Shown: positions 1 through 32,000 of the stretch, piece after piece
Layout of the letters: every line of letters starts with the position of its first letter
Numbering within the stretch: position 1 is the stretch's first letter
Assembly: GCA_900234795.1 (NCBI GenBank)
Contig: LT962688.1
Span: forward strand, 3,750,001-3,782,000
Direction of reading: 5' to 3'
Origin: Methylorubrum extorquens
GTDB lineage: Bacteria > Pseudomonadota > Alphaproteobacteria > Rhizobiales > Beijerinckiaceae
Length of the DNA: 32,000 bases
The notes under the pieces: model-generated
What the model saw: the letters and a program-made list of their open reading frames with translations, nothing else
Databases searched by the model: none
What the model was told of the DNA's origin: nothing
Translations under genes and position numbers: made by a program

Positions 1-435
1 GCGGCCGGCCCGCCAACCCGAGTACAAGGACGAGCCTCCTGCATACCAGCCAAGGCCGCGTCCCCGGCCGCAAGTCCCGTCGGTTCATCGCGCGGAGCCA
101 GCACCAGCACCGTCACCGCGTCCGAGGCAAGCCGCACCCGTCCGTGAAACTCCGCCCAAGGCGGTGCAAAGGCAGGAGCGCCCGAAGCCCGTCGCGACAC
201 CGGTCGCCAAGCCGCAGCCGCCGAGGCCGTCTCTCGCCAAGGCACCGCCCCGCCGCGTCGTCAGGCTCCCGCTCCCACGCCTGTCCCTGCCGCAAGCCAA
301 CCGGGCCCCGCGGACCCTGGCGAGGTACCCGGCGAGGTCCTCTTCGTCCTGAAGGCCGACGCGCCCACCGGGAGCCTGCCCGAGATCCTGCGCCGCGAGC
401 GCCTGGCACTGGTCTCCACGGACACCTTCACGCTG

Positions 436-1491
436 GTGCCGGTCACGCTGCACCGGGCCCGCTTCCGTGACCGACGGTCGGTTGCGGAGGTAATCGCCGC
501 CCTGACGCGCGACCCTCGCGTCGCCTCGGCGCAGGCGAACCATGTCTACGCGCTCGTCGGAGAGGCCGTGCCGGTCCTCGCCGGCGCACAGTACGTCGTG
601 AGCAAGCTACGCCTGAAGGAGGCGCACGCCTCGGTTACGGGCAAGGGCGTGACCGTCGCCGTGATCGATTCCGGTGTCGATCTGGGGCATCCCTCGCTAC
701 AGGGTGCCGTGGCGGACCGGCACGACGCGCTGGACGGCGGCAAGCCGGCGGCCGCCCATCCGCACGGGACGGCCATCGCCGCCATCGTCGGCGCGCGCGC
801 CCAACTGGCCAGCGCCGCACCGGAAGCCAGCCTCCTCGCGGTGCGCGCCTTCTCGGGCGAGACCCGGGCCGGCGCCCAGGGCACCACGCTCCACGTTTTG
901 CGCGGTCTCGACTGGGCCGAGCGCAAGGCCGCGCGCGTGGTCAACATGAGCTTTGCCGGTCCCTGGGACGCGGCCCTCTCCGAATTCCTAGCAGCCGGAA
1001 CCGGACGCGGCGTCGTCTACGTGGCCGCGGGTGGCAACGCCGGCCCGGCTTCGCCGCCCCTGTTCCCGGCCGCCGACCCGAACGTCATTGCGGTGACCGC
1101 GACGGACGCCGAGGACAGGCTCTTCCCGGCGGCCAACCGCGGCTCGCACCTTTGCGTCGCCGCACCGGGCGTCGACATCCTCGTCGCCGCGCCGAACAAC
1201 GGATACGGGCTTCTCTCAGGCACTTCGATGGCCGCCGCGCAGGTCAGCGGTGTGGTTGCCCTGATGCTGCAAGCGAGACCTGGCCTCAAGCCCGCCGAGG
1301 TGCGCACCGCCCTGACGCGCAGCGCCCGCGACCTCGGGCCGCCGGGCCCGGACCGTGAGTTCGGCGCCGGCTTCGCCGACGCGGAAGGTGCCGTGCGGTT
1401 CCTGACGACACCCATGGCCGCCAAGGAGCCGGACGGCCCCATGCCGACTGGGGCGAGCGCCACCCCCGTCAGCGCCAGCTCGCAGCCGTGA
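436..1491 (+). CDS. Subtilisin-like serine peptidase (S8 family), 5' end unresolved
   Basis: Catalytic D/H/S motifs occur in order: VAVIDSGVD, HGTAIAAIVGA, GTSMAAAQVSG, plus VNMSFAG. The N-terminal part (RARFRDRRSVAEVIAALTRDPRVASAQANHVY) looks like the end of an I9-type propeptide. The frame stays open back to a TGA at 145-147, with no ATG/GTG/TTG before the GTG at 436. Confidence 0.85.
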   Translation: MPVTLHRARFRDRRSVAEVIAALTRDPRVASAQANHVYALVGEAVPVLAGAQYVVSKLRLKEAHASVTGKGVTVAVIDSGVDLGHPSLQGAVADRHDALDGGKPAAAHPHGTAIAAIVGARAQLASAAPEASLLAVRAFSGETRAGAQGTTLHVLRGLDWAERKAARVVNMSFAGPWDAALSEFLAAGTGRGVVYVAAGGNAGPASPPLFPAADPNVIAVTATDAEDRLFPAANRGSHLCVAAPGVDILVAAPNNGYGLLSGTSMAAAQVSGVVALMLQARPGLKPAEVRTALTRSARDLGPPGPDREFGAGFADAEGAVRFLTTPMAAKEPDGPMPTGASATPVSASSQP

Positions 1492-1546
1492 CGATGGCGG
1501 CCAGTCGTGACGGCGAGAGCTACGACGCGAAATCCTCCTCCGGGAT

Positions 1547-1581
1547 TGAACCGTTCGCCTCGTCCGGGCGACCCATGAAGG
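1547..1581 (+). promoter_or_regulatory. Putative ECF-type promoter (TGAACCG-N15-CGACC) upstream of the ECF sigma gene
   Basis: TGAAC at 1547-1551, 17-nt spacer, CGAC at 1569-1572, then cATGAAGG. The same extended motif recurs on the minus strand at 5302-5268. Confidence 0.45.
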
Positions 1582-1588
1582 GGCGCGG

Positions 1589-2149
1589 ATGAGCACGCCT
1601 TCCGACGAGGACCTGATCTGGCGCATCGCCGGCGGCGACCGCTCGGCGATGCAGGGCCTCTACGCCCGGCACGCGACGGCCGTGTTCCGCTTCCTCGTCC
1701 GCATGGTGCGCGACCCGAGCCGGGCGGAGGACCTGATGAGCGACGTCTTCTTCGATGTCTGGCAGCAGGCCGGCCGCTTCGAGGGTCGGTCCAGCGTCAC
1801 GACCTGGATGCTGACCATCGCCCGCTTCAAGGCGCTCTCGACCCTGCGGCGACGCCCGCACGAGCCGCTGGAGCCGGAGATGGCCGAGGCGGTCGAGGAC
1901 GAGGCCGATACGCCCGAGGTCACGCTGCAGAAGGCGAGCAAGGCGGAGGCCATGCGCCGCTGCCTCGACCTCCTCTCGGTCGAGCACCGCACCGTGATCG
2001 ACCTCGTCTACTACCACGAGCTCGGCGTCGGGGAGGTGGCGCAGGTGCTCGACATCCCGGCGGGCACCGTGAAGACCCGCCTGTTCCACGCCCGAAAGCG
2101 CCTGTCGGACCTGCTCTTGAAGGCCGGCATCGATCGGGGATGGCCGTGA
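1589..2149 (+). CDS. ECF (sigma-70 family, RpoE-like) RNA polymerase sigma factor
   Basis: Region 2-like DLMSDVFFDVWQQAGRFEGRSSVTTWMLTIARFKALSTLRRR. Region 4-like LLSVEHRTVIDLVYYHELGVGEVAQVLDIPAGTVKTRLFHARKRL. ATG start, followed 10 nt later by the partner gene. Confidence 0.9.
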   Translation: MSTPSDEDLIWRIAGGDRSAMQGLYARHATAVFRFLVRMVRDPSRAEDLMSDVFFDVWQQAGRFEGRSSVTTWMLTIARFKALSTLRRRPHEPLEPEMAEAVEDEADTPEVTLQKASKAEAMRRCLDLLSVEHRTVIDLVYYHELGVGEVAQVLDIPAGTVKTRLFHARKRLSDLLLKAGIDRGWP

Positions 2150-2159
2150 GGAGGCTGCG

Positions 2160-2843
2160 ATGACCACAACCGACCCCGGGCGCGACGAGGACGACCTCAT
2201 CCTGCCCTGGCACGCAACCGGCCGCATCGATCCCGCGGCAGGGGCTCGGATCGAGGCAGCGCTTGCCCGCGACCCGGAGCTCGCCCGCCGCCTCGACCTG
2301 GTCCGGGCCGAGCGGGATGGGACAGTCGCCGTCAACGAAGCCCTCGGCGCGCCGTCGATGAAGGTCGGCGACGACCTGTTCGCGCGCATCGACGCGGACC
2401 TCGCGGCGCGGGAGCGCGGACCGCGTGGCTGGCTGCGGCGGATGGGGGAGGCGCTGGCGGGTCTGTCACCGCCGATGCTGGCGGGCTCGGCCCTCGCCGC
2501 CTGCCTCCTACTCCTGCTGCAGGCGGGGCTGCTGACGAGCGCGTGGCTGGGCGGTTCGCCGACGACCTACGAGACCGCTTCCCACGATGCGAGCGGGCCT
2601 TCGGCGAGCGGCACCTTCCTCCTCGTCACCTTCGGGCCGACGGCCACGGCGGCGCAGATCACCGAAGCCCTCGCGGAGACCGGGTTGTCCATCGTGGATG
2701 GGCCTCGTGCCGGTGGCATCTATCGCCTGCGCCTCTCGGACGGGACCGAAGGTCGAGGTTCGCCGAGCGCCGTCGTCGACCGGCTGCGCACGAAGCCCGG
2801 CCTGGTCGTGCTCGCGGTACCTGAGCCGGTGCCGGCTCGCTGA
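2160..2843 (+). CDS. Putative membrane-spanning anti-sigma factor
   Basis: Sits immediately downstream of the ECF sigma gene, with SD GAGGAGG 6 nt before the ATG. Has the N-terminal LILPWHATGRIDP motif typical of alphaproteobacterial anti-sigma N-domains, a single central TM segment (LAGSALAACLLLLLQAGLLTSAWL) and a C-terminal periplasmic domain. Confidence 0.6.
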   Translation: MTTTDPGRDEDDLILPWHATGRIDPAAGARIEAALARDPELARRLDLVRAERDGTVAVNEALGAPSMKVGDDLFARIDADLAARERGPRGWLRRMGEALAGLSPPMLAGSALAACLLLLLQAGLLTSAWLGGSPTTYETASHDASGPSASGTFLLVTFGPTATAAQITEALAETGLSIVDGPRAGGIYRLRLSDGTEGRGSPSAVVDRLRTKPGLVVLAVPEPVPAR

Positions 2844-2858
2844 CGGACGGGGGTTTGG

Positions 2859-3221
2859 ATGCGCGGTGTCCTGATGCTCGCCCTTCTGGCGCTTGCCGGC
2901 TCGGCCCTGGCGCAGCCCATGCGCAGCGTGCCCCTTGCGGACGACGGCTGGTGGGTAGTGCTCGGCTCCTTCGACAACAACGGCGGGTCGGGCAGCCGTG
3001 CCGCCGATGTGGCCGTTGCGAGCATGCGACGGCAGGCGCAGTCCTGCGGTGAGAGACCCTTCAACGACGTCTCGGAAAAGTTCATGGGGTTTGCGCCGGG
3101 CTTCGACATCTCGGTGCTCGGCGCATATCCGACGCGGGCACGTGCCGAGGCGGCCCGGTCCAGAATAGGGGCCTGCGTGCCGGGCGCCTATATTCGACGC
3201 GCGCGATGCGCCGGCGAGTGA
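2859..3221 (+). CDS. Small secreted hypothetical protein (possibly SPOR-like fold)
   Basis: Signal peptide MRGVLMLALLALAGSALA|QP. The mature part (WWVVLGSF...YPTRARAEAARSRI) is weakly reminiscent of SPOR repeats. Coding-like G/C third positions. Confidence 0.45.
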   Translation: MRGVLMLALLALAGSALAQPMRSVPLADDGWWVVLGSFDNNGGSGSRAADVAVASMRRQAQSCGERPFNDVSEKFMGFAPGFDISVLGAYPTRARAEAARSRIGACVPGAYIRRARCAGE

Positions 3222-3252
3222 ACGCCGGGCGAAGGACCGAGGCCAGGAGTGC

Positions 3253-4290
3253 ATGCGTCGCTTTCCGCCGGAACGGATCGTCTGCCTGACGGAGGAGACG
3301 GTCGAGACCCTCTACCTGCTGGGCGAGCAGGACCGCATCGTCGGCGTTTCGGGCTACGCCGTCTGGCCGGCCCAGGTCCGGCGCGAGAAGCCGCGGGTCT
3401 CGGCCTTCACCAGCGCGGACATCCCGAAGATCCTCGCGCTCGCCCCCGACCTGGTGCTGACCTTCTCGGACCTGCAGGCCGGCATCGTCGCCGATCTCAT
3501 CCGGGCGGGTGTCGCCGTGCACGCGTTCAACCACCGTGACGTGGCCGGCGTCCTCGCCATGATCCGGACGGTGGGCGCGCTGGTCGATGCCCGAGACAAG
3601 GCCGAGACGCTCGCGCTCGGGTACGAGGACCGGCTCGCGCAAATGGCGGCGGAGGCGCGGGGACGCCCGCGGCCACGGGTGTACTTCGAGGAGTGGGACG
3701 AGCCCCTGATTTCCGGCATTGGCTGGGTCTCGGAGCTCGTGCGCGTCGCCGGGGGTGAGGACGTATTCCCGGAGCTCGCAGCCCAGGCCGCCGCGAAGGA
3801 CCGCATTGTCGCGCCCGAAGCGGTGGTCGCCGCGGCACCCGACGTGATCCTCGCCTCGTGGTGTGGGAAGAAGGTGGTGCCGGCTCGCATCGCGGCGCGG
3901 CCGGGTTGGGACGCCATCCCGGCGGTGCGGGAGAACCGCATCGTCGAGATCAAGTCGCCGCTGATCCTTCAGCCGGGTCCCGCCGCCCTGAGCGACGGTC
4001 TCGACGCGATCCGGCAGGCGCTGGCACCGTTGACGAATGCCTTGGATGCTGCCCCGCCGCGGCCGCCCTGGCCCCTCTCCGGGAGGCACCGGGCCGTCCT
4101 TCTGAAGGTTCCGGACGAGGGTTGGATCGAGGGTTCGCGTATCGACGGACGCTGCCTTGACGTCCTCCTGCGCCGCGGCTGGATCAGGAGGGTGCACGTC
4201 GACGGTCGCCGGCAGTCCCGGCGTGACGGCTATCAGAGGACTCCCGCGGCACGGGCGGCCCTCTTCCCGGGTGTGCAGCCGACCACCTGA
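3253..4290 (+). CDS. BtuF/TroA-like (Peripla_BP_2-type, 'cobalamin-binding protein'-like) protein without signal peptide, with extra C-terminal ~85 aa
   Basis: SD AGGAG before the ATG. N-terminus RIVCLTEETVETLYLLGEQDRIVGVSGY, then PDLVLTFSDLQ, VYFEEWDEPLISGIGWVSELV and DVILASWCGKK are typical of class III substrate-binding folds. There is no N-terminal hydrophobic segment. Confidence 0.7.
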   Translation: MRRFPPERIVCLTEETVETLYLLGEQDRIVGVSGYAVWPAQVRREKPRVSAFTSADIPKILALAPDLVLTFSDLQAGIVADLIRAGVAVHAFNHRDVAGVLAMIRTVGALVDARDKAETLALGYEDRLAQMAAEARGRPRPRVYFEEWDEPLISGIGWVSELVRVAGGEDVFPELAAQAAAKDRIVAPEAVVAAAPDVILASWCGKKVVPARIAARPGWDAIPAVRENRIVEIKSPLILQPGPAALSDGLDAIRQALAPLTNALDAAPPRPPWPLSGRHRAVLLKVPDEGWIEGSRIDGRCLDVLLRRGWIRRVHVDGRRQSRRDGYQRTPAARAALFPGVQPTT

Positions 4291-4372
4291 ACGGAGGCAC
4301 CGCGCTGCCTTCAGAAGCCGTTCAACGGGACGGTCCTAGCCTTCACCCGAGAACGCCCAAGAGGTTTGAGCG

Positions 4373-4609
4373 ATGAAGACACGTCTTGCAGCCCTGATCA
4401 CAGCCGCGGTCATCCTCGTCCCGGCGTCCGCGTCTGCCCAATACTACGAGTACGGCCCGCGTCGGCATCACCATCACCACCAGCATGTCGATGTGTACCG
4501 GCACGGGGACCACGACCACGTGGTCACGCGGCGACACCATGGCGACCACGACGACGTCAGCGACCACGTTGTCGAGCGCCGCCATCACCATCATCCCTAC
4601 GGCTACTAA
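4373..4609 (+). CDS. Small exported His-rich protein (78 aa)
   Basis: SD AAGAGG. Signal peptide MKTRLAALITAAVILVPASASA|Q. Mature part RRHHHHHQHVDVYRHGDHDHVVTRRHHGDHDDVSDHVVERRHHHHPYGY. Followed by a strong hairpin. Confidence 0.75.
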   Translation: MKTRLAALITAAVILVPASASAQYYEYGPRRHHHHHQHVDVYRHGDHDHVVTRRHHGDHDDVSDHVVERRHHHHPYGY

Positions 4610-4618
4610 GAACGGGAA

Positions 4619-4652
4619 ACCCGCCCGGGCTTCCGTGGAGGCTCGGGCGGGT
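4619..4652 (+). terminator. Terminator-like GC hairpin after the first His-rich ORF
   Basis: acccgcccgggc / 10-nt loop / gctcgggcgggt, with 11 of 12 positions pairing. Starts 10 nt after the stop codon. No clear T-tract. Confidence 0.45.
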
Positions 4653-4752
4653 GCAGGGTATCGATACCGCAGGTCGGTCGAGCGCAAGAAGTGGCAGGAG
4701 CCGGCTGCGAACGGCCTTCCGGCCCCCTGTGAGATGGACTGCCGGGAGAGGG

Positions 4753-4926
4753 ATGGGCAGCAAGAAGCTCGCGCGGAAGACCGCGACCTTGGTGTCAGAC
4801 GGGCCGAAAGGACGGCGCCGGGTGCGGAAGCATGTCCTCGCCGCGGCGACGAGGAGCTTCGTCCTCGCCGCTGGCATGCTCGTCGCGTTCTGGACGGCAG
4901 TCTTCCTGCTGGGCGCGATGCCCTGA
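4753..4926 (+). CDS. Possible 57-aa tail-anchored small membrane protein
   Basis: ATG preceded by GGGAGAGG. Sequence MGSKKLARKTATLVSDGPKGRRRVRKHVLAAATRSFVLAAGMLVAFWTAVFLLGAMP: a basic N-half and one C-terminal TM segment. By hand count, third codon positions are overwhelmingly G/C. Confidence 0.3.
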   Translation: MGSKKLARKTATLVSDGPKGRRRVRKHVLAAATRSFVLAAGMLVAFWTAVFLLGAMP

Positions 4927-4961
4927 GCCCTGAATGGGCGAGCACCTCAGCTTAGCGGTCC

Positions 4962-5228
4962 TCAGAAGCAGACCCTGCGCACGACAAGGTCCCCGAACTC
5001 GGTGAAGCCGCGCCGGACGTGGCAATGACCCCAGTGCCCGTGACCAACGTGGCCGTGCCAGTGGCCATGGCCATGCCCGAAATGGCCGTGCCCGTGACCG
5101 TGCCCGTGACCAAAGTGGCCGTGCCCGTGACCGAAGTGGCCGTGGCCATGGGCGGACGCCGCTGTCGCACCGAAGACACCGAGGCTGGCCAGGAGAACGA
5201 GCGGGAAGAGCTTGCGAGTACCGAACAT
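4962..5228 (-). CDS. Small exported HG-repeat protein (88 aa)
   Basis: SD AGGAGG 4 nt before the ATG. Signal peptide MFGTRKLFPLVLLASLGVFGATAASA|H. Mature part HGHGHFGHGHGHFGHGHGHGHGHFGHGHGHWHGHVGHGHWGHCH plus a short tail ending in F. Confidence 0.75.
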   Translation of the reverse strand: MFGTRKLFPLVLLASLGVFGATAASAHGHGHFGHGHGHFGHGHGHGHGHFGHGHGHWHGHVGHGHWGHCHVRRGFTEFGDLVVRRVCF

Positions 5229-5267
5229 GATGACCTCCTTTGATTGAGGGCCTGTGATCGGCCCTGA

Positions 5268-5302
5268 CCTTCATTGGTCGTGGGAGGAGTCGAGTCGGTT
5301 CA
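5268..5302 (-). promoter_or_regulatory. Putative ECF-type promoter for the HG-repeat ORF
   Basis: Minus strand reads TGAACCG-N15-CGACCaATGAAGG (TGAAC 5302-5298, CGAC 5280-5277). All conserved positions and the spacing match the motif at 1547-1581. Confidence 0.5.
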
Positions 5303-5491
5303 TCGACGGCTTGAAAAAAGTTCTGCGTCGGCGTCGGCAACGGACTGCCGTTGGTGGGAGGCCGAGAAGAGCGGTTCGCGCTGCAGGTGTATGGGTGGCG
5401 GGGCGGGCGAGAGGCGCAAAAAAGGGCCGCCTTGTCTCACCTTATGGAAACTCACCAAGCATCCGCGGCGCGCTCTATTCCAAAAAACATT

Positions 5492-5517
5492 GGATCGGTT
5501 TGGCAGTCCCTGACGTT
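5492..5517 (+). promoter_or_regulatory. Putative ECF-like promoter GGATC-N17-CGTT
   Basis: GGATC 5492-5496, 17-nt spacer, CGTT 5514-5517, 37 nt before the ATG at 5554. The same motif and spacing occur before the paralogue at 12901-12926. Confidence 0.4.
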
Positions 5518-5553
5518 TCGGGCGTCGACATTCATCATGATGGATCCGATACC

Positions 5554-5796
5554 ATGAAGATTACCCTGCCGGTCCTAGTTGCCGCTGCGTCGCTGGTCCT
5601 TGCACCCGGCTACGCCCTGGCGCAGCACATCGACGTCGGCCCGGGCGGCGTCTCCGTCCATGGGCACAGTCATGGGCACGTCGAGCGGCACGAGCACGTC
5701 GAGCGCCACCATCATCACGGCGACCGCCACGTCGACCACCATGACGACCATCACGGAAGTCGCGAGCGGGTAACTGTAGAAAAGCACCGGCACTGA
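5554..5796 (+). CDS. Small exported His-rich protein (80 aa), paralogue of 12958..13200
   Basis: Internal ATG of ORF 5254..5796 chosen because it starts a signal peptide, MKITLPVLVAAASLVLAPGYALA|Q. Mature part HIDVGPGGVSVHGHSHGHVERHEHVERHHHHGDRHVDHHDDHHGSRERVTVEKHRH. Confidence 0.8.
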   Translation: MKITLPVLVAAASLVLAPGYALAQHIDVGPGGVSVHGHSHGHVERHEHVERHHHHGDRHVDHHDDHHGSRERVTVEKHRH

Positions 5797-5818
5797 CCGA
5801 GCGCCGGCCCCAAAGCAG

Positions 5819-5846
5819 ACAGGGCTGCCCGAGAGGGCAGCCCTGT
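5819..5846. terminator. Bidirectional terminator-like hairpin between convergent His-rich ORFs
   Basis: acagggctgccc / gaga / gggcagccctgt is a perfect 12-bp stem with a tetraloop, followed by cgcgtttgcg. Confidence 0.55.
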
Positions 5847-5863
5847 CGCGTTTGCGCGTTGCC

Positions 5864-6187
5864 TCAGAAGTGATGGTGATGACGGCGGTGATGGTGGTGG
5901 TGGCCCCAGCCGTGATGATGGTGGCCCCAGCCATGGTGATGATGGCGACGATAGTGGTGGTGGTGCCCCCATCCGTGATGGCGGTGGCCCCAGCCGTGAT
6001 GGTGATGATGACGACGGTGGTTATGATGATGGAACTGCACCTGCCGGAGCGCGTCCGCATCGCCGGCAAGGGTCGAGGCCGGCACGGCGCCGAGCGGAGC
6101 CGCGTTCGCCGGGACCGTCATCGGGCCGAACTGCAGGAACCCGGCAAGCGTCAGGGCGAGCATCGCGGCGAAAAATCGTTTCGACAT
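5864..6187 (-). CDS. Small exported GWGHHHH-repeat protein (107 aa)
   Basis: Internal ATG at 6187 has SD AGGAGG 5 nt upstream. Signal peptide MSKRFFAAMLALTLAGFLQFGPMTVPANA|A. C-terminal half HHHNHRRHHHHHGWGHRHHGWGHHHHYRRHHHHGWGHHHHGWGHHHHHRRHHHHF. Confidence 0.8.
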   Translation of the reverse strand: MSKRFFAAMLALTLAGFLQFGPMTVPANAAPLGAVPASTLAGDADALRQVQFHHHNHRRHHHHHGWGHRHHGWGHHHHYRRHHHHGWGHHHHGWGHHHHHRRHHHHF

Positions 6188-6374
6188 CGTTTCCTCCTGA
6201 GTCTGCAATGGATGTCTCGGATGCGAACCGTCATCCGTTGCTGGCCATCCTTGAACGCGCGAGCGTACTAAACCGCTGCACGGCGTCATGCTCGGCGCGG
6301 TAAGCTTTGCAACTGGTTCGACGAATTATGTTTACCTTGCCGACGGGGGGGCGACGCCCGCACACCTGCTCGGC

Positions 6375-6400
6375 GGAACCCATGCGCCAGCTTGGCCGTT
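6375..6400 (+). promoter_or_regulatory. Putative ECF-type promoter GGAAC-N17-CGTT
   Basis: GGAAC 6375-6379, 17-nt spacer, CGTT 6397-6400, about 120 nt upstream of the ORF at 6523. Lies in the divergent intergenic region. Confidence 0.35.
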
Positions 6401-6522
6401 CAGATCTGCGCTTCATCCGTCCCGGCATACTCGTCCGGGGACCGGCAAGTCGCCGTCGGGCCTAAGCCCGCACGCACGGGCCGCCCCGGCCGGTGCGGAA
6501 CATAAGACAACGAGGAAATTCC

Positions 6523-6759
6523 ATGAGGAAATCCCTGCTCGCCCTGGCCGTGCTGGCCTCGTTCGGCGTCGCCGGCGCCGCATCCGCCGCCCCAGTCCTC
6601 CCGGGCGCCGTGTCGGCTCCCTCAGAGGTCATCGACGTGCGTATGGAGCGCCATCACCACCACATGCGCGGCCACCGTCGCGGGCACCATCACATGCGCC
6701 ACCACCACCACCGCGGCCACATGATGCGCCACGGCCGCCGTCACCATCACCACATGTGA
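6523..6759 (+). CDS. Small exported His/Arg/Met-rich protein (78 aa)
   Basis: ATG at 6523 preceded by GAGGAA. Signal peptide MRKSLLALAVLASFGVAGAASA|A. Mature C-half ERHHHHMRGHRRGHHHMRHHHHRGHMMRHGRRHHHHM. Confidence 0.75.
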   Translation: MRKSLLALAVLASFGVAGAASAAPVLPGAVSAPSEVIDVRMERHHHHMRGHRRGHHHMRHHHHRGHMMRHGRRHHHHM

Positions 6760-6765
6760 GCCTCG

Positions 6766-6798
6766 GCCGGGCCGGGCATCATGTTGCCCCGGCCCGGC
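6766..6798 (+). terminator. Terminator-like hairpin
   Basis: gccgggccggg / 11-nt loop / cccggcccggc is a perfect 11-bp stem starting 7 nt after the stop. Confidence 0.4.
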
Positions 6799-7061
6799 AT
6801 CCCCTGCCGGCGCAAGGGTTCGCACCCTTGGAGGCTCGGCGCCGCAGACGCCGGTAAAGGACCTGCACAGCTTCTGCCCCGCGATCCCTTGCGCGATACG
6901 CACGGATGAAGTCCGCCCCGACATCCAGCGGCACCGCGGCGAGCACCCCCTATCCGAGCCCGTCCGGCTTCCCCTGGGCGCAGGTCCCTCGATGACCGCC
7001 GATCCGGAGCAGGGCGCCGACGGCCCCGCGCCTCATGGCCATCGCTCTTGGCCGAGCCACC

Positions 7062-10000
7062 TCACTCCGCCGCTCGCGGGAGGGGCGGTGGGTGGGCGCC
7101 GGCCGAAGCATCCTCGGGCTTGCGCGCGGGGCTCGCGACCGCCTGCCTACCGAAGCGCGCGTAGAGGGCCGGCAACACGATGAGCGTGAGCAGCGTCGCG
7201 CTAATCAGGCCGCCGATAACCACCGTGGCGAGCGGCCTCTGGACCTCCGCGCCCGTGCCGGTCGCGAGCGCCATCGGGACGAACCCGAGCGACGCGACGA
7301 GGGCAGTCATCACCACCGGACGCAGACGGGTGCTCGCGCCCTCCAGCACCGCCTCGCGCAGCGGTCGGCCCTCCTGCATCAACTGCTTGACGTAGCTCAG
7401 CATCACCAGCCCGTTCAGGACTGCCACCCCCGACAGAGCGATGAAGCCCACGGCCGCGGTGACCGAGAACGGCATGCCGCGCAGCCACAGGGCCGCGATG
7501 CCGCCCGTGAGCGCGAGCGGCACGGCGCTGAACACCAGGAGCGCCTCGCGGGGCGAGCCGAGCGCCGAGTAGAGCAGCAGGAAGATCAGGAAGAAGCAGC
7601 CCGGCACCACCACCATCAGGCGTTGGCGCGCCGCGGCCAGGTTCTCGAACGCGCCGCCCCAGGTCACCCAGGAGCCGGCCGGCAGCTTGACTTCCGTCTC
7701 GACCTTGAGCTGGGCCTCCGCCACCACGGAGGCGATGTCGCGTCCTCGGACGTTGGCGGTGACGACAACCCGACGCTTGCCGTTCTCACGGCTGATCTGG
7801 TTCGGTCCCTCCGCGAACACGAAGGACGCGACCTGCTTCAGGGGCACCGAGGCGAAGCGCCCGTTTGCCGTCGGGGGCAGTGAGACCGGTAGGTTCTTCA
7901 GCGCCTCGATGTCGTCTCGCACGGTCTCGGGCAGGCGGACCACGATGTGGAAGCGCCGGTCACCCTCGAACACGACCCCGGCCTCGCGACCGCCGATGGC
8001 AGCCCCGATGACGTCCTGAACCGCGAAGTGGCTCAGCCCCAACCGGGCGATCTCGCCCTTGTCGACCTTGATCTCCAGGGATGGCAGGCCGGTGACCTGC
8101 TCGACCTTGACGTCCTGAGCTCCCTCGACGCTGCGCAGGATGCCGGCGATCCGGTTCGCGGCCGGCAGCATCGCCTCGAAGCTCTCGCCGAACACCTTGA
8201 CGGCAAGGTCGCCGCGGGTGCCGGCCAGGAGCTCGTTGAAGCGCATTTGGATGGGCTGGGTGAACTCGTAGTTGTTGCCCGGAACCTTGTTCACTGCGGC
8301 CTGAATCTGTTCGATGAGCTCATCTTTCGACAGGTGCGGGTCGGGCCACTCGGCCTGTGGCTTGAGCATGATGAAGGTGTCGGAGACGTTCACCGGCATC
8401 GGGTCGGAGGCGATCTCCGCGGTGCCGGTCTTGGCGAACACAAAGGCCACCTGCGGGAAGGCGGAGACCGCCTTCTCGACGGCGAGCTGCATGTCCTGCG
8501 ACTGGGTCAGCGAGGTCGAGGGGATGCGCATCGCGTGCATGGCGATGTTCTTCTCGTCGAGCTGAGGCATGAACTCCTGCCCCAGCCGCCCGAACAGGAT
8601 GCCACTCGCCAGGAACAGCAGGACTGCCGCGCCGATGACCGGTCCCGGCCGGCGCACCGCGCCGGCCAGCAGCGGGCGGTAGGCCCGCTTGAGGCCGCGG
8701 ATCAGGACGTTCTCCTTCTCCTGCACCTTGCCGGTGATGACTATGGCGATGAGAGCAGGCACGAAGGTGAGGGATAAGACGAAGGCGCAGGCCAGCGCGA
8801 TGATCACGGTCAGCGCCATCGGCTCGAACATCTTGCCCTCGACGCCCGTGAAGGTGAGGAGCGGCACGTAGACGAGGATGATGATGGCTTGCCCGTAGAC
8901 GGAGGGCTTGATCATCTCCTCGGCCGAGGCCTGAACGGTGGCGAGGCGCTCCTCCAGGGTTAGGGGACGCCCCGCCTCCGTCTGCCGCTCGGCCAGGTGG
9001 CGCAGCGCGTTCTCGGTGATGATGACCGCCCCATCGACGATGAGGCCGAAGTCCAGCGCCCCGAGGCTCATCAGGTTGGCCGAGATCTTCCCCTGGACCA
9101 TGCCGGTCATGGTCATCAGCATCGCCACCGGGATCACCAGGGCCGTGATGATGGCGGCCCGGATGTTGCCGAGCAGTAGGAAGAGCACGGCTATGACCAG
9201 CAGGGCGCCCTCGGCGAGGTTCTTGGAGACCGTCTTCACGGTAGCGTCGACCAGCGCAGTCCGGTTGAGGACCGTCCGCACCTCGACGTTCGGCGGCAGC
9301 GACTTGGACACCTCCTTCAGGCGCGCGTCGACCGCCGCGGACACGGTGCGGCTGTTTCCGCCAATGAGCATCAGGGCAGTGCCGACGACGGCTTCCTCGC
9401 CGTCCTCGCTCGCCGAGCCCGTGCGCAGCTCGCGCCCGATCCGGACCTCGGCCACGTCGGAGATCCGCACCGGCACGCCGCCGCGAGTGGCGACGACGAT
9501 GCGTCCGATCTCGTCCATTCCCTCGATCCGGCCGGCCGAGCGCACGACGACGCCCTCGCCGCTGCGCTCGAGGTAGCCGGCGCCCCGGTTCTGGTTGTTC
9601 TGCTCGACGGCCTCGGCGACGTCCTTGAATGAGAGCCCGAGGGCGATGAGCTTCGCCGGATCAGGCTGCACGTGGTACTGCTTCTCGTAGCCGCCGATGA
9701 CGTCGACACCGGCCACGCCCGGCACCGTCTTGAGTTGCGGACCGACGATCCAGTCTTGCACGGTCCGCAGGTAGGCCGCCTGCTCGAACCCGGGCCTCAG
9801 CCGCTGGCCTTCCGGCGTCAGGTAGGTGCCGTCGGACTGGAAGCCGGGCTGGCCGTCGCGCACGGTACCGGGCGCCGGCTTCGTGAAGTGGACGGTCCAC
9901 ATGTAGATCTCGCCAAGGCCCGTCGAGATCGGGCCCATCCGGACCTCGGCGCCCGGGGGCAGGTCGTCCTTCACTTGGCTTAGGCGCTCGCTCACCTGCT

Positions 10001-10322
10001 GGCGGGCGAAGTAGACGTTCGTCGCCTCGCTGAAGACGGCGGTGACCTGGGAGAAGCCGTTGCGCGAGAGGGAGCGGGTGTATTCCAGGCCCGGGATGCC
10101 GGCCAGCGCCGTCTCCATCGGGTAGGTGACCTGCTTCTCGACATCGAAGGGCGAGAGCTGCGGCACCACCGCGTTCACCTGGACCTGGTTGTTGGTGATG
10201 TCCGGGACCGCGTCGATGGGCAGCTTGGTCAGCGAGAAGACGCCCAACGCCGCCGCGAGCAGCGACAGCAGCAGCACCAGCCAACGCTGCCGGACAGAGA
10301 AGGCGAGGATTGCGTGGATCAT
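7062..10322 (-). CDS. czcA: Heavy-metal efflux RND permease, CzcA type (divalent cation class)
   Basis: 1086 aa. The N-terminus LPIDAVPDITNNQVQVN, ISTGLGEIYMW, the TM4 signature LDFGLIVDGAVIITEN and C-terminal GTGAEVQRPLATVVIGGL all follow the C. metallidurans CzcA sequence as I recall it. Confidence 0.95.
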   Translation of the reverse strand: MIHAILAFSVRQRWLVLLLSLLAAALGVFSLTKLPIDAVPDITNNQVQVNAVVPQLSPFDVEKQVTYPMETALAGIPGLEYTRSLSRNGFSQVTAVFSEATNVYFARQQVSERLSQVKDDLPPGAEVRMGPISTGLGEIYMWTVHFTKPAPGTVRDGQPGFQSDGTYLTPEGQRLRPGFEQAAYLRTVQDWIVGPQLKTVPGVAGVDVIGGYEKQYHVQPDPAKLIALGLSFKDVAEAVEQNNQNRGAGYLERSGEGVVVRSAGRIEGMDEIGRIVVATRGGVPVRISDVAEVRIGRELRTGSASEDGEEAVVGTALMLIGGNSRTVSAAVDARLKEVSKSLPPNVEVRTVLNRTALVDATVKTVSKNLAEGALLVIAVLFLLLGNIRAAIITALVIPVAMLMTMTGMVQGKISANLMSLGALDFGLIVDGAVIITENALRHLAERQTEAGRPLTLEERLATVQASAEEMIKPSVYGQAIIILVYVPLLTFTGVEGKMFEPMALTVIIALACAFVLSLTFVPALIAIVITGKVQEKENVLIRGLKRAYRPLLAGAVRRPGPVIGAAVLLFLASGILFGRLGQEFMPQLDEKNIAMHAMRIPSTSLTQSQDMQLAVEKAVSAFPQVAFVFAKTGTAEIASDPMPVNVSDTFIMLKPQAEWPDPHLSKDELIEQIQAAVNKVPGNNYEFTQPIQMRFNELLAGTRGDLAVKVFGESFEAMLPAANRIAGILRSVEGAQDVKVEQVTGLPSLEIKVDKGEIARLGLSHFAVQDVIGAAIGGREAGVVFEGDRRFHIVVRLPETVRDDIEALKNLPVSLPPTANGRFASVPLKQVASFVFAEGPNQISRENGKRRVVVTANVRGRDIASVVAEAQLKVETEVKLPAGSWVTWGGAFENLAAARQRLMVVVPGCFFLIFLLLYSALGSPREALLVFSAVPLALTGGIAALWLRGMPFSVTAAVGFIALSGVAVLNGLVMLSYVKQLMQEGRPLREAVLEGASTRLRPVVMTALVASLGFVPMALATGTGAEVQRPLATVVIGGLISATLLTLIVLPALYARFGRQAVASPARKPEDASAGAHPPPLPRAAE

Positions 10323-10333
10323 GGCGGCGCTCC

Positions 10334-11677
10334 TCAGTGCTCGTGCTCTGCTTCGGCCTTGCCGAGCTCGGCCTTGAGGACAAACGCGTTCGTGACAGCG
10401 ACCTCTTCCCCTGCGTCCAGCCCGAAGACGACCTCGACGGCCTCGGCGTCACCCTTGCCGGTCACCACCTCGCGCTTCTCGAAGCCGTCCTTGGTGCGCA
10501 CGAAGACGACCTGCTCGCCCTCGACGTTTTGCAGGGCGGAGCGGGGCAGGCGCAGGGACACCGATTCCTGCTCGACCGCGACCTGCACGGTGGCGTAGGA
10601 GCCTGGCCGCCAGGCCATGCTCTCGTTCTTCACGGACGCGATGACCTTGGCGGAGCGCGTCTGGGCGTCCAGCATCGGGCTGACGAAGACGATCTTGCCC
10701 GTCGTCGTGGCCTTGTCGTCGCCCGTGCCGAGCGTGACCGCCTGGCCCTCCTTGATCGCGCTGAGATCGCCGGTCGGGACCGCGAGCTCGACCCAGACCC
10801 AGGACAGGTCCGCGATGGTGTAGATCTCCTTCTCCTGGCCCTCGTCGTTGACGGGCGCGCCGACATCGACGCGCCGCTCGATGACCCGGCCGGAGATGGG
10901 TGCGCGGAGCTCATAGCGCTGGAGCCCGAGCATCGGCGCCCGGTCGAGCCCCGCCATGTGCTCGTCCTCGACCGAGACGAACTTCTTCGTTGGGTTCGGG
11001 GCCTCGGCGAGCTTGGCGACCTCCGCGTCAGGCACGCCCAGCGCCGAGAGCTTCTGGCGCGCGAGGTCGACCTTCAGGCGCGCCTCGATCAGAGCGGTAC
11101 GGGCCTTGAGGAAGACCTGCTCGGCCGAGATGCCCTTGTCCCGGAGCGTATGGTCGCGCTCGAACAGGGTCTCCTGCAACTCGCGTCCGACATGGGCCGC
11201 GATGTAATCGTTCTTGGCGTCGGCCACCTCGCGGCTGTCGAGCACGGCCACGACCTCACCCTTCTCGACGGTGTCGCCCAGGCGCTTTCTCAGTTCGGCG
11301 ACGGTACCAATGACCTTGGCGGCGACCCGAGCCACCCGCTCGGCGTCCGGCGCAACCGTGCCGGGCACGGTGAGCTTGCGGGAGAGAATACCCTTGTCGA
11401 CCGGCGCGACCGTTATCTTGGCGGCGGTGATCTGCTCGGGCGTAAGCGTGACGACGCCCTCGGGCCCCTCCTTCTCCCCTTCGCCGTGGGCGTGCCCTCC
11501 GTGGGAGTGGCCGCCGTGCGAGTGGCCGGCATGGCCGCCTTCGGTCCTGGGCTTGGCGGGAGCGTCGAGGCCGGTCGCGGCCCAGAGCGCCTTGGTGCCG
11601 TCGGACACCTCCGGAACGAGGGCGCCCACGGCGACCCCGGCAGCGAGCACGGCCGGAAGGGCAAGGAAACGGAACAT
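10334..11677 (-). CDS. czcB: RND periplasmic adaptor (membrane fusion protein), CzcB-like, with His-rich N-terminal stretch
   Basis: Start taken at ATG 11677 (SD GGAGGA, signal/anchor MFRFLALPAVLAAGVAVGAL). Contains GGHAGHSHGGHSHGGHAHGEGE, then coiled-coil and beta-barrel adaptor-like sequence. Stop is 11 nt before czcA. Confidence 0.9.
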   Translation of the reverse strand: MFRFLALPAVLAAGVAVGALVPEVSDGTKALWAATGLDAPAKPRTEGGHAGHSHGGHSHGGHAHGEGEKEGPEGVVTLTPEQITAAKITVAPVDKGILSRKLTVPGTVAPDAERVARVAAKVIGTVAELRKRLGDTVEKGEVVAVLDSREVADAKNDYIAAHVGRELQETLFERDHTLRDKGISAEQVFLKARTALIEARLKVDLARQKLSALGVPDAEVAKLAEAPNPTKKFVSVEDEHMAGLDRAPMLGLQRYELRAPISGRVIERRVDVGAPVNDEGQEKEIYTIADLSWVWVELAVPTGDLSAIKEGQAVTLGTGDDKATTTGKIVFVSPMLDAQTRSAKVIASVKNESMAWRPGSYATVQVAVEQESVSLRLPRSALQNVEGEQVVFVRTKDGFEKREVVTGKGDAEAVEVVFGLDAGEEVAVTNAFVLKAELGKAEAEHEH

Positions 11678-11797
11678 GGAAAAATCCTCCGGACCGCATC
11701 TGGGCGGCCGCGGGTCACGTCGGATCTCGATTAGGACGTGACCGCGCATGCAAACGGGGGCAGGCGACCGCCTCGGTGGCGGACGTGCGGGGACCGT

Positions 11798-12184
11798 TCA
11801 GGCGCGAGGGGGTTTGCGCGGTGGCGCGGTGGCGCGGGCGGTCACGGCCGCCTCGCCAACGATGAAGGGCACCTCGTCGGTGACCCGGACCGGTACGAGC
11901 ATGCCGCCGGCGTCCGCGATGACCACCTGATGGCAGGCGCAGCTCGCGCAATGGTGGGCCGGCCCTCGGTCGGGCGACACATCGTCGGTCGCCGGCTGGC
12001 CCATTTCCAAGGAGAGGTGGGACACGGAATGGTGCGGCCCGGGCTCGTGCGCATGGGCGTCGGCCATCGGGACTGCCAGGACCAGGATGAGGAGCAGCGC
12101 GACCAGGCGTGCGGCCAGCCGCCACCATGAGGCAGCCGCGGTACGGGCCTCCTTCGGTGATGGACTGGTCGTCGCGTGGGTCAC
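11798..12184 (-). CDS. Small membrane-anchored His/Cys protein with C-terminal PPRKPPRA tail (unassigned family)
   Basis: GTG start with SD GGAGAA 9 nt upstream. TM segment WWRLAARLVALLLILVLAVPMA, then DAHAHEPGPHHSVSH, HHCASCACH and the tail APPRKPPRA. Lies directly upstream of czcB. Two analogous ORFs precede the other RND modules. Confidence 0.6.
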   Translation of the reverse strand: MTHATTSPSPKEARTAAASWWRLAARLVALLLILVLAVPMADAHAHEPGPHHSVSHLSLEMGQPATDDVSPDRGPAHHCASCACHQVVIADAGGMLVPVRVTDEVPFIVGEAAVTARATAPPRKPPRA

Positions 12185-12278
12185 GTGCGCGGGTTCTCCT
12201 TACCGGCTGGCGTCGAGGCTGTAGCGACCCTTGCCGGCCTCGCCCGCAGGCGTCTTCAGGGTGACAGTCGCGCGAATC

Positions 12279-12611
12279 TTAACCCTCGACGGGAAAATCG
12301 ATCTTACCCGAGAGGCGGTTATCGCCGGAAGGCGTCAAGTCGACCGTTCTCTGCTCGTTGCCCTTGGCGAGCACGACCGCGCTGGCCGAGAACTTGGCGG
12401 CGTCGACCTTACGCTCCTGCTCGTCGACGAGATGCAGGGTCATCTCGGAGCCCTTCACCACGAGCTCGGCCTCGTAGGCACCGATCTGCTTGAGCTGGCC
12501 ACCGTTGGGTGGGGCATGGGAATGGTCGTCCCCCGGCGCTGCCGCCACCAAGGCAGGGAATGCCAGGGCCACGAGCCCCGCCGCCAGGACCATGTTGCGT
12601 AGCGTCGCCAT
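12279..12611 (-). CDS. Small periplasmic beta-sandwich-like metal-operon protein, probably 3'-frameshifted
   Basis: Signal peptide MATLRNMVLAAGLVALAFPALVAAA|P, then HSHAPPNGGQLKQIGAYEAELVVKGSEMTLHLVDEQ...GDNRLSGK, which aligns with ORF 30154..30519. It stops at 12279, but another frame continues to a TAA at 12200 (see findings). Confidence 0.6.
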   Translation of the reverse strand: MATLRNMVLAAGLVALAFPALVAAAPGDDHSHAPPNGGQLKQIGAYEAELVVKGSEMTLHLVDEQERKVDAAKFSASAVVLAKGNEQRTVDLTPSGDNRLSGKIDFPVEG

Positions 12612-12647
12612 GTCGTCCGTCCCGTTCCGCTTGCCGCCGGGGAGATG

Positions 12648-12678
12648 GCCTTACATCCTCTAGCCGCTAGAGGAGCAA
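12648..12678 (-). promoter_or_regulatory. MerR-type promoter/operator (19-bp spacer) for the czc-like operon
   Basis: Minus strand reads TTGCTC-CTCTAGCGGCTAGAGGATG-TAAGGC. It contains a perfect 7-3-7 palindrome CCTCTAG-CGG-CTAGAGG (12657-12673) and is nearly identical to 13724-13754. Confidence 0.6.
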
Positions 12679-12900
12679 GTGGCTTTTTCCGTCCACCGGC
12701 ACATCCTCCCACGCTCATGATGAACGCTGGATGATGTCGCCTCCTGCGGAGGGCAGCCCTGCCTCAACAGGAGGCGAGAAATGAAAGATCGCGGGCCCAC
12801 TTACGGCGTGCCCGGCAGGGCTTTTCGTCTCCGAGCCGCTTCCCTCTATAATGGCCAAGCTTAAATCCCAGTCAGCACGTTCGAATCTGGAGATTAATCC

Positions 12901-12926
12901 GGATCTGTTTTGCCGGCTCTTGCGTT
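12901..12926 (+). promoter_or_regulatory. Putative ECF-like promoter GGATC-N17-CGTT
   Basis: GGATC 12901-12905, 17-nt spacer, CGTT 12923-12926, 32 nt before the ATG at 12958. Same architecture as 5492-5517. Confidence 0.4.
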
Positions 12927-12957
12927 TGAGGCCCATTCTCGAACACGGGAGACACAA

Positions 12958-13200
12958 ATGAAGCTCACCATTGCAGCCTTGGCCGCCTCCGCCGCCCTGG
13001 CCCTCGCCCCGGTCGGCGCGCTCGCCCAGCACGTTGACGTCGGGCCCGGCGGCGTGTCCGTGCACGGCGACCGCCACCATCACGACGTCGAGCACACGCA
13101 TTCGACGGTCGAGGAGCATCACCACGACCGACCGGTCGTGCACGACCACCACGACGACCATCACGAGCACACCACGGTCATCGAGAAGCACGGCCACTGA
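12958..13200 (+). CDS. Small exported His-rich protein (80 aa), paralogue of 5554..5796
   Basis: Signal peptide MKLTIAALAASAALALAPVGALA|Q. Mature part HVDVGPGGVSVHGDRHHHDVEHTHSTVEEHHHDRPVVHDHHDDHHEHTTVIEKHGH. Same length as its paralogue and shares the blocks ALAQH(I/V)DVGPGGVSVHG, DHHDDHH and EKH-H. Confidence 0.8.
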   Translation: MKLTIAALAASAALALAPVGALAQHVDVGPGGVSVHGDRHHHDVEHTHSTVEEHHHDRPVVHDHHDDHHEHTTVIEKHGH

Positions 13201-13295
13201 GCGCCGGAAGGTTAAGACAGGAGTTGGGGCGGAGATTGCGACCTCTGCCCTGCCCCCTGCGTCTTGGAAATCCGGGCACGGAGAGCTTTCCTGGC

Positions 13296-13718
13296 CTAGT
13301 GGTGCTCGTGCAGGCATTCGCCGTGGTCGGCAAGCACCTCGATGATGCGGCATTCCCGGACGTGGCTGCCCGAGCATTGCTCGACCATGGCCTGGACTTC
13401 GTCCCTCAAGCCGGTCAGCCGCGCGATCCGGTCGTCGATGTCTGCGAGGTGCTTGCGGGCAATGGCGTCCGCCTGGCTGCAGGGGCGGTCGGGATGTCCG
13501 GCTAGATCGAGCAGGGCGCGGATGTCCTCGATCTCGAAGCCGAGCTCGCGGGCGTGCCGGATGAACCGGAGCTTCCGGACGTCGGCTTCGCCGTAGGTGC
13601 GGCGGTTGCCCTCCGTGCGCTCTGGGGTCGGCAGCAATCCCCGCGCCTCGTAGAACCGGATCGTAGGGACCTTCACCGCGGCGCGGCGCGACAACTCCCC
13701 GATGGCAATGGGCTTCAT
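13296..13718 (-). CDS. MerR-family metal-responsive regulator, divalent-cation (ZntR/CadR/PbrR-like) type
   Basis: Start at ATG 13718 gives MKPIAIGELSRRAAVKVPTIRFYEARGLLP (MerR wHTH). Has a dimerisation helix and Cys80, Cys115-x7-Cys123, plus a C-terminal ECLHEHH. Divergent from the ATPase. Confidence 0.9.
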   Translation of the reverse strand: MKPIAIGELSRRAAVKVPTIRFYEARGLLPTPERTEGNRRTYGEADVRKLRFIRHARELGFEIEDIRALLDLAGHPDRPCSQADAIARKHLADIDDRIARLTGLRDEVQAMVEQCSGSHVRECRIIEVLADHGECLHEHH

Positions 13719-13723
13719 CCCGC

Positions 13724-13754
13724 TTGCTCCTCTAGTTGCTGGAGGAAGTAGGAT
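13724..13754 (+). promoter_or_regulatory. MerR-type promoter/operator (19-bp spacer) for the P-type ATPase
   Basis: TTGCTC (13724-29), 19-nt spacer containing the dyad CCTCTAG-TTG-CTGGAGG (13729-13745), and -10 TAGGAT (13749-54). Confidence 0.65.
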
Positions 13755-13783
13755 CTCTCCGAGAGATGCGGAAGGCACCAGCC

Positions 13784-15916
13784 ATGAGCGACGCTGCGCC
13801 CCTGGACCGAACTGAGAGACCTCCGACACGCCTTCGCGTGTCAGGGATGGATTGTGCCTCCTGTGCGGCCAAGGTCGAGACGGCCGTGCGGCGCTTGCCG
13901 GGCATCGAGGAGATCCAGGTCTCGGTCGCGACGGAGACGCTTACGGTTCGGCACGGCCCGGGCACCAGCGCCGGGGCCATCGCCGCGACGGTGCGCGGGC
14001 TCGGCTACGGTGCTGAGGACCCCGACGCCGTCCCTGTGGCGGGAGGTCTGGACGCGCCTTGGTGGCGGGCCCCCAAGAGCCTGCTGGCATTCGCCTGCGG
14101 AGCCGCTCTGGTGCTGGCCTACGCGGTTGGGCATGCCGCACCGGCGACCGAGCGTTGGGCCTTCCTCGCTGCCATGGCGGTTGGCTTGGTGCCGATTGGC
14201 CGGCGGGCAGTCTCGGCGGCCCGGCACGGCACGCCGTTCTCCATCGAGACGCTGATGACGGTGGCGGCCATCGGCGCGACCGCCATCGGGGCGACCGAGG
14301 AGGCGGCGACCGTCGTCTTCCTGTTCCTGGTCGGCGAGGTGCTGGAGGGCGTCGCCGCCGGCCGGGCCCGGGCGAGCATCCGCGGCCTCACCGGCCTGGT
14401 GCCGGACACGGCCCTGCGGGAGAGCGGCGGGGCAACGGAGCGCGTGCCCGCTGCCAGCCTGCGGGTCGGGGCGACCGTGCTGGTGCGGCCGGGGGACCGC
14501 GTGCCGGCGGACGGCACCGTCGTCGAGGGCGAGAGCGCCGTCGACGAGGCGCCGGTCACTGGCGAGAGCGTGCCCAGGCGAAAGGCACCGGGCGACGCGG
14601 TGTTCGCCGGCACGGTCAACGGCGACGGGGCGCTGCGCGTCCGGGTGACCGCGGCAGCGCGGGACAACACCATCGCCCGGGTCGTGCGCCTGGTGGAGGA
14701 GGCGCAGGAAGCGAAGGCACCGACCGAGCGCCTGATCGACCGGTTCTCCAAGGTCTACACCCCGGCCGTGGTCGCGGTGGCTGCCTGGGTCGCCGTACTG
14801 CCGCCGCTCCTTCTCGGGGCCCCGTGGGACGAATGGGTCTACAAGGGGCTGGCCATCCTGCTGATCGGCTGCCCGTGTGCCCTGGTCATCTCGACCCCGG
14901 CCGCCATCGCGGCCGGCCTCTCGGCCGGCGCCCGCCGGGGCCTGCTCATCAAGGGCGGAGCCGTCCTGGAGCGGCTGGCCACCGTGACGACGGTCGCCTT
15001 CGATAAGACCGGCACCCTGACCGAGGGCAAGCCGGTCGTGACGGACGTGGTCACGTTCGGCCGGCCCGAGCGGGACGTGCTCTCGCTGGCCGGCGCGCTG
15101 GAGAGCGGCTCCTCGCACCCGCTCGCCCGAGCCGTGCTGGCCAAGGCCGCCGAGGCCGGGGCGCCCGTGCCTCCGGCGTTCGGGGCGACTGCGCTGGGCG
15201 GCAAGGGCGTCGCCGGCAAGGTGGGTGGGCTCGACCTGTTCCTCGGCTCGCCGCGGGAAGCCGCGGTCCGCTCCGCGTTCTCTCCGGAGCAGGAAGCGCG
15301 AGTCTCCGCCCTGAACGCCGAGGGCAAGACCGTGGCCGCCCTGGTGGTGAACGGCGCCCTGGCCGGACTGCTCGCCATGCGGGACGAGGCGCGGGCCGAC
15401 GCGAGGGCCGGAGTCGATCGTCTGGCCGCCGCGGGAGTCGGCGCCGTCATGCTCACCGGCGACAACGCGCGCACCGCCCAGGCGGTGGCCGGCGCGCTCG
15501 GCATCGAGGCCCGGGCCGAGCTCCTGCCGGAGGACAAGCAGCGGATCGTGCGCGAGCTCCAGGCCGGCGGCGCGGTGGTCGCGAAGGTGGGCGACGGCAT
15601 CAACGACGCCCCGGCGCTCGCGGCCGCCGACGTCGGCATCGCGATGGGCGGGGGGACGGACGTCGCGTTGGAGACGGCCGACGCCGCGGTCCTGCACGGC
15701 CGCGTCGCCGACGTGGCGCGGATGGTCGAGCTCGCTCGCCGGACGCTCGCCAACATCCGGGCCAACATCGCCATCGCGCTCGGCCTGAAGGCGGTGTTCC
15801 TGGTGACGACGATCATGGGCGTGACCGGGCTCTGGCCGGCCATCCTCGCCGATACCGGCGCCACCGTTCTGGTGACAGCGAACGCGCTGCGGCTGCTGGG
15901 CTTGAGACTCGGTTAA
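13784..15916 (+). CDS. zntA: P1B-type heavy-metal ATPase, Zn/Cd/Pb (ZntA/CadA) subtype
   Basis: N-terminal HMA domain GMDCASCAAKVE, TM6 CPC (LIGCPCALVISTP), DKTGTLT, GDGINDAPALA, and last-TM ILADTGATVLVTANALRLL (the ZntA-type Asp). Start placed at ATG 13784, downstream of the -10 at 13749-54. ATG 13766 is an alternative. Confidence 0.93.
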   Translation: MSDAAPLDRTERPPTRLRVSGMDCASCAAKVETAVRRLPGIEEIQVSVATETLTVRHGPGTSAGAIAATVRGLGYGAEDPDAVPVAGGLDAPWWRAPKSLLAFACGAALVLAYAVGHAAPATERWAFLAAMAVGLVPIGRRAVSAARHGTPFSIETLMTVAAIGATAIGATEEAATVVFLFLVGEVLEGVAAGRARASIRGLTGLVPDTALRESGGATERVPAASLRVGATVLVRPGDRVPADGTVVEGESAVDEAPVTGESVPRRKAPGDAVFAGTVNGDGALRVRVTAAARDNTIARVVRLVEEAQEAKAPTERLIDRFSKVYTPAVVAVAAWVAVLPPLLLGAPWDEWVYKGLAILLIGCPCALVISTPAAIAAGLSAGARRGLLIKGGAVLERLATVTTVAFDKTGTLTEGKPVVTDVVTFGRPERDVLSLAGALESGSSHPLARAVLAKAAEAGAPVPPAFGATALGGKGVAGKVGGLDLFLGSPREAAVRSAFSPEQEARVSALNAEGKTVAALVVNGALAGLLAMRDEARADARAGVDRLAAAGVGAVMLTGDNARTAQAVAGALGIEARAELLPEDKQRIVRELQAGGAVVAKVGDGINDAPALAAADVGIAMGGGTDVALETADAAVLHGRVADVARMVELARRTLANIRANIAIALGLKAVFLVTTIMGVTGLWPAILADTGATVLVTANALRLLGLRLG

Positions 15917-16155
15917 GCGGGGATTAGCCCTTCCGACCTTGGCAAGCGCGGACAAGGGGGCCTGCGGAACGAGGCGACCTCGTGGGTGCTGTCCAGGGCC
16001 GCGGTCGCCTCGTTCTTGGTGAGCCACTCGGGTGTCTTCGCGCCAGCTCCGCCGATGCGGCGGCGGTCGGCCCATACGCGCGCCAGGGACGCGGACCTGC
16101 CGCGGGCGGCATTTTCGCCCTGAGACTGCGCGGCCGCCCCTTCGTCTCGCGTCAT
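15913..16155 (-). CDS. Hypothetical small protein (80 aa) downstream of the Abi-like gene
   Basis: ATG 16155 preceded by GAGGAA about 6 nt upstream. Roughly four fifths of third positions are G/C by hand count. No recognisable motif (MTRDEGAAAQSQGENAARGRSASLARVWADRRRIGG...). The 3' end overlaps the ATPase stop codon. Confidence 0.35.
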   Translation of the reverse strand: MTRDEGAAAQSQGENAARGRSASLARVWADRRRIGGAGAKTPEWLTKNEATAALDSTHEVASFRRPPCPRLPRSEGLIPA

Positions 16156-16259
16156 GGCGGTCGTTCCTCGCGGATGGGCCGAGGATGCGGCACCGCGCAG
16201 CAAGCGACCACGGTTCGCCTTGACGCCGGACGGCCTGGCCAAGTGGCCTCGGGCCAGGA

Positions 16260-17126
16260 TCAGCGACCGAGCGACGCCGATGCGGGGCGCGTCTCCGGCA
16301 AAGCGCCGGCATCCGGCCCGGCCTGTGCTGGGTTGCCGGCGTCCGCACCGACGGGACCGGCACCTGCGTCGGGCCGCTCGTTGATGACGGCGGCCACCCG
16401 GGACACGGAGGTCACCCACTGCGCCGTCGTCGGGCAGCACCAGCGGATCAGGTCCAGCGCGTCGGCATGGTGTTTGGTCGGCCCCTTGTCGAAGATGGCG
16501 CGGTGATGCGCGATGCGGTTGCGCCAGCGCCGGACGCTCTCGATCAGGCCGTGCAGGTCCTCGCGGCCCTTGCCGTTCGGGGTGCCGGGGAAGCTGAAGC
16601 GGATGCCCTTGGGCCAGAGATACCGCTCGAAGCGCTTGGTGGTCAGGTGTTCCCAGAACCCGAAGGTCAGCGCGGAGACGACGTGATGGCAGGTGAAGGC
16701 GTCGCGGTGCTGAGCGCGCTCGTCGTCCACCGCGTCCCGCAACTCCCGCTCGAAGCGTTTGTCGAGGATGCCCAGGAAGACCGCGTTGTCGTACCATTGC
16801 TCCTTGGCCCGGAAGAGCAGGGCCCTGTGGACGGCGTTCCGGCAGATCACCTCGGCGTAATGCAGCGAGGGGTGGAAGGCTTCCGAAAGAGCGTTGTTCC
16901 AGAGATAGAAGCCGAAGGCGGCGCCGTGGTCGCCGCCGGCGGCCGGCATGTACCGCTCGATCCGATGGACCTGAACGGCGGCGAGAATTTTTGCGAGGGA
17001 GGCGTCGTCAGGAGCGTTCACGGCTTGCAACTTTCGGCGCCCCCCGGTAGTTATTGGACCGTGAGCTGCGGACAGGTTGCCCCTGGAGATCCTAGTTGAT
17101 CTACCTTGGACCCCTCCCGTGGACAA
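16260..17126 (-). CDS. Abi_2 (AbiD/AbiF-like) abortive-infection-family protein; start uncertain (TTG 17126 or GTG 17021)
   Basis: Blocks resemble the Abi_2 family: FGFYLWNNALSEAFHPSLHYAEVICRNAVHRAL, VVSALTFGFWEHL, LIESVRRWRNRIAHHRAIF, LIRWCCPTTAQWV. Confidence 0.7.
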   Translation of the reverse strand: MSTGGVQGRSTRISRGNLSAAHGPITTGGRRKLQAVNAPDDASLAKILAAVQVHRIERYMPAAGGDHGAAFGFYLWNNALSEAFHPSLHYAEVICRNAVHRALLFRAKEQWYDNAVFLGILDKRFERELRDAVDDERAQHRDAFTCHHVVSALTFGFWEHLTTKRFERYLWPKGIRFSFPGTPNGKGREDLHGLIESVRRWRNRIAHHRAIFDKGPTKHHADALDLIRWCCPTTAQWVTSVSRVAAVINERPDAGAGPVGADAGNPAQAGPDAGALPETRPASASLGR

Positions 17127-17131
17127 GATCA

Positions 17132-17164
17132 GAAGGCGGGCCTCCGAAAGGGGGCGCCGCCTTC
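17132..17164 (+). terminator. Orphan intrinsic-terminator-like hairpin
   Basis: gaaggcgggcctcc / GAAA / gggggcgccgccttc forms about a 14-bp stem with one bulge, followed by actcttttctg. No plus-strand gene ends upstream of it. Confidence 0.4.
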
Positions 17165-17476
17165 ACTCTTTTCTGAACATGTTGTTAACGCTCCAAGAGC
17201 GTTCAAGCTGTATCGGCGAAAGCGCATGGATCTTTCCAACGTAGGGGAAGACTTGCCAGAGAAGGTCTGCGGGGCTCGCTTATAGTTGCCCTGGCGGCAT
17301 CTCGTCGCTTCCAAACCTGCCCGGAACGCGCCCGCCGCATGAATCGGATAGGGCTTGGCTCAGAGGGTTCGGACCTCGGTTTCATCCTCGAACCGGTGCA
17401 TCTCAGGGAGAGCGGACGCCGCGGTTCACGGCTGCCCTGCGGTTGGTGAACGCCCCCCGGCACCGCGTTTCAGCCC

Positions 17477-17507
17477 TTGACCTTCCCACCATGGGAAGCC
17501 TCATACG
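17477..17507 (+). promoter_or_regulatory. CueR-type MerR promoter/operator
   Basis: TTGACC (17477-82), 19-nt spacer with ACCTTCC-N7-GGAAGCC (palindrome CTTCCCA-CCA-TGGGAAG, 17482-17498), -10 CATACG. Same layout as the E. coli copA promoter as I recall it. Confidence 0.6.
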
Positions 17508-17587
17508 AGCATGACCTGGGACCTGGGCGTTCCTGAAAGGGTCGCGACGGCCTTCCGCGCCGGCCCGGAATTTGGCATCGTGGATTC

Positions 17588-17983
17588 GTGACGTTCTGGC
17601 TCGCCCTTCGGCGGCTGCTCCCGCTCCTTGCGGTCCTCAGCCTCGCCCTCGCGCCGGTGACCGCTTCCGCGGCCGCCGCGGGAATGGGTGCCTCGATGTC
17701 CGTGACCGCCGACCATCACGCGACGGCGGGCACGAGCGCCGACGACATGGCCGGGATGGCCATGGACGACATGCCCTGCTGCCCCGACGAGAAGCCGGCC
17801 ATGCCGGACTGCTCCAAGGCTTGCCCGCTGATGGCGCTCTGCCTGGCCAAGGTCGCTCCTGGCCTGCCGACGGGCGCCGGCCTGCCGGTGCTCGTCTCGA
17901 ACGTGGCCGAGGTTGGCTGGGGCGGCGACGCCTCGTTCGCGAGCCTGGCGCAGGCACCCCCTTCCGAGCCTCCACGGGCCTGA
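17588..17983 (+). CDS. Small exported/anchored Met/His/Cys protein with C-terminal PPSEPPRA tail
   Basis: GTG start. Signal/anchor MTFWLALRRLLPLLAVLSLALAPVTASA, then ADHHATAGTSADDMAGMAMDDMPCCPDEKPAMPDCSKACPLMALC and the tail APPSEPPRA. First gene after the CueR-type box. Confidence 0.6.
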   Translation: MTFWLALRRLLPLLAVLSLALAPVTASAAAAGMGASMSVTADHHATAGTSADDMAGMAMDDMPCCPDEKPAMPDCSKACPLMALCLAKVAPGLPTGAGLPVLVSNVAEVGWGGDASFASLAQAPPSEPPRA

Positions 17984-18064
17984 ACCCGATGCCGCCGGCA
18001 TGAGCGCCGGCACGATGCCGCGCGCCCGCGTGCGGCCCGCAATCGCGTTCAGGAGACATCACCC

Positions 18065-18469
18065 GTGACCAAGAACCCCCTCGTGCGCGCCATGGCGGCC
18101 GCGCTGCTCGGCGCCGCGCTGTCGGCACCGGCTTTTCCGGCGCTCGCCGACATCAAGGACTACCGCTTCGAGCTCGTGCAGCAGGAGGCGAAGGTCGGCG
18201 AGGCCGTCATCGCCGTCCGGCTCGTCGACAAGCGCAGCGGCAAGCCGGTGCCCGACGCCGTGGTCTTCGCCAAGCGCCTCGACATGGCCCCCGACGCCAT
18301 GGAGGAGATGGCCACCAAGGTCGAGCAGGTCCCCTCGACCGAGCCGGGCGTCTACCGCTTCAAGGCCAAGCTCTCGATGCAGGGCCGTTGGCGCCTGTCG
18401 CTGGCCGCGAAGGTTCAGGGCGAGACCGGCACGGTCGAGGACAAGCTGGTCCTTCAGGCCGCGAAATGA
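18065..18469 (+). CDS. Periplasmic FixH/YtkA-like small protein
   Basis: SD AGGAGA. Signal peptide ending PALA|D. DIKDYRFELVQQEAKVGEAVIAVRLVDKRSGKPVPDAVVF...GVYRFKAKLSMQGRWRLSLAAKVQGE matches the pattern of FixH-family proteins found next to Cu/Ag adaptors. The stop overlaps the next start (ATGA). Confidence 0.65.
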   Translation: MTKNPLVRAMAAALLGAALSAPAFPALADIKDYRFELVQQEAKVGEAVIAVRLVDKRSGKPVPDAVVFAKRLDMAPDAMEEMATKVEQVPSTEPGVYRFKAKLSMQGRWRLSLAAKVQGETGTVEDKLVLQAAK

Positions 18470-19989
18470 CCCGCCCGGCATGGCTCGCCGGGCCCCTCGC
18501 CGCGCTCGCGGCGGGGGGGCTCGGCTATTGGGCGGGGCACGGGGGCATTCCCGTGCCGGCACTCGTCAAACGGGCCGGGTCCGAGCTCGTGCCCGCGCTT
18601 GTCGAGCGGGCGCGGGCCGGCTTCGCGCACTGGATGCCGGACGCCCGTCCGGCCCGGCAGGGGCCGGCACCCCAGGTTCCGGCCCCTGCCGGGCCGGTGG
18701 TCTACTACCGAGATCCGGACGGGAAGCCGGTCTACTCGGCCTCGCCGATGCTAACCGGGGACGGGCGCGAGTTCCGGGCAGTCCACGCGAGCGAGGACGT
18801 TCGCATCGACGCCGACGACCCCGGCGCCATGTCCGCTGACATGGCCGAGCACGGCACGGCGCACGACAAAGCGGCCGGCGGCGCCCGGCGGGTCCTCTAC
18901 TACCGCAACCCGATGGGGCTGCCGGACACCTCGCCGGTGCCGAAGAAGGACTCGATGGGGATGGACTACGTCCCCGTTTACGCAGGTGAGGACGAGGGCG
19001 GCGTCGTGACGGTCTCGCCCGCCAAGGTCCAGCGCACCGGCGTGCGCACCGCGGCGGTTGAGCGGCGGATCGTCTCCCAGCCGGTGCGCGTGCCCGGCAC
19101 GGTTGCGCTCGACGAGCGCCGCGTCACCGTCGTGGCGACGCGCTCGGACGCCTACGTCGACTACGTCGAAAGCGTCACCACCGGCGACCGCGTCCGCAAG
19201 GGCCAGCCCCTGGTCCACGTCTACTCGCCCGAGATCAACGCGGCCGCCGCCCAGCTCATCGCCAACCCCGGCTTCGACGGGGCCCGGCGGCGTCTGCAGA
19301 ACCTCAACGTCTCGGAACCCGTCATCGACGAGATGGAGCGCACCCGGAAAGTGCCGATGGCCATCACGTGGTCCTCGCCCCGAGACGGCCTCGTCCTGCA
19401 GCGGACCGCCGTCGAGGGCATGAAGGCCGCGGCCGGCGACACTCTGTTCCGGATCGGCGACATCTCCCTGATGTGGGTGCTGGCCGACGTGCCCGAGCGC
19501 GACCTTGCGGGGGTCCGCGTGGGCCAGCCCGTCAGCGTGCGGCTACGCTCTGCGCCAGGGCGGACCTTCTCCGGCAAGGTGGCAATCGTCTACCCACAGG
19601 TGAACCCGGAGACCCGGGCCACCCGGGTACGCATCGAGCTCGCGAACCCGGACGGCACGCTGCTCCCTGACATGTACGCCGATGTCGAGATCGCGACCGG
19701 GGCGCCGAGCCCGGTGGTGGCGGTCCCGGATGACGCCGTCATCGACACGGGCGAGCGCCAGGTGGTCCTGCTCGACCGTGGCGAGGGCCGCTTCGAGCCG
19801 AAGGAGGTCAAGGTCGGCGTGCGCGGCGGCGGCTACGTCGAGGTGCGCGAGGGCGTCACGGCCGGCGACCGGGTGGTCACGGCGGCGAACTTCCTGATCG
19901 ACGCCGAGAGCAACTTGAAGGCGGCGCTCCAGTCCATGACCGTCCCGAAAGACGACCGGCAGGCTTCGAGCTCGGGAGGCACGCCGTGA
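18466..19989 (+). CDS. cusB: Cu(I)/Ag(I) RND periplasmic adaptor, CusB-like
   Basis: Start at ATG 18466 overlaps the upstream stop. TM anchor, then YYRDPDGKPVYS and LYYRNPMGLPDTSPVPKKDSMGMDYVPVY (CusB-like N-terminal metal-site region), then adaptor barrel/lipoyl-like sequence. The stop overlaps the cusA GTG (GTGA). Confidence 0.9.
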   Translation: MTRPAWLAGPLAALAAGGLGYWAGHGGIPVPALVKRAGSELVPALVERARAGFAHWMPDARPARQGPAPQVPAPAGPVVYYRDPDGKPVYSASPMLTGDGREFRAVHASEDVRIDADDPGAMSADMAEHGTAHDKAAGGARRVLYYRNPMGLPDTSPVPKKDSMGMDYVPVYAGEDEGGVVTVSPAKVQRTGVRTAAVERRIVSQPVRVPGTVALDERRVTVVATRSDAYVDYVESVTTGDRVRKGQPLVHVYSPEINAAAAQLIANPGFDGARRRLQNLNVSEPVIDEMERTRKVPMAITWSSPRDGLVLQRTAVEGMKAAAGDTLFRIGDISLMWVLADVPERDLAGVRVGQPVSVRLRSAPGRTFSGKVAIVYPQVNPETRATRVRIELANPDGTLLPDMYADVEIATGAPSPVVAVPDDAVIDTGERQVVLLDRGEGRFEPKEVKVGVRGGGYVEVREGVTAGDRVVTAANFLIDAESNLKAALQSMTVPKDDRQASSSGGTP

Positions 19990-22900
19990 TCGCGCGCCTC
20001 ATCGGCTGGTCGGCCCGCAACCTCGTCCTGGTGCTCGTCGGGACCGTGTTCGCGGTCGGGGCAGGCGTCCTGGCGCTCAGGACCCTGCCGCTCGACGCCA
20101 TCCCCGACCTCTCGGACGTGCAGGCCATCGTCTACACCGAGTACCCGGGCCAAGCGCCCCAGGTCGTGGAGGATCAAGTCACCTACCCCTTGAGCACCGC
20201 CATGTTGACGGTGCCGAAGGCGAAGGTCGTGCGCGGCTTCTCGTTCTTCGGCGTGTCCTTCGTCTACGTGATCTTCGAGGACGGCACCGACCCGTACTGG
20301 GGCCGCTCGCGCGTGCTCGAATACCTTAACGCCGCGGCGAGCCGCCTGCCGGCCGGCGCCACGCCGACCCTAGGGCCCGACGCGACTGGGGTGGGCTGGG
20401 TCTACCAGTACGTCGTGGTCGCCAAGGAGCGCACGCTCGCCGAGCTTCGCTCGCTGCAGGACTGGGTCATCCGCTTCGGGGCCTCGCGCGCCGAGGGCGT
20501 GGCAGAGGTCGCCGGCGTCGGCGGCTTCGTGAAGCAGTACAACGTCGTCGTCGACCCGAACCGCCTGCGTGCCCAGGGCATCTCGCTCAACAAGCTCCGG
20601 GACGCCATCCGGGCGAGCAACGCCGACGTCGGCGGCCGGACGGTCGAGCTCTCCGAGTTCGAGTTTATGGTGCGCGGGCGCGGCTATCTGCGGAACGTCG
20701 CCGACATCGAAAACATCGTGCTGAAGACCTCGGCCGGCACGCCACTCCGGATCCGGGACGTCGCCCGGGTCGAGCTCGGGCCGGACGAGCGGCGCGGCAT
20801 CACCGAGATGAACGGCGAGGGCGAGGTCGCCGGCGGCATCGTCCTTCAGCGGTTCGGGGCGAACGCCCTCAACGTGATCGAAGGGGTGAAGGCGAAGCTC
20901 GCGGAGGTCGCCAAGAGCCTGCCGGCGGGCACAGAGATCCTGCCGGTCTACGACCGCTCGCAGCTCATCGACGCGGCTATCGAGACGCTCAAGGGCACGC
21001 TCGTCGAGGAGAGCATCGTCGTCTCGCTCGTCTGCGTCGTCTTCCTGCTCCACGTGCGGAGCGCCCTGGTGGCCATCCTGATGCTGCCGGTCGGCATCCT
21101 GATGGCCTTGGCGAGCATGAAGGCGCTCGGAATCGGCGCCAACATCATGTCTCTCGGCGGCATCGCCATCGCGGTCGGCGCCATGGTCGACGCCGCCATC
21201 GTGATGATCGAGAACGCCCACAAGCACCTGGAGCGGGCGCCGCCGGGCAAGCCGCGGGTCGAGATCCTGGTCGAGGCGGCGTCCGAGGTCGGCCCCTCCC
21301 TGTTCTTCTCGCTCCTCGTCATCACGGTCTCGTTCCTGCCGATCTTCACCCTAGAGAGCCAGGAGGGGCGGCTGTTCGGGCCGCTCGCCTACACCAAGAC
21401 CTTCGCCATGGCGGCCGCCGCCCTCCTGTCGGTCACCCTGGTGCCGGCGCTCATGGTGCTGTTCGTGCGCGGGCGCATCTTCCCCGAGCACCGCAACCCG
21501 CTGAACCGTCTCCTCATCTGGCTCTATCGGCCGCTCATCGCCGGGGTGCTGCGGGCCCGGGTCCTGACCATCCTGCTGGCGGTCGGCGTGCTGGCGGCGA
21601 CCGCTTGGCCGGCCCGGCAGCTCGGCTCCGAGTTCATGCCGGAGCTGAACGAGGGGACGCTGCTCTACATGCCGACGACCCTGCCCGGTATCTCGGTGAC
21701 GAAGGCCGGCGAGCTGCTCGCCACGCAGGACCGCATCATCAAGTCCTTCCCTGAGGTCGCCTCGGTCTACGGCAAGGCGGGACGCGCCAACACCGCGACC
21801 GACCCGGCGCCGATGGAGATGTTCGAGACGGTGATCACGCTGAAGCCGAGGGCCGAGTGGCGCCCGGGCGTGACGCTGGCGAGCCTCAAGGCCGAGATGG
21901 ACGCGGCCCTGCAGTTCCCGGGCGTGTCGAATGCCTGGACCCAGCCGATCCGCGCCCGCATCGACATGCTTTCCACCGGCATCCGCACGCCCGTGGGCGT
22001 GAAGGTGCTGGGCACCGACCTGAAGGAGATGGAAGGCGTCGCCCGCCAGGTCGAGGCGGTGCTCCGGGCCGTGCCCGGCACGTCTAGCGCCTACGCCGAG
22101 CGGGTCATCGGCGGCTACTTCCTCGACATCGCGCCGGACCGCGAGGCGCTCGGGCGCTACGGCCTGACGGTCGGGGACGTGCAGGACGTCGTCGCGACTG
22201 CGCTCGGCGGGCAGGCGGTGACGAACACCGTCGAAGGCCGGGAGCGCTACACCGTCAACGTGCGCTACCCGCGCGCCTACCGGTCGGACCCGCAAGCCAT
22301 CGCCGACGAGGTGCAGGTGCTGATGCCGGCGGGCGGCACGGTGCCGCTCCGCGAGGTGGCCAAGGTCGAGCTCACCCGCGGCCCGACCTCGATCCGGACC
22401 GAGAACGGGCAGCTCGCGGTCTACGTCTTCGTCGACATCTCGGGGCGCGACCTCGGCGGTTACGTGGCCGAGGCCCGCAAGGTCGTCACCGACGAAATCA
22501 AGCTGCCCCAGGGCACCACGCTGCAATGGAGCGGGCAGTACGAGTACCTGGAGCGGGCGGAGGCGCGGCTGAGGGTCGTGGTGCCGTTGACGCTGCTGGT
22601 CGTGTTCCTGCTGCTCTACCTCAACTTCCGGCGGCTCACCGAGACGCTCATCGTCATGCTGTCGCTGCCCTTCGCGCTCGTCGGCGGGGTCTGGATGCTC
22701 TGGTGGCTTGGGTTCAACCTATCAGTCGCGGTGGCGGTCGGCTTCATCGCGCTCGCCGGCGTCGCCGCGGAGACCGGCGTGATCATGCTGGTTTACCTCG
22801 ACCATGCCCTCCACGAGGTCCAGGCCGGGTGCGCCCGTGCAGGCCGGCCGCTCACCCGCGCGGACTTGCGGCAGGCCATCATGGTCGGCGCGGTCGAGCG

Positions 22901-23147
22901 CGTCCGCCCGAAGATGATGACCGTGACGGCCATCATGGCCGGGCTCGTCCCGATCCTCTGGAGCACGGGTGCCGGGTCCGAGGTCATGCAGCGGATCGCG
23001 GTTCCCATGATCGGCGGCATGGTCTCCTCGACGGTGTTGACGCTGATCGTGATCCCGGCGGTCTACGCCCTGGTGAAGGGCCGCGGGCTGCCGCCCACGA
23101 CGGCGGTGGCGGAGAGGGGCACGCAGACGCCGATGGCTGCGGCATGA
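19986..23147 (+). CDS. cusA: Cu(I)/Ag(I) efflux RND permease, CusA type
   Basis: [36 protein letters not shown] and [19 protein letters not shown] follow E. coli CusA as I recall it. TM4 is [21 protein letters not shown]. The methionine-triad contexts are conserved: [32 protein letters not shown]. Confidence 0.95.
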   Translation: [1053 protein letters not shown]

Positions 23148-23167
23148 GAGACCGAGAGGAGCGAACG

Positions 23168-23647
23168 ATGAAGGCTGACAGGATGCCGTCGCGCCGGACC
23201 ATGCTCATGGGTCTGGCGGTCGGGCTGGCCATGGAGCGGCAGGCGCTCGCCGCCGCCTTGCCCGAGGTGGCGGTGACCAAGGACCCGAGCTGCGGCTGCT
23301 GCGAGAAGTGGGTGGCCCACCTGCGCGAGGCCGGCTTCACGGTGACGGTGACCGAGGGCCCCGTGAACCCGGTCAAGGCGCGCCTCGGCGTGCCGCGGGA
23401 CCTCGCCTCCTGCCACACCGCCCTCGTCGGCCGCTACGTGGTTGAGGGGCACGTCCCGGCCGGTGCGATCAAGCGCCTGCTCGCGGAGAAGCCCAAGGCA
23501 ACGGGTCTGGCGGTCCCGGGCATGCCGGTCGGCTCGCCCGGGATGGAGGTCGATGGCGTGGAACCGGAAGCCTACGAGGTCGTCTTGTTCGGACCCGAGG
23601 GGCGTAGCGCGTTCGCGCGGTACCGCGGGGACAAGGCGCAGTCGTAA
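23168..23647 (+). CDS. copG: DUF411 / CopG-like periplasmic copper protein with Tat-type signal
   Basis: SD GAGGAG. SRRTMLMGLAVGLA twin-arginine-like signal. CGCCEKW (CxCC) motif, HVPAGAIKRLL, GLAVPGMPVGSPGME. Confidence 0.85.
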   Translation: MKADRMPSRRTMLMGLAVGLAMERQALAAALPEVAVTKDPSCGCCEKWVAHLREAGFTVTVTEGPVNPVKARLGVPRDLASCHTALVGRYVVEGHVPAGAIKRLLAEKPKATGLAVPGMPVGSPGMEVDGVEPEAYEVVLFGPEGRSAFARYRGDKAQS

Positions 23648-23664
23648 GGACCTCGGACGCCGGC

Positions 23665-24243
23665 TTGCCTCGAACGATGCGAGGCATGCCTGCCTCCAGA
23701 AGACGCGGGTTGAGGATGACAGCTACCTACAGGTCGCCCCGCGAGAGGGTCGCCATGCATGAGCTCGGCCACGGGGCCACGTTCCACCTGCTCTACGGCC
23801 GGACTGAGCCCGTCTTCGTTTTCACTATGGACGGCGAGTACGGCGGCTACATGCCGATACCCGAGATCAATCCCCTCGGCCGTCCGCCCCAATCCCGTGA
23901 GGACTGGCGGGGCATCATGGCGTGGACGTTTGGAGGTTGGGCCGCGGTCCACCTGGCGATCCGGCAGGGACGGCTACCCGACGCACCCGAGGCTTGCCCG
24001 GGAAATATCGGCTACCTCGGTCCGCATCCGATGGACGAGGCCTTGATCCGGCAGCATGCCGCCGAGAGTGGGGTTCAGGACCCCGATGTCCTCGTCGCCG
24101 AGGCCCGGACGCTGGCGCTCGACCTGCTCCGGCCGCACATGCCCAAGCTTTGGCCGCTCGCGGAACTCACCGCAAGCAGGGGGTTCGCGGATCCGCCGGA
24201 AATCGCGCAAGCGTGCATGGCACAGACGGACGACCCCAATTGA
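23665..24243 (+). CDS. Hypothetical HExxH metallopeptidase-like protein (FtsH/M41-core-like); start uncertain
   Basis: VAMHELGHGATFHLLYGRTEPVFVFTMDGEYGGYMPIP resembles the HEAGHA...IIPRG..LG core of M41 protease domains. G/C third positions are coding-like. Candidate starts are TTG 23665, ATG 23677/23686/23716. Confidence 0.5.
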   Translation: MPRTMRGMPASRRRGLRMTATYRSPRERVAMHELGHGATFHLLYGRTEPVFVFTMDGEYGGYMPIPEINPLGRPPQSREDWRGIMAWTFGGWAAVHLAIRQGRLPDAPEACPGNIGYLGPHPMDEALIRQHAAESGVQDPDVLVAEARTLALDLLRPHMPKLWPLAELTASRGFADPPEIAQACMAQTDDPN

Positions 24244-24309
24244 CCATGGGCTCCTACCGCGGACGACCTTCCGCTGGTGGACGTTCCCGCGGACACCGCG
24301 TTCCAGCCC

Positions 24310-24340
24310 TTGACCTTCCCATTATGGGAAGCTCCATCTG
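24310..24340 (+). promoter_or_regulatory. CueR-type MerR promoter/operator
   Basis: TTGACC (24310-15), 19-nt spacer with ACCTTCC-N7-GGAAGCT (palindrome CTTCCCAT-T-ATGGGAAG, 24315-24331), -10 CATCTG, 28 nt before the copZ ATG. The upstream flank cgcgttccagccc matches 17464-17476. Confidence 0.6.
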
Positions 24341-24367
24341 GTCGGGACGCCATCACAGGAGAGCGTC

Positions 24368-24580
24368 ATGTTCCGCTACAAGGTCGACAAGATGGGCTGC
24401 GGCGGCTGCGCCAAGTCCGTGAACCGCGCCGTCCTCGGCATCGAGCCGAACGCACGGGTCGAGGTGGACCTGGGGGGCAAACTCGTGACCGTATCCGGCG
24501 CCGCCGGCCCGGCCGATCGCATCGCCCAGGCCATCACGGCTGCCGGCTATCCGGCCACGCCGCTGCTCGCGGCGGCTTGA
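24368..24580 (+). CDS. copZ: CopZ-like HMA-domain copper chaperone (70 aa)
   Basis: SD AGGAGA. MFRYKVDKMGCGGCAKSVNRAV carries the MxCxxC motif in a ferredoxin-like HMA layout. Confidence 0.85.
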   Translation: MFRYKVDKMGCGGCAKSVNRAVLGIEPNARVEVDLGGKLVTVSGAAGPADRIAQAITAAGYPATPLLAAA

Positions 24581-24671
24581 AACGCCGCGCCGGAAACCAA
24601 ACGTGCCTACGAACATTCACGTCTCAACGGTGGACATAGTCCCGCCACCGAAAACGGTGTAAGCCAGCCCC

Positions 24672-25139
24672 ATGAGCCTCGACCGGCAAATCGTGCGCCT
24701 GATGGCGGCGATGATCTTCGCGATCATCGCCTACGTCGCGCCGTCCGCCGTCCAGGCCCACGAGGGGCACGCGCACCACGGCCACCACGTGGCCGTGACG
24801 CAGCACAAGGCAGTCCCGGCGACGGTCAAGGCCGCGGGGACGGTGCCCCCCAAGCCGGCTATCCGGGCAGAGGCGCCGCCCCGGTTCAAGGTCGCGCTCC
24901 CGGTTGCCGCCGTCGAGCCCGCCCGCATCGAGGCGGACCAGGACGGCAGCTGCTGCCCCGGGCCCTGCAAGGCCCGTTGCTGCGGGCCGATGGCCTGCTG
25001 CGCGACCGGCATCTTGTCCGGCCCCTCCGCCCTGTCCCCGTCCCTGTTCCGGACCGTCACGCTGATCCCGCGCGACGTCTCCGGACGCGCCGGCACCGGC
25101 CCCGAGGCCCTGCCCAAGCCCCCACGAACCCTCGCGTGA
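24672..25139 (+). CDS. Small membrane-anchored His/Cys-rich protein with C-terminal PKPPRTLA tail
   Basis: TM segment LMAAMIFAIIAYVAPSAVQA, then HEGHAHHGHHVAVTQH, the Cys cluster GSCCPGPCKARCCGPMACCATG, and the tail LPKPPRTLA. Lies upstream of the third adaptor/RND pair. Start is uncertain (no clear SD). Confidence 0.55.
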   Translation: MSLDRQIVRLMAAMIFAIIAYVAPSAVQAHEGHAHHGHHVAVTQHKAVPATVKAAGTVPPKPAIRAEAPPRFKVALPVAAVEPARIEADQDGSCCPGPCKARCCGPMACCATGILSGPSALSPSLFRTVTLIPRDVSGRAGTGPEALPKPPRTLA

Positions 25140-25228
25140 GATGAGGCGCGCCTGAGGCGCGCGACACCCGGATTGCGTCCGCGAACGGCGGCGCGCGTCC
25201 GGCATCCCCGACGCGAGGATTCCTGTTC

Positions 25229-26968
25229 ATGTCGACCCGATTTGCCGCCGCCCTGGGCGCGGTGGCGCTGCTTGCCGCCGTCCTGGCGGGGCCCGCGCAT
25301 GCCCATGGCGGGCACGACCACGGCGCGGCTCCGCCCCCCGTCTCGAAGACCATCGCCCCCCGCGGCGAGGCCCTGTCAGACGCCTTCGAGCTCGTCGCCA
25401 TCCCGCGCGACGGCACCCTGACGCTCTACCTCGACCGCTTCCGGACGAACGAGCCGGTGCCGGGCGCCACCATCGAGGTCGAGACGCCCGAGGGCCCCAG
25501 GACCGCGACGGCCACGCAGGAGGGGGGCTACGTCTTGCCGGCGCCGTGGCTGTCGAAGCCAGGCCGCCACGACCTCGTGGCGACCGTCACGGCCGGAGAC
25601 GCCGTCGACGTGCTCACCGTTGCCGTCACCGTGCCCGACCCGAAGGTCGCCGCGGCCGCCGCACCTGCCAAGCCCGCTCCGGCGCAGGCTGCCCTGGCGC
25701 GCGTCTCCGAGGTCGCTCATGGCGTCAGGGAGCGGCTGACGGCCAAGGACCCGAACCTGGTGGCCGCGGTCGCCGCCGCCTTCCTGCTCGGCGTGCTCGT
25801 GGCCGGGCTCGCGCGTGGCCGCCGTGGCGCTCCGGCCGTGGCGCTGCTGGCGATCGGCATCACCATCGTCCTCGGCACCGCCGCCTTCGCGCATGGCGAT
25901 GAGGATCATGGCGCGCCCGTGCAGGGGGCCGCCCTGATCGAGCCAAGCCCCGTCGCGCCGTCTTCGTCGGACTTGGCGCAGCGACTGCCCGATGGCTCCG
26001 TGTTCGTGCCCAAGCCGACACAGCGGCTACTGGTCCTGCGCACGACCATGACCGAGCAGGGCAGCTTCCACCGCTCGGTCGAGCTGCCGGGCCGCATCAT
26101 CCCGGACCCGAACGCCAGCGGCGTCGTGCAGTCCTCCGTCGGCGGCCGCCTGTCGCCACCGCCCTCCGGACTGTTCCCGCGCCTCGGAACGAAGGTGCGC
26201 AAGGGTGATGTGCTCGCCACGGTGACGCCGCCGGTCCAGGCCGTCGACGTCTCCGACATGCGCCAGCGCCAGGGCGAGCTCGACCAGCAGATCGCCATCG
26301 TCGAGCGCCGGGTCGACCGCTACCGGAAGCTCGCCACCACCGGCGCAGTCGCCACGACCCAGCTCGACGACGCGGTCGCGGAGCTCAACGGCCTGCACGA
26401 CCGCCGCGCCGCCCTCGACAAAGCCCGGCAGCAGCCCGAGACCCTGGTAGCGCCCGTGGACGGCGTCGTCGCACAGGCGACCGCGGTGGCCGGCCAGATG
26501 GCGGCGCCCGGCGCCATGGTCTTCCAGATCGTCGACCCGAACCGCCTCTGGGTCGAGGCGCTGAGCTTCGACGCCCTGACGGCGGCGCAGGACGCCACGG
26601 CGCGCTTCGCCGACGGGCGGACCCTTAAGCTGGCCTACCAGGGCACCGGTCTCGCCGACCGCAACCAAGCCATCCCCGTCCAGTTCGCGATCCAGGGCGA
26701 CGCCTCAGGCCTGCGGGTCGGCCAGTTCGTCACCGTCCTGGCCGGCACCGACGCGGAGCAGTCCGGCCTGGCGCTGCCGCGCTCGGCCGTCGTGCGCACC
26801 GGCAACGGGCAGGACGTCGTCTACGAGCACACCACCGCCGAGCGCTTCGAGGCGCGGCCCGTCCGGGTCGAGCCGCTCGACGGCGGCCGCGTGCTGGTCG
26901 CCGAGGGGATCGGTCCAGGCAAGCGGGTCGTGACCCAGGGCGCCGAGCTCCTCGACCAGGTCCGCTGA
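25229..26968 (+). CDS. RND periplasmic adaptor with an N-terminal extra periplasmic domain and TM hairpin
   Basis: Signal peptide ...LAGPAHA|HGGHDHG, then a ~150-aa domain ([33 protein letters not shown]...). Two TM segments follow ([19 protein letters not shown]; [18 protein letters not shown]), then HGDEDHG and a typical adaptor body ([15 protein letters not shown]..., coiled coil, VVTQGAELL). Confidence 0.85.
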
Positions 26969-26981
26969 GAAGGCCGCCCCG

Positions 26982-29900
26982 ATGTTCACCTTTCTCGTCA
27001 GTCAGTCGGTCCGCAACCGCCTGCTCGTCCTGGCCATGGCAACAGTGCTGGTGCTCTACGGCGCCTTCACCGCGACCAAGCTGCCGGTCGACGTCTTCCC
27101 CGACCTCAACAAGCCGACCGTCACCATCATGACGGAGGCGGAGGGCTACGCGCCCCAGGAGGTCGAGCAACTCGTCACCTACCCCATCGAGACCCGCATG
27201 AACGGGCTGCCGGGGGTGACCCGCGTGCGCTCGGTCTCGGGTGTGGGCCTGTCCATCACCTACGTCGAGTTCGACTGGGGCACGGACATCTACCGGAATC
27301 GCCAGCAGGTCGCGGAGCGGCTGTCGCTGGTGCAGGACCAGCTTCCTCGCGGCGTGACCCCGGTGATGGGGCCGATCTCCTCCATCATGGGCCAGATCCT
27401 GCTGGTGGCGGTCACCAGCGAGACCGCCAGCCCGATGCAGGTGCGCGAGGTCGCCGACTTCACCATCCGCCCGCGGCTGCTGACCATCCCGGGCGTCGCG
27501 CAGGTCATCCCCATCGGGGGCGAGGTGCGCCAGTTCCGAGTCAGCCCGAACCCGGCCGCCATGCGCTCGCTTGGGGTGACGAACGCCCAGCTTGAGACGG
27601 CGCTCACCCAGTTCGGCACGAACGCTGGCGGCGGCTTCACCGACCAGCATTCGCGCGAGTACCTGATCCGGAACATCGGCCGGACCATGAGCCTCGACGA
27701 CCTGCGCAACCTCGTGGTCGCGACGGTCGCCGACACGCCGGTCCACCTGCGCCAGGTCGCCGAGGTGTCCTTCGCGGCCCGGGTTAAGCGCGGCGACGCC
27801 GGCTACATGGCCAAGCCCTCGGTCATCGTCTCGGTCGAGAAGCAGCCGGACGTCGACACGGTGCGGCTCACCCGCAGCATCCAGACGGCGCTGAAGGAGC
27901 TCAACCCGAACCTGCCCGGCGGCATCAAGGCCGACCAGGTCCTGTTCCGGCAGGCCGACTTCATCGAGACCTCGATCCGCAACGTCGAGCGGGTCCTCGT
28001 CGAGGCCGTGCTGGTGGTGGCGGTGGTGCTGTTCGCCTTCCTCTTGAACGTGCGCACCACGGCCATCTCGTTGCTGGCCATCCCGGTCTCGGTGCTGACC
28101 ACCGCGGTGGTGTTCCACCTGTTCGGGCTGTCCATCAACACCATGACGCTCGGCGGCCTCGCCATCGCCATCGGCGAGCTCGTCGACGACGCGGTGGTGG
28201 ACGTCGAGAACATCTACCGCCGCCTGGGCGAGAACCGGCGGGCGGGCAACCCGCGCTCGGTCTTCGAGGTGGTGGTCTCCGCCTCCAACGAGGTCCGCTC
28301 CGGCATCGTCTACGCGACGCTGATCATCATCCTGGTGTTCGTGCCGCTCTTCGCGCTGTCTGGCATCGAGGGCCGGCTCTTCGCCCCGCTCGGGCAGGCC
28401 TACATCATCTCCATCCTGGCGAGCCTGCTCACCTCCATCACCCTGACCCCGGTGCTGGCCTCGCTGCTGCTGCCGGGTCTCAAGAACCTGGAGGAGCACG
28501 ACAGCCGCTTCCTCAAGCTGCTCAAGCGGGGCAACGCCGCCCTGCTGCGGGTCGCCTTCCGGCACAAGGGCCTTCTGGTCGGCACCGTCGCGGTCGCGGT
28601 AGTCGCCGCGGGCGTCGCCGCCTGGAACCTGCCGCGGGCCTTCCTGCCGCCCTTCAACGAGGGGTCCTTCACGGTCAACATGACCTTCAACCCCGGCATC
28701 TCACTGGCAGAGAGCAACCGGGTCGGGCTGATCGCTGAAAAACTGCTGCTGGACATCCCGGGCGTGAAGGCGGTCGGGCGCCGCACCGGCCGGGCCGAGC
28801 TCGATGAGCACGCCGAGGGCGTCCACTCCTCCGAGATCGAAGTGGCGCTCGACGAGGACTCGAAGCGGCCGAAGGAGGCACTCGTCACCGACATCCGCGG
28901 GCGCCTCGCGGCCCTGCCGGTGGCGGTCAACGTCGGCCAGCCGATCTCGCACCGCCTCGACCACATGCTCTCGGGCGTGCGGGCCGAGATCGCGCTCAAG
29001 GTGTTCGGCGAGGACCTCGACGCCCTGCGCCGGGTCGCCAACTCGCTTCGCGAGCGGATGGCCTCGATTCCGGGCCTCGTCGACCTGCAGGTCGAGCGGC
29101 AGGTGCGCATCCCGCAGTTGGAGGTGCGCGTCGACTACACCCGGGCGGCTCTGTACGGGGTTCAGCCGGCCGCGGTGGTCGAGCAGATCAGCCGCCTCTC
29201 GAATGGGCGCGTGGTCTCGACGGTGGTCGACGGCGTGCGCCGCTTCGACGTGGTCCTGCGCCTGTCCGAGAACCGCCGAACGACGACGGGGCTCGGGGAC
29301 CTGCTGCTGGAGACGCCCTCCGGCTGGGTCCCGGCGCGGCAGGTCGCCGACATCCGCGAGACGGACGGCCCGAACCAGATCCTGCGCGAGAACGCCCGGC
29401 GCCGCATCGTCGTCCAGGCCAACACCAACGGCGAGAGCGACATGGCCACGGTCGTGGCGGCCATACGCGAGGCCGTGGCGAAAGAGCCGATGCCGCCGGG
29501 CTTCTTCACCAGCCTGGAGGGCACCTTCCAGGCGCAGGAGGAGGCGAGCCGGACCATCGCGGCGCTCTCGGCGCTGTCCTTGGCGCTGGTGTTCGCCATC
29601 CTCTACAGCCGCTACCGCTCGGCCGCGCTCGCCCTCATCATCATGGGCAACGTCCCGCTGGCGCTGATCGGCTCGGTGGCGGCCCTGTGGCTGGTCGGCC
29701 AGCCCCTCTCGGTGGCGTCGATGATCGGCTTCATCACGCTGACCGGCATCGCCGCGCGCAACGGCATCCTGAAGATCAGCCACTACCTGAACCTGTCGCT
29801 CCACGAGGGGGTCTTGTTCGGGCCCGACCTCGTGGTCCGCGGCAGCCTGGAGCGGCTGACACCGGTGCTGATGACGGCCCTCTCGGCCGGCGTGGCGCTG

Positions 29901-30131
29901 GTGCCGCTGCTCTACGACGCGGCGAGCCCGGGCAAGGAGATCCTGCACCCCGTCGCGGTGACGATCTTCGGCGGGCTCGTCAGCGCGACGCTGCTCGACA
30001 CCTTCCTGACCCCCGTCCTGTTCCTGCGCTTCGGTCGCAAGCCGCTTGAGCGGCTGCGCGCCCTCCACGCCGAGGCGCCGGCCCATCCATCCCCGGACGG
30101 CGCCCGCGCTCGCCCGGCCGAGGCCTACTGA
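26982..30131 (+). CDS. Heavy-metal efflux RND permease, CusA/CzcA superfamily, divergent third class
   Basis: 1049 aa. [39 protein letters not shown]4 is [21 protein letters not shown] (AIG..DDA, unlike DFG..DGA or AVG..DAA). C-terminal [26 protein letters not shown]. Confidence 0.93.
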
Positions 30132-30153
30132 CCCCCACAACCCAGGAGCCCCC

Positions 30154-30519
30154 ATGATCCTTCCCAGAGTGACCTTGGTCGCGGCGCTGCTCGCCGCGAC
30201 GACCGTCTGCGCCCACGAGACCTCCGGCCAGCACGGCGGCCGGGTGACGGACGCCGGCAAGTTCCACGTCGAGCTCGTCGCCAAGGGCGAGACCGTCGAG
30301 GTGTTCCTGTCCGACGGCGAGCAGAAGCCCGTCGCGGCGGCCGGCTTCAAGGGCACGGCCATCCTCGTCGTCGGCGGCAAGCCGGCCCGCGTGCCGCTGG
30401 AGCCCGCGGACGGCAACCGCCTGTCCGGAAAGGCGGCGGTGGCGCTCGGCGACAGCCCGAAGGGCGCCGTGCAGCTCACCGGCCCGGACGGCGCGACCGC
30501 CAGCGGCAAGTTCAATTGA
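30154..30519 (+). CDS. Small periplasmic beta-sandwich-like protein, paralogue of 12279..12611
   Basis: SD AGGAG 5 nt before ATG 30154. Signal peptide [20 protein letters not shown]|[41 protein letters not shown]...ADGNRLSGK. Confidence 0.65.
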
Positions 30520-30545
30520 CCCCTCGCACCAGGAAGACGCCTTCG

Positions 30546-30935
30546 ATGAAGACCCTGACCACGACCCTCGCCGCCGCAGTCCTGGCCCTCGGCCTGTCGG
30601 GCGTCGCCATGGCGCACGAGAGCCACGACCATGCGGGCCACGGGGCGCACGACCACGCCGCCATGGCCGCGACGGACACGCCCGCCACCAAGGCGTTCCG
30701 GGACGTCGACGCCGAGATGCACCGGAACATGGACATCCGCTACTCGAACGACGTCGACCTCGACTTCGTGCGCGGCATGATCCCCCACCACAAGGGGGCC
30801 GTCGGGATGGCCAAGGTCGCCCTCCAGTATTCCAAGGACCCCGAGATCCGGAAGCTGGCCGAGGACATCATCAAGGCCCAGGACGTCGAGATCGCCCAGA
30901 TGGAGGCCTTCCTCAGGAAGCGCGGCACCAACTGA
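30546..30935 (+). CDS. DUF305 (CopM-like) periplasmic protein with His-rich N-terminus
   Basis: Signal peptide ...GVAMA|[17 protein letters not shown]305 core [20 protein letters not shown]...[16 protein letters not shown]. Confidence 0.85.
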
Positions 30936-30959
30936 GCGTTCGCGTCCGCGCGTAGGCTG

Positions 30960-31019
30960 CTCTCCCGGATACGTGATGCGTCAGAGTATTTATTTCTGAA
31001 CGCATCCGTATCGGGAGAG
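30960..31019. repeat. Long imperfect inverted repeat with AT-rich loop in a low-GC intergenic region
   Basis: ctctcccggatacgtgatgcgtcag (30960-30984) pairs with ctgaacgcatccgtatcgggagag (30996-31019), with two 1-nt indels. Followed by the perfect 10-bp palindrome tgaatattca (31021-31030). Confidence 0.5.
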
Positions 31020-31114
31020 TTGAATATTCAGGCAATGATTGACTGACTTTCATAATACTGAGTCAGCATTCCAGTCATGCCGCAATCCCAGCCACGGATA
31101 GACGGAGATCCTGA

Positions 31115-31447
31115 ATGCACCAGATGTCGAGCGACATGCAGTCCTGCATCGACGAGTGCCTGCGCTGCTACCAGACCTGCCTGGGCATGGCTTCGAACCA
31201 CTGCCTCCCGACCGGGGGCAAGCATGTCGAGCCGGAGCACTTCCGGCTGATGCTGGCCTGCGCGGAGATCTGCCGGACCTCGGCGCATTTCATGCTGCTC
31301 GGGACCTCGCACCACAAGCACACCTGCGCCGAGTGCGCCGACGTCTGCGAGGACTGCGCCCGCAGCTGCGAGCAGGTCGGCGACATGCAGGACTGCGTCG
31401 AGCAGTGCCGCCGCTGCGCCGAGAGCTGCCGGAAGATGGCCGCCTGA
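31115..31447 (+). CDS. Cys-rich four-helix-bundle copper-binding protein (DUF326 / Csp3-like), no signal peptide
   Basis: SD GGAG. Repeated CxxxC-type spacing through four predicted helices: CIDECLRCYQTC, ACAEICRTSAHF, CAECADVCEDCARSC, CVEQCRRCAESC. Confidence 0.85.
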   Translation: MHQMSSDMQSCIDECLRCYQTCLGMASNHCLPTGGKHVEPEHFRLMLACAEICRTSAHFMLLGTSHHKHTCAECADVCEDCARSCEQVGDMQDCVEQCRRCAESCRKMAA

Positions 31448-31503
31448 TCACGACCGGGGCGGCCGAACGGGCCGCTCGCTCCAACAGACCTGAGGAGGCA
31501 AGC

Positions 31504-31977
31504 ATGCTCGTACGTACCCTTACCTTCGCCGCCGCGCTCGCCTGCGCGGCGCCGGCCCTCGCCGCCGAGCACGACCACGGTTCCATGCAATCCGCCGTGA
31601 GGCTGCCGGAGGCCTGCAAGGCGGCGACCGCCGGCAAGGACGCCATGATGAAGGACATGCAGGGGCACATGTCCCAGGCCATGCAGGGCATGGGCGGCCA
31701 GATGACCGAGACCCAGAAGGGGCTCCAGCAGGCCATGATGTCGATGAACGGCCCGATGATGCAGGGGATGATGGCGGGCGACCCCGACGTCGCCTGGATC
31801 TGCGCGATGATCCCGCACCACCAGGGCGCCATCGACATGGCTCGCGCCGGGCTGAAGGGCGCCGACAACGCCGAGAGCAAGCGCCTGGCCGAGAAGACCA
31901 TCGAGGAGCAGGAGAAGAGCATCAAGGAGCTCGTCGCCTGGCTCGACAAGAACGCCAAGAAGGAAGGCAAGCAGTAA
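31504..31977 (+). CDS. DUF305 (CopM-like) periplasmic protein with Met-rich insertion
   Basis: SD GAGGAGG. Signal peptide MLVRTLTFAAALACAAPALA|A. The Met-rich stretch is MMKDMQGHMSQAMQGMGGQMTE...MMSMNGPMMQGMM. DUF305 core ICAMIPHHQGAIDMARAGL. Confidence 0.85.
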   Translation: MLVRTLTFAAALACAAPALAAEHDHGSMQSAVRLPEACKAATAGKDAMMKDMQGHMSQAMQGMGGQMTETQKGLQQAMMSMNGPMMQGMMAGDPDVAWICAMIPHHQGAIDMARAGLKGADNAESKRLAEKTIEEQEKSIKELVAWLDKNAKKEGKQ

Positions 31978-32000
31978 GCCGCCGGTCGCCGCCGGGTCGC

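Follow-up and report, generated by a model that had tools for sequence, protein, structure and literature searches.

A shared ECF-type promoter motif upstream of a sigma factor gene and a secreted His-rich mini-protein gene in Methylorubrum extorquens

Features of the locus

The window, which is the whole 32-kb stretch of DNA analysed here, carries on its plus strand genes for a subtilisin-family protease, an ECF sigma factor, an anti-sigma factor and a 120-aa secreted protein, and on its minus strand a gene for an 88-aa secreted mini-protein with HG repeats. The sigma gene and the mini-protein gene are each preceded by one copy of a two-block motif. The features referred to in the text are listed below.

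1..1491, plus strand: S8 (subtilisin-family) protease gene (Pfam Peptidase_S8, 3e-48), cut by the left end of the window
1547-1581, plus strand: site 1, TGAACCG-TTCGCCTCGTCCGGG-CGACCCATGAAGG, upstream of the ECF sigma gene
1547..1553, plus strand: putative -35 element of the sigma promoter (TGAACCG); its core GAACC at 1548-1552 is invariant in 76 orthologous sites
1569..1575, plus strand: putative -10 element of the sigma promoter (CGACCCA); consensus (C)GAC(C/T)(A/C)A, whose G, A, C and final A hardly vary
1576..1581, plus strand: discriminator region TGAAGG (about -7 to -2), the tail of the motif as initially annotated, not kept in orthologues
1583 (+/- 2 nt), plus strand: predicted transcription start of the sigma gene, placed by the geometry of Rhizobiales-2 loci
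1589..2149, plus strand: ECF sigma factor gene, 186 aa (Pfam Sigma70_r2 and Sigma70_r4_2; NCBIfam PRK12515)
2160..2843, plus strand: single-pass anti-sigma factor gene, 227 aa, assigned from synteny, zf-HC2 matches in homologues and an AF2 model
2859..3221, plus strand: gene for a 120-aa secreted protein with a signal-peptide-like N-terminus
4962..5228, minus strand: HG-repeat gene, the putative target, encoding an 88-aa secreted mini-protein (ORF list, alignment, AF2)
5247..5266, minus strand: stem-loop AGGGCC-GATCACA-GGCCCT at the 5' end of the predicted mRNA (MFE -11.8 kcal/mol, z = -2.1)
5266 (+/- 2 nt), minus strand: predicted transcription start of the HG-repeat gene by the same geometry, giving a 38-nt 5'UTR
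5274..5280, minus strand: putative -10 element of the HG-repeat promoter (CGACCAA), ending 45 nt before the ATG (family range 44-61 nt)
5296..5302, minus strand: putative -35 element of the HG-repeat promoter (TGAACCG), located by pattern search and PWM
5302-5268, minus strand: site 2, TGAACCG-ACTCGACTCCTCCCA-CGACCAATGAAGG, upstream of the HG-repeat ORF

Motif copies in the window

The pattern TGAACCG-N15-CGACCNATGAAGG was found exactly twice in the 32-kb window, at 1547-1581 (+) and 5302-5268 (-), and the same two sites alone were recovered when up to three mismatches were permitted. The chance expectation for the motif was 0.01, and none of 100 dinucleotide shuffles yielded two matches. The initial annotation had described 19 identical positions around an unrelated spacer, and this reading of both loci proved exact; the two spacers are identical at only 1 of 15 positions, and the match is therefore not a duplicated or copied segment. 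When scored with a PWM built from orthologous promoters, site 1 reached 23.6 bits and site 2 reached 20.6 bits. No further site of 14 bits or more was present in the window, including when the spacer was varied by 2 nt. A candidate third site at 5379 (-) was weak (13.5 bits with variable spacing) and was discarded.

Both sites combine an AAC-type -35 block with a CG-type -10 block in the arrangement TGAACC-N16-CGACC, and the ECF-type architecture originally ascribed to them is borne out by the core TGAACC-N16-CGACCnA. Site 1 ends 8 nt before the ATG of the sigma gene (1589). Transcription would be expected to start near 1583 (+) and 5266 (-), an estimate of a geometric kind in which the RNA begins 8 nt past the invariant -10 A. 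With such a start, a leader of about 6 nt would make the sigma mRNA nearly leaderless; such mRNAs are unusual but known in Methylorubrum, where they account for 7% of mRNAs (PMC9320726).

Conservation upstream of sigma orthologues

A set of 80 loci with sigma orthologues 59-75% identical to the window sigma was assembled from Hyphomicrobiales. Its sources included, among others, genomes of Methylobacterium, Bosea, Bradyrhizobium, Nitrobacter, Tardiphaga and Flaviflagellibacter and metagenome-assembled genomes labelled Pseudolabrys, Xanthobacteraceae, Hansschlegelia and Microvirga. The sequence (T/C)GAACC-N17-GAC(C/T)NA was present upstream of the sigma gene in 78 of the 80 loci, 21-43 nt before the start codon and with unrelated spacers. 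The count matrix, based on 76 sites, gave the consensus T(T/C)GAACC(T)-N15-(C)GAC(C/T)(A/C)A, with little or no variation in GAACC, in the three bases of GAC or in the A at the end. On this alignment evidence, a conserved site around a varying spacer has the form of a classic phylogenetic footprint of an autoregulated ECF promoter, and its recurrence in 78 of 80 orthologues supports the earlier proposal that the sigma gene is autoregulated.

The conserved functional core appears from these comparisons to be TGAACC-N16-CGACCnA. At 54 target sites, T (70%) and then G (54%) were enriched after CGACCnA and nothing else was, and CGACCnATG may be regarded as a mild, partly conserved extension of target promoters. 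Sigma-upstream sites in other loci diverge right after the -10 A. In the nearest relative, whose sigma is 91% identical, the two sites read CGACCCATGCAGG and CGACCAACGAAGG past the core and AAGG is not kept. Because the start was placed 8 nt after the invariant A, AAGG falls at about -7 to -2, in the discriminator. Its identity between sites 1 and 2 is best read as chance. Of the 35-nt extended motif first proposed, the -35/-10 core is thus conserved and AT(G) partly so, but AAGG is retained neither in orthologues nor in the nearest relative.

Sigma factor, anti-sigma factor and S8 protease

The 186-aa protein lies within the size range of ECF sigma factors (about 170-200 aa), matched both Pfam Sigma70_r2 and Sigma70_r4_2, as an ECF sigma factor does, and scored 291 bits against NCBIfam PRK12515 (cutoff 236). 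More than 1900 homologues were recovered, the nearest (91-93% identical) belonging to a Methylobacteriaceae metagenome-assembled genome and to Methylorubrum populi, and a scan of 185,579 species genomes contained at least 593 loci of this sigma.

A homologue of the anti-sigma gene lies directly downstream of the sigma gene in 80 of 80 loci. The closest database match of the window protein is from Methylorubrum extorquens (92% identical). Its AF2 model (pLDDT 79.6) comprises helices at residues 6-100, a TM helix at 104-131 and a periplasmic beta-alpha-beta-beta-alpha-beta domain at 153-221, and the N-terminal helical domain, the single TM helix and the co-orientation with the sigma gene are those of a class I anti-sigma (ASD) factor. 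Comparison of 45 homologues with Pfam gave zf-HC2 in 22, a Fervidolysin_NPro-like domain in four and SPOR in two; the window protein itself had no zf-HC2 match. It also lacks the HxxxCxxC zinc motif, reading LPWHATGRIDPAAGARIEAAL instead, the alignment contains no invariant or near-invariant Cys column, and the protein accordingly falls outside the ZAS subfamily.

A PDB sequence search with the anti-sigma factor returned noise only. A Foldseek search of the PDB with its periplasmic domain gave as best matches the prosegments of subtilisin E and BPN', the prodomains of furin and PC1-3, EpiP and the Tk-subtilisin propeptide, with TM scores of 0.64-0.72 relative to the target, probabilities of 0.95-1.0 and E values of 9e-3 or higher. 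When the domain was aligned by hhalign with the alignment of the cognate S8 protease, the single match was to the protease's own prodomain (E 0.0047, probability 7.5%). These matches suggest, without amounting to proof, that the sensor domain resembles a subtilase prodomain and has the S8 protease as its partner; alternatively, it may be a SPOR-like domain that binds peptidoglycan.

The S8 gene adjoins the sigma locus in 69 of the 80 loci, upstream of it in Methylobacteriaceae-type loci, the window included, and downstream of the anti-sigma gene elsewhere. In the window, the ORF of the catalytic domain spans 436-1491, and the gene has an apparent 1-nt deletion and frameshift near 249-250, visible as a single-base gap in the DNA alignment; residues 90-182 of the 584-aa M. 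populi orthologue align to frame 2 of the window and residues 154-584 to frame 1. Eight aligned orthologues are 504-630 aa long, and most have a signal peptide, a Gly-rich segment, a Pro/Arg-rich linker, a prodomain of their own and an intact Asp/His/Ser triad. Action of the S8 protease on the anti-sigma factor, offered as speculation in the initial annotation, receives some support from the adjacency in 69 of 80 loci and from the subtilase-prodomain-like fold, but the fold statistics are weak.

The 120-aa gene that follows the anti-sigma gene is probably part of the same operon. A gene of equal length occupies the same position in two M. populi loci (L081 and L082), and tblastn gave no match to the window product in the 80 more distant loci.

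Genes downstream of the motif

For the search for further sites, a PWM was trained solely on sigma-upstream sites and applied to the 80 loci (2.9 Mb counting both strands). It returned 63 additional sites of at least 14 bits, 54 of which reached at least 17 bits; ten first-order Markov simulations gave totals of 3-11 and 0-3 sites at these thresholds, respectively. The additional sites lie near the sigma gene, often divergent from it at 150-290 nt upstream or else 2-3.6 kb away, and mostly precede a Shine-Dalgarno sequence and ATG of a 75-107-aa protein of common architecture. The genes that follow sites of at least 17 bits encode about 30 Cys-loop mini-proteins, the S8 protease itself (L004 and L006) and, in 20 loci, the Rhizobiales-2 sRNA.

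As a census, all small ORFs in the loci with a terminal Cys-x(14-24)-Cys pattern were scored. In about 30 genuine members a site scoring 14 bits or more was present, and 44-61 nt separated the end of its -10 element from the ATG; spurious ORFs of the same Cys pattern, which served as the control, scored below 6 bits. In M. populi, the nearest relative, locus L081 has a site in front of each of three genes: a Cys-loop gene of 90 aa, after which comes the S8 gene; the sigma gene; and, with 26 bits, the 85-aa orthologue of the HG-repeat gene. In five independent metagenome loci (L209-L213), the gene order is sigma, anti-sigma, S8, mini-protein, mini-protein, and every mini-protein gene stands behind a site of 28.6-28.8 bits. 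Control of a His-rich exported peptide, as initially put forward, is supported by this recurrence, with about 30 homologous mini-protein genes, in loci independent of one another, carrying the motif at a fixed upstream distance.

The single His-rich gene of the window that encodes a Cys loop is also the single one with a site. The other four His-rich genes (4373-4609, 5554-5796, 5864-6187 and 6523-6759) have neither Cys loop nor promoter site, and the site therefore tracks the family and not histidine content. One remote member of the family in a Bradyrhizobium genome has no site, and family membership alone therefore does not predict regulation.

Metagenome contigs were also scanned for the exact pattern TTGAACC-N16-CGACCNATG, which returned 120 loci. 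The recurrent downstream genes encode about 16 Cys-loop mini-proteins, 10 YkuD L,D-transpeptidases of three types, small membrane proteins, the sigma factor and the S8 protease, and the spacers vary inside each downstream-gene group. These recurrent genes suggest an envelope or peptidoglycan function rather than metal homeostasis. As a lead drawn from gene content, they point to a motif system tied to the cell envelope.

The Cys-loop mini-protein family

The family, which is defined here, comprises proteins with a Sec signal peptide ending in AxA, a low-complexity region rich in His, Gly and aromatic residues, and, at the C-terminus, a C-x(15-20)-C hairpin that contains basic residues and an invariant Gly. 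In the loci, the signal peptide typically ends in (A/T)ASA, the low-complexity stretch is rich in His, Gly, Trp or Tyr, and the C-terminal Cys-Cys hairpin follows motifs such as CYxV(K/R)RxVxTPxGPRxRRVxVC(D/N). The window ORF has the same architecture, with a signal peptide, an HG-repeat region, a C-terminal Cys69-Cys87 beta-hairpin within the C-terminus HWGHCHVRRGFTEFGDLVVRRVCF, and 20 His in the 88-aa precursor. In an alignment of this ORF with 25 members from the loci and 47 of the hits from databases, C69, G79 and C87 were invariant or nearly so. In the AF2 model, residues 23-66 are disordered and strands 69-75 and 81-87 form the hairpin (pLDDT about 80).

The mini-proteins had no significant match in Pfam or NCBIfam. 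A profile search recovered at least 218 clusters, labelled hypothetical or "sulfur globule protein" and none with a Pfam domain; the latter label has been applied wrongly.

A hairpin begins within 3 nt of the predicted +1 in 25 of 28 predicted family 5'UTRs, compared with 4.5 +/- 2.0 in shuffled sequences, and the stem sequences differ among clades. Together with the starts of the Rfam RNA models, these hairpins lend the predicted start sites indirect support. A palindromic DNA operator was considered for this element and rejected; pairing is kept while the stem sequence varies between clades, which favours an RNA stem.

Rhizobiales-2 RNA

In 20 loci of the Bradyrhizobium clade, the slot after the S8 gene is occupied by Rhizobiales-2 (RF01723), with a score of 96 bits in locus L058. 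Each copy is preceded by TTGAACGT-N15-CGAC(T/C)NAT, the motif ending 7-8 nt before the RNA 5' end, and the RNA models in these 20 loci begin 8 nt beyond the -10 element's invariant A. Neither Rhizobiales-2 nor any other Rfam family was matched in the window, and nhmmer also gave no match; in the window, the gene behind the putative promoter is protein-coding. The discovery paper lists the RNA without a function (Weinberg et al. 2010, PMC2864571), and in the literature searched it was mentioned only there and in one survey. The sequence arrangement makes the motif a candidate promoter of this orphan sRNA in Bradyrhizobium-type loci.

Proposed mechanism and alternative explanations

Very probably, both sites are promoters of the ECF sigma factor encoded at 1589-2149, which would thereby regulate its own gene and control the His-rich peptide. 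The arrangement is found again in many soil bacteria related to this one. RNA polymerase carrying this sigma factor would read TGAACC (-35) and CGACCnA (-10), 16 nt apart. Site 1 would provide positive autoregulation of the sigma/anti-sigma operon, probably including the 120-aa gene, and site 2 would produce a monocistronic mRNA with a 5'-terminal stem-loop, encoding a secreted mini-protein that is rich in His and Gly and whose C-terminal hairpin is closed by a disulfide. At rest, sigma would be tethered at the membrane by the single-pass anti-sigma factor until an extracytoplasmic cue frees it, possibly when the co-conserved S8 protease cuts the anti-sigma factor in its prodomain-like periplasmic domain. 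A wider reading is offered tentatively, as a possibility and with less confidence than promoter recognition itself: the locus may belong to an undescribed envelope-signalling pathway of Hyphomicrobiales, in which the anti-sigma factor mimics a prodomain, the S8 protease either makes the site-1 cut or is inhibited by the anti-sigma factor, and the regulon contains mini-proteins, L,D-transpeptidases and Rhizobiales-2. If true, this would couple peptidoglycan or envelope remodelling to a new proteolytic switch.

The initial annotation had raised a periplasmic metal-stress regulon. In a full version of this reading, Ni, Zn, Co or Cu would be sensed by the sigma/anti-sigma pair, which would then induce the His-rich peptide as a metal buffer, the neighbouring His-rich genes and a CzcCBA-type pump. 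The 20 His of the target protein, its position among four other His-rich mini-protein genes beside a CusA/CzcA-family RND pump, and the 5-16 His found in many family members agree with such a role, but neither the other His-rich genes nor the pump have a site of at least 14 bits, variable spacing included, and several family members behind strong sites (L043, L036, L083, L085 and L004) have only 0-2 His. The orthologous pair in M. populi adjoins unrelated genes and no czc cluster, no CnrX-like sensor gene lies between 1 and 13.4 kb, and the other genes behind the motif encode S8 proteases, L,D-transpeptidases and an sRNA. The metal-stress proposal is consequently disfavoured, and we consider it unlikely.

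Recognition of the motif by another sigma factor, such as an ECF paralogue of the same specificity, or its use as an operator by an unrelated regulator, would make the proximity of the sigma gene incidental. GAAC and CG-type promoters are indeed common to many ECF groups, and one metagenome match (L179, 46% GC) precedes a distantly related sigma gene. This explanation is nevertheless improbable, more so than metal sensing, given that the motif stays with the sigma orthologue group across Hyphomicrobiales families (78 of 80), that second sites are grouped near the sigma gene, no more than a few kb away and often in the divergent arrangement described above, and that two blocks around a fixed, unconserved 16-nt spacer are typical of a sigma factor and not of a dimeric repressor. 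Least credible of all is a functionless resemblance due to chance or to the remnant of a local duplication. The presence of just two copies in the window and the seemingly coincidental AAGG part of the match would fit such an origin, but it is at odds with the 0.01 matches expected, with the dissimilarity of the two spacers, and with the retention of both sites at orthologous positions in other genomes with different spacers.

Significance and comparison with known systems

Recognition of both sites by the adjacent ECF sigma factor, the preferred reading, would provide a widespread, unstudied ECF sigma group with a promoter consensus and its first regulon. The analysis also delimits a secreted mini-protein family that lacked annotation, supplies a candidate transcription factor and 5' end for the Rfam orphan Rhizobiales-2, and indicates a conserved S8 protease as a candidate regulator of the anti-sigma factor. 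The closest matches are in the genetically tractable Methylorubrum extorquens, and the predictions are therefore directly testable. No description of this sigma/anti-sigma/S8 module was found in the searchable literature, and TGAACC-N16-CGAC is absent from the table of S. meliloti ECF promoter motifs. EcfS and EcfF of B. japonicum were considered as representatives of the system and rejected, being ECF16 members with six-TM anti-sigma factors.

The arrangement resembles E. coli sigma-E (RpoE) with RseA and DegS-RseP in that an ECF sigma factor apparently regulates its own gene, that the next gene downstream encodes a single-pass anti-sigma factor, that a serine protease of the periplasm is associated with the pathway, and that the regulon mixes envelope proteins with sRNAs (MicA, RybB and MicL in E. 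coli; Rhizobiales-2 in Bradyrhizobium-type loci). It differs in its consensus (TGAACC-N16-CGACCnA here, GGAACTT-N16-TCAAA in E. coli), in its protease (an S8 subtilase instead of the S1 protease DegS) and in an anti-sigma periplasmic domain unrelated to that of RseA, and its sigma factor has low identity to RpoE or AlgU proteins of solved structure (E 1e-11 to 1e-16). With CnrH/CnrY/CnrX of Cupriavidus metallidurans the locus shares a sigma/anti-sigma pair near a CzcA-type RND pump and His-rich periplasmic proteins. Unlike that system, it has no CnrX-type sensor, its anti-sigma factor is a 227-aa single-pass protein with a periplasmic domain of its own, and its pump genes lack the promoter and stand in a neighbourhood that is not conserved in the closest relative.

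B. subtilis SigW/RsiW/PrsW is comparable in its single-pass anti-sigma factor, N-terminal anti-sigma domain and presumed regulated proteolysis; here, in contrast, HxxxCxxC is absent, the extracytoplasmic domain is a different one, and the candidate site-1 protease is S8 and not PrsW. The database name "anti-sigma factor RsiW" carried by homologues is an annotation transfer and not a tested homology. Subtilase prodomains (inhibitor I9/Fervidolysin N-pro) share the beta-alpha-beta-beta-alpha-beta topology of the anti-sigma periplasmic domain, but that domain is fused here to an anti-sigma factor and not to a protease, and the SPOR fold is also RNP-like. ECF54-type groups likewise have a conserved subtilase gene near the ECF sigma gene; they were described without an anti-sigma factor, and the protease was proposed to degrade the sigma factor itself (PMC8999054), whereas a canonical membrane anti-sigma factor accompanies the sigma gene in all 80 loci studied here. 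In kind, then, this is an ordinary autoregulated ECF system, and the group to which it belongs is uncharacterised, widespread and equipped with a conserved module.

Genes and RNAs preceded by the ECF promoter motif

The orphan Rfam motif Rhizobiales-2 (RF01723) was found at 13239-13340 of the Bradyrhizobium-clade locus L058 and at 19 other loci of that clade, and in 18 of the 20 it lies about 3.0-3.2 kb past the start of the ECF sigma gene, which places it just after the S8 protease gene. The same ECF promoter motif consistently precedes the RNA, with 7-8 nt between the end of the motif and the 5' end of the RNA in all 20 loci, and this arrangement suggests that Rhizobiales-2 is a sigma-dependent sRNA of the sigma/anti-sigma/S8 module. 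Rhizobiales-2 was not found in the window.

In metagenome loci, exact matches to TTGAACC-N16-CGACCNATG were located 11-116 nt upstream of the start codons of YkuD L,D-transpeptidase genes (L090, L094, L108, L113, L118, L122, L141, L145, L159, and L176). These genes are of three types, and the motif spacers vary from locus to locus. These matches hint at a role of the wider regulon in peptidoglycan cross-linking. Behind strong sites there is a second kind of target, namely secreted His/Gly-rich proteins of 150-220 aa that share the conserved motif PCTCL(T/W)K..(D/E)G.VVF.D.CT and are unrelated to the Cys-loop mini-proteins (small secreted proteins with a C-terminal Cys-Cys beta-hairpin):

L030:~9700 (-), strong site
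L079:~9730 (-), strong site
L171:2863 (+), strong site

Predicted leader hairpin of the mini-protein mRNAs

The 5'UTRs of the window mini-protein gene (4962-5228, minus strand) and 27 related mini-protein genes were compared. A stem-loop begins no more than 3 nt from the predicted transcription start in 25 of the 28, against about 4.5 in shuffled sequences; that of the window gene occupies 5247-5266 (-). Pairing is retained while the stem sequence differs between clades, and the structure is possibly a stabilising hairpin at the 5' terminus.

Gene neighborhood in the window

Five genes for small secreted His-rich proteins are clustered within 4373-6759, and all but one lack both the Cys loop and the ECF promoter. 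An RND metal-efflux operon (7062-11749) adjoins them. Since two further ORFs of more than 1000 aa have the size of RND transporters, the region may hold several efflux systems.

4373-4609 (+), His-rich protein
4962-5228 (-), His-rich protein with Cys loop and ECF promoter
5554-5796 (+), His-rich protein
5864-6187 (-), His-rich protein
6523-6759 (+), His-rich protein
7062-10322 (-), CzcA-type
10334-11749 (-), CzcB-type
19986-23147 (+), ORF of RND transporter size, judged by length
26982-30131 (+), ORF of RND transporter size, judged by length

In the ORF at 3253-4290 (+), a Peripla_BP_2 domain, on which no signal peptide was evident, is followed by roughly 80 aa at the C-terminus. M. populi encodes this C-terminal part in a gene of its own (82 aa, L081:12427-12675), and the ORF may be a strain-specific fusion or insertion.

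The S8 protease gene (1-1491, +) is incomplete, since it extends past the left end of the window. Compared with its M. populi orthologue, it lacks one base near 249-250 (GCACCGCC-CCGCCG versus GCACCGCCTCCGCCG), which puts the Pro-rich linker and the prodomain in different frames; the gene either is a pseudogene or contains a sequencing error. Judging from L081, the M. populi locus of the nearest relative, a third promoter site and a further Cys-loop gene probably lie just beyond this end.

For the anti-sigma periplasmic domain (residues 153-221, window 2616-2822), a beta-alpha-beta-beta-alpha-beta fold was predicted. Its closest likeness appears to be to subtilase prodomains, and a few homologues matched SPOR instead; the statistics are weak throughout.

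Follow-up and report, generated by a model that had tools for sequence, protein, structure and literature searches.

The expression of heavy-metal RND pumps is usually ascribed to two-component systems or to regulators of the MerR or ECF type. CutF-like proteins, i.e. CutF, CruR/DUF2946, CopL and CusD/SilD, were described from 2021 to 2025, and RND components are the most frequent neighbours of their genes in the published surveys (Ozturk et al.). [quoted passage not shown] The protein comprises 118 aa with a Sec signal, the motif C69xxxC73 and the tail PEPEGPPPRL immediately before the stop codon, and 41 residues lie between the last Cys and PPR. Initially, CutF was taken for a Cu chaperone whose Pro-rich motif would mediate interactions (Ozturk et al.). 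It is degraded on export, undetectable afterwards and does not act in trans (Ozturk et al.). By their functional definition, CutF-like proteins act in cis only, need translation and export, and make the ribosome pause at the Pro motif in response to metal; the paused ribosome opens an mRNA stem-loop that otherwise covers the downstream SD. When the CutF tail alone was placed in a SecM-type reporter, an arrested product was not detectable (Ozturk et al.). For CruR (Bp2923) of Bordetella pertussis, the export signal is dispensable; the arrest is lifted by copper, whereupon Rho terminates transcription of an uptake operon (PMC9426467). The published network of the CutF paper also places CzcI/CzcI2, CusD and SilD of Cupriavidus metallidurans within CutF-like clusters. 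CzcI, which is encoded upstream of czcCBA, is described as a periplasmic quencher of CzcCBA activity for Zn and Co (PMC10127602).

We have analysed a window of 32,000 nucleotides from Methylorubrum extorquens (contig LT962688.1, positions 3,750,001 to 3,782,000) that harbours three small ORFs, here called leaders A (11798-12184, minus strand), B (17588-17983, plus strand) and C (24672-25139, plus strand). They follow a common plan of export signal, His/Met stretch, Cys cluster and PPR tail, and all three stand at the head of heavy-metal RND operons. All three pumps are HME-RND permeases of the CusA/CzcA family with adaptors. An earlier sequence-only reading had recognised three ORFs with a shared architecture, and both the coordinates and the quoted translations check out. 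The GC3 values of A, B and C are 0.84, 0.89 and 0.94, with position 2 being lowest, the same as in the adjoining RND genes. We found 8 homologues for A, 283 for B and 127 for C, nearly all of them from Methylobacterium or Methylorubrum, and within each family conservation peaks at the Cys cluster and the PPR tail.

A G+C content of about 70%, with its common Pro, Arg and Ala codons, gives rise to many spurious ORFs, and a terminal PP[RK] is expected by chance in some 1-2% of frames. That the ORFs or their shared features are a functionless by-product of base composition is nevertheless highly improbable. The window contains 206 stop-to-stop frames of 80 aa or longer, and five of them finish with PP[RK] and 0-3 further residues. 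A, B and C account for three of the five, which puts the chance background at about 1% per frame. At 81 related loci, filtered small ORFs bearing the tail numbered 57 in coding-like versus 16 in non-coding-like frames. The high GC3 of the claimed frames, the hundreds of homologues with conserved motifs and position, and a tail that stays constant across Hyphomicrobiales while its surroundings diverge all argue against a by-product. On the grounds of GC3 and conservation we rejected the interpretation as chance ORFs; A, B and C are conserved coding genes.

Leader A encodes a protein of 128 aa with a signal peptide, the His-rich stretch DAHAHEPGPHHSVSH, the Cys motif HHCASCACH and the tail APPRKPPRA. 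It starts with GTG at 12184, preceded by the SD sequence AAGGAGAA. The predicted metal-binding motif HHCASCACH (11930-11956, minus strand) corresponds to the family consensus H-C-A-H-C-x-C-H-Q. The tail, including the TGA stop, occupies 11798-11827 (minus strand) with the final codons CCC CCT CGC GCC TGA and is a candidate ribosome-pausing motif. The downstream adaptor most likely starts at ATG 11677 with the SD GGAGGA. This start gives a spacer of 120 nt (11678-11797, minus strand), for which three hairpins are predicted, versus 48 nt to the longest ORF. The pump genes of module A (7062-11749, minus strand) code for a CzcB-type adaptor (ORF 10334-11749) and an HME-RND permease (7062-10322) that is nearer to ZneA/CzcA than to CusA. 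Upstream of leader A lies a gene for a FixH/YtkA-like, His-rich periplasmic protein (12185-12611, minus strand), which has a +1 frameshift in the window and is uninterrupted (135 aa) in related genomes. The order leader, CzcB-type adaptor and RND permease recurs in close relatives of A and in relatives down to E ~1e-4, and a tblastn search of plasmids with A gave no match. When the family is extended to 56 clusters, only the export signal, HCAHCxCHQ and the terminal (K/E/R)PPR(A/V/T)-stop are retained.

Leader B (131 aa) has a signal peptide, the Met/His-rich stretch ADHH..DDMAGMAMDDM, the Cys cluster PCCPDEKPAMPDCSKACPLMALC and the tail APPSEPPRA. The Cys cluster (17774-17842, plus strand) shows the pattern MPCCP...PDC.K.CPL...C, which is unchanged throughout the Hyphomicrobiales relatives. 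The tail with its stop codon spans 17954-17983 (plus strand) and ends in CCT CCA CGG GCC TGA, where CCUCC constitutes an anti-SD-like string. After a gap of 81 nt, the module B genes (18065-23147, plus strand) encode a YtkA/FixH-like periplasmic protein (18065-18469), a CusB-like adaptor (18466-19989), which starts at ATG 18466 in an ATGA overlap with the YtkA-like gene, and a CusA-like RND permease (19986-23147) that scores 1215 bits to E. coli CusA. The order B leader, YtkA/FixH, adaptor and CusA-type RND is found in Methylobacterium as well as on plasmids of Ensifer, Agrobacterium and Xanthobacter. Such leader genes are annotated as "hypothetical" or passed over for antisense ORFs, e.g. on Xanthobacter pXAUT01.

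Leader C (155 aa) begins with a signal peptide and the stretch HEGHAHHGHH. A linker of some 50 aa, which is not conserved, precedes the Cys cluster SCCPGPCKARCCGPMACC, and the tail reads LPKPPRTLA. The cluster contains seven Cys residues (24948-25001, plus strand; CC..C..CC..CC), and the tail (25110-25139, plus strand) ends in the codons CCC CCA CGA ACC CTC GCG TGA. The pump genes of module C (25229-30131, plus strand), an adaptor (25229-26968) and an HME-RND permease (26982-30131), begin after a gap of 89 nt; the order C leader, adaptor and RND is likewise part of the conserved synteny. In addition, a fourth leader class was found ahead of an OEP gene. An obvious SD sequence of their own was not seen ahead of leaders B and C, and neither a sigma-70 promoter nor an intrinsic terminator near the leaders exceeded the expectation from shuffled sequences.

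The sequence-only reading had taken the three proteins for a dedicated component of HME-RND operons, and the synteny among relatives of A, B and C bears this out, as leaders of all three kinds are conserved beside RND operons in other genomes. Its statement that each ORF sits just upstream of an adaptor/RND pair holds for A and C; in module B, the YtkA/FixH-like gene intervenes. The proposed link between ligand chemistry and pump type is consistent with the genes found, the Met/Cys-rich leader B preceding the CusA-like pump and leader A with its His and CxxCxC-type ligands the ZneA/CzcA-like pump. As the pump of module A is of the divalent-cation type, the ligand of leader A may not be copper.

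The N-terminal segments of the three proteins have a hydrophobic h-region (15 residues with Kyte-Doolittle values of 2.3-3.0) and, behind it, the AxA-type sites ADA/H, ASA/A and VQA/H, respectively. By inspection, they look like cleavable Sec signal peptides and not like membrane anchors; of the TM or signal segment suggested before, the signal is thus the part to keep. An AlphaFold2 model of leader A (pTM 0.31) contains a helix at residues 10-42 and no fold beyond this N-terminal helix, the mature part being coil with a pLDDT of 50-60. Homology between A, B and C could not be demonstrated. Comparison of B and C with hhalign gave E = 6e-5 at a probability of 65%, A and B aligned in the signal peptide only, and nothing aligned between A and C, even with a 57-member profile of family A. 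Therefore, we treat the leaders as three classes with one architecture in common, without taking them for proven paralogues.

Judged by its sequence features, this architecture is that of the CutF-like/DUF2946/CopL/CruR proteins described in 2021-2025, so that the previous verdict of no assignable family no longer stands. The CutF-like proteins have been delimited by a length under 150 aa (2023, PMC9973294) or under 170 aa (2021, PMC8456105). A (128 aa) and B (131 aa) fall below both values, and C (155 aa) is slightly above the later cut-off and inside the earlier one. As in the CutF-like proteins, an N-terminal signal peptide is recognisable by inspection in all three, and the tails APPRKPPRA, APPSEPPRA and LPKPPRTLA contain a motif that is invariant among homologues. 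A central Cys/His motif, putatively metal-binding, lies at a conserved distance of 39-42 residues from the tail, and gaps of 120, 81 and 89 nt separate A, B and C from downstream YtkA, adaptor and HME-RND genes.

Direct assignment by Pfam and NCBIfam models failed, as the window proteins lacked matches even at E = 10, with the exception of B against DUF2946. In this case (PF11162; CruR family) B scored 8.9 bits (E = 3.4) relative to a gathering score of 23.7 bits, and A and C gave no match. Relatives of A matched DUF2946 weakly in 2 of 8 and 14 of 57 sequences (best E 0.0039). The RAPP motif of DUF2946 is absent; the terminal motif is PPR(A) in all three families, and A possesses a CxxC (C-A-S-C) at comparable spacing. 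The NCBIfam model NF033807 (CopL) did not match the window proteins at E values up to 10. It weakly matched 20 of 37 family B relatives (best E = 1.8e-5) and none of 34 family C relatives, and UniRef labels several B and C homologues 'CopL family'.

The leaders resemble CutF in being small and exported, with a Cys motif for metal, a spacer of about 41 residues and PPR plus one residue before the stop (PPPRL versus PPRA), and in being encoded by the first gene of an operon with a short structured spacer to a metal-detoxification gene and a presumed logic of metal induction. However, the gene downstream of cutF encodes a multicopper oxidase, whereas the window leaders precede RND efflux operons (YtkA, adaptor, permease). 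The Cys motif of CutF is CxxxC, compared with CxxCxC in A, CC...C...C...C in B and the seven-Cys cluster in C, and its tail has PPP instead of PP. The analysis did not show significant sequence similarity between CutF and the window proteins, and SD masking was not reproduced in silico. CruR of B. pertussis (PMC9426467), too, is encoded by an upstream ORF and carries an export signal and, at a conserved distance of some 45 residues from a C-terminal Pro arrest motif near the stop, a CxxC motif (C-A-S-C in A), and it heads a metal-homeostasis operon; the weak DUF2946 matches of the A relatives fit this likeness. Its motif is RAPP plus three residues with frequent codons, whereas the window leaders have PPR(A) with rare codons. 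CopL of Xanthomonas and Stenotrophomonas (copLAB) is a small Cys/His-rich ORF ahead of copper-resistance genes and is needed in cis for copper-induced expression, but it adjoins copA/copB, a multicopper oxidase system, and not RND pump genes. CzcI/CzcI2, CusD and SilD are small exported proteins encoded directly upstream of the HME-RND operons czcCBA, cusCBA and silCBA. The analogy to CzcI drawn by the sequence-only reading is apt in view of the published network, although CzcI and CzcI2, by their published description, have no C-terminal Pro motif and are thereby set apart from the window leaders. Finally, SecM, VemP and MifM combine an N-terminal export signal with a C-terminal arrest motif, and the paused ribosome remodels the mRNA that controls the next gene. 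These three sense translocation activity rather than a ligand, and their arrest motifs are longer and unrelated in sequence. Their arrest is relieved by pulling force, whereas arrest in the leaders would be prolonged by ligand binding.

The distance from the last Cys to PPR amounts to 40, 42 and 39 residues in A, B and C, and 1, 1 and 3 residues, respectively, follow between PPR and the stop. Within the families, a spacing of 39 occurs in 6 of 8 A sequences, 42 in 115 of 118 B sequences and 39 in 103 of 113 C sequences. Among distinct B-type junctions, 123 of 127 fall within 38-43, including relatives of 32-45% identity with an unrelated spacer sequence. The spacer is thus fixed in length and unconserved in sequence. 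The tail is under constraint at both the peptide and the codon level. Its Pro codons change synonymously while the peptide stays fixed, and rare codons are used: the first tail Pro is CCU in 89 of 125 cases (71%; background 5%) and CCG in only 2 of 125 (background 59%), and the tail Arg is CGA in 105 of 125 (84%; background 7%). The conserved PPxxPPR proposed earlier has to be narrowed to PPR, which is common to all three leaders, since LPKPPRTLA of leader C contains a single PP.

These features bear on the possibility that the leaders are stable periplasmic or membrane-anchored, metal-binding accessory proteins, similar to CzcI or CusF, that act on the assembled pump by quenching or gating efflux or by handing metal to the adaptor, with the Pro tail as a docking motif. 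In essence, this is the view taken by the sequence-only reading. Such a role would agree with the conserved metal-ligand clusters, with the variation of ligand type with pump type, with the quenching of CzcCBA by CzcI and with the original view of CutF as a chaperone. Yet a spacer of some 40 residues that is fixed in length and free in sequence is unusual for a folded binding protein, and the mature part of leader A was modelled as low-confidence coil. Moreover, the tail is always located 1, 3 or 6 residues from the stop, its rare codons lie far above background, and a docking motif leaves the constraint at the nucleotide or tRNA level unexplained. CzcI lacks the Pro motif, and CutF is undetectable after export and inactive in trans. 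We therefore regard a stable accessory protein as unlikely, and the tail, implicitly a docking motif in the sequence-only reading, is better explained as a cis-acting ribosome-pausing motif. Among the accessory roles that had been offered, sensor or regulator is the best reading. Pull-down or two-hybrid assays, which had been recommended, would probably be uninformative, given that CutF is degraded on export and inactive in trans.

In modules B and C, the junctions between leaders and downstream genes are structured at the RNA level. In module B, the intergenic RNA (17979-18056, plus strand; fold z = -4.9) has an inner GC hairpin and a helix between CCUGAA (17979-17984), within which the stop codon lies, and UUCAGG (18048-18053). 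The latter includes the 5' half of the SD AGGAGA (18051-18056), and the helix reaches only this half. A second pairing joins CGAU (17987-17990) to AUCG (18042-18045). In module C (25129-25219, plus strand; fold z = -2.7), CCCUCGCGU (25129-25137), made up of the last codons and the first stop base, forms a helix with ACGCGAGG (25211-25218) in a region that contains the SD GAGGA (25215-25219). The helix joining the last leader codons to the downstream SD region co-varies across species in classes B and C. The B helices are paired in 99% of cells, as opposed to 20-42% when slid. In a partner-swap test, the stop-region and SD-region partners reached -18.8 kcal/mol with their own versus -15.0 kcal/mol with foreign partners for B, and -21.2 versus -18.9 kcal/mol for C, and in both cases 0 of 5000 permutations were as low. 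No RNA covariation was detected for class A, where 1342 of 5000 permutations were as low, and the tests gave no support for an RNA structure in this class. It is important to note that the covariation of B and C emerged only after distant relatives had been added and with the partner-swap test; within the genus it was nearly absent, because the Methylobacterium spacers are almost invariant.

Equilibrium folding did not reveal the SD unmasking expected of a switch. By partition function, SD accessibility in the window was not below that of shuffled sequences (116, 56 and 21 of 150 shuffles as or more masked for A, B and C, respectively). For 125 B-type junctions, the median probability of the SD being unpaired was 0.50 versus 0.47 for shuffles, and a modelled ribosome on the tail shifted it by at most 0.01. 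A simple duplex z-score was weak (median -1.1), and the window had no match in Rfam. The negative unmasking tests would suit a stable accessory protein, but the covariation of the tail codons with the downstream SD region does not.

The same results bear on a transcriptional output, in which sensing would be as proposed here and a ribosome paused at the tail would block Rho or RNA processing in the spacer, as in Bordetella CruR, so that metal would govern read-through or mRNA stability and not SD accessibility. We consider this doubtful. The DUF2946 protein CruR does use Rho-dependent termination set by arrest at its C-terminal RAPP, family A members match DUF2946 weakly, the spacers are long (81-136 nt), structured and highly conserved, and the equilibrium models lack SD unmasking. 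On the other hand, relief of arrest by copper switches expression off in the CruR system, which suits uptake and has the wrong sign for an efflux pump; thus, an inverted coupling would be required. Typical rut sites are C-rich and unstructured, in contrast to the GC-rich, strongly folded spacers, and no intrinsic terminator-like site is present within the three spacers. Since the co-varying helices end at the SD region of the next gene, they point to translation initiation.

Taken together, we favour, as the probable reading, that A, B and C are cis-acting leaders of the CutF type, the nascent exported peptides of which would report periplasmic metal to their own ribosome. That the leaders would be exported, bind metal, pause the ribosome and act in cis, and in which direction they would respond, we take from the experiments with CutF and CruR; the rare tail codons and the co-varying pairing of the tail region with the downstream SD region lend the pausing in cis indirect support. 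According to this model, the signal peptide would carry the translating ribosome to SecYEG. Once the ribosome arrives at the C-terminal Pro-Pro-Arg codons, the Cys/His cluster some 40 residues upstream would just have emerged on the periplasmic side. Binding of metal, putatively Cu/Ag for B and probably Zn/Co/Cd-type ions for A, could alter folding, disulfide formation or pulling force and thereby hold the ribosome longer at PPR or at the stop codon close by. The paused ribosome would occupy the last codons of the leader, and thus one strand of the conserved helix. The other strand lies at the SD region of the next gene, and expression of the YtkA, adaptor and RND genes would go up. After release, the peptide would probably be short-lived.

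CutF-type sensors, and RND components as the commonest neighbours of CutF-like genes, are already known. New are the rare tail codons, the co-varying helix in B and C, and the occurrence of three divergent leaders that are each paired with a different pump: B with a CusA-like, A with a CzcA/ZneA-like and C with a third, unclassified HME-RND pump. One may tentatively go further and ask whether RND-linked leaders of the CutF type make up a general family of sensors that act as nascent chains and are each tuned to certain metals, rather than a device for copper only, a generalisation that we regard as possible but less than probable. If it applied, a single 20-kb island would contain three sensors that are orthogonal to one another and linked in cis to one pump each, with Met/Cys ligands for a CusA-type Cu/Ag pump, His and CxxCxC ligands for a divalent-cation pump of the CzcA/ZneA type, and His together with seven Cys for a third pump class. 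Both the peptide and the nucleotide sequence would set the pausing; the rare run CCU-CCC-CGA would slow decoding and also supply the anti-SD-like string CCUCC. Post-transcriptional sensing of metal across the membrane would then be the primary control of many HME-RND pumps that have no two-component system nearby.

In the window, sensor chemistry can be compared with pump type in three natural cases, and testable sequence rules emerge, namely that 39-42 residues separate Cys from PPR, where PPR stands with respect to the stop, the CCU-CCC-CGA run and the pairing of stop region and SD region in a helix. The findings bear on the genome annotation of such leader genes, on how metal-resistance islands and plasmids of Rhizobium, Agrobacterium, Ensifer and Methylobacterium are read, and on the engineering of compact cis-acting metal biosensors. 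If the leaders act like CutF, many alphaproteobacterial heavy-metal RND pumps would be controlled by a ribosome that reads periplasmic metal via an exported peptide.

Three small His/Cys-rich ORFs, here called leaders A, B and C, stand at the heads of three RND modules, and the coordinates and translations that a sequence-only reading had reported for them proved right. Leader A (11798-12184, - strand) is followed by a CzcB-type adaptor and a heavy-metal RND permease (RND1, 7062-10322, -). The adaptor probably starts at ATG 11677, with a GGAGGA Shine-Dalgarno (SD) sequence ahead of it, and gene callers place the starts of its homologues in related loci 117-136 nt past the leader stop. In the module headed by leader B (17588-17983, +), the gene of a YtkA-like periplasmic protein (18065-18469, +) comes first; it shares an ATGA overlap with the CusB-like adaptor (ATG 18466, +), which is followed by a CusA-like permease (RND2, 19986-23147, +). 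Leader C (24672-25139, +) precedes an adaptor (25229-26968, +) and a permease (26982-30131, +). All three leaders sit in coding frame; GC3 amounts to 0.84 (A), 0.89 (B) and 0.94 (C), G+C is lowest at position 2, and the RND genes beside them in this window of ~70% G+C show the same pattern. Leader A has a strong SD (AAGGAGAA, 8 nt upstream of GTG 12184); no recognisable SD of their own was found for leader B (GTG start) at 17558-17590 or for leader C (ATG start) at 24642-24674. Since only ~1% of the window's long open frames end by chance in PP[RK] plus 0-3 residues, ORFs with such ends at three pump heads are no coincidence. A gene for an outer-membrane factor (OEP, CzcC/CusC) was not found in the window for any of the three RND modules (7062-30131); a distant relative of module A (L174) carries one after its permease.

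The nearest relatives of the window are Methylobacterium and Methylorubrum genomes. Leader A has 8 homologues, B 283 and C 127. Export signal, Cys cluster and PPR-containing C-terminal tail are the invariant parts of each family, and a fixed number of residues leads from tail to stop (one in families A and B, three in family C). Between the last Cys and PPR lie 39 residues in 6/8 sequences of family A, 42 in 115/118 of family B and 39 in 103/113 of family C. A profile search with family A in a library of 1.8 billion proteins yielded 56 further clusters. All that these have in common is the signal, H-C-A-H-C-x-C-H-Q and, after a spacer of constant length but unconserved sequence, (K/E/R)PPR(A/V/T)-stop. 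Family B ranges over plasmids of Rhizobium, Agrobacterium, Ensifer, Xanthobacter and others, as well as metagenomes. In 123 of 127 distinct B-type junctions (leader end plus the spacer up to the SD or start of the next gene) the Cys-PPR spacing is 38-43 residues, a range that takes in a PPPKPPRSLVRSA-ended group on metagenome contigs (L152-L172) whose spacer sequence is unrelated and which has 6 residues past PPR, not 1.

The same geometry is found in CutF of Rhodobacter capsulatus, a Sec/SRP-exported peptide of 118 aa. When copper binds its periplasmically exposed CxxxC, the ribosome pauses longer at a Pro-rich motif near the C-terminus, and this pause melts a stem-loop that covers the SD of the following gene. 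The peptide has no activity in trans and is degraded once exported (PMC8456105, PMC9973294, bioRxiv 10.1101/2025.02.05.636593). CutF has C69xxxC73 and the end P109EPEGPPPRL118, so that 41 residues lie between its last Cys and PPR and a single residue separates PPR from the stop. CruR of Bordetella (DUF2946), with CXXC and a C-terminal RAPP 45 residues apart, controls Rho-dependent termination (PMC9426467). CutF-like proteins are defined by five features (small size, signal peptide, Cys/His motif, PP within the final 15 residues and a downstream gene after a short gap); their commonest neighbours are OEP, ACR_tran (CusA/CzcA) and HlyD_D23 (CusB/CzcB) genes, and CusD, SilD and CzcI have been named as members or relatives (PMC9973294). 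Leaders A, B and C show all of these rule-based features, C being five residues above the 150-aa cut-off. UniRef names some homologues "DUF2946" or "CopL family". The Pfam DUF2946 and NCBIfam CopL_fam HMMs gave no significant match to the window proteins and only weak matches to relatives of the leaders, and profile-profile comparison did not show A, B and C to be homologous, so we file the leaders by architecture as putative members of the CutF-like class and not as DUF2946 or CopL. They would be new, unannotated members of a class already described bioinformatically beside RND genes, where its function was never tested. The sequence-only reading, which could not assign the ORFs to a characterised family, missed this known family.

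The order of leader B, YtkA/FixH, adaptor and CusA-type permease is kept in Methylobacterium and also on copper-resistance plasmids of Ensifer, Agrobacterium vitis and Xanthobacter. PGAP annotates the Ensifer and Agrobacterium leaders as 'hypothetical protein'. On Xanthobacter autotrophicus pXAUT01 (L090 5737-6294, Xaut_4830) the deposited annotation has an antisense 'hypothetical protein' in place of the leader ORF that it overlaps, and the leader itself (…MPCCPDGTPAVPDCQKSCPLMATC…ARPPRT-stop) is thus unannotated. C leaders lie 85-89 nt upstream of their adaptor; A leaders, including relatives at E 1e-11 to 1e-4, have a CzcB-type adaptor and an RND permease downstream after a gap of 117-138 nt. 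A fourth leader class, found in the related locus L062 (- strand, 13548-14001 in reverse-complement coordinates) and also in L063 and L075, comprises 150 aa, is His/Cys-rich (…CPGHRHRSKRTACPSPCCTLGC…), ends RIERPPRLGA-stop and lies ~60 nt upstream of an OEP-domain (outer-membrane efflux protein) gene. The earlier suggestion that ligand chemistry tracks pump type agrees with our comparison, as a correlation over three cases. Leader B, which is Met- and Cys-rich, stands ahead of RND2, a permease scoring 1215 bits to E. coli CusA vs 566 to ZneA and bearing the TM4 motif AIAVGAMVDAAIVMIEN, whereas the His-rich leader A with its CxxCxC stands ahead of RND1, which is nearer ZneA/CzcA (647 vs 576 bits). 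The correlation is also in line with the published remark that His-only CutF-like clusters adjoin Ni/Co genes (PMC9973294).

Further genes surround the modules. Just upstream of leader A, a FixH/YtkA-like periplasmic His-rich gene (12185-12611, -) has a +1 frameshift in a G-run, reading …FPVEG-stop and then, in the next frame, KIRATVTLKTPAGEAGKGRYSLDASR-stop; it is whole (135 aa) in related genomes (e.g. locus L084, 2578-2985), and the break in the window copy marks a pseudogene or else stems from a sequencing error in the homopolymer. A 96-aa ORF (12910-13200, +) with a signal peptide, an extremely His-rich mature part (…GDRHHHDVEHTHSTVEEHHHDRPVVHDHHDDHHEHTTVIEKHGH) and no Pfam match may be a periplasmic metal-binding protein. 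A regulator of the MerR family, whose C-terminus carries a Cys/His cluster (13296-13829, -), adjoins a P1B-type ATPase with an HMA domain (13736-15916, +); their longest ORFs overlap by ~90 nt, and the starts are thus provisional. A CopZ-like gene (24368-24580, +), whose 70-aa product has an HMA domain and the motif MGCGGC, lies 91 nt upstream of leader C, and a DUF305 gene (30516-30935, +) follows module C. At the other end, an ECF-type sigma factor (1589-2149, +) precedes a 227-aa ORF without Pfam match (2160-2843, +), which could be an anti-sigma factor. Sigma factor, 227-aa ORF and DUF305 gene may be parts of the same metal-response island.

Two levels of constraint act on the tail: its Pro codons vary synonymously under a fixed peptide, and codon choice is far from background, i.e. 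that of long genes of the same loci. Among 125 B-type junctions the first Pro is CCU in 89 (71%, background 5%) and CCG in 2 (1.6%, background 59%), and Arg is CGA in 105 (84%, background 7%); in class C, Arg is CGA in 16/16 junctions. CCUCC within the tail codons represents an anti-SD-like string. The rare codons are consistent with programmed slow decoding. In contrast, the RAPP of CruR is encoded by frequent codons (PMC9426467), and the two systems may truly differ in this respect.

The spacers between the leaders and the next genes are structured and conserved; Rfam gave zero matches in the window, and none of the three spacers contains a terminator-like site. The B junction folds with -53 kcal/mol (z = -4.9). 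Here, in 49/49 distinct Methylobacterium sequences, the CCUGAA that runs across the stop codon has its pairing partner in UUCAGG (5' half of the SD AGGAGA). Distant relatives keep the helix with other sequences: in Ensifer CCUGAAUUCAUCG pairs with CGAUGAAUUCAGG, and in Xanthobacter-type loci the UAG stop lies inside CCUAGG, paired with CCUGGG. In the PPPKPPRSLVRSA-ended group it is the PPR codons (CCUCCCCGAUC), not the stop region, that are predicted to pair best with the SD region downstream (GAUCGAGGG). When partners were swapped, stop regions bound the SD region of their own locus more strongly than foreign SD regions, with medians of -18.8 vs -15.0 kcal/mol in class B (48 helix types) and -21.2 vs -18.9 in class C (n=10), and 0/5000 permutations were as low in either; class A showed no own-partner preference. 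Equilibrium modelling of the window and the 125 junctions did not show the expected switch, as SD accessibility was not below that of shuffled controls and a modelled ribosome footprint on the tail shifted it by <=0.01. Because the B helix spans just half of the SD and no switch appeared in the modelling, several output steps are possible. The output could be kinetic or co-transcriptional SD control, reinitiation helped by stop and start codons brought close, a CruR-like control through Rho or RNase, or another step altogether.

For leader A, AlphaFold2 predicts only an N-terminal helix, the mature part being low-confidence coil (pTM 0.31), and the absence of a predicted fold would be easier to reconcile with a transient sensor than with a folded accessory protein. 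The main alternative is a stable periplasmic modulator like CzcI, because CzcI is described as a quencher of CzcCBA activity (PMC10127602). Against such a protein speak the spacer of fixed length and unconserved sequence, the codon bias of the tail, the RNA co-variation and the absence of a predicted fold; moreover, CzcI itself is without a Pro motif according to the literature. From the initial interpretation, the sensor or regulator and the analogy to CzcI have held up, whereas the family and the likely role of the tail had escaped it. The leaders do not establish a new category, yet they make useful additions to the known class: a rare-codon signature, a co-varying helix between stop region and SD region, and three differently liganded leaders on one island.
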